Sequence record: PP456878.1
Source: Pseudomonas phage vB_PaePAO1-KEN19
Strand: one strand, 5' to 3'
DNA length: 64,000 nt
Part shown: piece by piece, positions 1 through 64,000 of the stretch
Layout of the letters: the number at the start of each line of letters is the position of its first letter
How positions within the stretch are numbered: the first letter of the stretch is position 1
The notes under the pieces: generated by a model
What the model was told of the DNA's origin: nothing
The model's input: only the letters and a program-made list of their open reading frames with translations
Databases searched by the model: none
Program-made: the position numbers and the translations under genes

Positions 1-198
1 TTGTTGAGCACTATCATCAATATCGATTTTATCTAGCTCATCAGTTAGAATATCTACTTCACTGTCTAGTACCGTATCATCATCAGCTACGGTGTCATCA
101 ATAACGGTTGATTTAGAAACGGCCTTATATAGATTAATAGCGGCAACAGCGAGGGCACCAGTTGAGATAATTGCAGCTGCGATCTTTAGTACTTTCAT
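1..198 (-). CDS. Partial CDS running off the left edge. N-terminus is a signal peptide/TM (MKVLKIAAAIISTGALAVAAINLY) followed by an acidic D/E-rich region
   Basis: ATG at 198..196, preceded on the minus strand by AGGAAAATAGAAA. Open frame to position 1. Hydrophobic N-terminus. Confidence 0.55.
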   Translation of the reverse strand, partial: MKVLKIAAAIISTGALAVAAINLYKAVSKSTVIDDTVADDDTVLDSEVDILTDELDKIDIDDSAQQ

Positions 199-251
199 TT
201 TCTATTTTCCTAATCATTAAGTTTTAATAAGTATCCAATATAGATACATGT

Positions 252-286
252 CTGTAATATAGATCTTAAACTTTTTTTAGTGTAAT
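252..286 (-). promoter_or_regulatory. Conserved 35-bp promoter-like element, copy 1 (minus sense: ATTACACTAAAAAAAGTTTAAGATCTATATTACAG)
   Basis: Near-identical to copy 3. Sits just after a terminator and about 58 nt upstream of the ATG at 198. Confidence 0.5.
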
Positions 287-339
287 AAAAAAATTAATGC
301 GATATAAACCCCCTCCCGAAGGAGAGGGTAATATGTATA

Positions 340-735
340 TCAGTATTCCATCGAAGTTAATACTCGATAATGATCTAATAGTAAATCAATAACAGAGTAA
401 AAAGAATCACAGTTGAATTGCGTATCTATATTTGCAGATACTCCAGTAATACGATTGATAATATGGAGACACTTAATATCTCCACCACGTTGTCTGATAA
501 AAACAACTGCCCACACTGGCCACGTACTATCTGGTGTGGTGTCTTGAATAACTAATCTGTAATACCCATCATTTACTGTTTCAATGGATGCTTGGATTGG
601 ATCATCTGTATAAGCCGATTCTACTTGAACATATTGATCATTATAATAAAACATTTCCTTAATAAGTTTAGCACAGGCATGTAATGTCTCCATTACCTTA
701 GCTGAACTATTTGGATTATATTGTTGATTAAACAT
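340..735 (-). CDS. Hypothetical protein (131 aa)
   Basis: ORF with RBS AAGAGG upstream. Copy 2 of the promoter-like element lies upstream of it and a terminator hairpin follows at 296..332. Confidence 0.6.
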   Translation of the reverse strand: MFNQQYNPNSSAKVMETLHACAKLIKEMFYYNDQYVQVESAYTDDPIQASIETVNDGYYRLVIQDTTPDSTWPVWAVVFIRQRGGDIKCLHIINRITGVSANIDTQFNCDSFYSVIDLLLDHYRVLTSMEY

Positions 736-765
736 GTCATTAACCTCTTAAGATATTGTATGCAT

Positions 766-802
766 AGTAGTAATATATATCTTAATTATTTTTTAGTGTA
801 GT
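766..802 (-). promoter_or_regulatory. Promoter-like element, copy 2 (minus sense: ACTACACTAAAAAATAATTAAGATATATATTACTAC)
   Basis: Diverged copy about 35 nt upstream of the ATG at 735. Confidence 0.4.
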
Positions 803-826
803 TGTGAAAACTTAGAGGAATATACG

Positions 827-1003
827 ATGCCTAGTAAAAGTAAAAAACAACATAACTTCATGGCTGCTGTAGCCAATGATAAGAAGTTTGCTAAGAAAGT
901 TGGTGTACCACAATCAGTTGGTAAAGACTTTGTTGAGGCTGATAAAAATAAAAAGAGTTTTGAAAGTGTTTCACTTAATAGCACTTATAAAGATAGTTAC
1001 TAA
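827..1003 (+). CDS. Small basic protein (58 aa, MPSKSKKQHNFMAAVANDKKFAKK...). Below the 60-aa cutoff, so absent from the ORF track
   Basis: GAGGAA RBS 7 nt upstream of the ATG. TAA stop directly followed by the bidirectional terminator at 1008..1030. Confidence 0.5.
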   Translation: MPSKSKKQHNFMAAVANDKKFAKKVGVPQSVGKDFVEADKNKKSFESVSLNSTYKDSY

Positions 1004-1004
1004 T

Positions 1005-1040
1005 ATAATGCCCTCCCATTGCGGGAGGGCTTATGTTGCT
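1005..1040. terminator. Bidirectional GC-hairpin terminator between convergent genes
   Basis: GCCCTCCC-attgc-GGGAGGGC, followed by TTATGTTGCT. Confidence 0.6.
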
Positions 1041-1045
1041 TATAA

Positions 1046-3538
1046 TTATTTTAATACTAGATTTTTATTAAATACTTCTGGAGTACTAATATTAGCTGGA
1101 TCAAGTACAATAAATTCAGCTTGGTTAAATGCACCGTGTGTTGATTCAAAGTGGCTGATGAAGAACACTTGATTAACAATGCCATTTTCAATTAACCTGT
1201 TAATGAATGGAATAGCATTGGCTCGATGTTGTTCATCAAAAGTCCTGCTAAATTCATCTAAGAAAAGGGGCATGTCATCTAGATGTAAAAATTTCAAGAT
1301 AGCCATTCTAAAAGCAAAATCAACAATCTCTAATTGTGAGTCAGACCCGTATTCAATGTCCGGTGGCTGAACGTCACCACCTGCAATATGCATTGGGAAC
1401 TTATAATCCATGTCATCTTTGTCAACATTAGAAGGTAATACTTCTAACCTATAAGTCCAAATCTCATTGATGTATGCATTTACTAGTTTAACTACTCCTT
1501 GTAAGAAACCTAATAAATAGCGACCAAGAATACCACTTTTTGGTGATAATGCTTTTTCAAGAATAGCTAAATCAGTAGCCATTTGTTGTGCATGGTTAAC
1601 TTCTGATTCTAAAACTTTAATACGTTCTTCATGACGTTCCATTTCACTTAAACGGCTATGTACACTAGATAGTTCTAAGTTAACAGCATCAATCTCCGCT
1701 TGGTATGCCTTATCTACAAAGTTGTCAGCTGTATCCACTATCTTTTTAATAAACTGCTCCCACCGTTCAATAAAAGAATGATACTTATCTTCCCATTCAC
1801 GAATAGCATTACCAGCTTTATTGAAATGAGCTGCTTTTCTTTGTAAGTCAGTTGCTACATGTGTTTTATTATTAATTTCAGTTTCTAGTGCAGTTGTACG
1901 TGCCTTAATGAATCCTAATGCATCTTGATCCATCTCAGCAATAACACGTAGTCGTTGAGCTAATAAAGTAGCTTCCGCATGAGCTTGCTTAGAGACAATG
2001 AGTTGCTGCATTGCATCTCGCCAGTCTAATGCATCATTTATATATTTTGCTGGTGTGCGATACATTACGATATGCTCAGCTACATAGTTCCATAGCGTAT
2101 CAAATTCATTATACTCTTTCGTTAATTGAACGTAGCCATGTACATAACTTACATATTCATTGAAATCAGTCATGTACTGTTCAAGAACCTTGATCTCATT
2201 TGAACAGCTATCCATTGCTTCGTCTAACTTAGCTTTGCGCTCTTCTGCTATTGTGATATCTTGTTCACTAACACCAGGTTTAAATGAATGAGTGCACGAT
2301 GGACAAATAATAGATGCACATTCCTTAAATGAATTTAGGCGTTGATTAATTTGTAAATACATGCCTTCCATGGTTGAGTATTTACTTTTTAATTCTTTTA
2401 GCCTTTCTGCATTTTTAATAGCAGTTTCTTTACTTAAGTAACCATTCTCATTATTAGGAAATGTAGTGAGAAGTTTGATCCAACGATCTGAGAGATCAGT
2501 AAGTTTACCAGATGGATCACCGTTAACAGAAATGTCAACCAAAGGAAATCTACCGGTATACTTCTTATATTTACTAATAGCTTCTTCAGCAATGCGTGTA
2601 TGATGTTCATGTCTGTCCTTAAGTTCTTGTATTTCTTCTGGAGACATACGTTCAGCTGTATTCGGATTAGAGCTTTTTAATTCTTCTAATTCTTCAACTA
2701 AACGTGCAATAACTGCTTGTATAGATTTATATTCTTCAATCTTCTTATTATTTAGTTCTAAGAAAGATTCATACCCATCTACTTTAACTTGAATAGGTAA
2801 CATTGGAAATGACATTAACAATGAACGAGCTTCATCTAAGATAGAATCTAATTCTTTACGTGCAGTGGTTTCATCTCTAAAATGAAGGACACCTTTCTTA
2901 TCACGTGTTTTATAAAGTAAATCAATACGACTAACTAACCGTTGTTTCACTTCTTTCAACTGTGTCATTTCTGAATCATTCAATACCCCATGGTGTTCTG
3001 TGACCAATCGCTTATTAATTGTTTTAACAGTACCTTGCTGGTTAGATAATTCTTTACGTACTTTGTTATAAACATTAAATGCATAATCAAGGTTAACTAC
3101 AGACATTCTAGTTAACCATGCTTTACGTTCATTAGGTTTTAACTTTGTAAAACGCATCTTACCTGTCAACATTTCATGCAGTTCTCGGTTTAACCCGAAA
3201 TGCACCATTACAAGTTCTTCTTGTTCTTTAAAGGTATGACCACTATTTAATTCTTCATCATTACATAAAAAGGAATGATGTCCAGTGCCACGGTTATATT
3301 TAGAAATTAATTTATAGTCTTTACCATTTGCATGACAATGGAAATGTTTCTCGCCACCTTGCTTGAAGTTTGAACTGCTAGATACAACAGGTGTCAGTTC
3401 ACTAATAATAGATGATTTGCCAGAACCATTACTACCAAGTATAACCATCATCTGTTTGCTTGGAGTCCATTCAAAATAATGTGTATTATTGGCCATCAAC
3501 CTAGTATAGCCAATTAGCTTAAGTAGCTTGATCTGCAT
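1046..3538 (-). CDS. SbcC/Rad50/SMC-like P-loop ATPase with a long coiled coil (830 aa)
   Basis: N-terminal Walker A 'GSNGSGKSS'. Very long heptad-rich middle. C-terminal 'LFLDEFSRTFDEQHR' looks like an ABC-type Walker B/D-loop. Confidence 0.6.
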   Translation of the reverse strand: MQIKLLKLIGYTRLMANNTHYFEWTPSKQMMVILGSNGSGKSSIISELTPVVSSSSNFKQGGEKHFHCHANGKDYKLISKYNRGTGHHSFLCNDEELNSGHTFKEQEELVMVHFGLNRELHEMLTGKMRFTKLKPNERKAWLTRMSVVNLDYAFNVYNKVRKELSNQQGTVKTINKRLVTEHHGVLNDSEMTQLKEVKQRLVSRIDLLYKTRDKKGVLHFRDETTARKELDSILDEARSLLMSFPMLPIQVKVDGYESFLELNNKKIEEYKSIQAVIARLVEELEELKSSNPNTAERMSPEEIQELKDRHEHHTRIAEEAISKYKKYTGRFPLVDISVNGDPSGKLTDLSDRWIKLLTTFPNNENGYLSKETAIKNAERLKELKSKYSTMEGMYLQINQRLNSFKECASIICPSCTHSFKPGVSEQDITIAEERKAKLDEAMDSCSNEIKVLEQYMTDFNEYVSYVHGYVQLTKEYNEFDTLWNYVAEHIVMYRTPAKYINDALDWRDAMQQLIVSKQAHAEATLLAQRLRVIAEMDQDALGFIKARTTALETEINNKTHVATDLQRKAAHFNKAGNAIREWEDKYHSFIERWEQFIKKIVDTADNFVDKAYQAEIDAVNLELSSVHSRLSEMERHEERIKVLESEVNHAQQMATDLAILEKALSPKSGILGRYLLGFLQGVVKLVNAYINEIWTYRLEVLPSNVDKDDMDYKFPMHIAGGDVQPPDIEYGSDSQLEIVDFAFRMAILKFLHLDDMPLFLDEFSRTFDEQHRANAIPFINRLIENGIVNQVFFISHFESTHGAFNQAEFIVLDPANISTPEVFNKNLVLK

Positions 3539-3587
3539 GATTAACCCTTAATAATGTCTTACTCTATAGAGTTAATAACCCTAGTAA

Positions 3588-4760
<1,173 letters not shown>

Positions 4761-4764
4761 AGAA

Positions 4765-4800
4765 CATAATGCCCTCCCACTATGGGAGGGCTTATGCTGT
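4765..4800. terminator. Bidirectional palindromic terminator (AACATAATGCCCTCCC-acta-TGGGAGGGCTTATGCTGTT)
   Basis: Extended palindrome between the PAAR gene and the convergent minus-strand gene. Confidence 0.65.
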
Positions 4801-5987
4801 TAAATACCTTCATTCTCATAATGAGTAATGCAGTGACTAACAAATGTTAACCAGACTTTAAGAGTTACTGCTAACCAATGGGTGTAGTTACCAACAGGTT
4901 CTGCTAATTTTCGGGATATCTCAGCGAGCATATTAATTGCCTCGCCATTTGCCCTTCCCAATAACTCACTACGTTCAGCTAGCTGTCGAATTGAATCATC
5001 TACAACTACCTTAACTGTTTTATATTCTACTTCGCCTTGTTTAGCACGTTCAGCGATCGTTAAAATATTAGCAATACCAGTTACAATATCACTTAGCGTA
5101 GTTACAGAAGGTACTTCTATATCTCGTTCAGTGCTATCAATTGCATTGATTTGTAACTCTGTAAATTCCATTGTAAATGTATTGCGAACCATTTCTAGTG
5201 CAGATTGTTTATTAGTAACTGATGTAGCTATATGGTCAGCATCAGTATAAACAAATGCACGATTAGCTGGTAAAATATAACTTCTATGGGTACCAGTAGA
5301 AGTAGTCTCACCTTTCTTTAATGGCTCATCCCCTGGCGGCGCTTTAAAATCACGACGCACTATATCGGCAAAAGATTGTAATAACTCATCAATGATTTCT
5401 GTAGTGGTATCTTCGCCTTGATTATCTAAGATATTCAATGCTTGTCTACTAATATTTCGAGCAATATTAGAAGTCATTTTAGGATAAGTCATTAAAATAT
5501 AATTAGTGACTTCTTTGATATCTAAAAGATTATCTGGTCGATCACCAATGAATTCACCGTTAATAGATAATCGCTGTAAACCAGAAACAGTCAATCGAGT
5601 ATTAGTCGTACGATTACCTAGTTTTGCAAGTCGCCTAGATAATTTTTGCTGTGTTTTACGCACATGTGAAATACTGCCAGTAAACTTGACGTAGAATGCC
5701 GTGAGTGTTTCGATTACCATTCGCACAATATCTCGTGCAGCCTTAGCAGCTCGAACTAATGCATCTTTTAAAGCACGTAGTGTAATTATACCGCCTTCTT
5801 TTATGGAGAAGGCGGGATCGATACTTTCTAAAGCAAATGACATCGCTTTAGACAGGTCTTCAGATGCTACGTCACGTCCATCTAGCAGATCTTGATAACG
5901 AGCTAATCGATGGCGATATGCTTCAACAGAAACAATAGCCTCTTTGAGTTCATTATTGGTAATTAATAGTTCTGCATATGTGGACAT
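4800..5987 (-). CDS. Virion protein, paralog of 5997..7565 (candidate head/inner-body protein)
   Basis: Shares 'ALESxD', '(I/V)R(M/I)V(I/V)ET' and a W-containing hydrophobic C-terminal segment with the adjacent 522-aa ORF. Confidence 0.6.
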   Translation of the reverse strand: MSTYAELLITNNELKEAIVSVEAYRHRLARYQDLLDGRDVASEDLSKAMSFALESIDPAFSIKEGGIITLRALKDALVRAAKAARDIVRMVIETLTAFYVKFTGSISHVRKTQQKLSRRLAKLGNRTTNTRLTVSGLQRLSINGEFIGDRPDNLLDIKEVTNYILMTYPKMTSNIARNISRQALNILDNQGEDTTTEIIDELLQSFADIVRRDFKAPPGDEPLKKGETTSTGTHRSYILPANRAFVYTDADHIATSVTNKQSALEMVRNTFTMEFTELQINAIDSTERDIEVPSVTTLSDIVTGIANILTIAERAKQGEVEYKTVKVVVDDSIRQLAERSELLGRANGEAINMLAEISRKLAEPVGNYTHWLAVTLKVWLTFVSHCITHYENEGI

Positions 5988-5996
5988 TATGTTTAC

Positions 5997-7565
5997 CTAT
6001 TCAGTTTCCTTGATTTCACTATCAACTAGTTTCTCAAGTACGGTGATCCAGATCATCACACATTTAAACAGATCATTACTAGCTTCAGTGGTGCCAGTTA
6101 GATAAGCCTTACCAACATTGGTTGCTTCTTTATCAGTCATCTGTGCAATGATTTCAGCAGTTGACTCTTTAGAGATACCGCGAATATTATTTAGATGATT
6201 TAGGAGGTTATGAACTGCTTTTAGCTGAGCCATAACAACATTCTTATCAACTAATAGTTCAACAGTAATTCCATAGTTGGGTTTACCCGGTGCATCAAGA
6301 ATGGAGAAGTCTACCGCAGCTTTGTCTTTACCAAAGGTATAAACACGATTACCGGGCACAACCGGGCTAGCATATCGGACACCATTAGCATTAATTTTGG
6401 TAGCTGTTCCAAACATACCTTTAGCTAAAGCCAGTGCTTTATCATCAGTTGTTTTTCCAGCTAAGGCTGCTTTAAGAGCACGCAGTCCATTCTTTTCAAT
6501 GCTGTCAAATAGATTACGGATTACAGTAACCCCCTGAACAGGGTCTACACCAACCCAACTCTCACCAGTGTCACCTAGAATCAGATCGCGTGGAATTGCG
6601 ATAGTACGAACTTCATCGGGTAGTTCATTCTCTTTAACGCGTTTCATGATCTTATTAACGCGTTCTATTTGATTACTGACATTCTGGCGAATACGTTGAT
6701 AAGTTTCTACAACAATGCGAATTAGCTTCTTAATGAAATCTAATGCAACAGTAGATACTTCTTTTGCTTTAGCTTGTAGATTATCTAATACTTCAATAGA
6801 AGCTTTAGGCCGAGTTAGCGGTGATATAAAGGATTCCATTGATGGCACAGTGTTATTAAAATATTTATAGTCAAATGACTCTAGCGCGATGCTAATAGCT
6901 TTAGCTAGATCATGATCGACATCATGCCCGCGATGATGGCGGTTACTAACTAAACCAATATAGTTTTCTAATGCAGTTTGAACAGATTCTACTTTAGTCA
7001 GTTCATTTACAATTGTAAACATTTCAACTGATAATGATTCTAGATGATCATCTAGTTCACCAGTGATGATATCTTCAGTAGTTTCCAGTAGTGCGGTGGC
7101 ATCATAGCCATGGTCTAGCTGCTCAGTCTCATTGGCTTCCATAATAGAAATGTCTTCATTCGATGGGACATCTGCAATTTGGTGTGGTTTTTTGGTACTA
7201 ACATTAAGATCTTTAGTATCACTTACTTTAGTGATCATTTCATCAGCTGTTTCAGTGATTTCGTTTTCAACACGATCACCTTTAGCTACTTGGAATTCTT
7301 TTAGCCCTTGACTAACATGAATCTTCTTATCATTGATCTTATCAGCAGTTCCATCAACATCTGGACCTTTGCATACGTCAATTGGGGTATTGGTAACGAC
7401 ATTGGTAACTTCATCACATGGATTTACTTTACCATCTTCATCATCTTTTAATTGTTCTGGTAATTCTTTACCAACATCAAGATTGACATTCTTATCTTCA
7501 GCATCAGAAACGCGCTCAAGACTTGCAAAGAAATCCATTGCGGGAACTGTTTTTTTCTTAGCCAT
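5997..7565 (-). CDS. Virion protein, paralog of 4800..5987, with an acidic N-terminal extension
   Basis: Motifs AISIALESFD and LIRIVVETYQRI align with the downstream paralog. RBS GGAG. Confidence 0.6.
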   Translation of the reverse strand: MAKKKTVPAMDFFASLERVSDAEDKNVNLDVGKELPEQLKDDEDGKVNPCDEVTNVVTNTPIDVCKGPDVDGTADKINDKKIHVSQGLKEFQVAKGDRVENEITETADEMITKVSDTKDLNVSTKKPHQIADVPSNEDISIMEANETEQLDHGYDATALLETTEDIITGELDDHLESLSVEMFTIVNELTKVESVQTALENYIGLVSNRHHRGHDVDHDLAKAISIALESFDYKYFNNTVPSMESFISPLTRPKASIEVLDNLQAKAKEVSTVALDFIKKLIRIVVETYQRIRQNVSNQIERVNKIMKRVKENELPDEVRTIAIPRDLILGDTGESWVGVDPVQGVTVIRNLFDSIEKNGLRALKAALAGKTTDDKALALAKGMFGTATKINANGVRYASPVVPGNRVYTFGKDKAAVDFSILDAPGKPNYGITVELLVDKNVVMAQLKAVHNLLNHLNNIRGISKESTAEIIAQMTDKEATNVGKAYLTGTTEASNDLFKCVMIWITVLEKLVDSEIKETE

Positions 7566-7600
7566 TTTAAAACTCCGGAGTATTAAAGTTCATAAGGTTG

Positions 7601-8260
<660 letters not shown>

Positions 8261-8299
8261 TCATTCAATTGAGCACTATAGTTACTTTAAGACGAAATA

Positions 8300-8340
8300 A
8301 TAGCGGATCCACTTTAAAGCAGATCCGCTTTAAATTAAAA
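8300..8340. terminator. Hairpin terminator GCGGATC-N13-GATCCGC flanked by T-rich runs
   Basis: 7-bp stem with U-rich tracts on both strands. Confidence 0.5.
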
Positions 8341-8808
8341 TGCTTGACCAGGACAAACCCAAATATAATCACCAGTTGTTTGGCCATTAGGTCTGACTAA
8401 TATAAATCGTTGTCCAACCGTACCGCGCACAGAAGCATCTTCAAATGGAAAACCTCTAGGTATAACTAATTTACCATCTTTGTCTTGTGCCCAAAAACTT
8501 AATGAGTCCCTAGTCTCTTTGCCATTAATAGGATCTTTTTCATAGAAACTCAATACGAAAGTAAATCCATTTGGCAATGATGTATTATATTTAATAACAG
8601 TGCCAATAAATGTAGGTGTTGTTGGTGATGATACATATCCATCTTCTTCTTTAAAGATAATGTTAGTATCAAAATAATCTTTAACATCTAACAGATTATA
8701 AATAACATCATCTCCATAAAGAGGGTGTTTCATTTTTAATGGATATTTATTTATTGTTGTGTAAAATGCACCAGGAATGAAATTATCACATTTTGATGTA
8801 TCTGCCAT
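8335..8808 (-). CDS. Hypothetical protein (157 aa)
   Basis: ORF in a tight tandem series; terminator hairpin downstream at 8303..8328. Confidence 0.55.
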   Translation of the reverse strand: MADTSKCDNFIPGAFYTTINKYPLKMKHPLYGDDVIYNLLDVKDYFDTNIIFKEEDGYVSSPTTPTFIGTVIKYNTSLPNGFTFVLSFYEKDPINGKETRDSLSFWAQDKDGKLVIPRGFPFEDASVRGTVGQRFILVRPNGQTTGDYIWVCPGQAF

Positions 8809-8811
8809 GAT

Positions 8812-9231
8812 TTACTCCTGTACATCCGTCATTACACGTCCTTCGATAGACCAGTATAATTCATTTTCTAATGAATCATAAACCGTTCTATATTCACATG
8901 CCTCACCTTTGTTTAATTGACAGTCAACTTTGAATAAACGGTTACCAACTAAACGATTACCATAAGCACGAATCACCAATAATCCATTTGTCTTATTGGC
9001 AATAGTAAATACATATTTACCTTTTTTAGTATCATAGGCAGTAGCTGGTAAATTTACTATAAATGGACTATCTGAATTATCATTATCAGTATAATTAGGA
9101 TCTTCAACGATAATGTGCGCATTAAGATAAGTTGAGTCAATATCAAACTTACGTCCAGTTGCTTTAGACGTGTCAATTACTTTCATAGGTGGGTAGATAT
9201 AACAGAATTCGCTCATGATTGCATCCACCAT
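8812..9231 (-). CDS. Hypothetical protein (139 aa)
   Basis: ORF 3 nt from the downstream gene; 19-nt overlap with the upstream gene. Confidence 0.55.
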   Translation of the reverse strand: MVDAIMSEFCYIYPPMKVIDTSKATGRKFDIDSTYLNAHIIVEDPNYTDNDNSDSPFIVNLPATAYDTKKGKYVFTIANKTNGLLVIRAYGNRLVGNRLFKVDCQLNKGEACEYRTVYDSLENELYWSIEGRVMTDVQE

Positions 9232-10157
9232 GACAGACCAAGTGTATACATCGCTTTAGTTGTTTCATTATAACAGATAAATCGAGTATAGCCATTATTA
9301 GGTAAGAAACCAGTACTTGTATACATTGGCCTAATGATACTCTGTTGATAAGCAGTAGCTATATCAACATCTTCATTAGTTAAATTCAGTATTCGATATT
9401 CAGCACCAGCCTTAAGTTTCTCGCTATTGCCAGAAGGTAGTATAACACCTTTAGGTGACTCTGCTATTTGAGCATCATCTGGTTTAGGCATTAGTACCAA
9501 TAGCCTACCTATAGCTTGATCATAAGGCGGACAAATCCAATTACCAAATTTACCTGTTTCATTATCAACTGTAATTGTAAATGGTACAAGCAATTGCGGG
9601 AATATCTGATAGCCATCTGTTGGTTCTGGATCAGGATCTGGGTCCGGCGGATCAGGGTCAACATCACCACCTGAATGTAACCATAGATTTAACCATCCTC
9701 TCCACCATAGTGATGAATCAATAGCTTTAAATAAAAAGTTTGGTTGTTTCTTACCACCGGTATACGTTATATTAGATATTTCTAACCATATGTCACTAGC
9801 AGTAAAATTTAATTTAGCTTTATTAGCAACATACGCAACTAAAGCTTCGCTATTTTTTAATCCTTGAACAACCGTTACTTCCGATGCTGTCCAATATGGA
9901 TTTTTAATATAATCATTAACATTAAAACGATTATAAAGAAAGTCGTAATAAACAGCACTATTAGTTGCATCTTTTTGAATACGAACAAATGCCCTATTAG
10001 GCTCATCGATAGTTGCACTATCCATTACCATTACGATAATGGACTTATCTTCAGATAAACCTAAATCCGGATATGCTGTTGTAACTGCTTTGAAGAAACC
10101 TATTCGTGGATCTTGTCCACGCGGGTTATCCGCCAGATTAAGAGTGAATCTACGCAT
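9213..10157 (-). CDS. Hypothetical two-domain protein with a (DP)n linker 'DPDPPDPDPDPEP'
   Basis: 314 aa; RBS AAGGTGG. Proline/aspartate linker between two globular halves. Confidence 0.6.
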   Translation of the reverse strand: MRRFTLNLADNPRGQDPRIGFFKAVTTAYPDLGLSEDKSIIVMVMDSATIDEPNRAFVRIQKDATNSAVYYDFLYNRFNVNDYIKNPYWTASEVTVVQGLKNSEALVAYVANKAKLNFTASDIWLEISNITYTGGKKQPNFLFKAIDSSLWWRGWLNLWLHSGGDVDPDPPDPDPDPEPTDGYQIFPQLLVPFTITVDNETGKFGNWICPPYDQAIGRLLVLMPKPDDAQIAESPKGVILPSGNSEKLKAGAEYRILNLTNEDVDIATAYQQSIIRPMYTSTGFLPNNGYTRFICYNETTKAMYTLGLSWWMQS

Positions 10158-10179
10158 TGCGCCACCTTTAGATTAATAT

Positions 10180-10212
10180 AAGAGAGGGCCTTTGCCCTCT
10201 CTCATTTATGCA
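10180..10212 (-). terminator. Terminator GAGAGGGC-cttt-GCCCTCTC after gene 10213..11550
   Basis: 8-bp GC stem; minus strand continues TTATATTAATCT. Confidence 0.6.
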
Positions 10213-11553
<1,341 letters not shown>

Positions 11554-11728
11554 TTAATCCTCATAATTAGAGCGCGATGGGTTTCCATCTATAAAATCAG
11601 TCTGTTCTAGTTGTGTTAAAATAAAAAGTCTGGTATTATGAGCTTTACGTAATACCCTTGTAACAGTCTATTGATAGAAATGCCAATACTGGCTTTTATG
11701 GGTAGGCATAGTACTAACAGAGGTCATC

Positions 11729-12019
11729 ATGCTCGGTTTGACTATTAAAGCCTTGCTCTTCGTTTGGCCATTCCTTAAGAGGGCTATCTTTGGTGATAGA
11801 ACTATTAAGGAAGTGTTGCTGGAAAACAAACACGTCACGGCGATGTTGATCCTAGTTGTAATATTACTAGGTACCTTATTCATAGTGACTAGTGAGTTGA
11901 AGTCAGTTAAAGCAAGCAACTGGGCCGTTAAAGCCGAAATGGATCGACTCAAGAAAATGACGCCTGAGAAGGCTGAAATGCTTGAGCGCCGCCGTCGTTT
12001 AAATGACTTGCTAAAGTAA
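11729..12019 (+). CDS. Small membrane protein with two predicted TM helices
   Basis: Hydrophobic segments LTIKALLFVWPFL and AMLILVVILLGTLFIVTS, followed by a basic/coiled tail. Confidence 0.5.
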   Translation: MLGLTIKALLFVWPFLKRAIFGDRTIKEVLLENKHVTAMLILVVILLGTLFIVTSELKSVKASNWAVKAEMDRLKKMTPEKAEMLERRRRLNDLLK

Positions 12020-12027
12020 GTACCAAA

Positions 12028-12441
12028 TTGGTGGATCACATGTCAAGAAAGTTCTTTCTAATACTCCTACCACTTATCAGTGGCTGTGTTTATACGCCAC
12101 ATGAGTACCACACGCACAACACGACTGTGGTCCAATATGAGCACTCCTCTTCTACAGATGATCATACATCTGTTGTTACAACTAAAGAAGAGGTAATACA
12201 AAAAGTTCTGCCTACACCTAAAAAATATAGTAAGGATACTAGTAAGAAGTGTATGGTTTTCGAACTACCAAGAAAGAAACCGGTACCGCCAACACCGATT
12301 ATTACAGAGTTTATAGAAACTCCGGAACAAATCGATATCTTGTTGACTGACTATATAAAAGAATTAAAGTCACATATTGTATCTGAGCGCGCTAAAATTG
12401 AGCAAGCATATGAAGAATGGCGTGCAAAGTGTGATGAGTAA
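12028..12441 (+). CDS. Lipoprotein (signal peptide with lipobox LISGC)
   Basis: 'MSRKFFLILLPLISGC' is a canonical lipoprotein signal. Placed 8 nt after the 2-TM protein gene. Confidence 0.55.
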   Translation: MVDHMSRKFFLILLPLISGCVYTPHEYHTHNTTVVQYEHSSSTDDHTSVVTTKEEVIQKVLPTPKKYSKDTSKKCMVFELPRKKPVPPTPIITEFIETPEQIDILLTDYIKELKSHIVSERAKIEQAYEEWRAKCDE

Positions 12442-12496
12442 TTTACTTGCTAGAATTATTATCTAGTTTAGTAATCGATCACATGAGGAAACAATA

Positions 12497-13945
12497 ATGT
12501 CAGACGGTATGGTTTTATACACTGACGGATCATTCCGACAGGGTAAAGCTGGTTGGGGTATTCATGGTTATACCTATGAAAATGTTGCAATGAAATCTAA
12601 AGCAGCCACCAAACAGCAACCAACAGCTAAGGGATACTTAGATGTAGGTGCAGATGAGACATGCACTGTTTTAAATTATATTGATGCATTTGGTAGTGTA
12701 ACTAATAACCCTACTAATAATACAGGTGAGCTAACCGCTGCAATTGAGGCTTTCAAAATAGCCCATGAAGCAGATGCACCTAGACTAACGATGCTCATGG
12801 ATAGTGAATACGTTAGAAAAGGTATGACCGCATATTTACCCAAATGGATTAAGTCCAATTGGATTAAATCAGACGGTACACCGGTAGCAAACCAGGACCT
12901 ATGGAAACAGATGGTCGAACTAAAAGCTAAATGGGAAGAAACTAATAAACCATTAAGCATCCAATGGGTCCGCGGTCATAACGGAGACATTGGTAATGAA
13001 AAAGCTGATGCTAATGCTAAGCTTGGTTCGGGACAGAATAATGATAAGCCAGTGATGGTTTCGGTTAAAGGCGAAGAAATTAACAAACTTAAAAAACAAG
13101 TTGTTAATCCACTTATCCTCGAAAGTAGGTTACTCTTCGCCATTAACTCTGGAGAAGAACCAGATGGGTTCTATTACACCTATAATTTAGGTCGTATGCA
13201 TAACTATGGTCATAAACCAAAAGACACTGCTAAAGATAAATTAGCTAAAGCTGATTTAATTTTAGGGCGTCGTATCTCTGAAGCAACCTTCAGTGTATAT
13301 AAGGCAAATGAGCCAGATGAGTATCTCCAGTTACTAATTAATATGCATACAGAAGCACTGGGTACTGAAAATCCAGAACTGGGTATCATCAATTTGGCAA
13401 ACGCATACCGTGCAACCATTCGACAGAAAATTGAATCCATGGGACTACCTGCTCTAGTCGTATGGAAAGATATCAATGTTTTGTCGACGCCAACAGATGA
13501 ACTCATTAGTCGGACTCTTAATCCACCACGTATGGCAAATGACGCTGTAGCTACATTTAATGTTATGCGCAGTCGTCTTGAAGATTACTTGGCTGGTAAA
13601 CTTGGAGAGTCGGTTGGTATTATTGATATTACCGAGCACTTCTTCGAGGAAGTCGCAAAGGGTAAGAAAGTTGGCTATCAACTACTTAAGACGATTACAT
13701 CTAATACAGGCTTTGTAGAAGTTCCGATCACATTTAAAGATCGTAAGATAAAATTAAAGCTTGTATTAAATATCGATATTCCAAGTAGAAACCAATTAGC
13801 TCGTATTGGAGCTAATAAAGTTAAAATGGAAATTCTTGTAGTAGCTGAAGGCCCATATTCTTATTCATATTCAATTGTGTTCGTGACTGATGATGGTTCA
13901 GCTATTTATCAATCACCCTATACACAATTTATTCTCCCAAAATAG
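12497..13945 (+). CDS. RNase H1 domain (aa 1-180) fused to a 300-aa C-terminal domain of unknown function
   Basis: YTDGS...NNTGELTAAIEAF...MDSEYV...GHNGDIGNEKADANAKLG give the DEDD catalytic set of type-1 RNase H. Confidence 0.75.
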   Translation: MSDGMVLYTDGSFRQGKAGWGIHGYTYENVAMKSKAATKQQPTAKGYLDVGADETCTVLNYIDAFGSVTNNPTNNTGELTAAIEAFKIAHEADAPRLTMLMDSEYVRKGMTAYLPKWIKSNWIKSDGTPVANQDLWKQMVELKAKWEETNKPLSIQWVRGHNGDIGNEKADANAKLGSGQNNDKPVMVSVKGEEINKLKKQVVNPLILESRLLFAINSGEEPDGFYYTYNLGRMHNYGHKPKDTAKDKLAKADLILGRRISEATFSVYKANEPDEYLQLLINMHTEALGTENPELGIINLANAYRATIRQKIESMGLPALVVWKDINVLSTPTDELISRTLNPPRMANDAVATFNVMRSRLEDYLAGKLGESVGIIDITEHFFEEVAKGKKVGYQLLKTITSNTGFVEVPITFKDRKIKLKLVLNIDIPSRNQLARIGANKVKMEILVVAEGPYSYSYSIVFVTDDGSAIYQSPYTQFILPK

Positions 13946-13955
13946 TGGGTATTCC

Positions 13956-14375
13956 ATGAACCTTATTAGCAGATTCAAAAAGTCGGTTAAGAATGGTTTC
14001 AGGGCAATTTGGATTAAGCTCTGGGACTATGCTGATCCCGAACTAAAGCGGATGTGCGTCATGGCGTCACTGTACTCCGTTATAGTACAGTGTAAGACAA
14101 ATGAGTGTGAAAAGATCTCTCATTTGAATTCTAACATGAAACTAGTACGCGATGAAGCTGCCTTACGACTCCCTATTCATTATGGGCCGTACGTATGGAA
14201 AGGCGTGATAGCAATCGATAAGATTGATAAAGCAGATCTAACCACTGATCAATTTTTCATGAGGCTTATTCGTAAGACTCCGTGTTGGATGAAATATGCT
14301 GATGATGCAACTTTTTTAAAGGATTTAAAAACCCTCTTTAAATTAAGTTTACATGAGAAGTGTATTCCAAATTGA
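13956..14375 (+). CDS. Hypothetical protein. Start trimmed to the ATG at 13956 to avoid overlap with the RNase H gene
   Basis: The ORF track starts at 13890, overlapping by 56 nt. The internal ATG sits right after the upstream stop. Terminator follows at 14391..14412. Confidence 0.5.
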   Translation: MNLISRFKKSVKNGFRAIWIKLWDYADPELKRMCVMASLYSVIVQCKTNECEKISHLNSNMKLVRDEAALRLPIHYGPYVWKGVIAIDKIDKADLTTDQFFMRLIRKTPCWMKYADDATFLKDLKTLFKLSLHEKCIPN

Positions 14376-14384
14376 TTGGTACGA

Positions 14385-14420
14385 CATAATGCCCTCTCCT
14401 TTGGGAGAGGGCTTATGCTG
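14385..14420. terminator. Bidirectional palindromic terminator (CATAATGCCCTCTCC-tttg-GGAGAGGGCTTATGCTGTT)
   Basis: Between convergent genes. Confidence 0.65.
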
Positions 14421-15335
14421 TTATCCAATGATTTCACGAAGAATATCTTCAGTGGCTTTCATTGTGTTTGCAGTCTCAACAATCTTGGTAAAGAGTGTTG
14501 AATAACGTTCAACATGGTCTGCTGCCCATGTAACCCCTTCAATTAATGTCTGTAATAGCTCTGGAGAGGTGTCAGAGTTACTATCCTTAACATCCTCCAT
14601 AAAGCTATCAATTAATTGACTAAGCGCTTCTGAAGCACGTTTTACATCATTTGGACGAACCCGTGATAAAATGCTACGAATATCGTTCATTTTCTTTGTT
14701 GCGTCAACAAATGAATTTAATGATGGGTAAAGCTTACCAAACTCAGCTGTACTTGACCGGTTGTCACTGTCATAGAAAGAAGCATCTTTAGCAAGATCAT
14801 TGATCGATGCCATTGCAAATGAATTAGCAAAGCCACGCTTATCCATTCGATCAGCACGCTGTTGTAGATAATATCCAAGTTGTGCTTTAACCGGGTCTAA
14901 TACCGCTGGAATAATAGTGGCCATTTCCTTAGCTTCTGTTAATAGATAATCAACATAGTCTGGAATCTCACCATTAAAACCAACTGGTTGTGGCACGATT
15001 GTATTTGCTACTTCTAAATAATCAATGTGTGAAACTAAATGGCGCATCTGCGCTGGATGGAACTCAGGAATAATTTGATTACTCCAGTTAGTCATCGACG
15101 TAAATGCATTACGAGCAGCGATAGCAAAATTAGCACCGCGTTTATTGATAATGTTAATAGCGTTTGTTGCGAAATTAGCTTCTTGAGAAATAGTCTCAGT
15201 AATATCTACAAGCTGTTGTTTTGGATCAACTTGTACTAAACTAATATCATCATTAACAATATTATCAGATTCAATTAGATCCTGACAATCATTTTCTAGT
15301 GAAATACTTTTAGCGTATTTATGGATGTTAAACAT
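14421..15335 (-). CDS. Hypothetical virion protein (304 aa). Possible distant paralog of the 4800/5997 family
   Basis: C-terminal W-containing segment resembles the paralog pair. Bidirectional terminator downstream. Confidence 0.5.
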   Translation of the reverse strand: MFNIHKYAKSISLENDCQDLIESDNIVNDDISLVQVDPKQQLVDITETISQEANFATNAINIINKRGANFAIAARNAFTSMTNWSNQIIPEFHPAQMRHLVSHIDYLEVANTIVPQPVGFNGEIPDYVDYLLTEAKEMATIIPAVLDPVKAQLGYYLQQRADRMDKRGFANSFAMASINDLAKDASFYDSDNRSSTAEFGKLYPSLNSFVDATKKMNDIRSILSRVRPNDVKRASEALSQLIDSFMEDVKDSNSDTSPELLQTLIEGVTWAADHVERYSTLFTKIVETANTMKATEDILREIIG

Positions 15336-15432
15336 GTCTTAATTTCCTTGCGCAAGGATTGTTGAATATGTAGACATAAAATTACTCTCCAAATCAATTA
15401 ATTGACTGTTTAACTTAAAAAATGGAGTCAAC

Positions 15433-16872
15433 ATGTTTGGTAAACATTTCGAACGTCCAGCTTTCCGACCGGCTCTTAACATCGGATGCCTTATGGACAT
15501 TTCAACTGGTAAGTATGAACAAGGTAAGCATGGTGAAATGATTCTAAATGGTGGTATGGGATCACTAACTGGTATTGCTTCACGACCTAACAATTTTAAA
15601 ACTGCATTAGGTATCTACCTCATGGCAATGATGCGCCGTGCTTTCCCCGGTGCACATGCAATGACTTACGATACAGAAGGTACATTAAACCCAGGTGCTC
15701 GATTTACATCTTTAGCACAAGCTTATCCTGAGCTAGCTGCTATCGATTGGGAAAATGATGAGCAATACATGTTTACTGACTTATCTCGTTATACTGGGGA
15801 TGAGTGGTTCAAAATCTTCCGAGATGCATTATCTGAAAAAGAGAAAGCTGAAAAAGATTATCTACGCACTACCCCATTTCTTGATGTGAATGGTAACAAT
15901 AAGAAAGCACTGTACCCAACTGGTGGATTCATTGATAGTTTCTCAAAGTTCATTGTCTCAGCTGTGTCTGAAATGTATGCTAAAAATGCTATCGGTGATT
16001 CTAAAGTAAACACTGATGCGATGACTAATGGTAAAGCCAAGAATCAGTTATTTAACCAACTGCCGCAGATCTGTGCTAAAACCAGTACATACATGATTCT
16101 CACTGCACACGTTGGAGATATTATTCAAATTGAGATGTACCCTACTGATAAACGTAATCTATCGCATATGAAGAAGGATACGGTTCTTAAAGGGGTATCA
16201 GGTGGTTTCTACTCTCTGCCGAATAATGTGTTTTCTATTGAATCTAATAAACCGTTAGTCAATAAAGAAAAAATGCCTTTATATCCAATTGACAATTCAA
16301 CTGCTATTGAAGGCGATACAGATCTACGTATTCTAGAAGTTATTAACTTACGTGGTAAAGGTGGAATTACTGGTCTACCATTCCATCTCATTGTTTCACA
16401 GACTGAAGGTATTCTTCCATCACTATCGGAATTCCATTATTGCCGTGAAAATGATTGGGGGATTGGTGGTAATAACATTAACTACTTCGTTGAGCTATGT
16501 CCTGATATCAAACTAAGCCGAACCACTGTTCGTAAGAAATTGATGGATAACCCTGCTCTACAACGAGCTGTTGAAATCCAATCTGAAATGCTACAATTAA
16601 TTCAATTCCAACGTTGGAATCTTGGAGATTATGTAGTAACTCCAGCCGAACTATATGCTGATCTTAAAGTAATGGGTTATGATTGGAATATTATTCTTAA
16701 TAATACCCGTGGCTATTGGATGTTCGAAGAAGACGAACAATTTAGTGATAAAAAATTCCTATCCACGTATGACCTACTACGCATGCGTAAAAGTGAATAT
16801 AAACCATACTGGATGACTGACGAAGAAAAAGCTAAAATTGTACCTCTTGAACTAGCTAAAGCAAAAGCTTAA
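15433..16872 (+). CDS. UvsX/RecA-like recombinase
   Basis: 'GGMGSLTGIASRPNNFKTALGIYLMAMMRRAFPGAHAMTYDTE' aligns with the T4 UvsX 'GGMQSGLLILAGPSKSFKSNFGLTMVSSYMRQYPDAVCLFYDSE' segment as I remember it. Downstream 'IDSFSKF' and 'YMILTAHVGD' fit the RecA core. Confidence 0.65.
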   Translation: MFGKHFERPAFRPALNIGCLMDISTGKYEQGKHGEMILNGGMGSLTGIASRPNNFKTALGIYLMAMMRRAFPGAHAMTYDTEGTLNPGARFTSLAQAYPELAAIDWENDEQYMFTDLSRYTGDEWFKIFRDALSEKEKAEKDYLRTTPFLDVNGNNKKALYPTGGFIDSFSKFIVSAVSEMYAKNAIGDSKVNTDAMTNGKAKNQLFNQLPQICAKTSTYMILTAHVGDIIQIEMYPTDKRNLSHMKKDTVLKGVSGGFYSLPNNVFSIESNKPLVNKEKMPLYPIDNSTAIEGDTDLRILEVINLRGKGGITGLPFHLIVSQTEGILPSLSEFHYCRENDWGIGGNNINYFVELCPDIKLSRTTVRKKLMDNPALQRAVEIQSEMLQLIQFQRWNLGDYVVTPAELYADLKVMGYDWNIILNNTRGYWMFEEDEQFSDKKFLSTYDLLRMRKSEYKPYWMTDEEKAKIVPLELAKAKA

Positions 16873-16948
16873 TGTTAGTATAGATGTTATCGCCAGTTTT
16901 AAAATAACTAGGGGTCAATAAGATCCCTAGTTATGTCAGGTTTGGTAT

Positions 16949-17299
16949 ATGAATGTTTACACTTATCAGATAGCTAAATATAAGTTAGTTATAGAGAAAG
17001 GAATAAAACCGCTAGACATAACTGTTAAATCAGGTGCATATCAACTCGCACCTACGTGGTTAATGGTTATGGGACATAAGAAAGGAATTATATCAAGTGA
17101 TGAATACACTGAAGCATATCTCAGTATGTTAGAGCAATCATTGATTGATAATCCAGAATTCTTTAAATGGTTCTTCCAATTAGAGGAAGTAGCATTAGGT
17201 TGTTATTGTCGCGCTGGTAATTTCTGTCACCGGCATTTATTAGTAGAATGGCTTGAAACAAAAACAGAGGTCATTTACTGTGGTGAGATATCAAAGTAA
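16949..17299 (+). CDS. Small protein with a C-terminal CxC...CHRHLL motif (DUF488-like?)
   Basis: 'GCYCRAGNFCHRHLLVEWL' resembles the DUF488/YeaO-type C-terminus. Weak, from memory. Confidence 0.35.
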   Translation: MNVYTYQIAKYKLVIEKGIKPLDITVKSGAYQLAPTWLMVMGHKKGIISSDEYTEAYLSMLEQSLIDNPEFFKWFFQLEEVALGCYCRAGNFCHRHLLVEWLETKTEVIYCGEISK

Positions 17300-17322
17300 A
17301 ATAAAGACCCTAAGGAACTATA

Positions 17323-17643
17323 ATGAAAACTACAGAAGATTATCGTTTAACACTTTGTCAACGTCTACGAATGTTTGATGTTGAACTATCAGAAGATCTA
17401 TTACGTCGATTACCAGTGTGTACAGACGTACCCACTTTATCAGCTTGCTTTCAGCAACTATTAGCTCAATACCCTAGTCAGACATTGACAGCTAGAACCA
17501 CCATTGATGATTCAGTCACCTTTGAAGTATGGTATGCTAATTTTCTAGCCAACATATTACCAATTCTTAAGAGGCACAGGTTACCTCCATGTACTGACCA
17601 GAATTCAATACCTGTCTATCAAGGGGTATCTCGCTCAAGCTAA
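17323..17643 (+). CDS. Hypothetical protein (106 aa)
   Basis: ORF with an upstream terminator hairpin at 16908..16930. Confidence 0.5.
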   Translation: MKTTEDYRLTLCQRLRMFDVELSEDLLRRLPVCTDVPTLSACFQQLLAQYPSQTLTARTTIDDSVTFEVWYANFLANILPILKRHRLPPCTDQNSIPVYQGVSRSS

Positions 17644-17675
17644 TGGTATGTTAAACAACCTTAAAGGAAATTACC

Positions 17676-18350
17676 ATGACTAAACGAGAATTGGTAGAAA
17701 AAGAATGCCTATGGATTATTGACATGTTTCTACCTGGTAGTAGTAATGTTGATATCTATAAAGAAATGTTTGCACGAATGAATGATGAGGAATTTGAGGA
17801 GTGGATTAATAAGTTAGATTCTGGTGAAGAGATGTTGGCATTATATGCTCCTAACTTATGCACTAAGCCTAAATTAACTATTAAGCAAAATTATAAAGTT
17901 GCTAAAGCGATTGGTCATAATTTATTCCAACACATCATTTTAACTGATCCAGGTACTGGCCAGGTATATCGAACTGCTAATAAACATTTAGTTGGTTTAA
18001 TACCAATCCGTCGTCAAGTACAAATGCTTGAGAAAAAGAAAAGTATTCCAGGTTCTAGTCACGTGATTGACCAGAGGTCAGGGCAGGTAACTGGTGATTC
18101 TAAAGGATCCCGTATGTCTGCACCAGAGATTCAAGTTAACGCTTCAAAAGGTCTCCGTTATTCCATGATCGAATTCATGAAACTGCGTGGTGGCGACCAG
18201 AAGGCGTATAATGCAATGAACCGCTCTATTATCGAAACTGGTAGTGCTTCTGTTGATTCCATCATGTCCACTTATGATACTACTGTGCAATCTAATAAAA
18301 CATTTGCATGTTATCTAAAAGGCATGATGCTACAAAATAACTTGGTGTAA
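17676..18350 (+). CDS. Hypothetical protein (224 aa)
   Basis: ORF; RBS AAAGGAAA. Confidence 0.55.
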   Translation: MTKRELVEKECLWIIDMFLPGSSNVDIYKEMFARMNDEEFEEWINKLDSGEEMLALYAPNLCTKPKLTIKQNYKVAKAIGHNLFQHIILTDPGTGQVYRTANKHLVGLIPIRRQVQMLEKKKSIPGSSHVIDQRSGQVTGDSKGSRMSAPEIQVNASKGLRYSMIEFMKLRGGDQKAYNAMNRSIIETGSASVDSIMSTYDTTVQSNKTFACYLKGMMLQNNLV

Positions 18351-18352
18351 TT

Positions 18353-18859
18353 ATGAATAATCGCCAGATTTATGAAGATATGTGCGAAGCTTTAATTGTA
18401 TCTAATACTGAGTTAGTAAATGGATACAGTGCTGAAATCATTGCGGATATTTTGGATTTACTAAATAACTGGAGTACCAATACTCATTGGTATCACATTG
18501 CTGATAAAACAGTTATTAGGGATATCTGGAATTTATTCCGTAATAAAGGTAATCGTCTTCAACCTATCTTAAGTTTAGTTAGTCGATTTAAGATGGCTGT
18601 TAATGATTGGGATGGTGTGGTGAAATTACTAGCTGATTCTATTTATCCTTATCAGCCTAATTCAACTATTGTTGACCAAGAAATGTTAGCGCGATTAATT
18701 CCACGAAAAGAATTAACTGACATTTTATACCAAAATGATTGGTTAGTTTGGATTATTTGCCAATGTTTAAATATCCGTTATATTACTAATATGGTTGAAT
18801 CTATCCCAGTTCAAGCTAAGCCATCTAAAAAGAAGGCGGTAAATAATAATGTTTCGTAA
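18353..18859 (+). CDS. Hypothetical protein (168 aa)
   Basis: ORF 3 nt after the previous stop. Confidence 0.55.
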   Translation: MNNRQIYEDMCEALIVSNTELVNGYSAEIIADILDLLNNWSTNTHWYHIADKTVIRDIWNLFRNKGNRLQPILSLVSRFKMAVNDWDGVVKLLADSIYPYQPNSTIVDQEMLARLIPRKELTDILYQNDWLVWIICQCLNIRYITNMVESIPVQAKPSKKKAVNNNVS

Positions 18860-19565
18860 AATCTTAATTGATCTTGACTCACTATTAGATACACGGTTAG
18901 GAACCATTAGGTTACTAAATAAAGATGCAGCTAATAAGCTTGTTACCAATGGTCAAATTTACTGGCATAGGGAAATGGATGATTGGACTAAACTAACAGA
19001 TGGTTTAGTAACTAATGAACAATTTGTCGAAGCTTATTCTAAACGTGGTGGTGAAAATACTGCTGACACTATCAATAGTTCTATATTCACTGGTATCATT
19101 CCATTTATTATTCAATTAATAGCCCAATCAGATTTGAATAGATTAGATGGTATAGTTAATGCTAATTTTGAAACATGTCTTGAAGTCAATATCTGGCCAT
19201 ATGAATTGACACCAGATGCTCAAGATGAATTACTATACTGCTTACATAAGTACATTGGTGATCATATTCAGATCACCCTGATTAATACTCCATTAACAGA
19301 CCTTACTTGTTCTAGATTAAACTCTATCTATTCAATGGCGATTATGTATAATTTTGGAGAATGGTGTAAAACCCATGTTCTTGAATTAGGACAAGTGTTG
19401 ATGCCTGACTTTACTATTATTGGTCCAAAGCTATTTGAGAAAGATGTAAGTGAATTAGCTGTTGAAGATAAACAGTTTATTATCATGGATTTCCAGTTAA
19501 AGCATAAACTTAATATCGACTTTGATTTCATCGATGCTGAATACTTTTCCATGTTTAAGCCATGA
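18849..19565 (+). CDS. Hypothetical protein (238 aa)
   Basis: ORF overlapping the previous stop. Followed by a plus-strand terminator at 19575..19610. Confidence 0.55.
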   Translation: MFRKILIDLDSLLDTRLGTIRLLNKDAANKLVTNGQIYWHREMDDWTKLTDGLVTNEQFVEAYSKRGGENTADTINSSIFTGIIPFIIQLIAQSDLNRLDGIVNANFETCLEVNIWPYELTPDAQDELLYCLHKYIGDHIQITLINTPLTDLTCSRLNSIYSMAIMYNFGEWCKTHVLELGQVLMPDFTIIGPKLFEKDVSELAVEDKQFIIMDFQLKHKLNIDFDFIDAEYFSMFKP

Positions 19566-19573
19566 TACCCAAT

Positions 19574-19610
19574 AGAAAGCCCTAATAGGGCTTTCTATGC
19601 TTTTTTTAGA
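19574..19610 (+). terminator. Plus-strand intrinsic terminator (AGAAAGCCCTAATAGGGCTTTCT then TTTTTTT)
   Basis: Hairpin followed by a U7 tract. Confidence 0.7.
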
Positions 19611-19639
19611 TATAACTGGTATGACGGCATGGTTAACAA

Positions 19640-19690
19640 TGAATCAACCTTAAAAGACAAAATAAAGCCCTCCCCGAAGGGAGGGCAATA
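19640..19690 (-). terminator. Minus-strand terminator after the collagen-like fiber gene (GCCCTCCC-TTCG-GGGAGGGC, then TTTATTTTGTCTTTT on the minus strand)
   Basis: Hairpin with UUCG loop plus a U-tract. Confidence 0.7.
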
Positions 19691-19697
19691 TGTCGTT

Positions 19698-22600
19698 TTA
19701 AATAACAGCACCTTTGGAAACTATCCAGTTAGTACCATCCCATAAGAGGGTAAGAACTGTTTTAGTATCACCTAGGTCATCTACTATTACTGGAGTACCA
19801 TTGTTCCATTGTAACACTGCACTAGAAAGTGTTGGCATAGCTACCTTACCAAGCAATACAAGAACAGCTGTGATCATACGATCAACAGGTCCATTCTCTA
19901 GTGTAATGGTTTGGTTAGCAGCAGTTTGAACCCTATAGCACTGTTGGTTAGCTGGTGTTAGAGTTAAAGCTGTACCAGTGAATGTACTTGATTTTAGGCT
20001 ATATGCATCGAATGATTTATCTAGCTTCTTCCAAGTAATATTAGTACCAGTACGGCTACGTAGCCAATCACCATCAGCGGTTACATCATTATTCGGCCCT
20101 TGGAATAGAGTCCATGATTTAGCCGCAGCATTACGTAGGAATAGTTGTCCACTAGTAGCATCAGCTTGATCAACTATAATAGTTACAGGTGTCCATTTAG
20201 AACCACTAGCTGTTTTCTCACGTACATAGTTAGTGCCATTAGCACCTTCACTAGGTACTTCACCAATAACTGCGGCTGGTACAGCTACCCATTCACCATT
20301 TTGCATACCCATTAGAGTATCATCGGTTTGCAGAGGTGCTACATCAACCCAGTTACCAGCTACACGACCTTGAGGCTTAGTAGCTTGTGCAGTATCGCGT
20401 ACTACATCTGAAGGAATTTCTGGGAATGTAATGGTAGCCCATTCAGTTTCACCCCCTGCAATACCTTTACGAACGTATTGTGCATTAACAACTGGACTAG
20501 GTACAGCATCAATGGCAGGTGTTGGTAATTCAATAGCAGTCCATTCAACAGCCCCGTCAGCGGTTGCTTTACGGCGACCATAGAAGACACCTACTTCAGC
20601 ATCTACCACCTCATCAACAGGTAGTTCAGTCCAACCGAGTTTGTACCGAACCATTTTCTTATCGACATCTTCTGGATCGACTTCACTAACTGGAACTGAC
20701 ATTAATTTGTAGAATACAACCCAGTTAGCATCTTTATACCAAACGGTACCAGTTTTGTCGATACACCAGTCACCACGATTACCATCGATAGAAGTGGGTG
20801 CAGTTTGACCTTCAGGTAGAATTACCCAAGAGGATCCACGTTCACCTTTCTGACCGGTTTTACCAGGGATACCTGGAACACCTTGTTTGCCCTCAGGACC
20901 TTCAGGACCCTGCGGACCCATGGCTAAGACACCTAGGCTTTCCCAAGTAAATGTACCTTCAGTATCGATACTTACAAATACTTCTACTTGTCCTTCAGTA
21001 TTGGTGCGAATGGCAATACCTTTACCTACGTTATCAGCAGATGCTACTGGTTTACCAGCATCATCACCAACATAGATAATTAATAGACCACCACCTTGTT
21101 TACCTTCAGGACCTTGTGGGCCTTCGACACCCTGGATACCCTGCTCACCATTTAGATTAATTGGGCCGATATAGCCATCAATTTCCTGACCTTGGTAAGT
21201 ATAGAGCATTGTACCTTCGTTAGTTTCAACCCAGTATGAATCACCAGTTACTAAGTCAGGATCAGTGTCTTTCTTTGGTAGTTGTGAAGCATCGGTTAAA
21301 ACACCTTTAATGTTTAAACCTTCACCCGGTTTACCTTGCGGACCTGCCATAATACCAATGCTAGTCCAGCGACTACCGTCCATGTTAACAAATACTTCGC
21401 CCGTGGACTTAACAGTATATGCTTTCCATTGGTTATCGGCAAGTGCTTCTGGTGGGGTATCTTCAGGAGTGTCAATCGCTGCGATGATCTGGATAGGTTC
21501 ACCAGCGGGACCTTGTGGGCCTTCTGGTCCCTCGGGTCCTTCTGGTCCCTGATCACCGTCTTTACCAGGTGCGCCATCTTCACCTTTAGGACCTCGATGT
21601 GTACCACTATTTACCCAATTACCATCTATCTTAACAAATAAGGTAGATGTGTCTTGTGTGAAGTACGCTGCCTGATCAGGAGCATCTGCCGGCAGGGCTG
21701 CCTCATTGGCAACAGCACCAGTAATAACTACGTTCTTACCATGTAGACTGATTAACCATTCACCCTCAGTACCAGTGAAGCCATTGTCCAATGCTACTTG
21801 GAAAGCCGATTTACCTTGTGCCCCTGGTTCACCAGGTAGACCTTGTTCGCCATCTTCACCTTGCGGACCTTCAGGGCCCTGCGGGCCACGGAATGAACCC
21901 ATGGCTGTCCATGAGATATCAACAGTCGGATCTTGGCCAGTCAGTACATAAACCGTATTGGTGGAACGTACTGAAACACCTTGGTATTGTTCTACACCAG
22001 TGGTGGTTAATAGATCATCAGCAGTTTCAACTGCTTTAACTACTTCTAAGTTACGACCTTGTGGACCAGGTTCACCTTGTTTACCATCGGGACCCGGATC
22101 ACCTGTATTACCTGGTTTACCTTGTGGGCCCTCAGGGCCTTGGAAAGTACCTAGGTCTGACCATGTCCCTTTTACAAAGATGAATAGATGTTCTGGTTTA
22201 CCAGCTTCCATAGTAACTAAGTATGCTTCTGATTCTTTAGCTACAGATGGATCAGGTAAATCAGCTGGTGATGGTAGTGAATCCTTAATGGTAAACGGCA
22301 TTGCTGGTTCACCCTGAGGACCTTCAGGACCAATTTCACCATCTTTACCTTGCGGACCCTCAGGGCCCTCAGGTCCACGTTCACCCTGTGGTGTAACTGG
22401 GAACCAATCATAGTCATCAATAGTTGGATTCTCTGGCGGATTATTACCTGAGATAAGCATCCACGCCCAGAGTTGATTATTCCATGAGTAAGCATCTCCA
22501 GGTTTATTACTTTCAGTCTTAGGTAATTCTAAGTTATTAGGCCAACGACCACGGATAACCAGACCAGTACCATCTGGACCACGAAGTGAACCTGTTTCAA

Positions 22601-22979
22601 CCCAACGACCTTTTACAGGGGGATCTTCATTACCTAGCGGTGATTCCCATACCCATAGCCGATCTTCAACGAACCAAGCATCACCGACATTATGCGTATC
22701 TAATGGTTTAATATCTTGTTCGAATGTTGCTAGATCAACATTAGCGATAATGTTAATAGCCGGACCAACTGGGCCAGGGGGACCTTGATCGCCATCTTTA
22801 CCCGGCTGACCATCTTCACCCTTTAATCCAGGTATAGTAACAGGATCAACGAAAGTGGTATTAAGACCCACCCCGGTAGAAACCGGGATGTGTCCATTAA
22901 CTACAGAAGTGGGTTCATCAATTGATGATACCCGTTTGGGGAGTTCCCCGTTTACATAATCTTCAAATGCAGAAGCCAT
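19698..22979 (-). CDS. Long tail fiber with about 8 collagen-like G-X-Y tracts separated by about 30-aa beta-modules, plus one Phage_fiber_2-like repeat
   Basis: GEDGQPGKDGDQGPPGPVGP, GPEGPEGPQGKDGEIGPEGPQGEP and similar tracts. 'SAFQVALDNGFTGTEGEWLISL' repeat. TAATG stop/start overlap with the upstream fiber gene. Confidence 0.8.
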   Translation of the reverse strand: MASAFEDYVNGELPKRVSSIDEPTSVVNGHIPVSTGVGLNTTFVDPVTIPGLKGEDGQPGKDGDQGPPGPVGPAINIIANVDLATFEQDIKPLDTHNVGDAWFVEDRLWVWESPLGNEDPPVKGRWVETGSLRGPDGTGLVIRGRWPNNLELPKTESNKPGDAYSWNNQLWAWMLISGNNPPENPTIDDYDWFPVTPQGERGPEGPEGPQGKDGEIGPEGPQGEPAMPFTIKDSLPSPADLPDPSVAKESEAYLVTMEAGKPEHLFIFVKGTWSDLGTFQGPEGPQGKPGNTGDPGPDGKQGEPGPQGRNLEVVKAVETADDLLTTTGVEQYQGVSVRSTNTVYVLTGQDPTVDISWTAMGSFRGPQGPEGPQGEDGEQGLPGEPGAQGKSAFQVALDNGFTGTEGEWLISLHGKNVVITGAVANEAALPADAPDQAAYFTQDTSTLFVKIDGNWVNSGTHRGPKGEDGAPGKDGDQGPEGPEGPEGPQGPAGEPIQIIAAIDTPEDTPPEALADNQWKAYTVKSTGEVFVNMDGSRWTSIGIMAGPQGKPGEGLNIKGVLTDASQLPKKDTDPDLVTGDSYWVETNEGTMLYTYQGQEIDGYIGPINLNGEQGIQGVEGPQGPEGKQGGGLLIIYVGDDAGKPVASADNVGKGIAIRTNTEGQVEVFVSIDTEGTFTWESLGVLAMGPQGPEGPEGKQGVPGIPGKTGQKGERGSSWVILPEGQTAPTSIDGNRGDWCIDKTGTVWYKDANWVVFYKLMSVPVSEVDPEDVDKKMVRYKLGWTELPVDEVVDAEVGVFYGRRKATADGAVEWTAIELPTPAIDAVPSPVVNAQYVRKGIAGGETEWATITFPEIPSDVVRDTAQATKPQGRVAGNWVDVAPLQTDDTLMGMQNGEWVAVPAAVIGEVPSEGANGTNYVREKTASGSKWTPVTIIVDQADATSGQLFLRNAAAKSWTLFQGPNNDVTADGDWLRSRTGTNITWKKLDKSFDAYSLKSSTFTGTALTLTPANQQCYRVQTAANQTITLENGPVDRMITAVLVLLGKVAMPTLSSAVLQWNNGTPVIVDDLGDTKTVLTLLWDGTNWIVSKGAVI

Positions 22980-25348
22980 TATACTACTTCCTCAAGTTCG
23001 ATTTTCATCAGTCCAGTGGTATTGGATACAGCGTTTGCTGAGTCACAGTTATACCACTTATTGCCATCCTTGATGGTGTAGGTGTCAACTTGATTCGCAT
23101 CATCTGCCTTATAAGTGAAGTTTAAGCTACCAGTAGAACCTTTAGATAGGTTACTGCAACGTAGTTTACCAGTATTGGTTACTTCAGTACCAATATCAGT
23201 TTCACGGTTCGGCCAAGCAGCCACACTTAGAGTGCGGAATACAAATCCACCTAGTACGTAAGTACCACCATTTACACTATTAGCTTCAACACCAGCTAAA
23301 CCTTTTAGAACCACACTGTTAAAATCGTAGGTTCCTTTAGGATCATCGTCATGTACTAGTAACGCACGTGTCCATACCTTACCAGTGGCGTCAGATTTCC
23401 AATCCTCAGTAGCCCACTTACCGCCAGGCGCATTCATGGCCGGAGCTGCACTTAGTTTCTGAGTAGAGGTTAAAGTAATGACATGACTTTGTACTTGGGT
23501 TCCAAAGTTACCACCTGAACGAAGGCGAGCAGCAGGGTAGGTAACCGTCGCAGTAGGTACCGCATTTGCAATAGCTACAACAGCAGTAGCCGTAGCTACA
23601 CTACCATTAGCTGCACGTTTAGCAGTAATTAATAGGTTATTAGTGCTGTCGTTATAAGTACCAGACTTATAAGTAACTACCTTAGCAATTTCTGCTTCAT
23701 TTGCACTGGTTATAGTGAGCTGATCATTTGGTGAGGAATAAACCACACTATCAGCATTAGATACTGTATTGGCTACAGTGGCAGTTTCACCTACTTTAAT
23801 AGCACTTTGACCAGACGGATAAGTTACTTGACCAATATTAACAACTGGGCGAAGATCGTTTAACTGCATGGTGTTAATTTTATCTTCGGAACCAGCATCA
23901 CTGGAAGTAAACCATTCTGACCATGAACCAGTGGATTTCTGAACACGTACACGGAAACCATATGCCTTAGTAGTATTACCACGGTCAGCTACATAAAGAC
24001 CAGTAACCTCTAGTTCTTTAGTAGGTGCAACAGTACCACTACTTTCTTTCAGTGCACCAAAGTCAGCAATTTCGTATGCTACTATATTTTCATCAGTAAC
24101 TACTTTAATTGCAACAAGGTCATCTTCTTTAAGTTCTGTTTGACCTAACGGATAACCGCCAGTAAATACAGCACTAGTAATATTAGCGGGAGTATCGGCT
24201 AATACCTTAGTAGTGAATTTAGCCCCATCGGCGTGTTCTACAACAATATCAGCATAACCTTCAGTAGTGGGTGCACCAAGATCAATATCGGCAGTAGCAA
24301 TCCACATAGGTGGATTAACGCCAGGAGTTACAACTGCATCTATGTTATTGATTTTAACACTAGGTACATAACTAGAATGTCCAGTTATTGCATCAACGAT
24401 AACTCGAACATTACTAGTAGTTGATAGGCATGACTGTACGCTGTGCCCATCGGGGGTACGCACAATACTACCTACGTTCTGACTGGGGTCAGTTGCTTGT
24501 ACATCTTTGACGAATACACCGCCACTAATACCTTCATTTTTAGGAAGGTTCTTAAGATCAACAGTTGATTCATCAGCGCCTTCAACAATACGGATATTGC
24601 CGTCATTCTTGAATGCAATGTAATCAGTTAAACTACCAATCTGGAATTCACCATTGTCGTAAATACGAATTTCAGACTCAGGTAATTCGGGTAATGCACC
24701 TTGCGTAGTGGGTGCAGAGGCGTTCTTTAGATAAGAATAACCTTCTGCTTCCATACGGCCTTGTTCCATCATACGCTGTGGTACTTTATCACCAGCGGTT
24801 AAGTCATCTTGATTTAGGCGCTTATCAAACAGGAAAGCAAAGTTATGGAAAGCAGCGTTGGATGATAATCCACCATTCTTGCCAGTTACACGCAGTACAT
24901 CTTTAACTGTGTAACCTTGTTGATTTAAGAGCGACTGGAGTAGTTCAGCAGTCATGGTTGCATGCAGTGATGTTAACCATTCCTGTTCAGTACCTTGGAA
25001 ACCGTTTTCCACAGCTACTTCATATGCACTCTTACCAGCATCACCTTTAAGGGATGCTATAAACTCTTCTTCAGTACCAACGAAACCTAGATCGACTGCG
25101 ATTTGATAAGAAGATTTACCTTTAAGCGAATCAAGCCATTCGGTTTCAGTTCCCTGGAAACCATTTTTAACGGCAATCTCGTACGCACTAAGACCGGGTG
25201 CTCCAGTCTGTAGTTTTGACAGCAGAAACTTATAGTTATCGACTTGACCAGCTGCATCGGTATGAATTAATTCAATATACTCGCTATCGTTAAGAGTAGC
25301 TAGATCCGGCAGTTGACTGATCTTGCCTTTGTCTGTAGCATTTGCCAT
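22979..25348 (-). CDS. Tail fiber protein with three N-terminal tandem 'SAYEIAVxNGFxGTExEWLxSLxG' repeats (Phage_fiber_2-like)
   Basis: 789 aa. Repeats at aa 55-150. RBS AAGGAAA. Confidence 0.75.
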   Translation of the reverse strand: MANATDKGKISQLPDLATLNDSEYIELIHTDAAGQVDNYKFLLSKLQTGAPGLSAYEIAVKNGFQGTETEWLDSLKGKSSYQIAVDLGFVGTEEEFIASLKGDAGKSAYEVAVENGFQGTEQEWLTSLHATMTAELLQSLLNQQGYTVKDVLRVTGKNGGLSSNAAFHNFAFLFDKRLNQDDLTAGDKVPQRMMEQGRMEAEGYSYLKNASAPTTQGALPELPESEIRIYDNGEFQIGSLTDYIAFKNDGNIRIVEGADESTVDLKNLPKNEGISGGVFVKDVQATDPSQNVGSIVRTPDGHSVQSCLSTTSNVRVIVDAITGHSSYVPSVKINNIDAVVTPGVNPPMWIATADIDLGAPTTEGYADIVVEHADGAKFTTKVLADTPANITSAVFTGGYPLGQTELKEDDLVAIKVVTDENIVAYEIADFGALKESSGTVAPTKELEVTGLYVADRGNTTKAYGFRVRVQKSTGSWSEWFTSSDAGSEDKINTMQLNDLRPVVNIGQVTYPSGQSAIKVGETATVANTVSNADSVVYSSPNDQLTITSANEAEIAKVVTYKSGTYNDSTNNLLITAKRAANGSVATATAVVAIANAVPTATVTYPAARLRSGGNFGTQVQSHVITLTSTQKLSAAPAMNAPGGKWATEDWKSDATGKVWTRALLVHDDDPKGTYDFNSVVLKGLAGVEANSVNGGTYVLGGFVFRTLSVAAWPNRETDIGTEVTNTGKLRCSNLSKGSTGSLNFTYKADDANQVDTYTIKDGNKWYNCDSANAVSNTTGLMKIELEEVV

Positions 25349-25419
25349 TTTTATTTCCTTGCTGTATAAGAAACACTAACATGTTAGTCTTTCGAAGAAG
25401 ACTCATACAGTAATGTACT

Positions 25420-25462
25420 ATTGCTAATGAGTAATATTTTAACAACATAAGAGAGTCCCGAA
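25420..25462 (-). terminator. Minus-strand terminator after the endolysin gene (GAGAGTCC-TTCG-GGACTCTC, then TTATGTTGTT)
   Basis: Hairpin plus a U-rich tail. Confidence 0.6.
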
Positions 25463-25553
25463 GGACTCTCAAAAAGTTACATTGACACAAGATGTGGTTT
25501 ATCATGAGGGGAAGTTTCACATGATACCATAGACTCCATTCTATTGCTACATC

Positions 25554-26375
<822 letters not shown>

Positions 26376-26397
26376 TTAGGTTCATTGAGGGTATTAC

Positions 26398-26445
26398 TTA
26401 ACTTTCTAGATAACGGATTTGACCATTTTCTAGATAACGTGCTGC
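26398..26445. repeat. About 40-nt direct DNA repeat (CGTTATCTAGAAAATGG...ATCCGTTAT) shared with 52062..52108
   Basis: Encodes RYLENGQIRYLE here and RYLENGTIRYLE after the capsid stop. Confidence 0.6.
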
Positions 26446-26931
26446 ACCATTCTCTAATAGTCGGATAGTATCTGACGTATCATCAATACGTTGAATTAGT
26501 ATATTACATTCACCATAGTAAGCATAACTACTCGACATAGCTACTATCGTGTATGGAACAATATCCGTAGTTGCATTGATTGGTGTTGTATCGAATGAAA
26601 TATCATCTGGTCCAAGCTTCCAACCTCGTGAACGGTTAATTTCTTCAGCAATCGCTTTAGGTGTTAAAGTACCAACTATCTTAAGGATAGATCCTTCACC
26701 AATAGCTCGTGGATCAGCAAAATCTAACCGACGGTAAGTTAACATGTACTTAATGTCAGTAGTAATGTCGATCATTTCAATAAATGTACGTCCAGGCTCA
26801 ACCGTGGTTGGACTAAAAAACATATCTTCAAATGTAACTGTTTCTGGTTTGAAGTTTATTTTTAAATCATCCCGCGCAAGTTTTACTAGCGCATTCCTCG
26901 ATGCCATGTCATACGGAAAGATATCCTGCAT
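26398..26931 (-). CDS. Hypothetical protein with a C-terminal RYLENGxIRYLE repeat
   Basis: 177 aa. Its 3' end carries a 40-nt DNA repeat also found downstream of the capsid gene. Confidence 0.55.
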   Translation of the reverse strand: MQDIFPYDMASRNALVKLARDDLKINFKPETVTFEDMFFSPTTVEPGRTFIEMIDITTDIKYMLTYRRLDFADPRAIGEGSILKIVGTLTPKAIAEEINRSRGWKLGPDDISFDTTPINATTDIVPYTIVAMSSSYAYYGECNILIQRIDDTSDTIRLLENGAARYLENGQIRYLES

Positions 26932-27013
26932 GTCAAACCTCTATAGTGGTAAAATGTTTAATCCACATAGCATTATAAAGCCTTCCTCTTGAAGAGGAAG
27001 GCTATTATAGTTT

Positions 27014-27448
27014 TTATTGCATAAGCATCTTTATTAATTCAAAGGTACCTTGCACAATAGTCTTTAACACATTGGCACTTTCTTCTGACATAGGTGCACC
27101 AGATAAAACTACCATAGTAGATACTGATGCCCCAATAAGAGTAACGCCACCAGCTAATACCAATACCGCATTACGGTAAGAATCTTTAGCCTTCACTTCA
27201 GCAATTTCCCGGCTGAGAATTTTATATTGAAGATCTGAATCGGTAATAGCATAAATTAGACTAAGTACTTCCTCACCAGTTATACTTAGATTTATACGTT
27301 GTTCCTTTTCCAATACACTATTCAAATAGGTACGTATCTTCTTTCCATAGTCTTTAGAAGAAGATAAAGGATTACCATCGATCTCAATCAGAACGTCCTC
27401 TAGGGTCATGACTATTCTCCAAATTACGTTGACGTTCGTTCCATTCAC
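27014..27448 (-). CDS. Single-TM membrane protein in the lysis cassette (holin/antiholin candidate, weak)
   Basis: TM 'AVLVLAGGVTLIGASVSTMVVL' near the C-terminus. Sits next to the spanins and endolysin. Confidence 0.4.
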   Translation of the reverse strand: MNGTNVNVIWRIVMTLEDVLIEIDGNPLSSSKDYGKKIRTYLNSVLEKEQRINLSITGEEVLSLIYAITDSDLQYKILSREIAEVKAKDSYRNAVLVLAGGVTLIGASVSTMVVLSGAPMSEESANVLKTIVQGTFELIKMLMQ

Positions 27449-27746
27449 GCAATTTGTCTACTTGGATATTACATAGTCCAAGTGCATCAGTTTGTAAAAG
27501 CCAATGTTCGGTCATAAGTAAGAAACGTGCTTCATTCTCATCAGTAACCCCAACAGCTTTATATCTATCTAATGCATTGATGATCTCATTAGCTGTAGGT
27601 GGGGCTTCCACATCGCAAGGGAGAAGTAAACTACTTGGGATTGCAACTGGTATTTTCACGGGAGGCGGCACAGTAGTGCTCGTACATCCGTTTAGCAATA
27701 GCATTAATAGACTTATTAATGTTATCTTTTTTTGTGTCAGTTTCAT
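27384..27746 (-). CDS. o-spanin (Rz1-like outer-membrane lipoprotein), overlapping the 3' end of the i-spanin gene
   Basis: From the internal ATG at 27746: 'MKLTQKKITLISLLMLLLNGC' is a signal plus lipobox, then a proline-rich stretch TSTTVPPPVKIPVAIP. Different frame from 27631..28137 and extends past its stop. Confidence 0.6.
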   Translation of the reverse strand: MKLTQKKITLISLLMLLLNGCTSTTVPPPVKIPVAIPSSLLLPCDVEAPPTANEIINALDRYKAVGVTDENEARFLLMTEHWLLQTDALGLCNIQVDKLREWNERQRNLENSHDPRGRSD

Positions 27747-28137
27747 GTTTAATCTCAGTAGTGGTGCTTTCCCCATTAGTTGTTTTAGCTTTAACCTCAG
27801 GCCATACAGGTGGAGTATATCCACGACCTGATAAACTAATGTACTCATCAATCACCTCAGTGCGTGATTGCGCCTGCTCTTTTTGTATCTCTTTCTTTTT
27901 AGTAATTAGTTCAGCTTGAATTTTATCGGAGATACGATCTGATTCAATCCTAACCTTTTCTGCCGCTTCATAAGATTTAATTTTTCCAATTAAATCTGTA
28001 GAGCGAACAAGTTCCGTCTCATAACTATTTTTGTAATATATGATACCAATTAAGGCACCTATCAGAATAACTAATAGTAACCATATATGCAATGGCACGC
28101 TACCAATTATTTTTCGTATACCTGCTAATAGGAACAT
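27631..28137 (-). CDS. i-spanin (Rz-like): N-terminal TM then a charged periplasmic coiled coil
   Basis: 'LHIWLLLVILIGALIGIIYY' TM, then EAAEKVRIESDRISDKIQAELITKKKEIQKEQAQ. Confidence 0.6.
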   Translation of the reverse strand: MFLLAGIRKIIGSVPLHIWLLLVILIGALIGIIYYKNSYETELVRSTDLIGKIKSYEAAEKVRIESDRISDKIQAELITKKKEIQKEQAQSRTEVIDEYISLSGRGYTPPVWPEVKAKTTNGESTTTEIKHETDTKKDNINKSINAIAKRMYEHYCAASRENTSCNPK

Positions 28138-28152
28138 TGTTACCTCGAATTG

Positions 28153-28716
28153 TTAAACAATCCTAGTAAGGTAGTAGTAAGCTATCGCACAAGCATCCAT
28201 AGAGTGGTCATCTAGACTATCTATATCGATGTTCCATGTGATGTCAGTACGAGAACGCATTGCTTCTTTAACATCATCTTTAGTAGTACCCTTTACTTTT
28301 TTCATACCCGCATTGATTTTAACTGTAGTAGGATCAATCATGTATAAAGGTATAAATCTATCATACTCGTATAATGCTCTATGTACATAGGTCACACATT
28401 CTACAAGTACAGCGAAGCTTTGGGCAAACTTACCAAGATAGTTAGACTCTACAATAACTGCATGTGGTTTTTCAGTATGTAGTATATTTAGTACCACATC
28501 ACTCATTTGCTGCATTCTAGTAAATCTACTACCATGAACCTCGGAGATGGCAGCATATGCCGGATTTGTATCTTTAAGGTGGCAGGTAAATGCATTACGT
28601 ACCACCTTATTACTTCCATCCAACTTATCTTCCAGAATAGCTATGCCGAGGTTTTGTGAACCAGGGTCTAATGCTAGTACCCGAAATGGCTCATCACTCG
28701 CTGGAAGCTTAAGCAT
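28153..28716 (-). CDS. RuvC-like Holliday-junction resolvase
   Basis: 'VLALDPGSQNLGIAIL' (compare RuvC 'ILGIDPGSRVTGYGVI'), 'AVIVES' (catalytic E), and C-terminal 'DHSMDACAIAYYYL' (compare 'DAADALAIAITH'). Confidence 0.65.
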   Translation of the reverse strand: MLKLPASDEPFRVLALDPGSQNLGIAILEDKLDGSNKVVRNAFTCHLKDTNPAYAAISEVHGSRFTRMQQMSDVVLNILHTEKPHAVIVESNYLGKFAQSFAVLVECVTYVHRALYEYDRFIPLYMIDPTTVKINAGMKKVKGTTKDDVKEAMRSRTDITWNIDIDSLDDHSMDACAIAYYYLTRIV

Positions 28717-28718
28717 AT

Positions 28719-29645
<927 letters not shown>

Positions 29646-29710
29646 TTAGTACACTGTACTATTGAGTAAATTTGTAAGAGTTCCCCTCCACATGGAGGGG
29701 ATTTATGCTG

Positions 29711-30199
29711 TTAAGCAAATTTTTCAGGAGCACCACGTACCATTACACAGATCCATGATTGTCCATTATGGGAACGTTTTACTTCATGTAATTGGGATAG
29801 ATGGAATACTAATCCTTCACCTTTTCCAATTAATAGTTCCTCACCATCTAAAATGAACTTAGCATCAGGTCCAATATTCCAAGCAAGAATAGTACCGGAC
29901 TCGGGTTTATCTACCCAATAATTCATCTCATCTAGAAATCCATCTATTTTGGGGAAATCTAAAAACCATACTTGCAGTGCTTTGTTAAATAGCTCTTCGC
30001 CTAAAATTGGTTTAATTTCTTTACGCTGTTTAGCAGTCCAATTAAACCATTTTGAAGTATTATAAACACTACATGCTTTAAGGCCATTAGTGCCAACTCG
30101 CATACGGTGGCCATATGAGTCTCTAAATGAAACTTCGCCTTTAAGCTTTGTTAATGTTTTTAGTTCTGTCTTAGATAGAGTCTTAAGTTTAATTGCCAT
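29711..30199 (-). CDS. Hypothetical protein (162 aa), possibly cupin-like
   Basis: ORF. A GC hairpin at 29684..29700 sits right after its stop. Confidence 0.5.
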   Translation of the reverse strand: MAIKLKTLSKTELKTLTKLKGEVSFRDSYGHRMRVGTNGLKACSVYNTSKWFNWTAKQRKEIKPILGEELFNKALQVWFLDFPKIDGFLDEMNYWVDKPESGTILAWNIGPDAKFILDGEELLIGKGEGLVFHLSQLHEVKRSHNGQSWICVMVRGAPEKFA

Positions 30200-30207
30200 G
30201 TTGTACC

Positions 30208-30690
30208 CTACTCGTAGAGATATATAAGAACGTATCTTTTATTTTTAACTGGAGGGACTTCATGTGGCTCTGAACGGATTGGAAAAATAGTAGCCCTACC
30301 TGGTACATCCTGATAAAACTTACCATTGATCGTTATACCATCGCCATTGTCATTTAATGCAATAACCATGTTGTAACGATAAACAGCTTGGTCGATGTGT
30401 TCAGGCATACCTGTACCAATTTCATATCGGTTGATTAGAACTTCGCCTAACCAAGCACCTTCTACCTTAGGTGCAATATGAAATAGTAATTCCCGTAATT
30501 CCATTGGCATTTGGTTATGCCCTAAAAACCAATAATCACACTCAGTGATACCTTTGGTTGGGATACTATTAATTTTTTTCCGATTAAACCACCAGGAATC
30601 TCCTAGTGTATCCAGATAAGATACAAGGTCAGCTGCAAATTCAGCTGAAAACACGTCCTTGGTCGATCTTTCGTGGGCCGATAAGCTCAT
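30208..30690 (-). CDS. 2OG-Fe(II) oxygenase superfamily protein, prolyl-4-hydroxylase-like
   Basis: 'YEIGTGMPEHID' (HxD) and 'EPHEVPPVKNKRYVL' resemble the P4H HxD...H...PV..G.K motifs. Start trimmed to an internal Met; the ORF track begins at 30768 and overlaps the upstream gene. Confidence 0.4.
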   Translation of the reverse strand: MSLSAHERSTKDVFSAEFAADLVSYLDTLGDSWWFNRKKINSIPTKGITECDYWFLGHNQMPMELRELLFHIAPKVEGAWLGEVLINRYEIGTGMPEHIDQAVYRYNMVIALNDNGDGITINGKFYQDVPGRATIFPIRSEPHEVPPVKNKRYVLIYLYE

Positions 30691-31279
30691 GCAGGCCACC
30701 TGCATATCGATGTGCTTTCTCAGCGTCGAGATCTTCCCTGGATTTATAGATAACGTCTGGGCTCTCAATTAGGGCCTCCTTATGCGCGCGATTAGTTCGT
30801 TTAACAAGATCAATATAATCAAGCATTTCTTCTAGTTCATCTAACTCTTGACCATATTTTTCAGCTAGCTGTTTAATTGCACGTGCAAGGATATTAATTT
30901 GCTCAGTCACTGGATAGCGTTCAGTAATTTTGTAGGCCACTTTACTATTTAAGTGATCTTCAGTAATTACTTGTGGCGCTTCTTCTTTAGGAACAATCTT
31001 CCAATCGGAAAGTGTAGGTTGTTTACCAGGTGTATTACTTACGACTACATCATAAGTACCCATTTCGGCTTCAACAAAAATGGTGTGCTCACGTGACTTA
31101 GCATCGAATGCATCTAAAGGTAGATAGCCTACGCTTTGTAGGAATACCTCAGAAGTACGGTTAAACATTAATAGTACTTTTACTTTATCTTCAGTAGGCG
31201 CAGTAGCTAAAGATAGTTCTTGGAGTGATAACGGATTATTCATTATACAAGTGCTCCAGCTCGAATCATCCAACGCCAT
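30641..31279 (-). CDS. Hypothetical protein (212 aa)
   Basis: ORF. Confidence 0.5.
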   Translation of the reverse strand: MALDDSSWSTCIMNNPLSLQELSLATAPTEDKVKVLLMFNRTSEVFLQSVGYLPLDAFDAKSREHTIFVEAEMGTYDVVVSNTPGKQPTLSDWKIVPKEEAPQVITEDHLNSKVAYKITERYPVTEQINILARAIKQLAEKYGQELDELEEMLDYIDLVKRTNRAHKEALIESPDVIYKSREDLDAEKAHRYAGGLHELIGPRKIDQGRVFS

Positions 31280-32634
31280 GTACCATTATTTCTAACTGCT
31301 ACATATTGCTGGTAATAATAGGCTTCAAAGGGGGTATTAGTTCTAACACCTACAACAGCGTAAGTGCCTTCAGGATATTTGGTATTATCTGTAAACATCG
31401 TATTTAACGTGTTTAATGCTTCTGCTTCACTATTTACCTGACCTAAGGTAATGGCTTTAATCTTATCTTTGTTCCACTCTTTAAAAGCTTCAACCCAGTC
31501 TTGCCAAGTACCATCGCTCGCTAGATAATATCTCTCAGGGTCATTTAATATTGATGCATTACCTTTACCTAATGCATTCCATTTAAATACGCCACTAGTT
31601 ACTTCTTCAGCTGGAATATCTTTTCGAACATCATTCCAGAAATTCTGATATACCTTACCTGTTCCAGTAACTGGATAACCCTGACTATTAGTAGTAGCAC
31701 CAATAGTGGTCGCATTAGCAGCTTGTTCATTAATACCTAATAATGGAGTTATTTTAGAATCCATCACTGGTTTGGTATATGATCCAACTTGGTCAGCTGT
31801 GACAGCATGTGGGTTATTAAAGTTTTTAATATGTGCTGCAAGTTTAGCCAACGTATCAATATTAAGAATACGATAAATACCACCAATTGGCATGTATTTA
31901 TTATTTACGTTTCTATTAACTGACTCAGCTTCAGTAGCAAAACCCCAGTTGGATATCTTATCAAGCGGTGGAATTAACTTGAATCGATCATCAGCATGCG
32001 GATTATTATAATCAGTTAAGTGTGCTGTAACTCGATCTCTATAATCGTCCACAGCGGTTTTTGCATCAGTGAGATAAACTTTATAATAATCATCGGCAGC
32101 ATTATCCATGGCACTTCTACCGACCCGATAAGCATGTGCTATTCGGTTTAATTCAGTTACCATTGTATCTGTGCCATAAATCTGCCAATATTCATGGCCG
32201 TGAGGTGCAGGCGGATATGCATCGGGTTTACCAATAATATCATCCCAAGTGAAACTTAATTCATCTAATTCAAGTTTATCAAAAACAGCTTTAAGTTCTA
32301 ATGCTGAAATACTAAAGAAACCACCAACTGCTCTATATGTAACTTGGACATTAGGACTAACATTAGGATCAGTTACTACAACAATACCCATTACTTCTAA
32401 GCCAGTCATTTCAGATAACTGTGAATAAAGATAGGTTGTTTTATATTGATCTTTGTTTAAAGATAAACCAGTCTTCTTATCACGTAGATTAAAGTCCTTA
32501 GTATAAAAACCACCATGTGTACACATAAGTACGCGATGTGTTTTATTATTGACTTGAATAAGTGTGTGATCCTCATCTACAATGTAATTAGATGCTAATT
32601 TAGCTTTTAGATCTAATGGTAAAAAAGTAATCAT
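31243..32634 (-). CDS. Tail-fiber/baseplate paralog (463 aa): conserved N-terminal domain plus NPH repeats
   Basis: N-terminus has GGFYTKDF. Repeats 'NNPHADDRF' and 'NNPHAVTADQVGSYTKP'. Confidence 0.65.
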   Translation of the reverse strand: MITFLPLDLKAKLASNYIVDEDHTLIQVNNKTHRVLMCTHGGFYTKDFNLRDKKTGLSLNKDQYKTTYLYSQLSEMTGLEVMGIVVVTDPNVSPNVQVTYRAVGGFFSISALELKAVFDKLELDELSFTWDDIIGKPDAYPPAPHGHEYWQIYGTDTMVTELNRIAHAYRVGRSAMDNAADDYYKVYLTDAKTAVDDYRDRVTAHLTDYNNPHADDRFKLIPPLDKISNWGFATEAESVNRNVNNKYMPIGGIYRILNIDTLAKLAAHIKNFNNPHAVTADQVGSYTKPVMDSKITPLLGINEQAANATTIGATTNSQGYPVTGTGKVYQNFWNDVRKDIPAEEVTSGVFKWNALGKGNASILNDPERYYLASDGTWQDWVEAFKEWNKDKIKAITLGQVNSEAEALNTLNTMFTDNTKYPEGTYAVVGVRTNTPFEAYYYQQYVAVRNNGTWRWMIRAGALV

Positions 32635-34007
32635 TATGCCGGTTCCCCTATATTAGTCCACGTTGATCCAACTTTACGTAGGAATAGAGTATTCCTATAG
32701 GAAGTAGCTGTTGTACCATTGCCATGTCCAATAACGAATTCTTGATCGTAATGGCAAATAGCTAACGAACCAGGCCACCATTGTTCAGGATCTGAGAAGT
32801 ATGTGTTATGGAAAGCAATTGCTTCTTGAATAGACTTAAAGTTGGTGTTATTCCAGTGGACCATCGTTCCTGTTTTTTGGAAGCGATTAAATATAAAACC
32901 GAAATGAGTCCATTGACCATTAGGCATCAATGTCCAATCACGGCCTGGCCAGGTAGCTGAATTACCAATCCTACCAGGTGCTAGTCGACCAGTCGTCAAT
33001 ACACTTAAAGGCATTTTAGCACGTACTGTTTCACCCATGCTATAAACATCTTGACCAAATAAAAGTTTAGACGTATTGGCTGTTTTACCTTTATCTAATT
33101 TTTGATTTAGTAAAATATTAGCTTGAGTAACAGTATACGTATTTAATTGTTCAGCCGTTACCCTGTGTGGGTTAGTGGTGACATCATTAACGTGTGCCAG
33201 ATATTGAACTGTATAATTGGTATCAACTGATAACTTCATTGACCATGGCGTAGCATAGACATTCATGATAGCGCCATTTGGCTGTTTGGCTTGTGTTTCA
33301 GTTGCAATGCCAGCATTATAAACATTACCTAATGCCACTTGCCCTTTACGTGTCTGGTGTGGGTTAGTGGTGGTATCATTGATGTGTGTAGTAAGTCGTG
33401 CTTCAATTGTATTAAGATCAGCTTCTATTAGACTTAACTGATATTTAAACTCATCTAAAATGGAGTCATATGAGTCTGATGAGCTTTTCTTTAATAAGTC
33501 AGTTATTTCTTTTAACTTAACAACTCTAGGCGTAAAACCATAAAGTTCCCAATAGGCATGCATATGTCCATTAGGTTTAAATTGGTCAGGAATATCTAAA
33601 ATATTAGACCAATGTGGTTTACGGGTATTATTTAAAAGAGCGTTAGCATGCTCAGATATGGAAGGGGAAAGGTTACAGTATATACCACCGCACATCTGAG
33701 CATCAATGTAAATATCCTCGTGGACATCTTGTTTTGTAATAACAATTACTGAACACGCTTCAAGTCCAGTCTTCTCGATTACTTCTGGATTAATACCAGT
33801 ACACTGATAATCCATTTCTGGATTTAACTCATTCTGCCTACCATCTCTGATAACCATTCCTTTAGTGTAAAAGTAACCCTTATCCATCACGATGATGCGA
33901 TAGGGGAATCCTTTCTGTTTTGCTAGTGAATGGTATTCACCCTTTGTTCGGTTACTATAACTCTCTCCAGTTTCATCAAATGGAAGAGGTAAAAGTAATG
34001 GATTCAT
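32634..34007 (-). CDS. Tail-fiber/baseplate paralog (457 aa)
   Basis: N-terminus 'PLPFDETGESY...GYFYTKG'. 'TNPHQTRKGQVALGNVYN' and 'TNPHRVTAEQLNTYT' repeats. Confidence 0.65.
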   Translation of the reverse strand: MNPLLLPLPFDETGESYSNRTKGEYHSLAKQKGFPYRIIVMDKGYFYTKGMVIRDGRQNELNPEMDYQCTGINPEVIEKTGLEACSVIVITKQDVHEDIYIDAQMCGGIYCNLSPSISEHANALLNNTRKPHWSNILDIPDQFKPNGHMHAYWELYGFTPRVVKLKEITDLLKKSSSDSYDSILDEFKYQLSLIEADLNTIEARLTTHINDTTTNPHQTRKGQVALGNVYNAGIATETQAKQPNGAIMNVYATPWSMKLSVDTNYTVQYLAHVNDVTTNPHRVTAEQLNTYTVTQANILLNQKLDKGKTANTSKLLFGQDVYSMGETVRAKMPLSVLTTGRLAPGRIGNSATWPGRDWTLMPNGQWTHFGFIFNRFQKTGTMVHWNNTNFKSIQEAIAFHNTYFSDPEQWWPGSLAICHYDQEFVIGHGNGTTATSYRNTLFLRKVGSTWTNIGEPA

Positions 34008-34018
34008 CTAAACTATCC

Positions 34019-35407
34019 TTATGGAATTACCCAGCCACCTTGTGAACGGAAACACACGTAGTTAGGAGTATAATCAACGAAAATCAATCCGTTACCAGCT
34101 GCCTGGATTTTCTGTTCTTTAATAGTGAAGAATACAGTAGATCCAATAGGCCATGCATCTGGATTAGTGAAGTTAGTTCTACAGAAATCTAATGCTGCTT
34201 GCACGGATGGTTGTAATCCTAGTGCATAAAACTTTAACTTAACCGGATATGAATACTCTGTGGCTAATTGATCAAAATGTGTAAATATACCATTCCCACG
34301 GAGTGGTGCTTTCCATTGTCCCATTGTACCGGAACCAATCCGATTTATATTGATGACATTACTCTGGCCATCACCAGCTGTAAAGTTCACATCAGTGTCA
34401 AAGTTCTTACGCATCCACCAAATAAGATCGCTATAACCCATTAAAGTAGCAGTAGGTTGCCCTTTAGGTTTATAATAAACCATATTAGTATTAGCTACCG
34501 TATCGGTCTTTAAATACTTACCAGTAATTCGTGCATCGAAATCACTTTTCAAATACGACTGTACATGTGTATTTTTGACTTTATGTGGATTATCTCGACG
34601 TGCTATGTGAGCATTGAGTGGTTTTATAGCTATTTCATCTAATACACCATATGCTAATTGTGGTGTTAGATAATGCGCATTGGATTGACCTAGTTGAGCA
34701 ATGGCTGGAGTAGCTAATGGGAAGTTATTAACTAAACCTAGTTCCACATTGGTTGGAGTGATCTTGTGCGGATTGGCTTTATCTTGAATATGCTTTTCTA
34801 GCCGATCATTAAATTTCTTTAAGAATTCATCATAGATTTCTTTAACTTTACTACGATAGTCATCTTCACCATTTGTATCACCAGCCATGAGTGCTTGTGT
34901 TATCCACTCCATCTCATTATTGTAAGGCTGATATGTATCAAGATGCCATCGCTCACCAACTAACTCACCATCTTTCCAGTATGGTTCATTACCAGTGTAG
35001 TCAAGATCCTTTGGCTTTGGCTTACCATTTGTTTTCCACCAGTTAATATAATCATCAATAACTGTGAAACTAAAAGCTAGGTCACCACCAACCATGTGGG
35101 CTGAAGTATACACTATTGGTGTACTAGGTGTTTTTAAGAAAACAATTGCTGAACATATTTCTTGACCGACATACGCACTAGCATCTTTGTGATAATAAGT
35201 AACAATATAATCAATATCTTTAACTAAACGATTATATTTACCATCATAAACTTCTAACCCTTTTGTATAGAATCCACCATGATATAACTTGATGATTCTA
35301 TAGTCGAATCCCTGATACTGAACTAGAGTATGAGGCTCGCTACCAATGAAACAATCTGGATTTGTACCTAATGGATCAAATGGTAATTGTAAAATAGGAT
35401 TATACAT
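34019..35407 (-). CDS. Tail-fiber/baseplate paralog (462 aa)
   Basis: N-terminus 'QLPFDPLGTNPDCFIGSEPHTL...GGFYTKG'. 'ANPHKITPTNVELGLVNNF' and 'DNPHKVKNTHVQSY' repeats. Confidence 0.65.
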   Translation of the reverse strand: MYNPILQLPFDPLGTNPDCFIGSEPHTLVQYQGFDYRIIKLYHGGFYTKGLEVYDGKYNRLVKDIDYIVTYYHKDASAYVGQEICSAIVFLKTPSTPIVYTSAHMVGGDLAFSFTVIDDYINWWKTNGKPKPKDLDYTGNEPYWKDGELVGERWHLDTYQPYNNEMEWITQALMAGDTNGEDDYRSKVKEIYDEFLKKFNDRLEKHIQDKANPHKITPTNVELGLVNNFPLATPAIAQLGQSNAHYLTPQLAYGVLDEIAIKPLNAHIARRDNPHKVKNTHVQSYLKSDFDARITGKYLKTDTVANTNMVYYKPKGQPTATLMGYSDLIWWMRKNFDTDVNFTAGDGQSNVININRIGSGTMGQWKAPLRGNGIFTHFDQLATEYSYPVKLKFYALGLQPSVQAALDFCRTNFTNPDAWPIGSTVFFTIKEQKIQAAGNGLIFVDYTPNYVCFRSQGGWVIP

Positions 35408-35481
35408 AAGAAATACCTTTTAACTGAAACAGCAAAAAGAGACACAGCTTTTGGCTGTGTCTCTTATGCCGGGTCAGATGT

Positions 35482-35814
35482 TTATAGACGGTCTGCTGCG
35501 TCATTAAATAATTTCGCAAGTGGACCGTATATGTGCACTCGATTATAATCATCTGTCCGTTTAGGAGTCATGTACGTAGTGTTATTGAAACCTTCTTGTG
35601 CACGCTTCTTAGTAGCTGGACGATAGTTAGCCACATTACCAAGACCAATATCCGATGGTTGCAGATTATGTGGGTTACCTCTAGCTGCAATATGCCCATT
35701 GATCCTATTAATAACGGCTATGAATTTATTAAGGACTGCCTTAGTAAATAAGCCTTGATTACTAATAGAAGCATTTATTTGAGCATCCATCTCTTGACGT
35801 GTAACTTCTGCCAT
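35482..35814 (-). CDS. Short fiber-repeat fragment protein (110 aa) carrying one NPH repeat
   Basis: 'GNPHNLQPSDIGLGNVANYRPAT'. Confidence 0.5.
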   Translation of the reverse strand: MAEVTRQEMDAQINASISNQGLFTKAVLNKFIAVINRINGHIAARGNPHNLQPSDIGLGNVANYRPATKKRAQEGFNNTTYMTPKRTDDYNRVHIYGPLAKLFNDAADRL

Positions 35815-35826
35815 TTTTAAATCCTC

Positions 35827-38142
35827 TTATGGACCAGTGGGTGGAGTTGGTTCAATATGTTTCACACGTGTACCCCTGCCATTCCATAATAAGGAGTTAT
35901 CAGGTGAATCTCCCCAGAACATGACTTGATTCAAAGTATTTACTGTCACAGTGAAATTATGCCCTGCTGCCAATTGAATATATGGTCCAGCATGGTCATC
36001 TACGTCACATTGTCCATTATCGTTATTTCCGAAGAAAGCGATTTGGCCATCACCATACATCACTGTGTAATGTGTGTACAATCCTGATACACCACCAATT
36101 GGGTTACTATTTACATTAGCAGTTACATCGTTACCACGTCCATCAAACCATAATGGCGAGATAACCATAAAGGATGTATCATTACCATTGCGGATGATTT
36201 CCATGACATGTACTTTACTAGATTCAGATGTATAATCTTCAGGAGCAACTAATGGATCTATTGAATGCATGATGATGTGGGTGCAACCAATTGACATTGA
36301 ATCAATAACATGATTCAATGGTTTAATTGTGTTGTTAACAAAATCATTAAAAGCACTAATGAAGCTTGGGATACCATAAGCTGTATATACATAGTCAGCA
36401 CTGCTAGCTGGACCTATGTTTACAACAACTGTCATTTCACCAGGATAGGTGTCTTCAGTATTGGTAAATATAGCCCATGGTTTATTAACAGCAGGTACTA
36501 ATAGTTCAGATGTACCACCTTTAACACAACGATAAAGATCTTGGTGCTCAAAGATTGCTGATTCACCTGTTGAACTAAAGATGAACTTACCTGTTAACAT
36601 ATACAGAGATGTTTTATTCGCCCAGATACTTGAAGGAATATTTCCATCTATAGGTGCAGTCCATTCTACTGGAATTGGTATCATCTCATCGACTTTAGTT
36701 TCATCGATACATGCTGACTTGGCTACACCATTCTCTACCCAATACTGACCATATCGGTGAGATACCCAGGATTCCTGAGCATATCCTAAACGCTCTGGTA
36801 TAACAGCATAAGGGTTAGCTGGCGATTTAGGATGAACTACACAGTCATCTCTGACAATTGTACAATCCCACCAACTATTAAATCCAGCATAAGCATGGAA
36901 ACCTGCCGTGACACCTTGAATTAATTCCATTCGGTCATATTCACTAGTATCATCCACAATAACTGGTAATGTATCTATCTTTAATTGTACATCATCCCAG
37001 TTAGCGTTATAGCCGGCTGCCATCCTTTCAATATCACCGAATGATGGGAATTCATCTTTCCATTGCTCAGGTGTTAATCCACCAAAGGTAGAAGCATCAC
37101 CACCACCTAGTCCTGCCAGTAGTTGATCAACTTGTGTTTTAGTATATGCATTAACCTGGTCGGCAGTTACAACGTGTGGGTTATTTTCATTACTAATATG
37201 TTGATTAAGTTTCTCTTCTAGTTCATTAATTCTAGAAGCATCACCAATCTGACTATAGAGAATAGATGCAGTATAAGGTGTTAATAATACCGAATCATTA
37301 GTTACGTCTACCGCAGTAGTTGGTGTTGCAGCTGGGTAGTTAGGAACATTACCTAAATTAATATCAGCTGCTGTTAGACCGTGTACGTTACCCCTAGCCG
37401 CTATGTGGGCATTAAGCGGATTTACGGCAAACTTATTAACTAATGCTAATGTACCACGTGGGTTCGTAAATAGATCATTACGATTAGCATCTAAATGCTG
37501 TTGATCACTTGCCATTGCATAGTTTGGAACTAGTGACAAGCCAACTTGTGCTTTAGTTACCCTGTGTGGGTTATTATAATCACGAATATGTTGGTCAGTT
37601 GTACCGGCAGCCGCAGCACGGATAGCTTCTATAATCCCTTCGATACCTTCAAGAATCTCTTTACTACCTACTAATGAATCAATAGGTTGATTGTGTTCTA
37701 AAGGTGGGAAAGAAGCAGGTAATGGACCAATTGCACCCCATGACCGAATCAAGGGGTTATACTGTTTGCGTGCAAGCTCAGCCAGGATCTGCTGATTACT
37801 AAATCCCCATTGCCCACCTATTGTACGATAATCCATACCAATCATAGCGTTTATCGAACGCTTCATGATACGTATAGATCCAGCGATAGGTCTACCTATC
37901 GATTCCATAGCTTCAATAAACCAATGCCCAATAAGGTAATCAACACCTTCTACATAAGTCTGATTGGTCAGTGGGTTAAATAGTCGTAATGAATCTACAA
38001 AGAAAGGTGCAGCAAATGGTATAATGAAATAATAATCATCACCATCTGGTACCTGGAGAGTTTGGCGCTCACCTTTAATAAAGTTCTGGGGATTTGTTCC
38101 ATTGGGGTCGAATGGATATAACCCAGTTTCACCGTGGGCCAT
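35827..38142 (-). CDS. Baseplate-periphery/fiber protein (771 aa): paralog N-terminal domain, multiple NPH repeats, C-terminal beta-propeller-like domain (phiKZ gp131-like)
   Basis: N-terminus 'LYPFDPNGTNPQNFIKGERQTL'. Repeats NNPHRVTKAQVGLSLVPNY, GNVHGLTAADINLGNVPNY, NNPHVVTADQVNAYTKT. Strong RBS AAAGGAGGG. Size matches my memory of gp131. Confidence 0.7.
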   Translation of the reverse strand: MAHGETGLYPFDPNGTNPQNFIKGERQTLQVPDGDDYYFIIPFAAPFFVDSLRLFNPLTNQTYVEGVDYLIGHWFIEAMESIGRPIAGSIRIMKRSINAMIGMDYRTIGGQWGFSNQQILAELARKQYNPLIRSWGAIGPLPASFPPLEHNQPIDSLVGSKEILEGIEGIIEAIRAAAAGTTDQHIRDYNNPHRVTKAQVGLSLVPNYAMASDQQHLDANRNDLFTNPRGTLALVNKFAVNPLNAHIAARGNVHGLTAADINLGNVPNYPAATPTTAVDVTNDSVLLTPYTASILYSQIGDASRINELEEKLNQHISNENNPHVVTADQVNAYTKTQVDQLLAGLGGGDASTFGGLTPEQWKDEFPSFGDIERMAAGYNANWDDVQLKIDTLPVIVDDTSEYDRMELIQGVTAGFHAYAGFNSWWDCTIVRDDCVVHPKSPANPYAVIPERLGYAQESWVSHRYGQYWVENGVAKSACIDETKVDEMIPIPVEWTAPIDGNIPSSIWANKTSLYMLTGKFIFSSTGESAIFEHQDLYRCVKGGTSELLVPAVNKPWAIFTNTEDTYPGEMTVVVNIGPASSADYVYTAYGIPSFISAFNDFVNNTIKPLNHVIDSMSIGCTHIIMHSIDPLVAPEDYTSESSKVHVMEIIRNGNDTSFMVISPLWFDGRGNDVTANVNSNPIGGVSGLYTHYTVMYGDGQIAFFGNNDNGQCDVDDHAGPYIQLAAGHNFTVTVNTLNQVMFWGDSPDNSLLWNGRGTRVKHIEPTPPTGP

Positions 38143-38236
38143 GGTTGCCCTCCTTTAATAAAACGCTATTGCGCAATTTGTTAGCGTAATGATGTGAAAT
38201 TCACATAGGATTGTCCAATCATTCCATGGAGACTAA

Positions 38237-39523
<1,287 letters not shown>

Positions 39524-39569
39524 CGTCATAAGCCCTCCCGTAATGGGAGGGCATTATGTTGTTTAGAAA
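39524..39569. terminator. Bidirectional palindromic terminator between 38240..39523 and the portal gene
   Basis: CATAAGCCCTCCC-gtaat-GGGAGGGCATTATGTTGTT. Confidence 0.65.
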
Positions 39570-42269
<2,700 letters not shown>

Positions 42270-42289
42270 CTAAATTTTAAAGTGAGTAA

Positions 42290-44470
<2,181 letters not shown>

Positions 44471-44477
44471 GGAGCGA

Positions 44478-45353
<876 letters not shown>

Positions 45354-45361
45354 GGTGTGTA

Positions 45362-45805
45362 ATGGCTGATACAAGAGCTGAATTAGTAGCTGCTTGGAAT
45401 GTGGCTAATAAACCTAAAGATAATAATGGTAAGCCTAGGGATTTAACTGTTGATGATGTTGAATTTATAGGGACTGATACATTCTTAGCAACTGGTACAA
45501 ATGCCAAAACAACAATGAGAGCGAAGACCAGTTCACTTTATTTTAAAGGTGAGACAGTTATTTACTTTAATAGACGCTCTTTACCAGAGTACTGTCTTGG
45601 TATAAAAGTACCGGGTAAACCAACTGACTATACTGATAATTTAGAAGTAGCTGAAAAATTAAGAGATGTTTACGGTATTCCATTTATTATAGATGAGATA
45701 CAACCGCAACCTATTACTGGGAATACGGTTACGATACATCCATACTTTAATAACTTGTCGTGGATACCAACAATACCAGTAACTCTTGAATTTGAAAGTA
45801 GTTAA
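45362..45805 (+). CDS. Hypothetical protein (147 aa)
   Basis: ORF; RBS GAGGTG; terminator follows. Confidence 0.55.
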   Translation: MADTRAELVAAWNVANKPKDNNGKPRDLTVDDVEFIGTDTFLATGTNAKTTMRAKTSSLYFKGETVIYFNRRSLPEYCLGIKVPGKPTDYTDNLEVAEKLRDVYGIPFIIDEIQPQPITGNTVTIHPYFNNLSWIPTIPVTLEFESS

Positions 45806-45865
45806 ATAAAAAAAAAATAAAGACATAGCCCCTCTCCATGCGGAGAGGGGTTTATGCCATTACTT
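45806..45865. terminator. Bidirectional terminator with an A9/T9 run (CCCCTCTCC-atgc-GGAGAGGGG)
   Basis: aaataaaaaaaaaataaag upstream of a 9-bp GC stem. Confidence 0.65.
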
Positions 45866-45870
45866 AATTA

Positions 45871-46503
45871 TTACCATTCAACCTTAAATTCACCGCATTT
45901 AAATGACAGTTTATTAGATCGATGATCTCGCCCAAACCAACATCCTTCCTTGGTAACTGCATCTGCGATTTGTGGTTTAACCATATTGTTTTTGTATGAT
46001 TCACGAAGTGCAGTATATAGGGCTTTATGACATGTTTCGAAGAATACCTTATTAATAGGATTCTTATCATTAACTCGTGCTAGTGAATGTTTATCAAGAA
46101 GAGTGTGCATTCCAATTGAATACTTCTGGATAGTTTCTAGATCTTTCTTAAGCGCCCAGATACCATAAGTTACTTTTAGAGAAGTATTAGCTTTGGTTGA
46201 TGGAATAAATGCTGATGGGTCATCAATCATTGGTGCTAATTGCTCAGTGGAATATGGATTATAAGAAAGATATTGTTGGCCATCCCAAATATACATATCC
46301 ATTGTATCTTGAACGACATATAGAACTAGAACTTTACCATTTGCCGGTAGATCACATTTTGTATTTACTTCTACAGTGTCATTAAAATCTGGTTTATAGT
46401 TACTATAACTATTCATCAATACCACATCATCGAATAGTCCTGCCATATTCACCGTATTTTTGTTTAGTAATTCTTTAAAGAATTTATTCATTTTAGCTAG
46501 CAT
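45871..46503 (-). CDS. Hypothetical protein (210 aa)
   Basis: Double stop TAATAA, then a terminator. Confidence 0.55.
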   Translation of the reverse strand: MLAKMNKFFKELLNKNTVNMAGLFDDVVLMNSYSNYKPDFNDTVEVNTKCDLPANGKVLVLYVVQDTMDMYIWDGQQYLSYNPYSTEQLAPMIDDPSAFIPSTKANTSLKVTYGIWALKKDLETIQKYSIGMHTLLDKHSLARVNDKNPINKVFFETCHKALYTALRESYKNNMVKPQIADAVTKEGCWFGRDHRSNKLSFKCGEFKVEW

Positions 46504-46539
46504 TGTATTACTCCTTTTTTACAATATTTGATTAAACTA

Positions 46540-46583
46540 TACATTACTCATAAATAAGCCCCTCCGAAGAGGGGCTTTCATGC
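46540..46583 (-). terminator. Minus-strand terminator (GCCCCTC-TTCG-GAGGGGC, then TTATTTATGAG)
   Basis: Hairpin plus U-tract after gene 46584..48749. Confidence 0.65.
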
Positions 46584-48749
46584 TTATTTGATAAGCTTAA
46601 GTAGAACAGCATTATCAACAAGAGCGCCACGAATAACTTGTAGATAAGATCCATCAGCAGTGATAATGTACATTTTGTGGGTACGTGCATCATCTGAATC
46701 TTTAGAGCTATTTAGACGCTTTGCCATTCCCATGATTACTTGAGTAATCTTAGGTTCAGTAAGTTTACTGATAAGCACTGCTTTCTCGGTATAAATATTT
46801 AGGCAGGATAGTTCCTCAAGGCGCCAGCCAGTTTGGAAACGCACTGATAGATCTAGAATAGAATTACCTTCTTCTGGATCAATATTAACACACATACTCC
46901 GTCCAACAATAAACGGAATACTAGCGGTAAATTTATCAGCTACTGACTTACCCTTCTTACCGATCAGATATGCGATAAGGTCACCGATATCTTCACAGAA
47001 GTCATCAATGGTTACCTTCTGACTCATTGAATCAGCCAGGAACTCATTAACTGCACTGGTGAGCCTTTCAACTAGGAACCGATAGTAGCGTTGAGCCAGC
47101 TTACCATCTAGCATTAGTTGCTTAAGGCGCTTTGCAATTAGATGCGGATCGGGTTCTTTTCGAATATCCTCGATCTCATACATGACTTCAATTGAAGCAT
47201 CAAATGGATGGGATGATGCTGCGCGATACTCATGTGCTGGAACTACATCATCTTCGCTTAGCTCAAGTGCTTCACGAACTGCATTGAGTGCACCAGCTTC
47301 TGCTTCAAGATTATTTGCACAAGCAATATAACCTTCTAGGATAACTGGATCATGTTCACGATTATCAGTTAACCCAGCATCATTTGGTGAAAACTCTTCG
47401 GCTACTTCTTTAACCGGTTTGGCATCACCCATAATGGTAGATAGCTTATAACTGGTTGCAGTACGCGCACCACCACCACGATGTGCTTGACGACGGAGAT
47501 CATCTTGAAGCTCATGCTTTAGATAATCCATTTCCATGTGATTCTCCCACTTACGATATACTTCATGTACAGTGTTATCAGGCCATTTAGCAAGGAAGCG
47601 ACAATATACTGCCGGATCCATTAGGATGCTGTATGGATTAGCTGAACTAGCAGTACGTACCCAATCAGGTTTATCTGCAACTAGATGAGCAGGTCGGATT
47701 TCAATGCCACCTGGATTATAGATAACATCCATCGGACGATCTTTATTAATTACAAATCCATTGGGTACATAATAGTTCGGATCGAATACGAGTTCTTTCA
47801 CATCTTGAGGGATGGGTAGATCCGTATTATCATTAGTTACAGTATTTGCATTTTGTTGTAGTTCAGGTAGAATCATTACATCACCTCCACCAGGGATTGT
47901 ATCATAACTACTATTTGGAGATACTTCAACAGTGGCACCCCAAGAGTCTTTAGGTTGCATGACTGGTTTGTTTTCCAGGAAAGGAGAAGAACCAGGTACG
48001 TCATATGCAGCATTTGCAATTGATGGACCAGTGTCATGATTAGTTGTTGGTGTATATGCCCCTGGAATGTTCAGCTGCGGATTAGCCATGGTAGCCGGTT
48101 GACCATAGGTCTGTTGGATACCTGCGTTAATTGGAGGTAGTTGTGAACTCATGCCAGGACGACCCATTGCTGCACCCATCCCAGGGAAACTTCCAGGCTG
48201 TACACCAGGTTGTTGATATCCACCCTGCATCATGGTGTTACCACCCATACGCATCTTTTGGATATCTGATTCAATCTGCCCGATTACACCAAGTGCCTGT
48301 TGGATATTCGGCATTAGATGTTGAACTAGACTTTGTAGCTGCGGGAAGGTTTGAGCACATTTACCAACAAAACCAGACCATACTAGAGATGCAGCTTGCT
48401 GCATTGCCTGCTGTGGGTTATTCACCATTTGACGATGAATAAATAGAAACTCTAGAAAGTCAATAACTTTCTGAGCCCACTGCTGATAATAGTTATTCTG
48501 AAAACCATTACTAGATAGCAGATTATACGCAAATGCATGAAGCTGGGTGGTAGTAGCAGCATTTTGAGCATTCAGCCGGAACAGCCCAATTACACCATTG
48601 AAATATGGTTGTAGTTGAGGATGTTGTTGATGTGGTGATAACTGTAGCGGTAGGCTAAACAGATAATTCCCATTAGGTAGGTTAGGATCGAAAGTACTGG
48701 TATCTACACTCTCAAAATCGACAGGTAGATTGTACTGTGCATAGTTCAT
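46584..48749 (-). CDS. Protein (721 aa) with a 230-aa Q/G/M/P-rich low-complexity N-terminal region and a globular C-terminal domain. Possible head/inner protein
   Basis: 'MRMGGNTMMQGGYQQPGVQPGSFPGMGAAMGRPGMSSQLPP...' The terminator after its stop carries a U-tract. Confidence 0.6.
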   Translation of the reverse strand: MNYAQYNLPVDFESVDTSTFDPNLPNGNYLFSLPLQLSPHQQHPQLQPYFNGVIGLFRLNAQNAATTTQLHAFAYNLLSSNGFQNNYYQQWAQKVIDFLEFLFIHRQMVNNPQQAMQQAASLVWSGFVGKCAQTFPQLQSLVQHLMPNIQQALGVIGQIESDIQKMRMGGNTMMQGGYQQPGVQPGSFPGMGAAMGRPGMSSQLPPINAGIQQTYGQPATMANPQLNIPGAYTPTTNHDTGPSIANAAYDVPGSSPFLENKPVMQPKDSWGATVEVSPNSSYDTIPGGGDVMILPELQQNANTVTNDNTDLPIPQDVKELVFDPNYYVPNGFVINKDRPMDVIYNPGGIEIRPAHLVADKPDWVRTASSANPYSILMDPAVYCRFLAKWPDNTVHEVYRKWENHMEMDYLKHELQDDLRRQAHRGGGARTATSYKLSTIMGDAKPVKEVAEEFSPNDAGLTDNREHDPVILEGYIACANNLEAEAGALNAVREALELSEDDVVPAHEYRAASSHPFDASIEVMYEIEDIRKEPDPHLIAKRLKQLMLDGKLAQRYYRFLVERLTSAVNEFLADSMSQKVTIDDFCEDIGDLIAYLIGKKGKSVADKFTASIPFIVGRSMCVNIDPEEGNSILDLSVRFQTGWRLEELSCLNIYTEKAVLISKLTEPKITQVIMGMAKRLNSSKDSDDARTHKMYIITADGSYLQVIRGALVDNAVLLKLIK

Positions 48750-48784
48750 GTGAATAATACCTATTAAGTAGTTAAAGATTTAAT

Positions 48785-50416
48785 TTATTTTGCACGGAAC
48801 ATTAATTGAGCGTTGTCAATTATTTCACGCACTTCTTCACGACGTTCAACTAGTCCAGTTGGACCCACTTTGGTATACATATTAAGCCTACCTCGACCAT
48901 CCGGGTTGTTCTTAGGTTGGTTTTTATATTGACCTACCTCAGCAATAGATGCGTGAATAATCCTAGATGAGTCATTGATTAGAGACTTATTATGAGCCTT
49001 AGCTGTTTTAGCGCGATCCTGTGTAACTAGGATAGATGTCCCTTTAATCAACATACTGGAGTTTGGATTACTCATTGTATCGAGTTCACCATGGTCCACT
49101 GTTAATCGTTTAATAGCTGTCTGTAGTTTAAAAGAACGTTTTAAACCTTCGTTTAGCTCTTGTACAGTCCATTCACGATCACGCCTAGACTGGAACATAT
49201 AACCAAACATACTTACAGCATAGTTAAACTCTGACATCAAGTAATGCAGTACTGTTAACCTTTTACCATACATACTAGTTTCATCAATATCAGTAGCATA
49301 AAGATGATGAGCCAAACTAGTCATGATCTCGTAAAGAAGTTCCCAAATAGTACTTACATTGACACCAACTGTTTTAAGTTCTTCAATAGTCATTTCGTCT
49401 AGTGAATTACAGAAACTGTGTAGGTGTGAATCAATGTTTTCCTCTACTTTACCTTGGTGCTCAAAATCACCAAACACCATGTGACCTAGGATAACACGCC
49501 ATAAGTTGGTACTATCTACATATTCAGGTCGAGTAAACCGCATTGGAAATGCATCGACCACATACCAGAAACCAGCGATAAGTCGTGTGGCAAAAATAGA
49601 TTCTTGATGACGAGGTATAACAAGAACCATTTCACCGGTGGGATGTTTGCCTTTTAATGTTGCACTGGAATAAATATTCCACTTTTCACGTGGATATTCT
49701 TCTTCAGGAAAATCAGACAGCAGTCCACACTTAACATCTACATTAGCCCATTGTTTGAAAGTTTGAGTTACTCCAAACTGACAGAAGAAATAATGAGCTA
49801 AACATGACTCAATATGTGGTCGATTATCCAGATCTCGTTTAGTACGCTTAGCCATTTCATTGTGAATCTGTGACCAGATCACATACATGATTTTACGCTG
49901 ACCATTGCACATGTAATGGTGGTCAGTTTGTTTAAAGGTTAGCTTAGTACGACGAAACGGGATGAAGATGCTATCATTAAGTACAGAGAACCCAACATCA
50001 GTTAATACTGGTGAACCGATATATTTCGCACCATTGATAGTTACCATATTGCCTCTCTTAAAAGCTGGTAACAACATTGGACGAGGATAAAGCATTTCCC
50101 CTTTATAACTAAACATTAGGTCAATCATGTACATGTCAGTTGGAGCAATATTGGCAATACGCTTAGCATTATATTCCCGAGTAATCTCTTCAAAATGCTT
50201 AAGCGGTGTACATGCACGATTGCCTTCATATTTGAAGCCATCGGGAAATAGAACTGAACTGATATCAAATAAAGAATCAATATAACGCCTGGTCATATTA
50301 ACACCAGTATTTGGATCACGAGTCATGGTGTGTTCGACTGTGATACCATTTGCTAGTGTTGGATTCATGCAAGGCGTATTTTCACGAATCTTTTCAATTA
50401 GAAATGGATCCGGCAT
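48785..50416 (-). CDS. Hypothetical protein (543 aa)
   Basis: ORF in the head-gene run. Confidence 0.6.
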   Translation of the reverse strand: MPDPFLIEKIRENTPCMNPTLANGITVEHTMTRDPNTGVNMTRRYIDSLFDISSVLFPDGFKYEGNRACTPLKHFEEITREYNAKRIANIAPTDMYMIDLMFSYKGEMLYPRPMLLPAFKRGNMVTINGAKYIGSPVLTDVGFSVLNDSIFIPFRRTKLTFKQTDHHYMCNGQRKIMYVIWSQIHNEMAKRTKRDLDNRPHIESCLAHYFFCQFGVTQTFKQWANVDVKCGLLSDFPEEEYPREKWNIYSSATLKGKHPTGEMVLVIPRHQESIFATRLIAGFWYVVDAFPMRFTRPEYVDSTNLWRVILGHMVFGDFEHQGKVEENIDSHLHSFCNSLDEMTIEELKTVGVNVSTIWELLYEIMTSLAHHLYATDIDETSMYGKRLTVLHYLMSEFNYAVSMFGYMFQSRRDREWTVQELNEGLKRSFKLQTAIKRLTVDHGELDTMSNPNSSMLIKGTSILVTQDRAKTAKAHNKSLINDSSRIIHASIAEVGQYKNQPKNNPDGRGRLNMYTKVGPTGLVERREEVREIIDNAQLMFRAK

Positions 50417-50425
50417 TATAAACTC

Positions 50426-51508
50426 CTAAACTTTTGGCAAAATTAAATCCATCAGTGAACCTACAATTTTAATGGATGATACTAGATCAGAGGCAATGGA
50501 GTTTAGATCACCCCATTTTAGACCATGAATCAATACAACATCTTTTGGTTTGAATTCTTTATCAAACGTACCAGCTGCTTTTTCCTGGGCTTCCCTTTCC
50601 TTAATATCAGCCGCTGTTAAGAGCGCAGTCTTAAGACGTTCAATAACTTTCTTATCTTTAATTCCAACCATTGCAGCAGCTTCTTCATGTGTTCTAAAGA
50701 AACCATTTTCATGGAACTGTTCAGGAGGTATTACATATCTCTTTTCGCCATTATGACTAATACATCCATGCTTACCACGGATATTAACAATAAGACCAGG
50801 ATCTAATGATGGATTATAGATTGACTCAATGGCCATAATTCTGCCAGCCATTACATAAAACAATTTATCTGGTTTATTGATGTCAGTATTATACGTTAAA
50901 GAATATGTTTCATTCCATACTTGATTAGAAAGTGCTTCTTCTTCTGGACTAAGTCCGCTGTAACCAGGAGGACTAATATTTCTATTTGGATAAAATTCAA
51001 AATACTGACTATACTCAGTTTTAAATACTTGGATACCTAAACTCTGAATCCAACCACCATGATACTGATCTACTAGTTTTGATAAGTCAATTGAATACCA
51101 AATAGTAATCTCAGATAGCTGGTTATTAAACTGATCGAATGTCTGTCGACTAAATGACTGAATATATTCTAACATTTCCTCAGGTGTAAAACCTGGAATA
51201 GATTTAGCCATAACTTCATAGTTAAAACTATCATCACCACTCCATCGGTAAATGACCTTAACTACTAGTCTATTAGACATTACATACTTACGGGATGTCC
51301 CAATATTGATAGCGTGACCAGATGAATCGACTACAGTAATACGATGAAATGATTCATTCCGATACTCAACAAAACGTGAGACAGGGAGATTCCAATTAGC
51401 GTATGGATCACCCTTAGTGTATGCAGTTCCCGATTTCTTATCATACGGGTGATCGATAGTAGGCTTAACTGATACTTGAGTAAGCCCCGCAATTTTTAGT
51501 GTTACCAT
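50426..51508 (-). CDS. Hypothetical protein (360 aa)
   Basis: ORF. Confidence 0.6.
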   Translation of the reverse strand: MVTLKIAGLTQVSVKPTIDHPYDKKSGTAYTKGDPYANWNLPVSRFVEYRNESFHRITVVDSSGHAINIGTSRKYVMSNRLVVKVIYRWSGDDSFNYEVMAKSIPGFTPEEMLEYIQSFSRQTFDQFNNQLSEITIWYSIDLSKLVDQYHGGWIQSLGIQVFKTEYSQYFEFYPNRNISPPGYSGLSPEEEALSNQVWNETYSLTYNTDINKPDKLFYVMAGRIMAIESIYNPSLDPGLIVNIRGKHGCISHNGEKRYVIPPEQFHENGFFRTHEEAAAMVGIKDKKVIERLKTALLTAADIKEREAQEKAAGTFDKEFKPKDVVLIHGLKWGDLNSIASDLVSSIKIVGSLMDLILPKV

Positions 51509-51917
51509 TGAAATCTACCTTAATCACAACGGCCTCCAAATCTACAATGTTGGGGAGCCTCTTTTTAGTTTGATGTACGGACCTTCCCTTAAAGGATTCA
51601 CTCTTTTCCTTATTACTTGATTTCTGCCATTTATGCGGGTCACTCGAACAATATAACTTTTCGGTGGCCCGCTTAAACTGTTTTTCTTGAAGGATCTCCT
51701 CAATGTTTTTCTTGGCATAATCAGTAATAAAGTCCTCTAGCCCTTTGGGCATAAAGGCATCCTGAACAGGATGGAATTCTTCAAAGAAAGTATTAATGTA
51801 TTTATCATCATCTACGGTAGACATCTTATTATCTACCATGGTATTTTTTTCTATAAGAGATACCCTTAGGGCATCTTGCCATCTTTCGATGACTTCTGGA
51901 AATAATTGAACGTTCAT
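51465..51917 (-). CDS. Hypothetical protein (150 aa)
   Basis: ORF starting 42 nt downstream of promoter-like element copy 3. Confidence 0.5.
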   Translation of the reverse strand: MNVQLFPEVIERWQDALRVSLIEKNTMVDNKMSTVDDDKYINTFFEEFHPVQDAFMPKGLEDFITDYAKKNIEEILQEKQFKRATEKLYCSSDPHKWQKSSNKEKSESFKGRSVHQTKKRLPNIVDLEAVVIKVDFNGNTKNCGAYSSIS

Positions 51918-51958
51918 TTGGATTAACCTATTTTTAAATTAGAAGATCATGATCATTA

Positions 51959-51993
51959 CTGTAATATAGATCTTAAACTTTTTTTAATGTAAT
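51959..51993 (-). promoter_or_regulatory. Promoter-like element, copy 3 (minus sense: ATTACATTAAAAAAAGTTTAAGATCTATATTACAG)
   Basis: Immediately after the capsid-gene terminator and about 42 nt upstream of the ATG at 51917. Confidence 0.5.
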
Positions 51994-51997
51994 ACAA

Positions 51998-52030
51998 CAT
52001 AAAGCCCTCCCCGAAGGGAGGGCCTATGTC
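51998..52030 (-). terminator. Terminator downstream of the major capsid gene (GCCCTCCC-CGAA-GGGAGGGC), immediately followed on the minus strand by promoter-like element copy 3
   Basis: Hairpin, then TTTATGTTGTATT. Confidence 0.65.
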
Positions 52031-52047
52031 TGTTACTCTTCTAACTT

Positions 52048-52113
52048 CCGGGCATTACCGTCTTCCAAATAACGGATAGTCCCATTTTCTAGATAACGGT
52101 AACCCTTTCCAGC
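52048..52113 (-). other. In-frame 22-codon extension after the capsid TGA stop (AGKGYRYLENGTIRYLEDGNARKLEE*)
   Basis: Same frame as 52114..54357. Ends at TAA (52048..52050). Carries the RYLENG repeat. Confidence 0.35.
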
Positions 52114-54357
52114 TCACGGCTTAAGATCAGCAAGCTTACCGTTGAACTGAGTTTCGCCCATGACTTTCTGGAAGCCAGTGATCTTGAACTCTAGTGCGAA
52201 CGGAATGTTGTTGACGTGTAGGTTGAACGGAATGGCCGCGATTTCGCGAGTAACCTGGTGACCACCACGGGTGATCGGTAGGTCAGCGATAACAGTAGAT
52301 ACGTAGAAGAACTGACCCCAGGAGAGGATGTCGTTTTCTTGTTGTACTGCGCGGGTCGGAATTACAACTAGCTTACCATCGAATAGCTGGTTGTTGGTGG
52401 AAACGATATCGTACTTGAGATAAGCACCTAGAGTACGGTCGTCACCTTTAGTCATTAGATAGTTAGCAATCTCTTTGTCGGAGCAGAAGAGATACATCGG
52501 AGTTTCATCCTGGTTACCGGAGATAACACGGAAGGCAGCTTCAATGTTGGAATCACGGTGAGCCGGGAATAGCTCAGCTTTAACACAGTTTAGGATCGCA
52601 GCGCAAACGTCGTCCCAACGATCTTTAGACTTGATGGTGTCGATGACTTTCTCAAGATCTAGTTCTTTGTAACGATAGGTCGGACGCATTACAGCGGATA
52701 GTGCACCTTCGATGATACCAAACTTCGGACGGTTGTAACCATTGTGTACAACTTCACGTAGTTGAGCAAGGTAGTTAAGCATGCGCTTAACAGCGTTGTT
52801 GCTGTTACGGATGTTGGTGTTAACAGTTAGAGCTTTAACAACCTCACCCGGACCTTCATCGGTCATGGTGTCCATCGGTAGAGTTACAGGAGCGTGCATC
52901 GGGATCGGATGACGGAACTGTAGCGCACGGGTCTGTAGTAGGTGACCACGCTGACGACGGTTAGTGTTGGTGAAGCGAGTGTCTAGTTCGAAACCGATAA
53001 CCGCTAGGTCAGTTAGCTGATCTAGAATAGCTTTAACAGCCGGGTCAGCATTATCCATTACCTGACCATCTTCGTTTAGAACTTTATCGACGTAAGTGTC
53101 GGTAGCACCAAACTTAGAATCGCCTTTGGATAGGCTGATTGTACCACCAAAACCAACGCTTAGACGTAGGCTTAGTTTAGCGGTCTTAAGATCATTGATA
53201 ACACCGTCAGCTGAACCATCGATGAAAGTGGTATCGCCACTAACAACTAGATCGTCGCTATCGAAACGGATAACAGCGTTCCGGGTATCACCAACTAGAT
53301 CGGGCTGGAACACAGCGCGAGGTAGACGGTCAACCTTGAACTTAACAACTTTACCACCGAGTAGAACGAATAGGTTCTTTAGACGACCAGCCGGATCAAT
53401 GGTGTCAGAAACTTCAAGCATGCCACGCTGGATGAGTAGGTTAGCATTGGAGTTACCCATTAGATCAAGACGTACGTTCGCTTTTAGCGGAGCAGTAGTG
53501 ATAGTTAGGTTCTGCTCGTTCTTGATGGTGTACGGAGGAACAAGAGCCGGGTCTACGAAGAAGTCAGCATTGGAACCAGCCGGATCTAGGGCAGGAATTA
53601 GTGCAATGCTTTCGTCGTCGAGGATGGAAGGATCACGATAGGCTTCTACCATGTTCACTTCTTCGTTATCCATCTTAACGCCGGATACTTCGTGGTAAAC
53701 GTCTTTCATTACAGCGATGTAAGGAAGAACCTGAACAACACCACCTTCAATCGGGTTGATAACGGTGGTCGGATAGATACGCTCAGCGAATTCATCCTGA
53801 CGGCTAGCAGCTAGGTTATAACCAATAGTTACAACACGGAAATCACGCTGTGACTTCTCGTTATAGTTCTCTAGGCCAACACCATTTTCGAATACTTGAA
53901 TGCCACCAGCAGGGCCATTGAACTGATGCTGTACAACCTTAACATGATCTTCGTTAGAAGCTTTAGCTTTGGTAATACCACGTAGTGCACGGATATATTT
54001 AGTTTCATCAGCACAGGCGATAGCAGCCATGGTAGCAGCAGTGATCTGGTTCTCACGAACACGTTCTTCACGAGCACGTACTTGAGGATCACTGGAACTT
54101 ACTCGTTCGAAACCATAGTCGTTAACGAGCATTTGCATTTTGTTATAAATTGCAGCAGCATCTTGAACGTCGGTAGCTTGTACGGTACCGAAGTTTTCAT
54201 GTGAAATGGTGCTAACAAGGGAACGACCTTGACTAACAATGCTGTCATTTAGACCAATTTCACTTTCTAGGTGGCCAATGAAATCTTCCATTGAGAAGAC
54301 TTCGTATTTCTTTTCGCCTTTGTGTTTAAACAGTTCTCTTAGGGCATGTACGCTCAT
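52114..54357 (-). CDS. Major capsid protein candidate (747 aa, phiKZ gp120-like)
   Basis: Length equals the remembered gp120 length. 24 genes from the endolysin, as in phiKZ (gp120 to gp144). GC is visibly higher (about 45-48%) than the flanks, consistent with a highly expressed gene. Strong terminator and promoter-like element downstream. Confidence 0.55.
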   Translation of the reverse strand: MSVHALRELFKHKGEKKYEVFSMEDFIGHLESEIGLNDSIVSQGRSLVSTISHENFGTVQATDVQDAAAIYNKMQMLVNDYGFERVSSSDPQVRAREERVRENQITAATMAAIACADETKYIRALRGITKAKASNEDHVKVVQHQFNGPAGGIQVFENGVGLENYNEKSQRDFRVVTIGYNLAASRQDEFAERIYPTTVINPIEGGVVQVLPYIAVMKDVYHEVSGVKMDNEEVNMVEAYRDPSILDDESIALIPALDPAGSNADFFVDPALVPPYTIKNEQNLTITTAPLKANVRLDLMGNSNANLLIQRGMLEVSDTIDPAGRLKNLFVLLGGKVVKFKVDRLPRAVFQPDLVGDTRNAVIRFDSDDLVVSGDTTFIDGSADGVINDLKTAKLSLRLSVGFGGTISLSKGDSKFGATDTYVDKVLNEDGQVMDNADPAVKAILDQLTDLAVIGFELDTRFTNTNRRQRGHLLQTRALQFRHPIPMHAPVTLPMDTMTDEGPGEVVKALTVNTNIRNSNNAVKRMLNYLAQLREVVHNGYNRPKFGIIEGALSAVMRPTYRYKELDLEKVIDTIKSKDRWDDVCAAILNCVKAELFPAHRDSNIEAAFRVISGNQDETPMYLFCSDKEIANYLMTKGDDRTLGAYLKYDIVSTNNQLFDGKLVVIPTRAVQQENDILSWGQFFYVSTVIADLPITRGGHQVTREIAAIPFNLHVNNIPFALEFKITGFQKVMGETQFNGKLADLKP

Positions 54358-54429
54358 TTTTTATTCCTACGTAGGATGAGTTTTTGGTTTAAAAATTTGG
54401 GTCTACTAAGCATCTTTTCCGGAATCAAC

Positions 54430-54963
54430 CTAGCAGCTCTCCAAATAATAGGTAAAAATTTGTGTTGACGCCACGGATTCACGTGGGCGGGTGTTCAACA
54501 TTTCATTTATCATACTATCAAAGAAAGTATGGTTAAGTTGAATTGAGACACGTCTAGGATCGCTACTTGCAATGTGCGCACTCTGCTGCACCGCAACCCA
54601 CAGATTCTCATCTACAGGATATAGGTAATAATCGTACACTAAATTACGGTTACCTGCATCCCTAAGTTCATTAGTCGCTAGGCGGCTCTCTAAACGATTG
54701 TGTAAATCCTTCATCTTAAATTGTTCAGGACCGTCTATTTCACCTAGCTCAGCAACTTTAATTATCGGGCTTACTGCTAACTTAATATCTAGTTTTTCTG
54801 GTAATAGAAAGGGGAAAGCAGTTAAAGCCTGATGTATCTCCGCAAGATCATTTACGGAGGTTTCGGAAACTATATAGTTGGTGTCTAACAATTTGTTAAA
54901 TTGTACACCTGCTGTTTTATATGATTCAAAAACAGCTTTTGGCATAACCAGAACTTGGGTCAT
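54430..54963 (-). CDS. Hypothetical protein (177 aa)
   Basis: ORF divergent from 55103. Confidence 0.55.
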   Translation of the reverse strand: MTQVLVMPKAVFESYKTAGVQFNKLLDTNYIVSETSVNDLAEIHQALTAFPFLLPEKLDIKLAVSPIIKVAELGEIDGPEQFKMKDLHNRLESRLATNELRDAGNRNLVYDYYLYPVDENLWVAVQQSAHIASSDPRRVSIQLNHTFFDSMINEMLNTRPRESVASTQIFTYYLESC

Positions 54964-55102
54964 TGTGAAAGTACCTATATTGTAACTTTAGGCTTTTGGG
55001 AACTGTCTACATAGCAATATAGCAAATACATTCACTAAAATTACTAGCTATCTAAATGATACACTGTACATCTCTTAATTTCACAATTGGAAATCTATAA
55101 AA

Positions 55103-56650
55103 ATGTCAAGTCCAAAACAATTACTCGTTTCATGTATCACTCTATTATGTTTAGAAAATCGAGAAGATTCTCCTGTGGAACCATCCAATGAATTGGTTAC
55201 CGAGATTCTTGATACTCTAAATGATAAGGGTGGTACATTAGATGTAGATCATGGTCGGCAAACATTTTTAGATCTTCGTAATCTACTAGTGGATCTAAAT
55301 AAGAAACAGAAAACATATTTCCCAGCTACCCAACAGGTATTACAATCACTACAAGTATGTTGTCGTGAAGAAAGTTATCTATACGATGCTGTTAAAAATG
55401 CGGTAGAAGAAGAATTTCCAAATGGCATGGCATTAGCTATGCGTGTAACATCATATCGTCGTGATCTAAATAGCTACTTAGCTGATGAAAAGGTAAAAGC
55501 TATTGTAAAAGAATGTTCATCAAAAATTCTTTTCAATAGAGGCTCTGCTGATATTCCGGCAATCATTAATGAAATGGCAACCAGAGCTGACCCATATATT
55601 CGCGCCCGTGCTGAAGAGAAACACCCAGCTGAAATGGGTGCACTTGATTTTGGTAATTTAGATTCTATTGAAGGATTCTTCGAAGAAGCTAAAACCATTC
55701 TTTCACCAAATGGTGCTTTCCGAACTGGATGGAAAGGCTTTAACCGTATGCTTGGTGATCTAGGTGCATTAAAACGTGGTGAATTCATTATTGGTGGTGG
55801 CCTACAACACCAATATAAATCTGGCGTTTCTATGAGTCTATTTTGTCATGTATGTCTATTTAATAAACCATACATGCGTGATATCAATAAGAAACCATTA
55901 GTAATGTTTATTACTCTTGAGAATGAGATTCCGGATAACCTTATTTTCATTTATGAGTATATTTACGAAAATGAAACAGGTATCAAGGTAGATCGTAGTT
56001 CCATTAGTAAAGCTGAAGCAGCTGAATATGTATCAGCTCGTCTTCGTGAAAATGGTTTCGAGCCAGTAATGTACCGTTTTGACCCGACTGAATTTACGAT
56101 TGCTGGTTTAGTTAACTATCTAGATACATATCAAGCACGTGGTTATGAACTACAATATCTCTGCGTAGATTATCTAAACATGTTGCCTAAAACTGGATTA
56201 GTAACCAGTGTAGCAGGTGATGACGTTCGTCTCCTATTTAGGCGAATGCGTAATTATACTGCGCCACGTGGTATTACATTCTTTAGTCCACACCAGTTAA
56301 GTTCTCAGGCACTAGAACTAATCAGGGATAATATCCCACCAGAAGACTTTGTTAAACAAGTTGCTAACAAAGGTTACTATGATGGTTGTCGTCGACTTGG
56401 GCAAGAACCTGATCTGGAATTCTTCTTCCACATTGTTAAAGTAAGTGGTAAGTATTATCTAACTGTACAACGTGGTAAACACCGTAACGTTGTAAGTGAT
56501 AGTAAGCATCACTATTTTGTTATGCCGTTTGATCCAGACCGTATTGGTGGTATTAGATGGGATATCGATAAAGAAGAAAACAATTACATGGATTTCGTAC
56601 CAAGTCTTAGTAACATGCAAGCAACTGGTGGAGATGACTGGGGATATTAA
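55103..56650 (+). CDS. DnaB-family (SF4) helicase-like protein with a non-canonical P-loop
   Basis: N-terminal helical domain plus C-terminal RecA-like domain. 'EFIIGGGLQHQYKSG' sits at the H1 position, 'LVMFITLENE' at H1a, 'YLCVDYLNML' at H2, 'ITFFSPHQLS' at H3, and 'GCRRLGQEPDLEFFFHIV' at H4. Confidence 0.45.
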   Translation: MSSPKQLLVSCITLLCLENREDSPVEPSNELVTEILDTLNDKGGTLDVDHGRQTFLDLRNLLVDLNKKQKTYFPATQQVLQSLQVCCREESYLYDAVKNAVEEEFPNGMALAMRVTSYRRDLNSYLADEKVKAIVKECSSKILFNRGSADIPAIINEMATRADPYIRARAEEKHPAEMGALDFGNLDSIEGFFEEAKTILSPNGAFRTGWKGFNRMLGDLGALKRGEFIIGGGLQHQYKSGVSMSLFCHVCLFNKPYMRDINKKPLVMFITLENEIPDNLIFIYEYIYENETGIKVDRSSISKAEAAEYVSARLRENGFEPVMYRFDPTEFTIAGLVNYLDTYQARGYELQYLCVDYLNMLPKTGLVTSVAGDDVRLLFRRMRNYTAPRGITFFSPHQLSSQALELIRDNIPPEDFVKQVANKGYYDGCRRLGQEPDLEFFFHIVKVSGKYYLTVQRGKHRNVVSDSKHHYFVMPFDPDRIGGIRWDIDKEENNYMDFVPSLSNMQATGGDDWGY

Positions 56651-56654
56651 CAAC

Positions 56655-56690
56655 ATAAAGCTCTCCCTTCGGGGAGAGCACTATAATTTT
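56655..56690 (+). terminator. Terminator after the helicase-like gene (GCTCTCCC-TTCG-GGGAGAGC)
   Basis: GC hairpin with UUCG loop. Confidence 0.55.
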
Positions 56691-56704
56691 AATAGGTAAT
56701 CTAA

Positions 56705-57073
56705 ATGAGTGCAATTGATAATTTAGTAAATACTTTAAGAAAAAATATTAGTGAATGTAGAAAGTTTAATCGCCCTCTATTTGCACGTGTATATGCCGCA
56801 TCACAAAATTACGATAAAATCCGTTATGCTGTAGCAGAAGAAGCCCATTATTTTAAATATGGGAAATATGCAGAGGGTAATAATTTAAACATTGATGAAC
56901 TCATCAGTGATCTTTATTTATATTACACTATTTACGTTGATATTATCCGTAAACCATTACCCGATCCTAATGGGGATTTTATCAGTATCGTAAACCAAGA
57001 TCACTATACACACATCTACTGGGATTTAGATCGGTGTGAATCTATTCCAGATGATGTAAAGGAGTTAATGTAA
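56705..57073 (+). CDS. Hypothetical protein (122 aa)
   Basis: ORF. Confidence 0.5.
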   Translation: MSAIDNLVNTLRKNISECRKFNRPLFARVYAASQNYDKIRYAVAEEAHYFKYGKYAEGNNLNIDELISDLYLYYTIYVDIIRKPLPDPNGDFISIVNQDHYTHIYWDLDRCESIPDDVKELM

Positions 57074-57074
57074 T

Positions 57075-57311
57075 ATGTACTATGGTAATGTTTATATTAT
57101 CTTTATTGGTGGTTTATTAATATTTATCCTAGGATTGGTATTTGGAGGAATACTGGGAGAAGAGAACAATAACGTATATAAACTCAAATCCCAACAATTT
57201 GAATACTGCGTTAAAAATAAACAATCAAAAAATAATGACAGTGAAAATATCCAAGTTATTAAAGTATGCGCAGAGTCTATTGTACTCCTATATCCGACTA
57301 ATGAAAAATAA
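57075..57311 (+). CDS. Small membrane protein (N-terminal TM IIFIGGLLIFILGLVFGGIL)
   Basis: ORF overlapping the previous stop. Terminator 57321..57343. Confidence 0.5.
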   Translation: MYYGNVYIIFIGGLLIFILGLVFGGILGEENNNVYKLKSQQFEYCVKNKQSKNNDSENIQVIKVCAESIVLLYPTNEK

Positions 57312-57339
57312 AGCATTTAAGCCCTCATAGGAGGGCTTT

Positions 57340-57920
57340 TATGTCGTATGGCTAATATGCTAGTAGATAATGAATAAAATCGATTATAGAGCAAATTAGA
57401 AGGTATTAAAGGCATAAAGAAAGTCTATCTCTAGACTTATTATTTTTTAATTAAAAAAAATATAATCTACACTGTGTCTCCTTTTAGGGAGACAGTATGT
57501 ATTAGCTAACGCTATTAGAATAATGCTAATATTGTTTATTATTAGAATAAGGATATACCTTCGGTATAGTTTATTATGAAATAAAAGCCCCTACGGGGCG
57601 ATCCGATTCATCAGTTCCACATTAGGTAATATTCATGAGTAATATTTGATTACCAGTATTACTCAATGATACTGGTAATAATATACTAGGTTATTAACAA
57701 TATGTATTGATTATTCTGATTAAGTCAAATTAGTTAATAAACAAATCAATTATCAACGAGTGATAACTGGTATTGATTACTAGCTAAAGAGATTAATTAG
57801 GATATCTACATGAGGAGTCGCTACCCCATGTATACTGGAGTGTCTCTTTAGCGGGAGACTTAACTCCACTTGGGAGCCGCTTTAGCGGGCGGCTCTCACT
57901 TAAACAAAAAAAGAATTCAG
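57340..57920. ncRNA. Long hairpin-dense non-coding region (candidate structured RNA(s) or regulatory locus)
   Basis: No ORF over 20 codons. At least 8 stem-loops. Two consecutive hairpins share the loop TTTAGCGGG. There are overlapping alternative 9-bp stems, TGAGTAATA/TATTACTCA against TACCAGTAT/ATACTGGTA. Confidence 0.3.
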
Positions 57921-57924
57921 ATAA

Positions 57925-57950
57925 GTCCCTCTCCTGAAGGAGAGGGGTTG
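57925..57950 (-). terminator. Terminator (CCCTCTCC-tgaa-GGAGAGGG) ending the small-gene operon
   Basis: Hairpin. Minus strand then has a CTTATCTGAATTCTTTTTTTG U-run. Confidence 0.55.
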
Positions 57951-57954
57951 TTTA

Positions 57955-58260
57955 TCATAGGCTTCTCCTTTCGGTTACATAGAACTTCTTCTGATCCATG
58001 TCAGTGTCCGTTACTATGAAATTGTCGAAGGGGTTGATGGATACGGCTAAACTTGCGTTGTTGACGTATCCTATCGTAGGACCAGCCCAATAACCAATGA
58101 AGTGACCTTTACGATCTCGACATTGGATAACATTATCAGCGTGTATTTTCGCAACTGACATGCTATGGGTTGATCCATCGGGTCTCTTGAAAAAGAAACC
58201 CACATCCTGCATTCTGTGCAGGTCAGGGCTAACATTGTTAGCGGTAACTGGAATTAACAT
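57955..58260 (-). CDS. Hypothetical protein (101 aa)
   Basis: RBS GAGGAA. Terminator downstream at 57927..57948. Confidence 0.55.
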   Translation of the reverse strand: MLIPVTANNVSPDLHRMQDVGFFFKRPDGSTHSMSVAKIHADNVIQCRDRKGHFIGYWAGPTIGYVNNASLAVSINPFDNFIVTDTDMDQKKFYVTERRSL

Positions 58261-58384
58261 GATGGTTCCTCTTGTTAATCCAAGCCCATTTGGGCGAAAA
58301 TGTTGAGTATTTTTTACTCAACGGCATATAGTCCTACTGCTGCAACAGTAGGGCTAATTCTTTTATTCTTAAATGTTTAACTGA

Positions 58385-58425
58385 ATAAATGCCCTCTCCC
58401 GAAGGAGAGGGCTTATGTCGTTGAT
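58385..58425. terminator. Palindromic terminator (AATGCCCTCTCC-cgaa-GGAGAGGGCTTATGTCGTT)
   Basis: Same family as the others. Confidence 0.6.
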
Positions 58426-58701
58426 TTATTTAACCAGCGATGGTTCCCTAATACGAGAGATGCATAGATAATTACTATAATCGCTAGGGTCGTACTCATC
58501 ATACCCTAGACAACTTGTATGGATATATTCAGTACTGATATTAATCATATCAAGAGTAATACCATCACCCCATTTCTTAGTTGCCATCTTGATAATATCG
58601 GCGATAGTATTGGCCACATAACAATCACCCAAGACATAAAAGGTATCTTCGGTATCATCCGGACGAAAATAACGAATACCATTCTGTGTATATTCACCCA
58701 T
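58426..58701 (-). CDS. Hypothetical protein (91 aa)
   Basis: ORF; terminator downstream. Confidence 0.5.
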   Translation of the reverse strand: MGEYTQNGIRYFRPDDTEDTFYVLGDCYVANTIADIIKMATKKWGDGITLDMINISTEYIHTSCLGYDEYDPSDYSNYLCISRIREPSLVK

Positions 58702-58702
58702 G

Positions 58703-58846
58703 TTAATTATCCTCTTTTCCTTCTTGGGTATGATGAGCGGGCTCTACCCAGTAAAAATCAATAAACAGATCAACTGGTTCACAGCCGACCGCCTCACTGT
58801 CATCGGCCCATTTACTTTCATCTGCGATAATTTCTTCATTGGTCAT
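58703..58846 (-). CDS. Small acidic protein (47 aa). Not in the ORF track
   Basis: Strong RBS GGAGAAATACAAATG. Its stop overlaps the next start (TAACATG). Confidence 0.4.
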   Translation of the reverse strand: MTNEEIIADESKWADDSEAVGCEPVDLFIDFYWVEPAHHTQEGKEDN

Positions 58847-58885
58847 TTGTATTTCTCCTTATTTACTATATTGAATATTGTTTAG

Positions 58886-59098
58886 TTACATAGTCCAATT
58901 AGTGGCTTCATCAACCATGTCAGCTGCTTCTTTATCAGAAGCATTCCAGAGTTTATCAGCCCATTCTTTATCCATTTCATTTTGGATATTTTCAAGACGC
59001 ATGTAATTATGCCATGCCTGACCCAGGCGAAGATTCTTATTGTTTTTGTAATAAATTCCAAACTCACCACGAACTGATGCAGGAATTGAAATAGTCAC
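58886..59098 (-). CDS. Hypothetical protein (70 aa), GTG start overlapping the upstream stop (GTGA)
   Basis: ORF with translational coupling. Confidence 0.45.
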   Translation of the reverse strand: MTISIPASVRGEFGIYYKNNKNLRLGQAWHNYMRLENIQNEMDKEWADKLWNASDKEAADMVDEATNWTM

Positions 59099-59256
59099 TT
59101 TATAATCTCCTTAGTTACTATCTGACGTGCTTCTTTATAAGAAATATTCGGATTATCATTGATGTATTTAAGAACTTTCTGATGTATAATGTTCTCTCGC
59201 TCAGTTAGTTCTTTTACTACTCTTTTAAAATAACCTGGTGATCGTTTCATAGTCAT
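59095..59256 (-). CDS. Small basic helical protein (53 aa). Not in the ORF track
   Basis: ATGA overlap with the stop of 59253..59480. 'MTMKRSPGYFKRVVKELTERENIIHQKVLKYINDN...'. Confidence 0.4.
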   Translation of the reverse strand: MTMKRSPGYFKRVVKELTERENIIHQKVLKYINDNPNISYKEARQIVTKEIIK

Positions 59257-59480
59257 GGTTCTTCGATTAACAAGTTATTTGCCTCGAAAAAGAATGGGGC
59301 TGACCAGCTATAATCTGGTTCATTTACCAGTTTTACACTGTTCTTGGTTTTGATAATCTTGCGATCATACCGCCAGTTTTGTGGTCCATGTTTAGGAATA
59401 GTGTAGTATTCACCATCGGGTAGATTAGTGGCTTTTTCCCATCCGAGTTCTTTAATACTAAACTTTTTATCAGTTGTCAT
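59253..59480 (-). CDS. Small protein, paralog of 59836..60099 (shared NLPxGxYxTxPxHGP...YDR+)
   Basis: Start trimmed to 'MTTDKKF', which has RBS AAGGAAA. 'NLPDGEYYTIPKHGPQNWRYDRKII' aligns with 'NLPNGIYVTSPLHGPRVYSHDRRVM'. Confidence 0.55.
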   Translation of the reverse strand: MTTDKKFSIKELGWEKATNLPDGEYYTIPKHGPQNWRYDRKIIKTKNSVKLVNEPDYSWSAPFFFEANNLLIEEP

Positions 59481-59543
59481 TTTCTTAATTTCCTTGCTGT
59501 CATGAAACCACCCGATGGCCGTATCAAGCTGCGGACCCATGGT

Positions 59544-59828
59544 TTATACTGCACGTGGGATCACTGATATCTCAAGAGTCAGATCAGCCGCGTCCAGTAG
59601 GTTTACCAGGGCGTCCAGAGAGAACTTGTCAATCTTGCCTTTGAGAAGATCATTCAATCTCGGTTGCGTAACATGTAGGCGAGCAGCAGCGTCTTTTTGC
59701 GGAAGATCCCAGCCCTTTATAGTACGGGTGAGAGCCCGCATGAGTTGGGAACGGATACGTAGGTTTTCAGTTTCTTTTGTCGAGTCAACTAGTGTATCCC
59801 AGACACCGGGAGTGCATTCGTTTGCCAT
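59544..59828 (-). CDS. XRE-family HTH protein, HigA/antidote-like (aca-like or antitoxin-like)
   Basis: C-terminal HTH 'AAARLHVTQPRLNDLLKGKIDKFSLDALVNLLDAADLTL'. GC about 49% against roughly 36% overall. Codons CTG/GAC/GCC/CGT enriched. Confidence 0.6.
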   Translation of the reverse strand: MANECTPGVWDTLVDSTKETENLRIRSQLMRALTRTIKGWDLPQKDAAARLHVTQPRLNDLLKGKIDKFSLDALVNLLDAADLTLEISVIPRAV

Positions 59829-59835
59829 TTATTTA

Positions 59836-60099
59836 TTACCTCTTGAGGTAAATGCTCGGATAATAAACTACATTATATTTAAAGAAATCACTTACCTTGA
59901 ATTTTATGTTCGGTGCAGTGATTAGATAACAATAATCACCATCAACCATAACGCGTCGATCATGGCTATATACCCTAGGACCATGTAACGGAGAAGTTAC
60001 ATAAATCCCATTGGGAAGATTCCGTAAATCGTCTTTATTCAGAAACTTACCATTAGGATTTATAGTTAATGGATAACAACCAGGATTAAGTTTATGCAT
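59836..60099 (-). CDS. Small protein (87 aa), paralog of 59253..59480, directly upstream of the HTH gene
   Basis: RBS AGAGGTG. Shared motif with the downstream paralog. Confidence 0.55.
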   Translation of the reverse strand: MHKLNPGCYPLTINPNGKFLNKDDLRNLPNGIYVTSPLHGPRVYSHDRRVMVDGDYCYLITAPNIKFKVSDFFKYNVVYYPSIYLKR

Positions 60100-60144
60100 A
60101 TTTCACCTCTTTTATAAACCACCCTTATATAGGGTGGTTTTTTT

Positions 60145-60420
60145 CTATTGACCAATATACGTGCTGGTGTATAATTCAATGGTTGGTTTATGAATGGTCA
60201 GATTATATTTCTTAGCTAAATCATCAATATCCCTGGAACAATCAATGAATTTTCCAGTCTCTCGGTAGCGCATCACCCATGAACCCCGAAATGGTGCATC
60301 ATCTAATGGATTAATACCATATTCACGACATACCACAATTGCTTCATGTCGTGGAGTAGCACCAGTAGTGACAAAGTGATTTTCATAAACTGGGATCATT
60401 GATACATCTTTATTGCTCAT
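60145..60420 (-). CDS. Small protein (91 aa), paralog of 61414..61665
   Basis: Start trimmed to the ATG at 60420 (RBS AGAGAGG). 'REYGINPLDDAPFRGSWVMRYRETGKFIDCSRDIDDLAKK' aligns with 'REYGINPNSGIPLRGNWVLRNMLTGEFIDNDKYLNDIVER'. Confidence 0.55.
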   Translation of the reverse strand: MSNKDVSMIPVYENHFVTTGATPRHEAIVVCREYGINPLDDAPFRGSWVMRYRETGKFIDCSRDIDDLAKKYNLTIHKPTIELYTSTYIGQ

Positions 60421-60461
60421 ACTAACCTCTCTAAAATTACCTGAAGGGATATGCATGATAT

Positions 60462-60959
60462 TTATTTTTGTTTTTGACTGATCATGGAGGCATTGGTGAA
60501 GTAATATAACGCATGTTTCCAATCTTGAGGGTCATATGTGCACTTATGAGCAACCACATAATCACCATCAATTTTTTTGAACAAGTTTACCATGATCACC
60601 TCACCCATATCAGTCCCGTTATGCACAGTTTGATAATTCAGTCTCACCAACATGTCATCTACATTGGTTTTCAACTGGAGACCATCTTTGAAGAAATCAC
60701 GAACACCATCCATGATTTGTTCATTGCGAGACAGGATGTTTTCAGAGATCTGTTCGAACATACCCCTTGCACCGATCAAACGTAATTGATCGTAATTGGG
60801 TTCACCCATGCAGATGGCCTCATCATCACGATTACACATCTTCTCCAGCAGAACGATAGGGTTATAATCCCAAGCAACCCCACCAGTTACAACAGAGGTC
60901 AAATAGCCATAGAGACTGAGTTCACTGTCACGCTCATTTGCAGGAATCATGCGGTTCAT
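60462..60959 (-). CDS. Hypothetical protein (165 aa)
   Basis: Start trimmed to 'MNRMIPANE' (RBS GAGGA). Confidence 0.5.
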   Translation of the reverse strand: MNRMIPANERDSELSLYGYLTSVVTGGVAWDYNPIVLLEKMCNRDDEAICMGEPNYDQLRLIGARGMFEQISENILSRNEQIMDGVRDFFKDGLQLKTNVDDMLVRLNYQTVHNGTDMGEVIMVNLFKKIDGDYVVAHKCTYDPQDWKHALYYFTNASMISQKQK

Positions 60960-60994
60960 AATTAACGATCCTCGTATTGGTGTTGCAGCATAGC

Positions 60995-61378
60995 TCAGCA
61001 AGTCTCTTGAGCTTTCTCAAAACTAGCCATCGAGCGGGTGCGCGCACGCTGTAGAATAGACAAGCCGTATTTTTTGAACTTCTTCTTGTGGATGAAACCA
61101 AGGCGTTCGTAGATGAAGTCTTTACGGTCGGCGCGAGGTTTACCATCAGCTACGATACCACGGTCGAAAAGAGCCCAGAACAGAGCGCTTTCATCATGCA
61201 GGTAGTTGGCCATTTCCTGAGGCCACTGAACTGCGCATAGAGCAACGATTTGTTCAAGTAAACCACTATCTGAGATAGCATAGTACTCACGACCCTGAAC
61301 ATAGTTCATTTTGTCGAAGTTGCACATAGCCAGTCTGCCAGTACCCTGGTTGATTTTCTTTTGAATGTGTTCGTTCAT
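60995..61378 (-). CDS. Hypothetical protein (127 aa) in a GC-rich (about 50%) island
   Basis: ORF. Composition differs from the flanks. Confidence 0.5.
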   Translation of the reverse strand: MNEHIQKKINQGTGRLAMCNFDKMNYVQGREYYAISDSGLLEQIVALCAVQWPQEMANYLHDESALFWALFDRGIVADGKPRADRKDFIYERLGFIHKKKFKKYGLSILQRARTRSMASFEKAQETC

Positions 61379-61413
61379 GGTTTGACCTATTTTCAGATTT
61401 GGATTAATTATAG

Positions 61414-61665
61414 CTAGACGAAGGTATTGCGTTCGAATTGGATGGAATTACGTTCAACAATATCGTTGAGGTATTTATCATTGTCGATAAATTCCCCAGT
61501 GAGCATGTTACGCAGAACCCAGTTCCCCCGAAGTGGTATACCGCTGTTAGGGTTGATCCCGTATTCACGCATCAAAATCCGACGATTGTGGTCAACACCT
61601 GGCTCCATGTAAGATTCACTGATAAAACATTCCACCATGTTGATAACTTCTTTAGATTCGCTCAT
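61414..61665 (-). CDS. Small protein (83 aa), paralog of 60145..60420
   Basis: Shared 40-aa conserved core. Confidence 0.55.
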   Translation of the reverse strand: MSESKEVINMVECFISESYMEPGVDHNRRILMREYGINPNSGIPLRGNWVLRNMLTGEFIDNDKYLNDIVERNSIQFERNTFV

Positions 61666-61736
61666 TGACTTATTCCTTCTTTTGCAGGTATTATGTAATA
61701 CGATAATGGATTATGGCTTTAACCATCAGATCCTTT

Positions 61737-62159
61737 TCACGCAGTTGGTTTGAATGGATTTGCACTACGACTACGTTTTTGATATGAAATTAGTGCACCC
61801 CATACATTATCGGCTGATACATATTCAGGCATAGCTTTTTCATCATTGTAACTGACACGGTATGCCTTAGCCACACCTGTGCTATCTACAATGTGAACTT
61901 TTTCAATGACAAATGCTTTTCCAGAAGGCCCAGGGATATGTAATCCTCTTTTAAAAAGTTCTTCAAGAATGCGTTCTAATGCAATTTTAGCATTAGGGTA
62001 ATCATTATCAAGTGACTTAATACCACCTTTAATTTTATTATCTAGGTCACTGAGTGCCTTTTTAAAAACACTAACATCATGATCAAAACATTCGAGAGTG
62101 TGATCGAAGTTTTGCATGAGCGCTATTAGTAGACCATTAGGAAATACTACTTTTGACAT
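61737..62159 (-). CDS. Hypothetical protein (140 aa)
   Basis: ORF. Confidence 0.5.
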   Translation of the reverse strand: MSKVVFPNGLLIALMQNFDHTLECFDHDVSVFKKALSDLDNKIKGGIKSLDNDYPNAKIALERILEELFKRGLHIPGPSGKAFVIEKVHIVDSTGVAKAYRVSYNDEKAMPEYVSADNVWGALISYQKRSRSANPFKPTA

Positions 62160-62169
62160 ATATCACCTA

Positions 62170-62526
62170 TTAGTAAACAGTTGGGAACGTTTGTAGGAAC
62201 CAATCATTAATACGTGTATTAACACTAGCCCCGTGTTCAGGCGCTACTTTAAAACCAGCGACGATGTCCTGTAACTCTTCAGTGAGTTTGTTGTGTACTT
62301 TACCTTCACAATCGATAAAGTCTTCTGCGGTTGGCATAACCTCAGCGCGAATAACAGAGGCACGCTTAGAAAGCATTGTAAGAATTTCATTAGACACTGA
62401 AGCAGCATTACGCAACTTATTGATTTTTACATCAATAACAGTTTTATGATAGATTTTACCAACTGCACACATTGTAACTGAACCAACAAAAATACCAAGA
62501 CAGAGTGATGCTTTATCAATATTCAT
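62170..62526 (-). CDS. Small membrane protein (N-terminal TM)
   Basis: 'LCLGIFVGSVTMCAVGKIY'. Confidence 0.5.
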   Translation of the reverse strand: MNIDKASLCLGIFVGSVTMCAVGKIYHKTVIDVKINKLRNAASVSNEILTMLSKRASVIRAEVMPTAEDFIDCEGKVHNKLTEELQDIVAGFKVAPEHGASVNTRINDWFLQTFPTVY

Positions 62527-62574
62527 TTTGTATACCTATTTACGTTTATTGAAGTGATTAAAAAATAATACGAT

Positions 62575-62612
62575 GTAGAAAATAAAAGGGAGTCCGAAGA
62601 CTCCCATTATCA
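62575..62612 (-). terminator. Minus-strand terminator (GGGAGTC-TTCG-GACTCCC, then TTTTATTTTCT)
   Basis: Hairpin plus a clear U-tract. Confidence 0.7.
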
Positions 62613-62613
62613 G

Positions 62614-63054
62614 TTACACATCTGACACATCATCGAACAGATCAAGTTGTTTCCGATTACGTCGTTCTTCTTCTTCGATACGACGATTCTCTTCTTCAAT
62701 CTCTTTCTGCCGTTTGACAAGCCTCCTGTGCAGACTCATTTGCCATGCAGTATCATAACGGCATCGCACTGATTCAATATATTTAAGCCCTACTTCATTA
62801 ATGCTCTCAAGAAGATCCAGTGACACAAGTGTCTCCTTGGATGCATTAATGCTAGCCTTAAGATAATGGGCCATTGCTGTTGCTGGATGGAACGGTAGTT
62901 TATCGACATCCATGGTCTTTTGATAAGCTTTCAGTTTATGGATAATAATTCGTCCATAATAGAATTCATAAAGTTTTTCTCTAGAATCCCAAGCAAGCTT
63001 ACCGAGCACGGCTCCACTTACCATCCCTAATGTAAGAGATAGCTTAGAGTTCAT
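62614..63054 (-). CDS. Hypothetical protein with an N-terminal hydrophobic segment. Start trimmed to 'MNSKLSL' (RBS AAGGA)
   Basis: A Rho-independent terminator (hairpin plus TTTTATTTTCT) follows the stop on the minus strand at 62588..62605. Confidence 0.5.
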   Translation of the reverse strand: MNSKLSLTLGMVSGAVLGKLAWDSREKLYEFYYGRIIIHKLKAYQKTMDVDKLPFHPATAMAHYLKASINASKETLVSLDLLESINEVGLKYIESVRCRYDTAWQMSLHRRLVKRQKEIEEENRRIEEEERRNRKQLDLFDDVSDV

Positions 63055-63361
63055 TGTTAATTGCATCCTTAATCCAGTTACGGATTTTTGATTTAATTCG
63101 ATGTTTATCACTGATGGTGTTAAACATATTCAATCCATCATTAATGACATCCATAAGCTCTGCTTCAATTAAGTCCGCCATTACTTCCACGGTGCAATTA
63201 TCTGAATTAGTTTTGATATGCTCAGAATAGCCCTTTACTTTTTCACGGATATTCTTTTCTAATTTAATTTCATTATAAACAGTCACACCGACTTCGAACA
63301 CGTAGATGGTGCCGGCCAGCATGAGACCAGTTTTTACAACATTGCCGATAATGGAAAGCAT
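63044..63361 (-). CDS. Small membrane protein (105 aa)
   Basis: 'VKTGLMLAGTIYVFEVGVTVY' TM. Confidence 0.5.
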   Translation of the reverse strand: MLSIIGNVVKTGLMLAGTIYVFEVGVTVYNEIKLEKNIREKVKGYSEHIKTNSDNCTVEVMADLIEAELMDVINDGLNMFNTISDKHRIKSKIRNWIKDAINNEL

Positions 63362-63407
63362 GATAATATCCTATTAGTTAATGAATGTAGATTTATTTCG
63401 ATTATAT

Positions 63408-63578
63408 TAAAACTTGATATTTAGAACACGTTTAGCTATTACAATACCAACATATACTCCTAATGCTATCTCCGCATATTTGGTGATGACATTTACGATC
63501 TTCTTAGGTTTAGGTGCCTCAGGTACATCTGCGATAAGTTTTTGAAGTTTAACTTTATCAATATTCATTTGTATTTTC
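63408..63578 (-). CDS. Small membrane protein (56 aa). Not in the ORF track
   Basis: RBS AAAGGAAAATACAAATG. C-terminal TM IALGVYVGIVIAKRVL. Confidence 0.4.
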
Positions 63579-63611
63579 CTTTTTACATTAATTTAAGATT
63601 TAACAAACTCA

Positions 63612-63647
63612 TTCAAATATAATTTTATTATTGTAATTATATTTGAA
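63612..63647. repeat. Perfect 13-bp AT-rich inverted repeat TTCAAATATAATT-N10-AATTATATTTGAA
   Basis: Read directly from the sequence. Confidence 0.6.
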
Positions 63648-63675
63648 TGGGGCCTCAATGAGGCCCTATCCATTT

Positions 63676-64000
63676 TCACATCTTACGAACTGTATCGAAT
63701 ACTTGATTCGTATAATCATCACCATAAATGGTCGACAGCTTATCACGAATTACATCCAGTCGATGTTTTTCAATATTGCTCTCAGCAACAGCACTATCCA
63801 TTGTCTCAGTCATTGCAGCATTGACGAACATCATGAACTCATCTGATTCACCATACTCTTTTGAAATACTTTTAAACTGATCCCTGAAACCCATGAGTTT
63901 GTCAAAGTTGGCTTTAGTCTCTTTAGCCTTCTTGTAGATAACATACCCAGTTCCAGCCAGTGATGCAGTGGCCAGAAGAAAAGATACACCTTTTGCAATC
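63676..64000 (-). CDS. Partial CDS. The frame stays open upstream of the Met listed in the ORF track and continues past the window edge. Membrane protein (GVSFLLATASLAGTGYVIY)
   Basis: In-frame continuation to position 64000 without a stop. Confidence 0.45.
   Translation of the reverse strand, partial: IAKGVSFLLATASLAGTGYVIYKKAKETKANFDKLMGFRDQFKSISKEYGESDEFMMFVNAAMTETMDSAVAESNIEKHRLDVIRDKLSTIYGDDYTNQVFDTVRKM

Follow-up and report, generated by a model that had tools for sequence, protein, structure and literature searches.

The window examined here, a stretch of 64,000 nt from Pseudomonas phage vB_PaePAO1-KEN19 (PP456878.1), is about 99.6% identical to the genome of phiKZ (AF399011.1) and runs in the reverse orientation, with exact anchors placing phiKZ 108624..172630 at window positions 64000..1. 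The genes that a preliminary description of this DNA had called minus-strand genes are therefore leading-strand genes of phiKZ. The first 6 kb of the window match 46 Pseudomonas phage records at an identity of at least 95%. Three copies of an AT-rich element are present, all of them intergenic and on the + strand of phiKZ. According to the annotation, copy 1 is followed by PHIKZ166.1 and copy 2 by PHIKZ166, and copy 3 is located between PHIKZ120, which encodes the major capsid protein, and PHIKZ121.

The near-identical repeat and the third, diverged copy that had been noticed by eye are borne out by a 35-mer pattern search of the window, in which ATTACAYTAAAAAAAGTTTAAGATCTATATTACAG is found exactly at 252..286 (-), copy 1, and at 51959..51993 (-), copy 3. 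These two copies are identical at 34 of 35 positions and differ by a single C/T exchange. With up to three mismatches allowed, ATTACAYTAAAAAAAGTTTAAGATCTATATTACAG has no further site in the window, no match in 100 shuffles, and an expectation of zero by chance. Copy 2 (~766..802), aligned in the same register on the core TATATTAC (770..777), needs no gaps and shares 28 of 35 positions (80%) with copy 1. The 8-mer TATATTAC by itself is not enriched in the window (9 observed, 6.5 expected), and its other six occurrences there lie within long open reading frames, lack the upstream context, and all score below 8 bits with the weight matrix described below. Thus, it is the extended element, rather than its core, that is special, and a matrix of 46 positions was for this reason used instead of counting cores.

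Copy 1 extends from 246 to 291 (-), with its core TATATTAC at 261..254. It serves PHIKZ166.1 (1..198, -; ATG at 198), a gene that is truncated by the start of the window and is the first to be driven by this copy, as well as PHIKZ167. Copy 2 (762..807, -; core 777..770) serves PHIKZ166 (340..735, -; ATG at 735), a gene for a protein of unknown function that is the first of its early unit, with read-through into PHIKZ166.1 and PHIKZ167. Between the two copies, after PHIKZ166, lies the intrinsic-type terminator hairpin T078 (311..328, -; -17.1 kcal/mol, z -3.7), 22-24 nt upstream of copy 1. Its published 3' end at 172327 corresponds to window position ~304 and is the end of transcription unit TU127 (Putzeys et al., bioRxiv 10.1101/2023.10.13.562163). 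A terminator hairpin had been described directly in front of each copy; on the element's own strand, this holds for copies 1 and 3 and not for copy 2. The latter lies between divergent genes, facing PHIKZ165.1, and has no such hairpin directly upstream, the nearest one (1010..1030) being ~200 nt away. On either strand that hairpin is scored as a terminator, and it separates the convergent genes PHIKZ165.1 and PHIKZ165. PHIKZ166 also contains, in antisense orientation, the published late-class promoter P090, with a start site at 172165 on the phiKZ minus strand (window ~466, +); its transcript spans PHIKZ165.1 and ends at T077.

Copy 3 (51953..51998, -; core 51968..51961) has on its upstream side PHIKZ120 (52114..54357, -), the late gene of the major capsid protein (Pfam PhiKZ_MCP, E 5e-228), which is followed by the terminator hairpin T057 (52002..52025, -; -24.3 kcal/mol, z -5.9), 8 nt upstream of the copy. 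T057 is listed as intrinsic with a published 3' end at 120629 (window ~51996), and capsid transcripts stop there. Downstream, the operon PHIKZ121-125 occupies 45871..51917 (-), and none of its genes is marked as structural in the annotation. PHIKZ123 (48785..50416, -), which carries the PHROG label 'polymerase', encodes the beta-N-like subunit of the non-virion RNA polymerase and aligns end to end with PDB 7OGP chain E (543 of 543 residues, 1267.9 bits). All subunits of that enzyme, gp123 among them, are early gene products (PMC4666361). Antisense knock-down of gp122 and gp124 has been reported to have a strong effect on phage transcription, which fits a transcription-related early operon comprising gp121-gp125; a full-text literature search on PHIKZ121 and gp121 returned nothing relevant. 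The predicted start of copy 3 falls at window 51954/51953 (phiKZ 120671/120672), 36-37 nt 5' of the ATG of PHIKZ121 (51917). The 5' untranslated regions of copies 1, 2, and 3 measure 48, 28, and ~36 nt, respectively. Folding of these predicted leaders shows no significant structure, and an Rfam search of the window returned no RNA family. The distances from the element to the next start codon, previously given as 35-58 nt, are in fact 53, 30, and 41 nt.

The early class of phiKZ promoters, for which 28 (Ceyssens et al. 2014), 32 (Wicke et al. 2021), and 18 members (Putzeys et al. 2024) have been reported, shares a common AT-rich element and is ascribed to the virion RNA polymerase that the phage injects. 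Its consensus consists of AT-rich blocks near -30 and -20, TATATTAC at -15..-8, and TG at the start site, and all three copies fit it. Two of them are published promoters. In Table S3 of the ONT-cappable-seq study (bioRxiv 10.1101/2023.10.13.562163), P091 has the sequence of copy 1 and is listed with a start site at 172385 (+), window 246, as "early promoter, Wicke et al. 2021", and P089 has the sequence of copy 2 and is listed as an early promoter with a start site at 171868 (+), window 763. For both entries, validation came from dRNA-seq of cells infected for 10 min, and transcripts of gp166 and gp166.1 are present at that time in the published data. TU127 and TU128 both start at P089 and end at T078 and T080, respectively. 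The mapped starts of copies 1 and 2 thus lie 6-8 nt downstream of the 35-nt element, and 7-8 nt past the C of TATATTAC, an offset that is equal in 13 other published early promoters. Copy 3 matches the class equally well and is absent from the list of Putzeys et al. The element had been likened to an "early/middle" consensus of phiKZ; the early half of this comparison is right, while the published middle motif differs, being an AT-rich/TAC element ~22-24 nt upstream of the start. Reading the three elements as promoters is correct, and for copies 1 and 2 it describes an ordinary feature that has already been published.

The matrix was trained on 13 published early promoters with the three window copies excluded. 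Copies 1, 3, and 2 score 40.8, 38.0, and 32.4 bits, respectively, compared with 25.7-48.5 bits for the training sites, and the rest of the 64,000-nt window has no other match of at least 8 bits. In the whole phiKZ genome, 32 sites reach at least 12 bits, every one of them on the + (leading) strand; copy 3 ranks 17th. In 20 random first-order Markov genomes, by comparison, the mean was 0.35 sites of at least 12 bits, and none reached 25 bits. A hand comparison with the annotation places 31 of the 32 sites between genes, with the core beginning 35-102 nt before a start codon and a median predicted 5' untranslated region of 34 nt. Since nearly all of the sites are intergenic, the suspicion that such elements occur equally often inside coding regions does not apply, and the count and orientation leave the promoter reading standing. 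Matrix sites are found upstream of every gene cluster of the non-virion polymerase (gp54-55, gp68, gp70.1-74, and gp121-123).

Taken together, we regard it as highly probable that the three elements are phiKZ promoters of the early class and that copy 3 starts an early unit comprising gp121-gp125. The early status of the genes downstream is indicated for gp123 by the published kinetics of the polymerase subunits and for gp166 and gp166.1 by their transcripts at 10 min. As the capsid gene is late and its transcripts end at T057, copy 3 would start a separate unit of a different temporal class, and its position 8 nt past T057 would mark the boundary between the late capsid unit and the early gp121-125 unit.

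The most serious alternative is that copy 3 is a silent or very weak match in vivo, with gp121-125 transcribed by read-through or from another promoter. The ONT-cappable-seq tables are in line with this possibility: Table S3 contains no start site between P069 (119075) and P070 (130258), and hence none for copy 3, and no transcription unit containing PHIKZ122-125 is listed. This absence carries little weight, since the study recovered 16 of the 32 early promoters described before, missing about half of them, and since the highest-scoring site of the genome (70339) is likewise missing from its table of start sites. The score of copy 3, moreover, is intermediate among those of the validated promoters, and gp123 is needed early, yet the gene upstream is late and ends in a strong terminator.

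Conservation of the locus also argues against a silent copy 3. Phages PS119XW, PhiPA3, 201phi2-1, Viktualia, Phabio, Psa21, and Noxifer, which together with phiKZ represent eight genera, all keep the same succession of genes, namely helicase, gp119, capsid gene, gp121-like, gp122-like, and gp123-like, and their spacers between the capsid gene and gp121 were aligned. In this spacer the columns A-T-n-T-A-T-A-T-n-A are invariant, with the core reading TATATTAC or TATATCAT, and the TG downstream of the core is invariant as well. The stem of the T057-type hairpin varies in sequence, its pairing being kept by compensatory changes, and the hairpin tail GGCTTTATG..GT (window 51994..52005, -) is invariant in the eight genera. 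The remaining sequence of the spacer has diverged, so that the core and TG persist although their flanks do not. The invariant tail fits the conserved phiKZ terminator motif of Putzeys et al. and also includes TATG, the published late-promoter initiator motif. The blocks upstream of the core are specific to each phage among the related Pseudomonas jumbo phages, and scores with the phiKZ matrix therefore drop to 2.5-25.6 bits in the other genera. Even so, the post-capsid site is the best match to this matrix in six of the seven orthologous loci (7.4-7.8 kb each) and the second best in that of Psa21. The latter locus has another early-type match at 7661..7668, after the gp123 homologue and upstream of a gp124-like gene, which scores slightly above the post-capsid site. 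Such a comparison is possible for copy 3 only, because no relatives of the DNA flanking copies 1 and 2 are detectable beyond phages of the phiKZ species. With these observations in hand, a silent copy 3 appears quite improbable, and the copy very probably belongs to the known set of phiKZ early promoters. It would accordingly be active in vivo at the position predicted from the offset of the mapped sites.

It is much less probable still that the elements are promoters of the host sigma-70 holoenzyme, or of the non-virion polymerase that transcribes middle and late genes. The element does resemble bacterial sigma-70 extended -10 promoters in having an AT-rich, hexamer-like core ~10 nt upstream of the start, and its TATATT is similar to a -10 hexamer. 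It differs from them in lacking a properly spaced -35 element: a sigma-70 scan found no -35/-10 pair with a spacing of 16-18 nt at copies 1 and 3, and its sole match near copy 2, TTCACA-18-TAAGAT, is weak and has its -10-type hexamer too far from the mapped start, at a distance of 16-21 nt on the upstream side. Because there is no proper -35/-10 pair and phiKZ infection is reported to be resistant to rifampicin and independent of the host polymerase, recognition by sigma-70 is unlikely; the genome of phiKZ also has no recognised sigma homologue, according to published work. As to the non-virion polymerase, the start region of copy 2 (763..766, -) reads TATG with the mapped start on the G, and therefore also fits the published late motif, which is TATG at the start site. 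The early consensus in general terminates in TG at this position. The start sites of copies 1 and 2 were, however, seen 10 min into infection and assigned to the early class, and the purified non-virion polymerase has been published as robust on late promoters and inactive on middle-promoter templates.

The preliminary description proposed, from the location of copy 3 after the major capsid gene, that it is a strong restart promoter for downstream head genes. Such a continuation of late transcription has in its favour that copy 3 follows T057 closely and in the same orientation, but it is almost certainly wrong, given that capsid transcripts stop at T057, that the motif is of the early class rather than the late class of the capsid genes, and that the genes it precedes are PHIKZ121-125, with their polymerase subunit, and not head genes.

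The early-promoter reading agrees with the published model, in which the virion polymerase arrives together with the phage DNA and initiates at early promoters, leading to expression of the non-virion polymerase. The enzyme acting at the three elements would be this multisubunit virion polymerase, which is carried inside the capsid and injected along with the genome. It would recognise the extended AT-rich element and begin transcription at the conserved TG or directly after it, 7-8 nt beyond the core, with no need for the host RNA polymerase. Copies 2 (P089) and 1 (P091) would define nested early units, gp166 and gp166.1-gp167, divided by T078 acting as a leaky terminator. [quoted passage not shown] At the level of sequence, the data fit this model; our literature search returned no in vitro demonstration of the virion polymerase recognising the early motif.

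A comparable strategy is known from coliphage N4, in which, as in phiKZ, an injected virion polymerase transcribes the early genes, a second polymerase among them. The virion RNA polymerase of N4 is a single-subunit enzyme that recognises DNA hairpin promoters. In contrast, the virion enzyme of phiKZ is multisubunit, as published, and its element is by inspection not a hairpin, containing only a 6-bp AGATCT palindrome in some copies.

A further comparison is offered by 201phi2-1 (Serwervirus), whose early promoters resemble those of phiKZ, with blocks near -10, -20, and -30 and the core TATATTAC or TATATCAT, and which has the orthologous site after its capsid gene, in front of gp201. The first 150 kb of its genome (EU197055.1) were scanned with a matrix built from that phage's own sites, the site before gp201 being left out. 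This matrix yields 17 matches, all on the + strand, and gives the site before gp201 a score of 30 bits. The same site shares a 26-nt identical run with a site just upstream of gp124, where the 201phi2-1 transcriptome paper reported an early promoter. Neither near gp203 nor near gp129/130 did the paper find an early promoter, and the site before gp201 is not reported in it. Early-type cores are seen in EU197055.1 at 71703..71710, upstream of gp128-gp130, and at 132452..132459, upstream of gp201-gp203, both of which are operons of non-virion polymerase subunits. The cores at 132452 and 71703 suggest that the promoters near gp203 and gp129/130 were missed rather than being absent.

Among the 31 intergenic matches in phiKZ, two sequence subfamilies can be distinguished. 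The larger one (17 sites), yAyTAAA...TTTrAGATyTATATTAC, includes all three window copies together with the sites before gp53, gp54, gp68, gp70.1-74, and gp121-123. The smaller one (14 sites), TATTyAAA...ATTTTAAACAGTATATTACAAATGTGA, precedes small hypothetical genes. In 201phi2-1, the sites divide in the same way and with the same assignment of genes, and in both phages the GAGATyTATATTAC type precedes every operon of the non-virion polymerase as well as the nuclear-shell gene. We can speculate that this type could represent a functional sub-class, differing for example in timing or strength, beyond shared ancestry alone, and that copy 3 may be an experimentally unmapped early promoter that at least eight genera of nucleus-forming Pseudomonas jumbo phages have kept. 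As a joint proposal the two ideas are tentative, and we consider it rather unlikely that both hold.

The early promoter class has been in the literature since 2014, and it was rediscovered here by reading the sequence without tools; members of the class already serve as engineering parts in phiKZ. A small practical value lies in the reassignment of the post-capsid copy to an early operon with a polymerase subunit instead of to head genes. The long-read start-site maps of phiKZ and 201phi2-1 would seem to miss conserved early promoters that adjoin polymerase genes. If the tentative proposal is true, the lack of an early promoter near gp203 and gp129/130, a puzzle in 201phi2-1, would be resolved, and copy 3 would provide for early expression of the beta-N subunit from inside the late structural region of the genome.

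Follow-up and report, generated by a model that had tools for sequence, protein, structure and literature searches.

The spanin genes examined here lie in the window, a 64,000-nt stretch of DNA from Pseudomonas phage vB_PaePAO1-KEN19 (PP456878.1), and almost certainly form part of the multigene lysis cassette of phiKZ, which consists of an overlapped spanin pair, a holin, a lysis regulator and an endolysin. The 1.9 kb around the spanin locus are 100% identical to phiKZ (AF399011/NC_004629) and many near-identical isolates. As the window runs in reverse complement to the phiKZ record, a record coordinate equals 172624 minus the window coordinate. The region contains PHIKZ139 to PHIKZ146, all encoded on the minus strand of the window (Table 1). 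ORFs found on the plus strand beneath the cassette, e.g. 27454..27831 and 27719..27919, were dismissed as antisense by-products since every annotated and conserved gene in this region is located on the minus strand. The spanin pair and the cassette are already known, having been catalogued in 2018 and characterized experimentally in 2025-2026, and the object described here is the same one, differing in nothing.

Table 1. Window coordinates of the cassette features and of a second membrane protein/lipoprotein gene pair.
Feature	Position in window	Strand	Description
gp141 (PHIKZ141), i-spanin	27631..28137	-	168 aa; assigned from the sequence, function from PMC12894885
gp141.1, o-spanin	27384..27746	-	120 aa; assigned from the sequence, Kongari 2018 and PMC12894885
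Dual-coding overlap	27631..27746	-	116 nt; gp141 in frame 0 (C-terminal helix and Cys motif), gp141.1 in frame +1 (signal peptide and lipobox)
gp142, holin	27014..27409	-	131 aa; function from PMC12894885
Intergenic hairpin, gp142/gp143	26979..27003	-	11 bp, GC-rich
gp143, holin-specific lysis regulator (as reported in PMC12894885)	26398..26931	-	Cytoplasmic, no transmembrane segment
gp144 (KZ144), endolysin	25554..26336	-	Lytic transglycosylase; downstream of gp143
gp156.1 (PHIKZ156.1)	11729..12019	+	96-aa membrane protein
gp156 (PHIKZ156)	12040..12441	+	Only other lipoprotein signal of the window; directly after PHIKZ156.1

The pair was first listed by Kongari et al. 2018 (BMC Bioinformatics 19:326, PMC6139136), who placed phiKZ among the phages with overlapped two-component spanins. 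Their supplement gives "phiKZ ovl 144486-144993 / 144877-145240, overlap 116", with a 168-aa i-spanin and a 120-aa o-spanin, and the o-spanin entry 144877-145240 corresponds to 27746..27384 in the window, i.e. to the identical start codon. The same study annotated the pair of phage 201phi2-1 and remarked that its o-spanin matches the one of phiKZ (PMC6139136). Experiments were reported by Manohar, Wan, Ganser, Sharp and Young (preprint November 2025; Sci Rep 2026, 16:5840; PMC12894885), who carried out complementation in E. coli lambda lysogens and with plasmids rather than with spanin mutants of phiKZ and used a 120-codon gp141.1 gene starting at 27746. There, 141/141.1 complemented a lambda RzamRz1am prophage, both genes being needed and spherical cells being the end state of the uncomplemented lysogen (PMC12894885). 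gp142 complemented lambda Sam and was triggered early by dinitrophenol (DNP), and it was classified as a class III holin, termed class IIIb by these authors because its large soluble domain is cytoplasmic (PMC12894885). gp143 shifts the timing of the holin via the N-terminal domain of gp142, and the cloned five-gene cassette lyses both E. coli and P. aeruginosa (PMC12894885). Earlier reviews had speculated that the endolysins of phiKZ-like jumbo phages are exported without a holin, a question that has now been answered in print and to which the present analysis adds nothing; its practical value lies in annotation hygiene. The view taken in the first-pass annotation, a reading of the bare sequence, that the holin and the spanins of phiKZ-type phages are poorly defined is outdated in the light of Kongari 2018 and Manohar 2026.

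gp141 starts with an ATG located behind a GAGG and contains one strongly hydrophobic segment, residues 16-34 (Kyte-Doolittle maximum over 19 residues of 2.6), giving a transmembrane segment at about residues 16-35, with no second hydrophobic segment in the protein. R8 and K9 are positioned on the N-terminal side of this segment, the arrangement of an N-in/C-out (type II) membrane protein. Residues 36-100 are 42% charged and include a single Pro or Gly, and after residue 100 the chain continues with a stretch rich in Thr, Ser, Pro and Gly and a C-terminal segment carrying Cys156 and Cys165. The AlphaFold2 model, calculated from the single sequence (mean pLDDT 72), has a helix comprising residues 16-103 (pLDDT 73-95 by 10-residue block), a disordered or low-confidence coil at residues 104-133 and a helix at residues 134-158. 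The predicted order of transmembrane segment, helix, linker and helix is Rz-like, with two helices in the modeled periplasmic part. At the family level gp141 matches PHROG 7584 "Rz-like spanin" with 8.6e-70, and it has no detectable similarity to P2 LysB in Pfam.

The first-pass annotation had described ORF 27631..28137 as a single N-terminal transmembrane segment followed by a charged coiled coil. The transmembrane segment and the charged helix hold, but the coiled coil was dropped and the protein kept as helical, because a crude heptad score fails to separate gp141 from its shuffled versions, 265 of 500 of which reached it. The Pepcoil table of Kongari 2018 gives 0 coiled coils for the phiKZ i-spanin (PMC6139136), and one coiled-coil domain is marked in the i-spanin in Fig. 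2A of Manohar et al. (PMC12894885). Thus, gp141 is supported as a "long charged helix" whereas a coiled coil is not demonstrable, and in this respect the phiKZ i-spanin differs from lambda Rz, its coiled coils not being detectable by simple predictors.

gp141.1 is encoded from ATG 27746 to TGA 27384 in the +1 frame relative to gp141 and reads MKLTQKKITLISLLMLLLNGC followed by TSTTVPPPVKIPVAIPSSLLLPC.... Its gene shares 116 nt with that of gp141 and runs 247 nt beyond the gp141 stop codon, which is the "overlapped" architecture. The N-terminus consists of MKLTQKK, a hydrophobic core and the lipobox LNGC (Cys21, with Thr at +2). Asn at position -2 is atypical and lies outside the strict consensus, so that the lipobox fits by pattern only; the corresponding motif of PhiPA3 is LHGC. 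The mature protein begins with C-T-S-T and has no Asp at +2. In the Lol system of E. coli, sorting to the outer membrane requires that no Lol-avoidance residue follows the Cys. As Asp is missing from +2, gp141.1 has the N-terminus of a lipoprotein sorted to the outer membrane. Nine prolines are present, eight of them within residues 22-52. LipoP has been reported to be positive for gp141.1 as a lipoprotein with the lipobox LNGCT (PMC12894885).

We scanned all six frames of the window for ORFs of at least 50 codons whose N-terminus shows a lipoprotein signal, defined as a basic n-region, a hydrophobic core free of charges and a lipobox. Only two loci were found, gp141.1 (with two alternative ATGs) and the plus-strand gene at 12040, whereas shuffled sequence gave 0.03 hits per window; the lipoprotein signal of the gp141.1 locus is thus essentially unique in the window. 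The 120-aa protein matches Pfam PF23793 "Rz1-like lysis system protein LysC" (3.6e-10, 40.1 bits, curated cut-off 27) over residues 16-59, and since the match begins at residue 16 it includes the lipobox. A second match was obtained to PHROG 456 "Rz-like spanin" (1.6e-11). Residues 40-120, i.e. the non-overlapped C-terminal part encoded by 27384..27627, constitute PHROG 24791. The mature protein has 100 aa, which is long for an o-spanin. The single-sequence AlphaFold2 model of gp141.1 was poor (mean pLDDT 52) and hinted only weakly at helices within residues 52-112.

Three start codons have been or could be assigned to this frame. GenBank and RefSeq annotate PHIKZ141.1 only as 27384..27671, starting from a GTG and giving a 95-aa protein that is missing the signal peptide. 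If this short protein were the real product, the upstream lipobox would be a by-product of gp141 coding, a reading to which the annotated start in both databases and the weak Shine-Dalgarno sequence (GAG) ahead of ATG 27746 lend some weight. We consider it extremely improbable: GTG 27671 has no Shine-Dalgarno sequence, the Pfam LysC match extends into the lipobox, the expected number of such signals by chance is about 0.03 per window, and the +1-frame signal peptide with its lipobox Cys has been kept in nine genera despite an i-spanin identity of 15-30%. Moreover, successful complementation was achieved with the 120-codon version (PMC12894885). A start at the upstream in-frame ATG 27776, which would yield a protein of 130 aa (MGKAPLLRLNMKLTQKK...) of the same function, also gives an acceptable lipoprotein signal. 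This start is unlikely, as no Shine-Dalgarno sequence precedes it and both Kongari 2018 and Manohar 2026 chose 27746, and the choice leaves the mature protein identical. We therefore retain ATG 27746 as the start of the o-spanin.

To follow the locus beyond phiKZ we compared the syntenic regions of eight phages from other genera, PhiPA3, PS119XW, Psa21, RVTF4, Phabio, 201phi2-1, Viktualia and Noxifer. The gene order RuvC-like protein, i-spanin, +1-frame lipoprotein, gp142-like protein, gp143-like protein and endolysin is kept in all eight. Likewise, in every one of them an open +1 frame runs across the 3' portion of the i-spanin gene and codes for a hydrophobic leader that ends with L-x-[GA]-C, the overlap between the two genes measuring 146-206 nt where the start is assignable. 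In the o-spanin alignment covering nine genera including phiKZ, the lipid-anchor Cys21 as well as Cys44 and Cys92 are invariant. In the i-spanin alignment Tyr155-Cys156 and Cys165 are invariant, though overall identity to phiKZ is 15-30%. Across genera, the C-terminal part of the o-spanin (PHROG 24791) has diverged less than the i-spanin: in tblastn searches its identity was 54-59% in PhiPA3, PS119XW, Psa21 and RVTF4 and 34-44% in Phabio, 201phi2-1, Viktualia and Noxifer, compared with 28-36% for the i-spanin where this was detected at all.

These results bear out the first-pass annotation in reading the frame from ATG 27746 as a signal peptide and lipobox (LNGC) followed by a proline-rich segment (eight of nine Pro in residues 22-52), in placing it over the 3' end of the i-spanin gene with an extension beyond it in the manner of P2 LysB/LysC (116 nt shared, 247 nt beyond, PF23793), and in interpreting the pair as i-spanin and o-spanin, for which PHROG 7584, PF23793, the conservation in nine genera, Kongari 2018 and Manohar 2026 all speak. 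The comparison with curated spanin sets that it had proposed gave matches to PHROG 7584 and 456, to PF23793 and to the Kongari entry.

The overlaps continue downstream of the spanins. At its 3' end the o-spanin gene extends over the start codon of the holin gene, with 26 nt shared in phiKZ (27384..27409), PS119XW, RVTF4, Phabio, 201phi2-1 and Viktualia and 38 nt in Noxifer, while small gaps are present instead in PhiPA3 and Psa21. Hence, i-spanin, o-spanin and holin genes form a chain of overlapping genes in seven of the nine genera, along which translation is possibly coupled.

gp142 contains a large N-terminal cytoplasmic domain, a single transmembrane segment at about residues 81-103 and a short periplasmic tail. 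It is thus a small membrane protein whose gene immediately follows that of the o-spanin and precedes gp144 by two genes, as would be looked for in a holin. Its start is most likely ATG 27409, which falls within the gp141.1 gene, 26 nt from its 3' end, has a GGAG 7 nt upstream and yields 131 aa. GTG 27448 was rejected as it has no Shine-Dalgarno sequence and as the published residue numbers (Lys24, Thr27, Glu71) fit only ATG 27409. The single-transmembrane protein at 27014..27448 proposed in the first-pass annotation accordingly kept its one transmembrane segment but not its GTG start. The endolysin, which had been placed 1 kb away, is indeed downstream, but it begins 678 bp from gp142 with gp143 in between. 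The suggestion of a candidate lysis cassette was sound, except that gp142 was not named as its holin and the regulator gp143 was overlooked. No Pfam match was found for gp142, and its sole PHROG match, 14484, is labelled "virion structural protein".

The hairpin between gp142 and gp143 folds as RNA with -20.4 kcal/mol (z = -4.3), and none of 200 shuffled sequences was as stable. On the transcribed strand it is followed by UUUAUAAU. The hairpin probably ends the orf139-142 transcript, which agrees with the published transcription start site upstream of orf143 (PMC12676376). A comparable terminator-like hairpin is located after the endolysin region (25470..25451, minus strand). In the phiKZ Tn-seq preprint, transcription start sites are cited upstream of orf139, orf143 and orf144, and orf142 and orf144 are described as free of insertions, with five insertions in orf143, i.e. 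tolerated there (PMC12676376); the text consulted makes no mention of orf141, orf141.1 or orf156.

Public records describe the locus unevenly. The RefSeq product name of PHIKZ141 is "Rz-like spanin", PHIKZ142 and PHIKZ143 are labelled "virion structural protein" and PHIKZ144 is an endolysin. The o-spanin CDS is absent from four of the eight related records (201phi2-1 among them), and in the other four it is entered as a hypothetical protein of reduced length whose start lies downstream of the lipobox. The homologues of the holin and of the regulator are widely labelled "virion structural protein". For 201phi2-1, gp226, gp227 and gp228, the homologues of gp141, gp142 and gp143 (2068..3767 of the fetched region), carry the remark "identified as virion protein by mass spectrometry", which we take to reflect contamination of virion preparations by membrane fragments, the ordinary explanation.

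The annotations might be taken to mean that gp141, gp142 and gp143 serve primarily as structural proteins of the virion and that the lysis seen with them in heterologous tests is incidental. PHROG 14484 and PHROG 2935 are both labelled in this way, gp142 and gp143 bear the same names in RefSeq, and all three 201phi2-1 homologues are annotated as detected by mass spectrometry. Yet membrane proteins are common contaminants of virion preparations, carried along as vesicle debris, and the topology signals, the family matches and the conserved place beside the endolysin all fit lysis. As the reported complementation of lambda holin and spanin defects and triggering by DNP (PMC12894885) are hallmarks of lysis proteins, we regard a primarily structural role as highly improbable. 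The annotated detection of 201phi2-1 gp226-gp228 in purified virions, together with the "virion structural protein" labels of phiKZ gp142 and gp143, also led us to weigh whether i-spanin, holin and regulator are genuine minor virion components as well, with a second role at entry or in superinfection sensing; this, too, is very unlikely. Lysis remains the function that we assign to these proteins.

In the standard multigene lysis pathway, which best explains the cassette, gp142 would accumulate in the inner membrane and form holes at a set time, with cytoplasmic gp143 tuning the timing through the long N-terminal domain of gp142. The holes would give gp144 access to the peptidoglycan, which it would then degrade. 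The helical periplasmic domain of gp141 would bind mature, lipid-anchored gp141.1, and the resulting complex would bridge the periplasm, passing through the meshes of the peptidoglycan. Degradation of the peptidoglycan would free these complexes, allowing them to destroy the outer membrane, which according to the lambda Rz/Rz1 model would be fused with the inner membrane. The topology signals, the overlap of the genes, the family matches and the conservation come from the present analysis, and the functions, namely complementation of lambda spanin and holin mutants and lysis by the cloned cassette, from the literature (PMC12894885). The fusion mechanism and disulfide-linked dimers, which may form through the invariant cysteines, we infer by analogy with Rz/Rz1.

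The phiKZ pair resembles lambda Rz/Rz1 in combining a type II inner-membrane protein (helix, linker, helix) with a proline-rich outer-membrane lipoprotein, periplasmic cysteines being present in each subunit of both systems, and in lambda the phiKZ genes can functionally take the place of Rz/Rz1 (PMC12894885). However, it has no sequence similarity to Rz, its o-spanin is 2.5 times longer, and its genes are overlapped whereas lambda Rz1 is fully embedded in Rz. In gene arrangement the phiKZ pair is like P2 LysB/LysC, which is overlapped as well, its o-spanin being read in the +1 frame from a start within the 3' portion of the i-spanin gene and extending beyond that gene. Over residues 16-59 the score of gp141.1 exceeds the curated cut-off for LysC (PF23793), but in comparison with LysC it is long (100 aa when mature) and possesses the extra conserved C-terminal region of PHROG 24791, which is predicted to be helical with low confidence. 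Among holins, T4 gpt is like gp142 in having a single N-in/C-out transmembrane segment and in being regulated by partner proteins. The large soluble domain is periplasmic in T4 gpt and cytoplasmic in gp142, and the two proteins have no sequence similarity, so gp142 shares topology with T4 gpt, not ancestry.

The second locus found in the lipoprotein scan encodes another membrane protein/lipoprotein pair, gp156.1/gp156, on the opposite strand. At its N-terminus gp156.1 carries a conserved amphipathic segment; it has one strong transmembrane segment, and its charged tail (...ERRRRLNDLLK) is very basic. Judged by these features, it looks holin-like or i-spanin-like. gp156 starts with MSRKFFLILLPLISGC. 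Both proteins belong to PHROGs labelled "unknown function", searches of Pfam gave no significant match for either (a single hit of gp156.1 was far below the cut-off), and we found no literature on them. Possible roles are those of a second envelope-spanning pair, of superinfection exclusion or of a lysis-inhibition sensor. The two genes are adjacent in all four phages compared, phiKZ, PhiPA3, PS119XW and 201phi2-1, and in the alignment of gp156 from these phages the lipobox Cys16 as well as Cys71 and Cys131 are invariant.

Follow-up and report, generated by a model that had tools for sequence, protein, structure and literature searches.

The longest gene-free stretch in 64,000 nucleotides of Pseudomonas phage vB_PaePAO1-KEN19 (sequence record PP456878.1; this whole stretch of analysed DNA is called the window below) has at its core an already described noncoding RNA locus of phage phiKZ together with its flanking terminators. 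By its sequence, the segment at 57704-57901 on the plus strand is the phiKZ ncRNA termed 5'UTR_p40 or TU089, already known from other laboratories. The region as a whole is best explained as a composite noncoding spacer between a DnaB-like helicase operon and a gene block of opposite orientation, in which terminators, the promoter P060 and a stand-alone 197-nt RNA are combined; this joint explanation is a probable one, held with some reserve. To our knowledge, only a few small RNAs are encoded by phages, and a function is known for almost none of them. The RNA discussed here is one of the small RNA candidates with the best support in a jumbo phage that forms a nucleus and serves in therapy research. 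The additions made by the present analysis are modest and consist of a block conserved across genera, an invertible spacer, the restriction of the RNA to one genus and doubt on the annotation of the genes p39 and p40.

The gene-free region and its neighbors

The window is DNA of a phiKZ-like jumbo phage. The 751 bases around the region are 100% identical to vB_PA32_GUMS, PhiPizzaParty and others and 98.1% identical to phiKZ itself, and all 46 matching records are phiKZ-like phages infecting P. aeruginosa. The minus strand of phiKZ corresponds to the plus strand of the window, and phiKZ coordinates were carried onto the window through locus L001. The neighboring genes are the following.

55103-56650, plus strand: DnaB-like helicase gp118
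56705-57073, plus strand: PHIKZ117.4, helicase operon
57075-57311, plus strand: PHIKZ117.3, helicase operon
57998-58093, plus strand: PHIKZ117.2 (p40), RefSeq annotation
58097-58306, plus strand: PHIKZ117.1 (p39), RefSeq annotation
57955-58260, minus strand: 101-aa ORF (phrog_25431), antisense to the long read-through RNA TU088

Most annotators other than the RefSeq record call the minus-strand 101-aa ORF instead of p40 and p39.

Between 57331 and 57954 (624 bp) there is no ORF of at least 50 aa, in line with a sequence-only reading that had singled out the region as ORF-free and dense in hairpins. This gap is about twice as long as the next longest in the window (196-339 bp), and its G+C content of 26-30%, compared to ~37% for the window, is the lowest in the 64 kb. 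The "at least 8" stem-loops of that reading hold up well, as more than 10 local ones were counted. Relative to dinucleotide shuffles, folding of 57340-57703 has a z of -4.5 on the plus strand and -6.1 on the minus strand, and that of 57704-57901 a z of -5.5 and -5.8, respectively; in each of these four runs the observed fold energy was matched by 0 shuffles. Terminator-like hairpins are enriched approximately ten-fold between 56500 and 58800 (12 versus 1.1 +/- 1.1 expected). The TATAAT-like hexamers that had also been pointed out are indeed present, but sigma-70-like sites are not enriched (9 versus 10.9 +/- 2.8 expected), and phiKZ transcription does not need the host sigma-70 polymerase, a point that PMC10914365 makes by citing Ceyssens et al. 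2014. For both reasons, these hexamers carry no information. A tRNA/tmRNA scan found none, and the only repeat of the region recurring elsewhere in the window is the common terminator hairpin.

The phiKZ RNA and its counterpart in the window

Confirmation of the 5'UTR_p40 RNA in phiKZ came from Northern blots and Grad-seq (Gerovac et al. 2021, mBio, PMC8545117), and its locus has been mapped by dRNA-seq as well. The ~180-nt RNA was found in RNAP-associated and 30S fractions, and a longer species of ~880 nt was observed besides it. Two stem-loops were described, the second of which may terminate, and premature termination was suggested (PMC8545117). The ONT-cappable-seq map of phiKZ (Putzeys et al. 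2024, microLife, PMC10914365; supplement taken from the bioRxiv version) places the P060 TSS, labeled a "middle promoter", at 114922(-), a site that according to the same paper was seen by Wicke et al. 2021 as well. It also places a TTS, T053, at 114725(-), to which the authors give no "intrinsic" label. The unit between them, TU089, is 197 nt long and contains no gene, and a second unit of 715 nt, TU088, has the same start site and runs to T051 at 114207 (PMC10914365). Table S7 of that work lists 114922->114725(-) as "5'UTR-derived", names Northern and Grad-seq as validation and reports -65.1 kcal/mol from RNAfold. Within phiKZ 114,930-115,310, the supplement holds no TSS or TTS among coordinates beginning 1150-1153, the only such coordinate, 115327, lying outside; reads under ~80 nt are lost in ONT-cappable-seq, according to the authors (PMC10914365).

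On the window, TSS 114922 falls on G57704 (ATATG followed by TATTG) and TTS 114725 on 57901, three bases past the stem of hairpin 2. Because the TTS maps there, the two hairpins with the loop CTTTAGCGGG form the 3' end of the RNA. The RNA aligns to phiKZ gap-free with 5 differences and matches the Table S7 sequence; P060 is recognizable with 1 SNP, the start base G57704 has been kept, and neither the two hairpins nor the 3' end vary. The phiKZ RNA and that of the window share locus, promoter, start base, tandem 3' hairpins and length at 98% identity, with no difference in kind, and only the "5'UTR" label is questioned here because p39 is not a conserved ORF. Start site, 3' end, size, abundance and the read-through form have all been published for phiKZ. 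For the RNA-seq check that had been proposed for the region, phiKZ offers a published transcript with mapped ends at the equivalent of 57704-57901 (+). The RNA and its elements, with domains taken from the MFE fold, are listed below along with one related hairpin.

57704-57901, plus strand: structured ncRNA, 198 positions inclusive, published as 197 nt
57709-57806, plus strand: RNA domain, long imperfect hairpin
57807-57832, plus strand: RNA domain, short hairpin
57836-57868, plus strand: RNA hairpin 1
57871-57898, plus strand: RNA hairpin 2
57475-57494, plus strand: hairpin TGTCTCC TTTTAG GGAGACA, upstream sequence relative of hairpin 1, invariant in 14 phages

The MFE fold of the RNA has an energy of -67.9 kcal/mol (z -5.5) and comprises these four domains. 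Hairpins 1 and 2 are tandem duplicates (two 27-nt units 74% identical; a 34-nt tandem duplication). Their shared loop, spotted from the letters alone, occurs in the window only at 57846-57855 and 57880-57889. The third hairpin, noticed for its TTTTAG loop, is equally real (GTCTCC TTTTAG GGAGAC, 57476-57493). The pattern GTCTC-N(5-10)-GAGAC is found in the window only in this hairpin and in hairpin 1 (57842-57859), two occurrences versus 0.12 expected. Across 14 aligned phiKZ-like genomes, the RNA exists as six haplotypes with seven variable sites, and nt 140-198 are invariant; its variation, at 3.5% of sites, compares with 5-11% in the flanking ORFs. One change converts U.G to C-G, three open a pair and none is compensatory among the six haplotypes. 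Comparative support for the fold is absent, not negative. The covariance analysis that had been recommended, run on these six haplotypes, showed no double changes.

Comparison with Rfam, likewise recommended, returned no family at gathering score anywhere in the window, including 6S RNA, riboswitches, leaders and known sRNAs, and at E<=10 over 57200-58050 the best match scored 24.8 bits (E 0.12), the threshold being 43. No sequence relative of the RNA was found outside Phikzvirus in 50,697 phage records, and no second copy exists within Phikzvirus genomes. In IMG/VR, a scan for the tandem-loop pattern gave 0 matches and a search for helicase-anchored loci none. The same loop pattern in GTDB genomes gave 11 matches, all of them unrelated tandem repeats (17- or 34-nt) from a variety of bacteria, and these were dismissed as coincidence. 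The promoter-plus-RNA segment (~57600-57900) is absent from Pawinskivirus, the nearest genus, which implies that the RNA is not essential to the virus family. Its apparent confinement to Phikzvirus appears to be new.

Leader or stand-alone product

The two small frames annotated downstream of the RNA, p40 and p39, are of doubtful coding status, judging from the aligned genomes. p39 is interrupted by an in-frame stop in 5 of 14 phages and at two independent codons, namely codon 3 in this window, Wadjak1 and Churi, and codon 16 in ANB1 and 124.01. p40 is intact, and neither p40 nor p39 has a Shine-Dalgarno sequence. On the opposite strand, the 101-aa ORF is intact in 14/14 aligned phages and 46/46 records, carries GAGGA 8 nt before its ATG and is directly followed by a canonical terminator. 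Conservation of its protein (93%) is lower than that of its DNA, and purifying selection is weak. Homologues outside Phikzvirus were not found, the positional counterparts in PS119XW and Psa21 being unrelated; Pfam gave no match, and the ONT-cappable-seq data of phiKZ list no transcript on this strand. Since the 101-aa ORF, p40 and p39 share third codon positions, the phase of substitutions cannot separate the frames. With p39 broken in so many phages and the antisense ORF intact in every record, the "5'UTR" is probably a stand-alone RNA and not the leader of real genes.

The published label nevertheless embodies a different explanation, namely that the 197-nt RNA is the 5' leader of a p40/p39 mRNA and that its hairpins constitute a premature-termination device, similar to an attenuator or riboswitch, which sets small-protein output. 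TU089 and TU088 do share one start site, and the authors classify the RNA as "5'UTR-derived" and suggest premature termination (PMC10914365, PMC8545117). Competing structures can also be drawn. Nucleotides 57783-57792 (GCUAAAGAGA) are perfectly complementary to the 5' arm and loop of hairpin 1 (57843-57852), and this pairing is the MFE of a nascent RNA of 150 nt; in the full RNA, adopting it takes only 4.3 kcal/mol. It abolishes hairpin 1 but keeps hairpin 2, the site of the mapped 3' end, and was for that reason rejected as a riboswitch-type antiterminator for this end. There is also a 13-codon ORF at 57810-57851 that is preceded by AGGA at a distance of 7 nt and stops within the hairpin 1 loop. 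Against a leader, none of the small ORFs had a strong Shine-Dalgarno sequence in the work of Gerovac et al. (PMC8545117), and no Rfam riboswitch or leader matches the RNA. An attenuator or riboswitch would need an alternative fold that competes with the hairpin causing termination, and a real gene downstream. Here, the alternative pairing spares hairpin 2, p39 is a broken frame in 5/14 phages, and p40 and p39 have no ribosome-binding site. A leader function is thus unlikely.

The preferred reading of a stand-alone RNA can be set out as follows. The phage non-virion RNA polymerase would start at P060 (G57704) and yield a highly folded 197-nt RNA, whose hairpin 2 plus CUUAA would serve as a phiKZ-type terminator without a U-tract, so that the RNA ends at 57901. 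Intrinsic terminators of phiKZ are GC-rich stem-loops with YTTAT within 1-3 nt (PMC10914365), and the CTTAA tail of hairpin 2 fits this description only partially. The short RNA would stand on its own as the chief product and would not be a genuine leader of an mRNA, and the read-through transcript (~715 nt) would be a noncoding RNA antisense to the conserved 101-aa ORF. The short RNA itself is probably a trans-acting component of a ribonucleoprotein. Separately, a 3' end at 57901 could alternatively arise by processing or exonuclease trimming.

Other short RNAs of phiKZ are also made by early termination, for instance at T102 upstream of PHIKZ221 and at T131 upstream of PHIKZ302 (PMC10914365). 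The window RNA resembles them in its layout, a phage-polymerase promoter followed within 60-225 nt by a hairpin where most transcripts end, and in its products, a structured RNA that is abundant and a read-through form that is minor. Most RNAs of this type end at a canonical CCYCCCC...GGGRRGG followed by TTAT, whereas that of the window ends at a duplicated hairpin with CUUUAGCGGG loops.

Terminators, promoter and palindrome

Outside the RNA, the region and its borders contain the following elements.

57321-57343, plus strand: intrinsic terminator of the helicase operon (gp118/117.4/117.3), GCCCTC ATAG GAGGGC then TTTTATG
57513-57577, unstranded: two tandem, partly overlapping direct-repeat units TATTAGAATAAKG...TATWGTTTATTAT, spacings 27 and 35
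57534-57592, unstranded: conserved 58-nt block with the extended hairpin GAATAA-GG-ATATACC-TTC-GGTATA-G-TTTATT at 57545-57575
57578-57599, minus strand: terminator-like GC hairpin, GCCCC GTA GGGGC then TTTTATTT
57640-57659 and 57669-57688, unstranded: inverted repeat with 20-nt arms, 85% complementary, perfect core TTACCAGTAT/ATACTGGTAA, 9-nt spacer at 57660-57668
57655-57704, plus strand: promoter P060, middle class, TACT at 57684-57687, start G57704 of ATATG, one SNP in 14 phages, at 57690
57924-57957, both strands: bidirectional phiKZ-type terminator CCCTCTCC TGAA GGAGAGGG, directly after the 101-aa ORF stop codon

The phiKZ terminator pattern is present in full at both ends of the region, as 57321-57336 followed by TTTTATG and as 57924-57949 followed by GTTTAT on the plus strand or CTTAT on the minus strand. 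The first of these has an invariant stem and a variable loop in 14 phages, and the loop of the second varies (TGAA, TTTA, TAAA) with its stem kept. In between, the left part (57312-57640) holds several AT-rich hairpins. As the hairpins of this part carry TTAT-type tails on either strand, a bidirectional terminator or insulator would be the simplest reading of them. The suggestion that the region marks a transcription-class boundary is borne out in a loose sense, in that convergent units are separated, terminators exist on both strands and a middle-class promoter is present. As for the protein-binding array that had also been suggested, the direct repeats of the region are two-copy ones only.

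A terminator or insulator role does not obviously explain the 90% identity seen over 58 nt in this left part. The block at 57534-57592 is 89.7% identical in eight Pawinskivirus-type records (PS119XW, PA1C, phiLBG22, BRkr, HPP-Temi and phiHQ among them), where it is syntenic and lies downstream of the helicase operon. Across the same 11-kb neighborhood, coding DNA is ~65% identical to Pawinskivirus and the helicase protein 63%. The block is thus conserved far better than the neighboring genes across two genera, an observation that appears to be new. Its pair T57554-A57568, the outer pair of the inner stem, is A-T in Pawinskivirus, a compensatory change. The block is followed by AAATAAAA and the GC hairpin, the sequence of which differs between the genera while its position and its TTTTATTT tail (minus strand) are kept in both; PS119XW, for instance, has CCTCC/GGAGG at the place of 57578-57599 and then the same TTTTATTT. 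The same phage also has the two-unit repeat arrangement, with GAATAAGGA occurring twice, 28 nt apart, and the upstream, more diverged copy of the repeat unit is kept in both genera. The block pattern gave 0 matches in IMG/VR, JGI metagenomes and GTDB genomes, and a weak blastn search (E<=5) returned only chance AT-rich matches beyond Pawinskivirus. GTTTATTAT was considered as a general signal and discarded, as its other copies in the window lie in genes and have no hairpins. The 58-nt block offers a concrete target for deletion or binding studies.

So many hairpins at a convergent junction could also mean that they are a stack of terminators or insulators and nothing else, the RNA being a stable, functionless by-product of a promoter for antisense transcription into the opposing operon. 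The excess of terminator-like hairpins (12 versus 1.1) is what such a stack would produce, and loops that flip or vary freely on stems that are kept, as well as the lack of covariation in the RNA fold (six haplotypes), are consistent with it. Conservation of the locus among relatives points both ways. Pawinskivirus lacks the segment with promoter and RNA, and a long gap does not occur in Psa21 and Noxifer, where the convergent gap is ~50 bp, or in Phabio and 201phi2-1, where gene order differs; within Phikzvirus, however, the RNA varies less (3.5% of sites) than the flanking ORFs do. A functionless by-product is furthermore hard to reconcile with an abundant RNA that sediments with large complexes rather than free (PMC8545117) and with its 5' 100 nt, which form a long conserved hairpin superfluous for a terminator. 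Hence this explanation is quite unlikely, and a stand-alone RNA is still preferred.

P060 is read by the phage non-virion RNA polymerase, as published for phiKZ. Compared by eye with P014, P026, P027, P032, P033 and P038, it fits the middle promoters, which consist of an A-rich stretch, (A/G)TAC(T/C), 17-18 nt and the start, often the G of TATG; P060 itself reads AATATACT-AGGTTATTAACAATAT-G.

A middle-class promoter followed by ~100 AT-rich nt calls to mind the T4 origins oriF(uvsY) and oriG(34), in which a middle-mode promoter precedes a downstream unwinding element and the transcript primes replication. We know of no replication origin mapped for phiKZ. The AT-rich segment with its repeats, palindrome and promoter might accordingly be one, with the RNA as primer or R-loop former. 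As in T4, replication genes are nearby, the segment lying directly downstream of the DnaB-like helicase operon, and it is the longest noncoding and lowest-GC stretch in the 64 kb. In contrast to the T4 origins, however, the window RNA is discrete and stable, relatives do not keep the locus (Pawinskivirus does not have the segment, and in the others the gap measures ~50 bp or does not exist), and GC skew has no inflection beyond the effect of gene orientation. Direct repeats are two-copy only, compared with the at least three iterons or mapped initiation by which an origin would be recognized along with conservation beside replication genes and a skew inflection. The junction is convergent, not divergent, the 3' end of the RNA is defined, and the RNA builds up as a free molecule (PMC8545117). 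An origin here is very improbable. The wider proposal that the palindrome-embedded promoter, the AT-rich first 100 nt and the cross-genus block together form a replication origin or another cis-acting phage-nucleus DNA element is similarly remote.

The two overlapping 9-bp stems for which mutually exclusive pairing had been proposed do exist, with coordinates slightly different from those first given: TGAGTAATA (57636-57644) pairs with TATTACTCA (57657-57665), and TACCAGTAT (57651-57659) with ATACTGGTA (57669-57677). They correspond to DNA at -68 to -27 of the start site, and the palindrome of which they are part extends to -16, its right arm containing the TACT element of P060. Structured noncoding RNA, one of the functions proposed for the region, consequently applies to its right-hand third (57704-57901) and not to these stems, which lie upstream of the RNA start. 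The 9-nt spacer, moreover, is not fixed. Its sequence TACTCAATG gives way to the exact reverse complement, CATTGAGTA, in 5 of the 14 aligned phages and also in 12 of the 46 records, the latter recognized by a second, opposite-strand match in the search. This inversion destroys the TGAGTAATA/TATTACTCA stem and preserves the TACCAGTAT/ATACTGGTA stem, and as one of the two is thereby lost in relatives, a conserved two-state RNA switch finds no support. The palindrome may instead be an operator, or a mutation-prone palindrome only. Since more than one SNP background carries the inverted form, recurrence or recombination is implied. Chloroplast noncoding DNA is well known for small inversions in the loops of hairpins between inverted repeats, which are attributed to template-switch or quasipalindrome mutations. 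The window palindrome resembles them, as its 9-nt spacer, enclosed by perfect arms, occurs in some genomes as the exact reverse complement, but differs in its location, the spacer sitting 36-44 bp upstream of a mapped phage promoter start.

Spacer inversion at the promoter and a possible loop flip at the terminator

One variable site lies upstream of P060, a middle-class promoter of the phage non-virion RNA polymerase. Between the perfect arms of an inverted repeat, the 9-nt spacer TACTCAATG (57660-57668) is replaced in some relatives by its exact reverse complement, CATTGAGTA. Of 14 aligned phiKZ-like phages, 5 have the inverted form, as do 12 of 46 records, and it is found on more than one SNP background. 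The spacer sits 36-44 bp before the P060 start site. At the bidirectional terminator, the loop (57935-57938) reads TGAA, TTTA or TAAA depending on the phage, while the stem is unchanged. Since TTTA and TAAA are mutually reverse complementary, this looks like a second case of loop flip.

On the minus strand, the left palindrome arm (57620-57640) is similar, purely in sequence, to a middle promoter, with AAATATTACT followed by 18 nt and TAATG. A putative RNA from it would be about 40 nt long, ending at a GC hairpin (57599-57587) followed by TTTTATTT, and would fall below the size reach of published long-read mapping.

Coding potential around the ncRNA

Two annotations compete for the stretch at 57955-58306:

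58097-58306 (+), p39 (PHIKZ117.1), the RefSeq gene
57955-58260 (-), an antisense 101-aa ORF (phrog_25431) with a GAGGA ribosome site

In the window, p39 is interrupted by an in-frame stop, as it is in 4 of 13 other phages; two different codons are affected. All 46 records preserve an intact 101-aa ORF, and RefSeq may have annotated the wrong strand here.

The ncRNA transcribed from P060 itself contains a 13-codon ORF, MRSRYPMYTGVSL (57810-57851, plus strand), with AGGA 7 nt upstream and a TAG stop codon that falls within the hairpin 1 loop. According to Gerovac et al. [quoted passage not shown]

Upstream of the gene-free region, a 196-bp deletion (57090-57285) removes most of PHIKZ117.3 (p41) in ANB1, OMKO1 and SL2, which makes this gene dispensable and leaves these phages with a non-coding gap of about 840 bp.

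Non-coding stretches common to Pawinskivirus

A 58-nt non-coding block (57534-57592) is 89.7% identical between Phikzvirus and the comparison locus in the nearest genus, Pawinskivirus (L003, 3501-3558); the adjoining genes are about 65% identical between the two genera. The block contains one compensatory base-pair change, and the GC hairpin beside it keeps its position but differs in sequence. A second conserved non-coding stretch (58284-58364 versus L003 3970-4045; 76.8% over 82 nt) is located upstream of the 101-aa ORF; a hairpin at 58329-58356 forms part of it.
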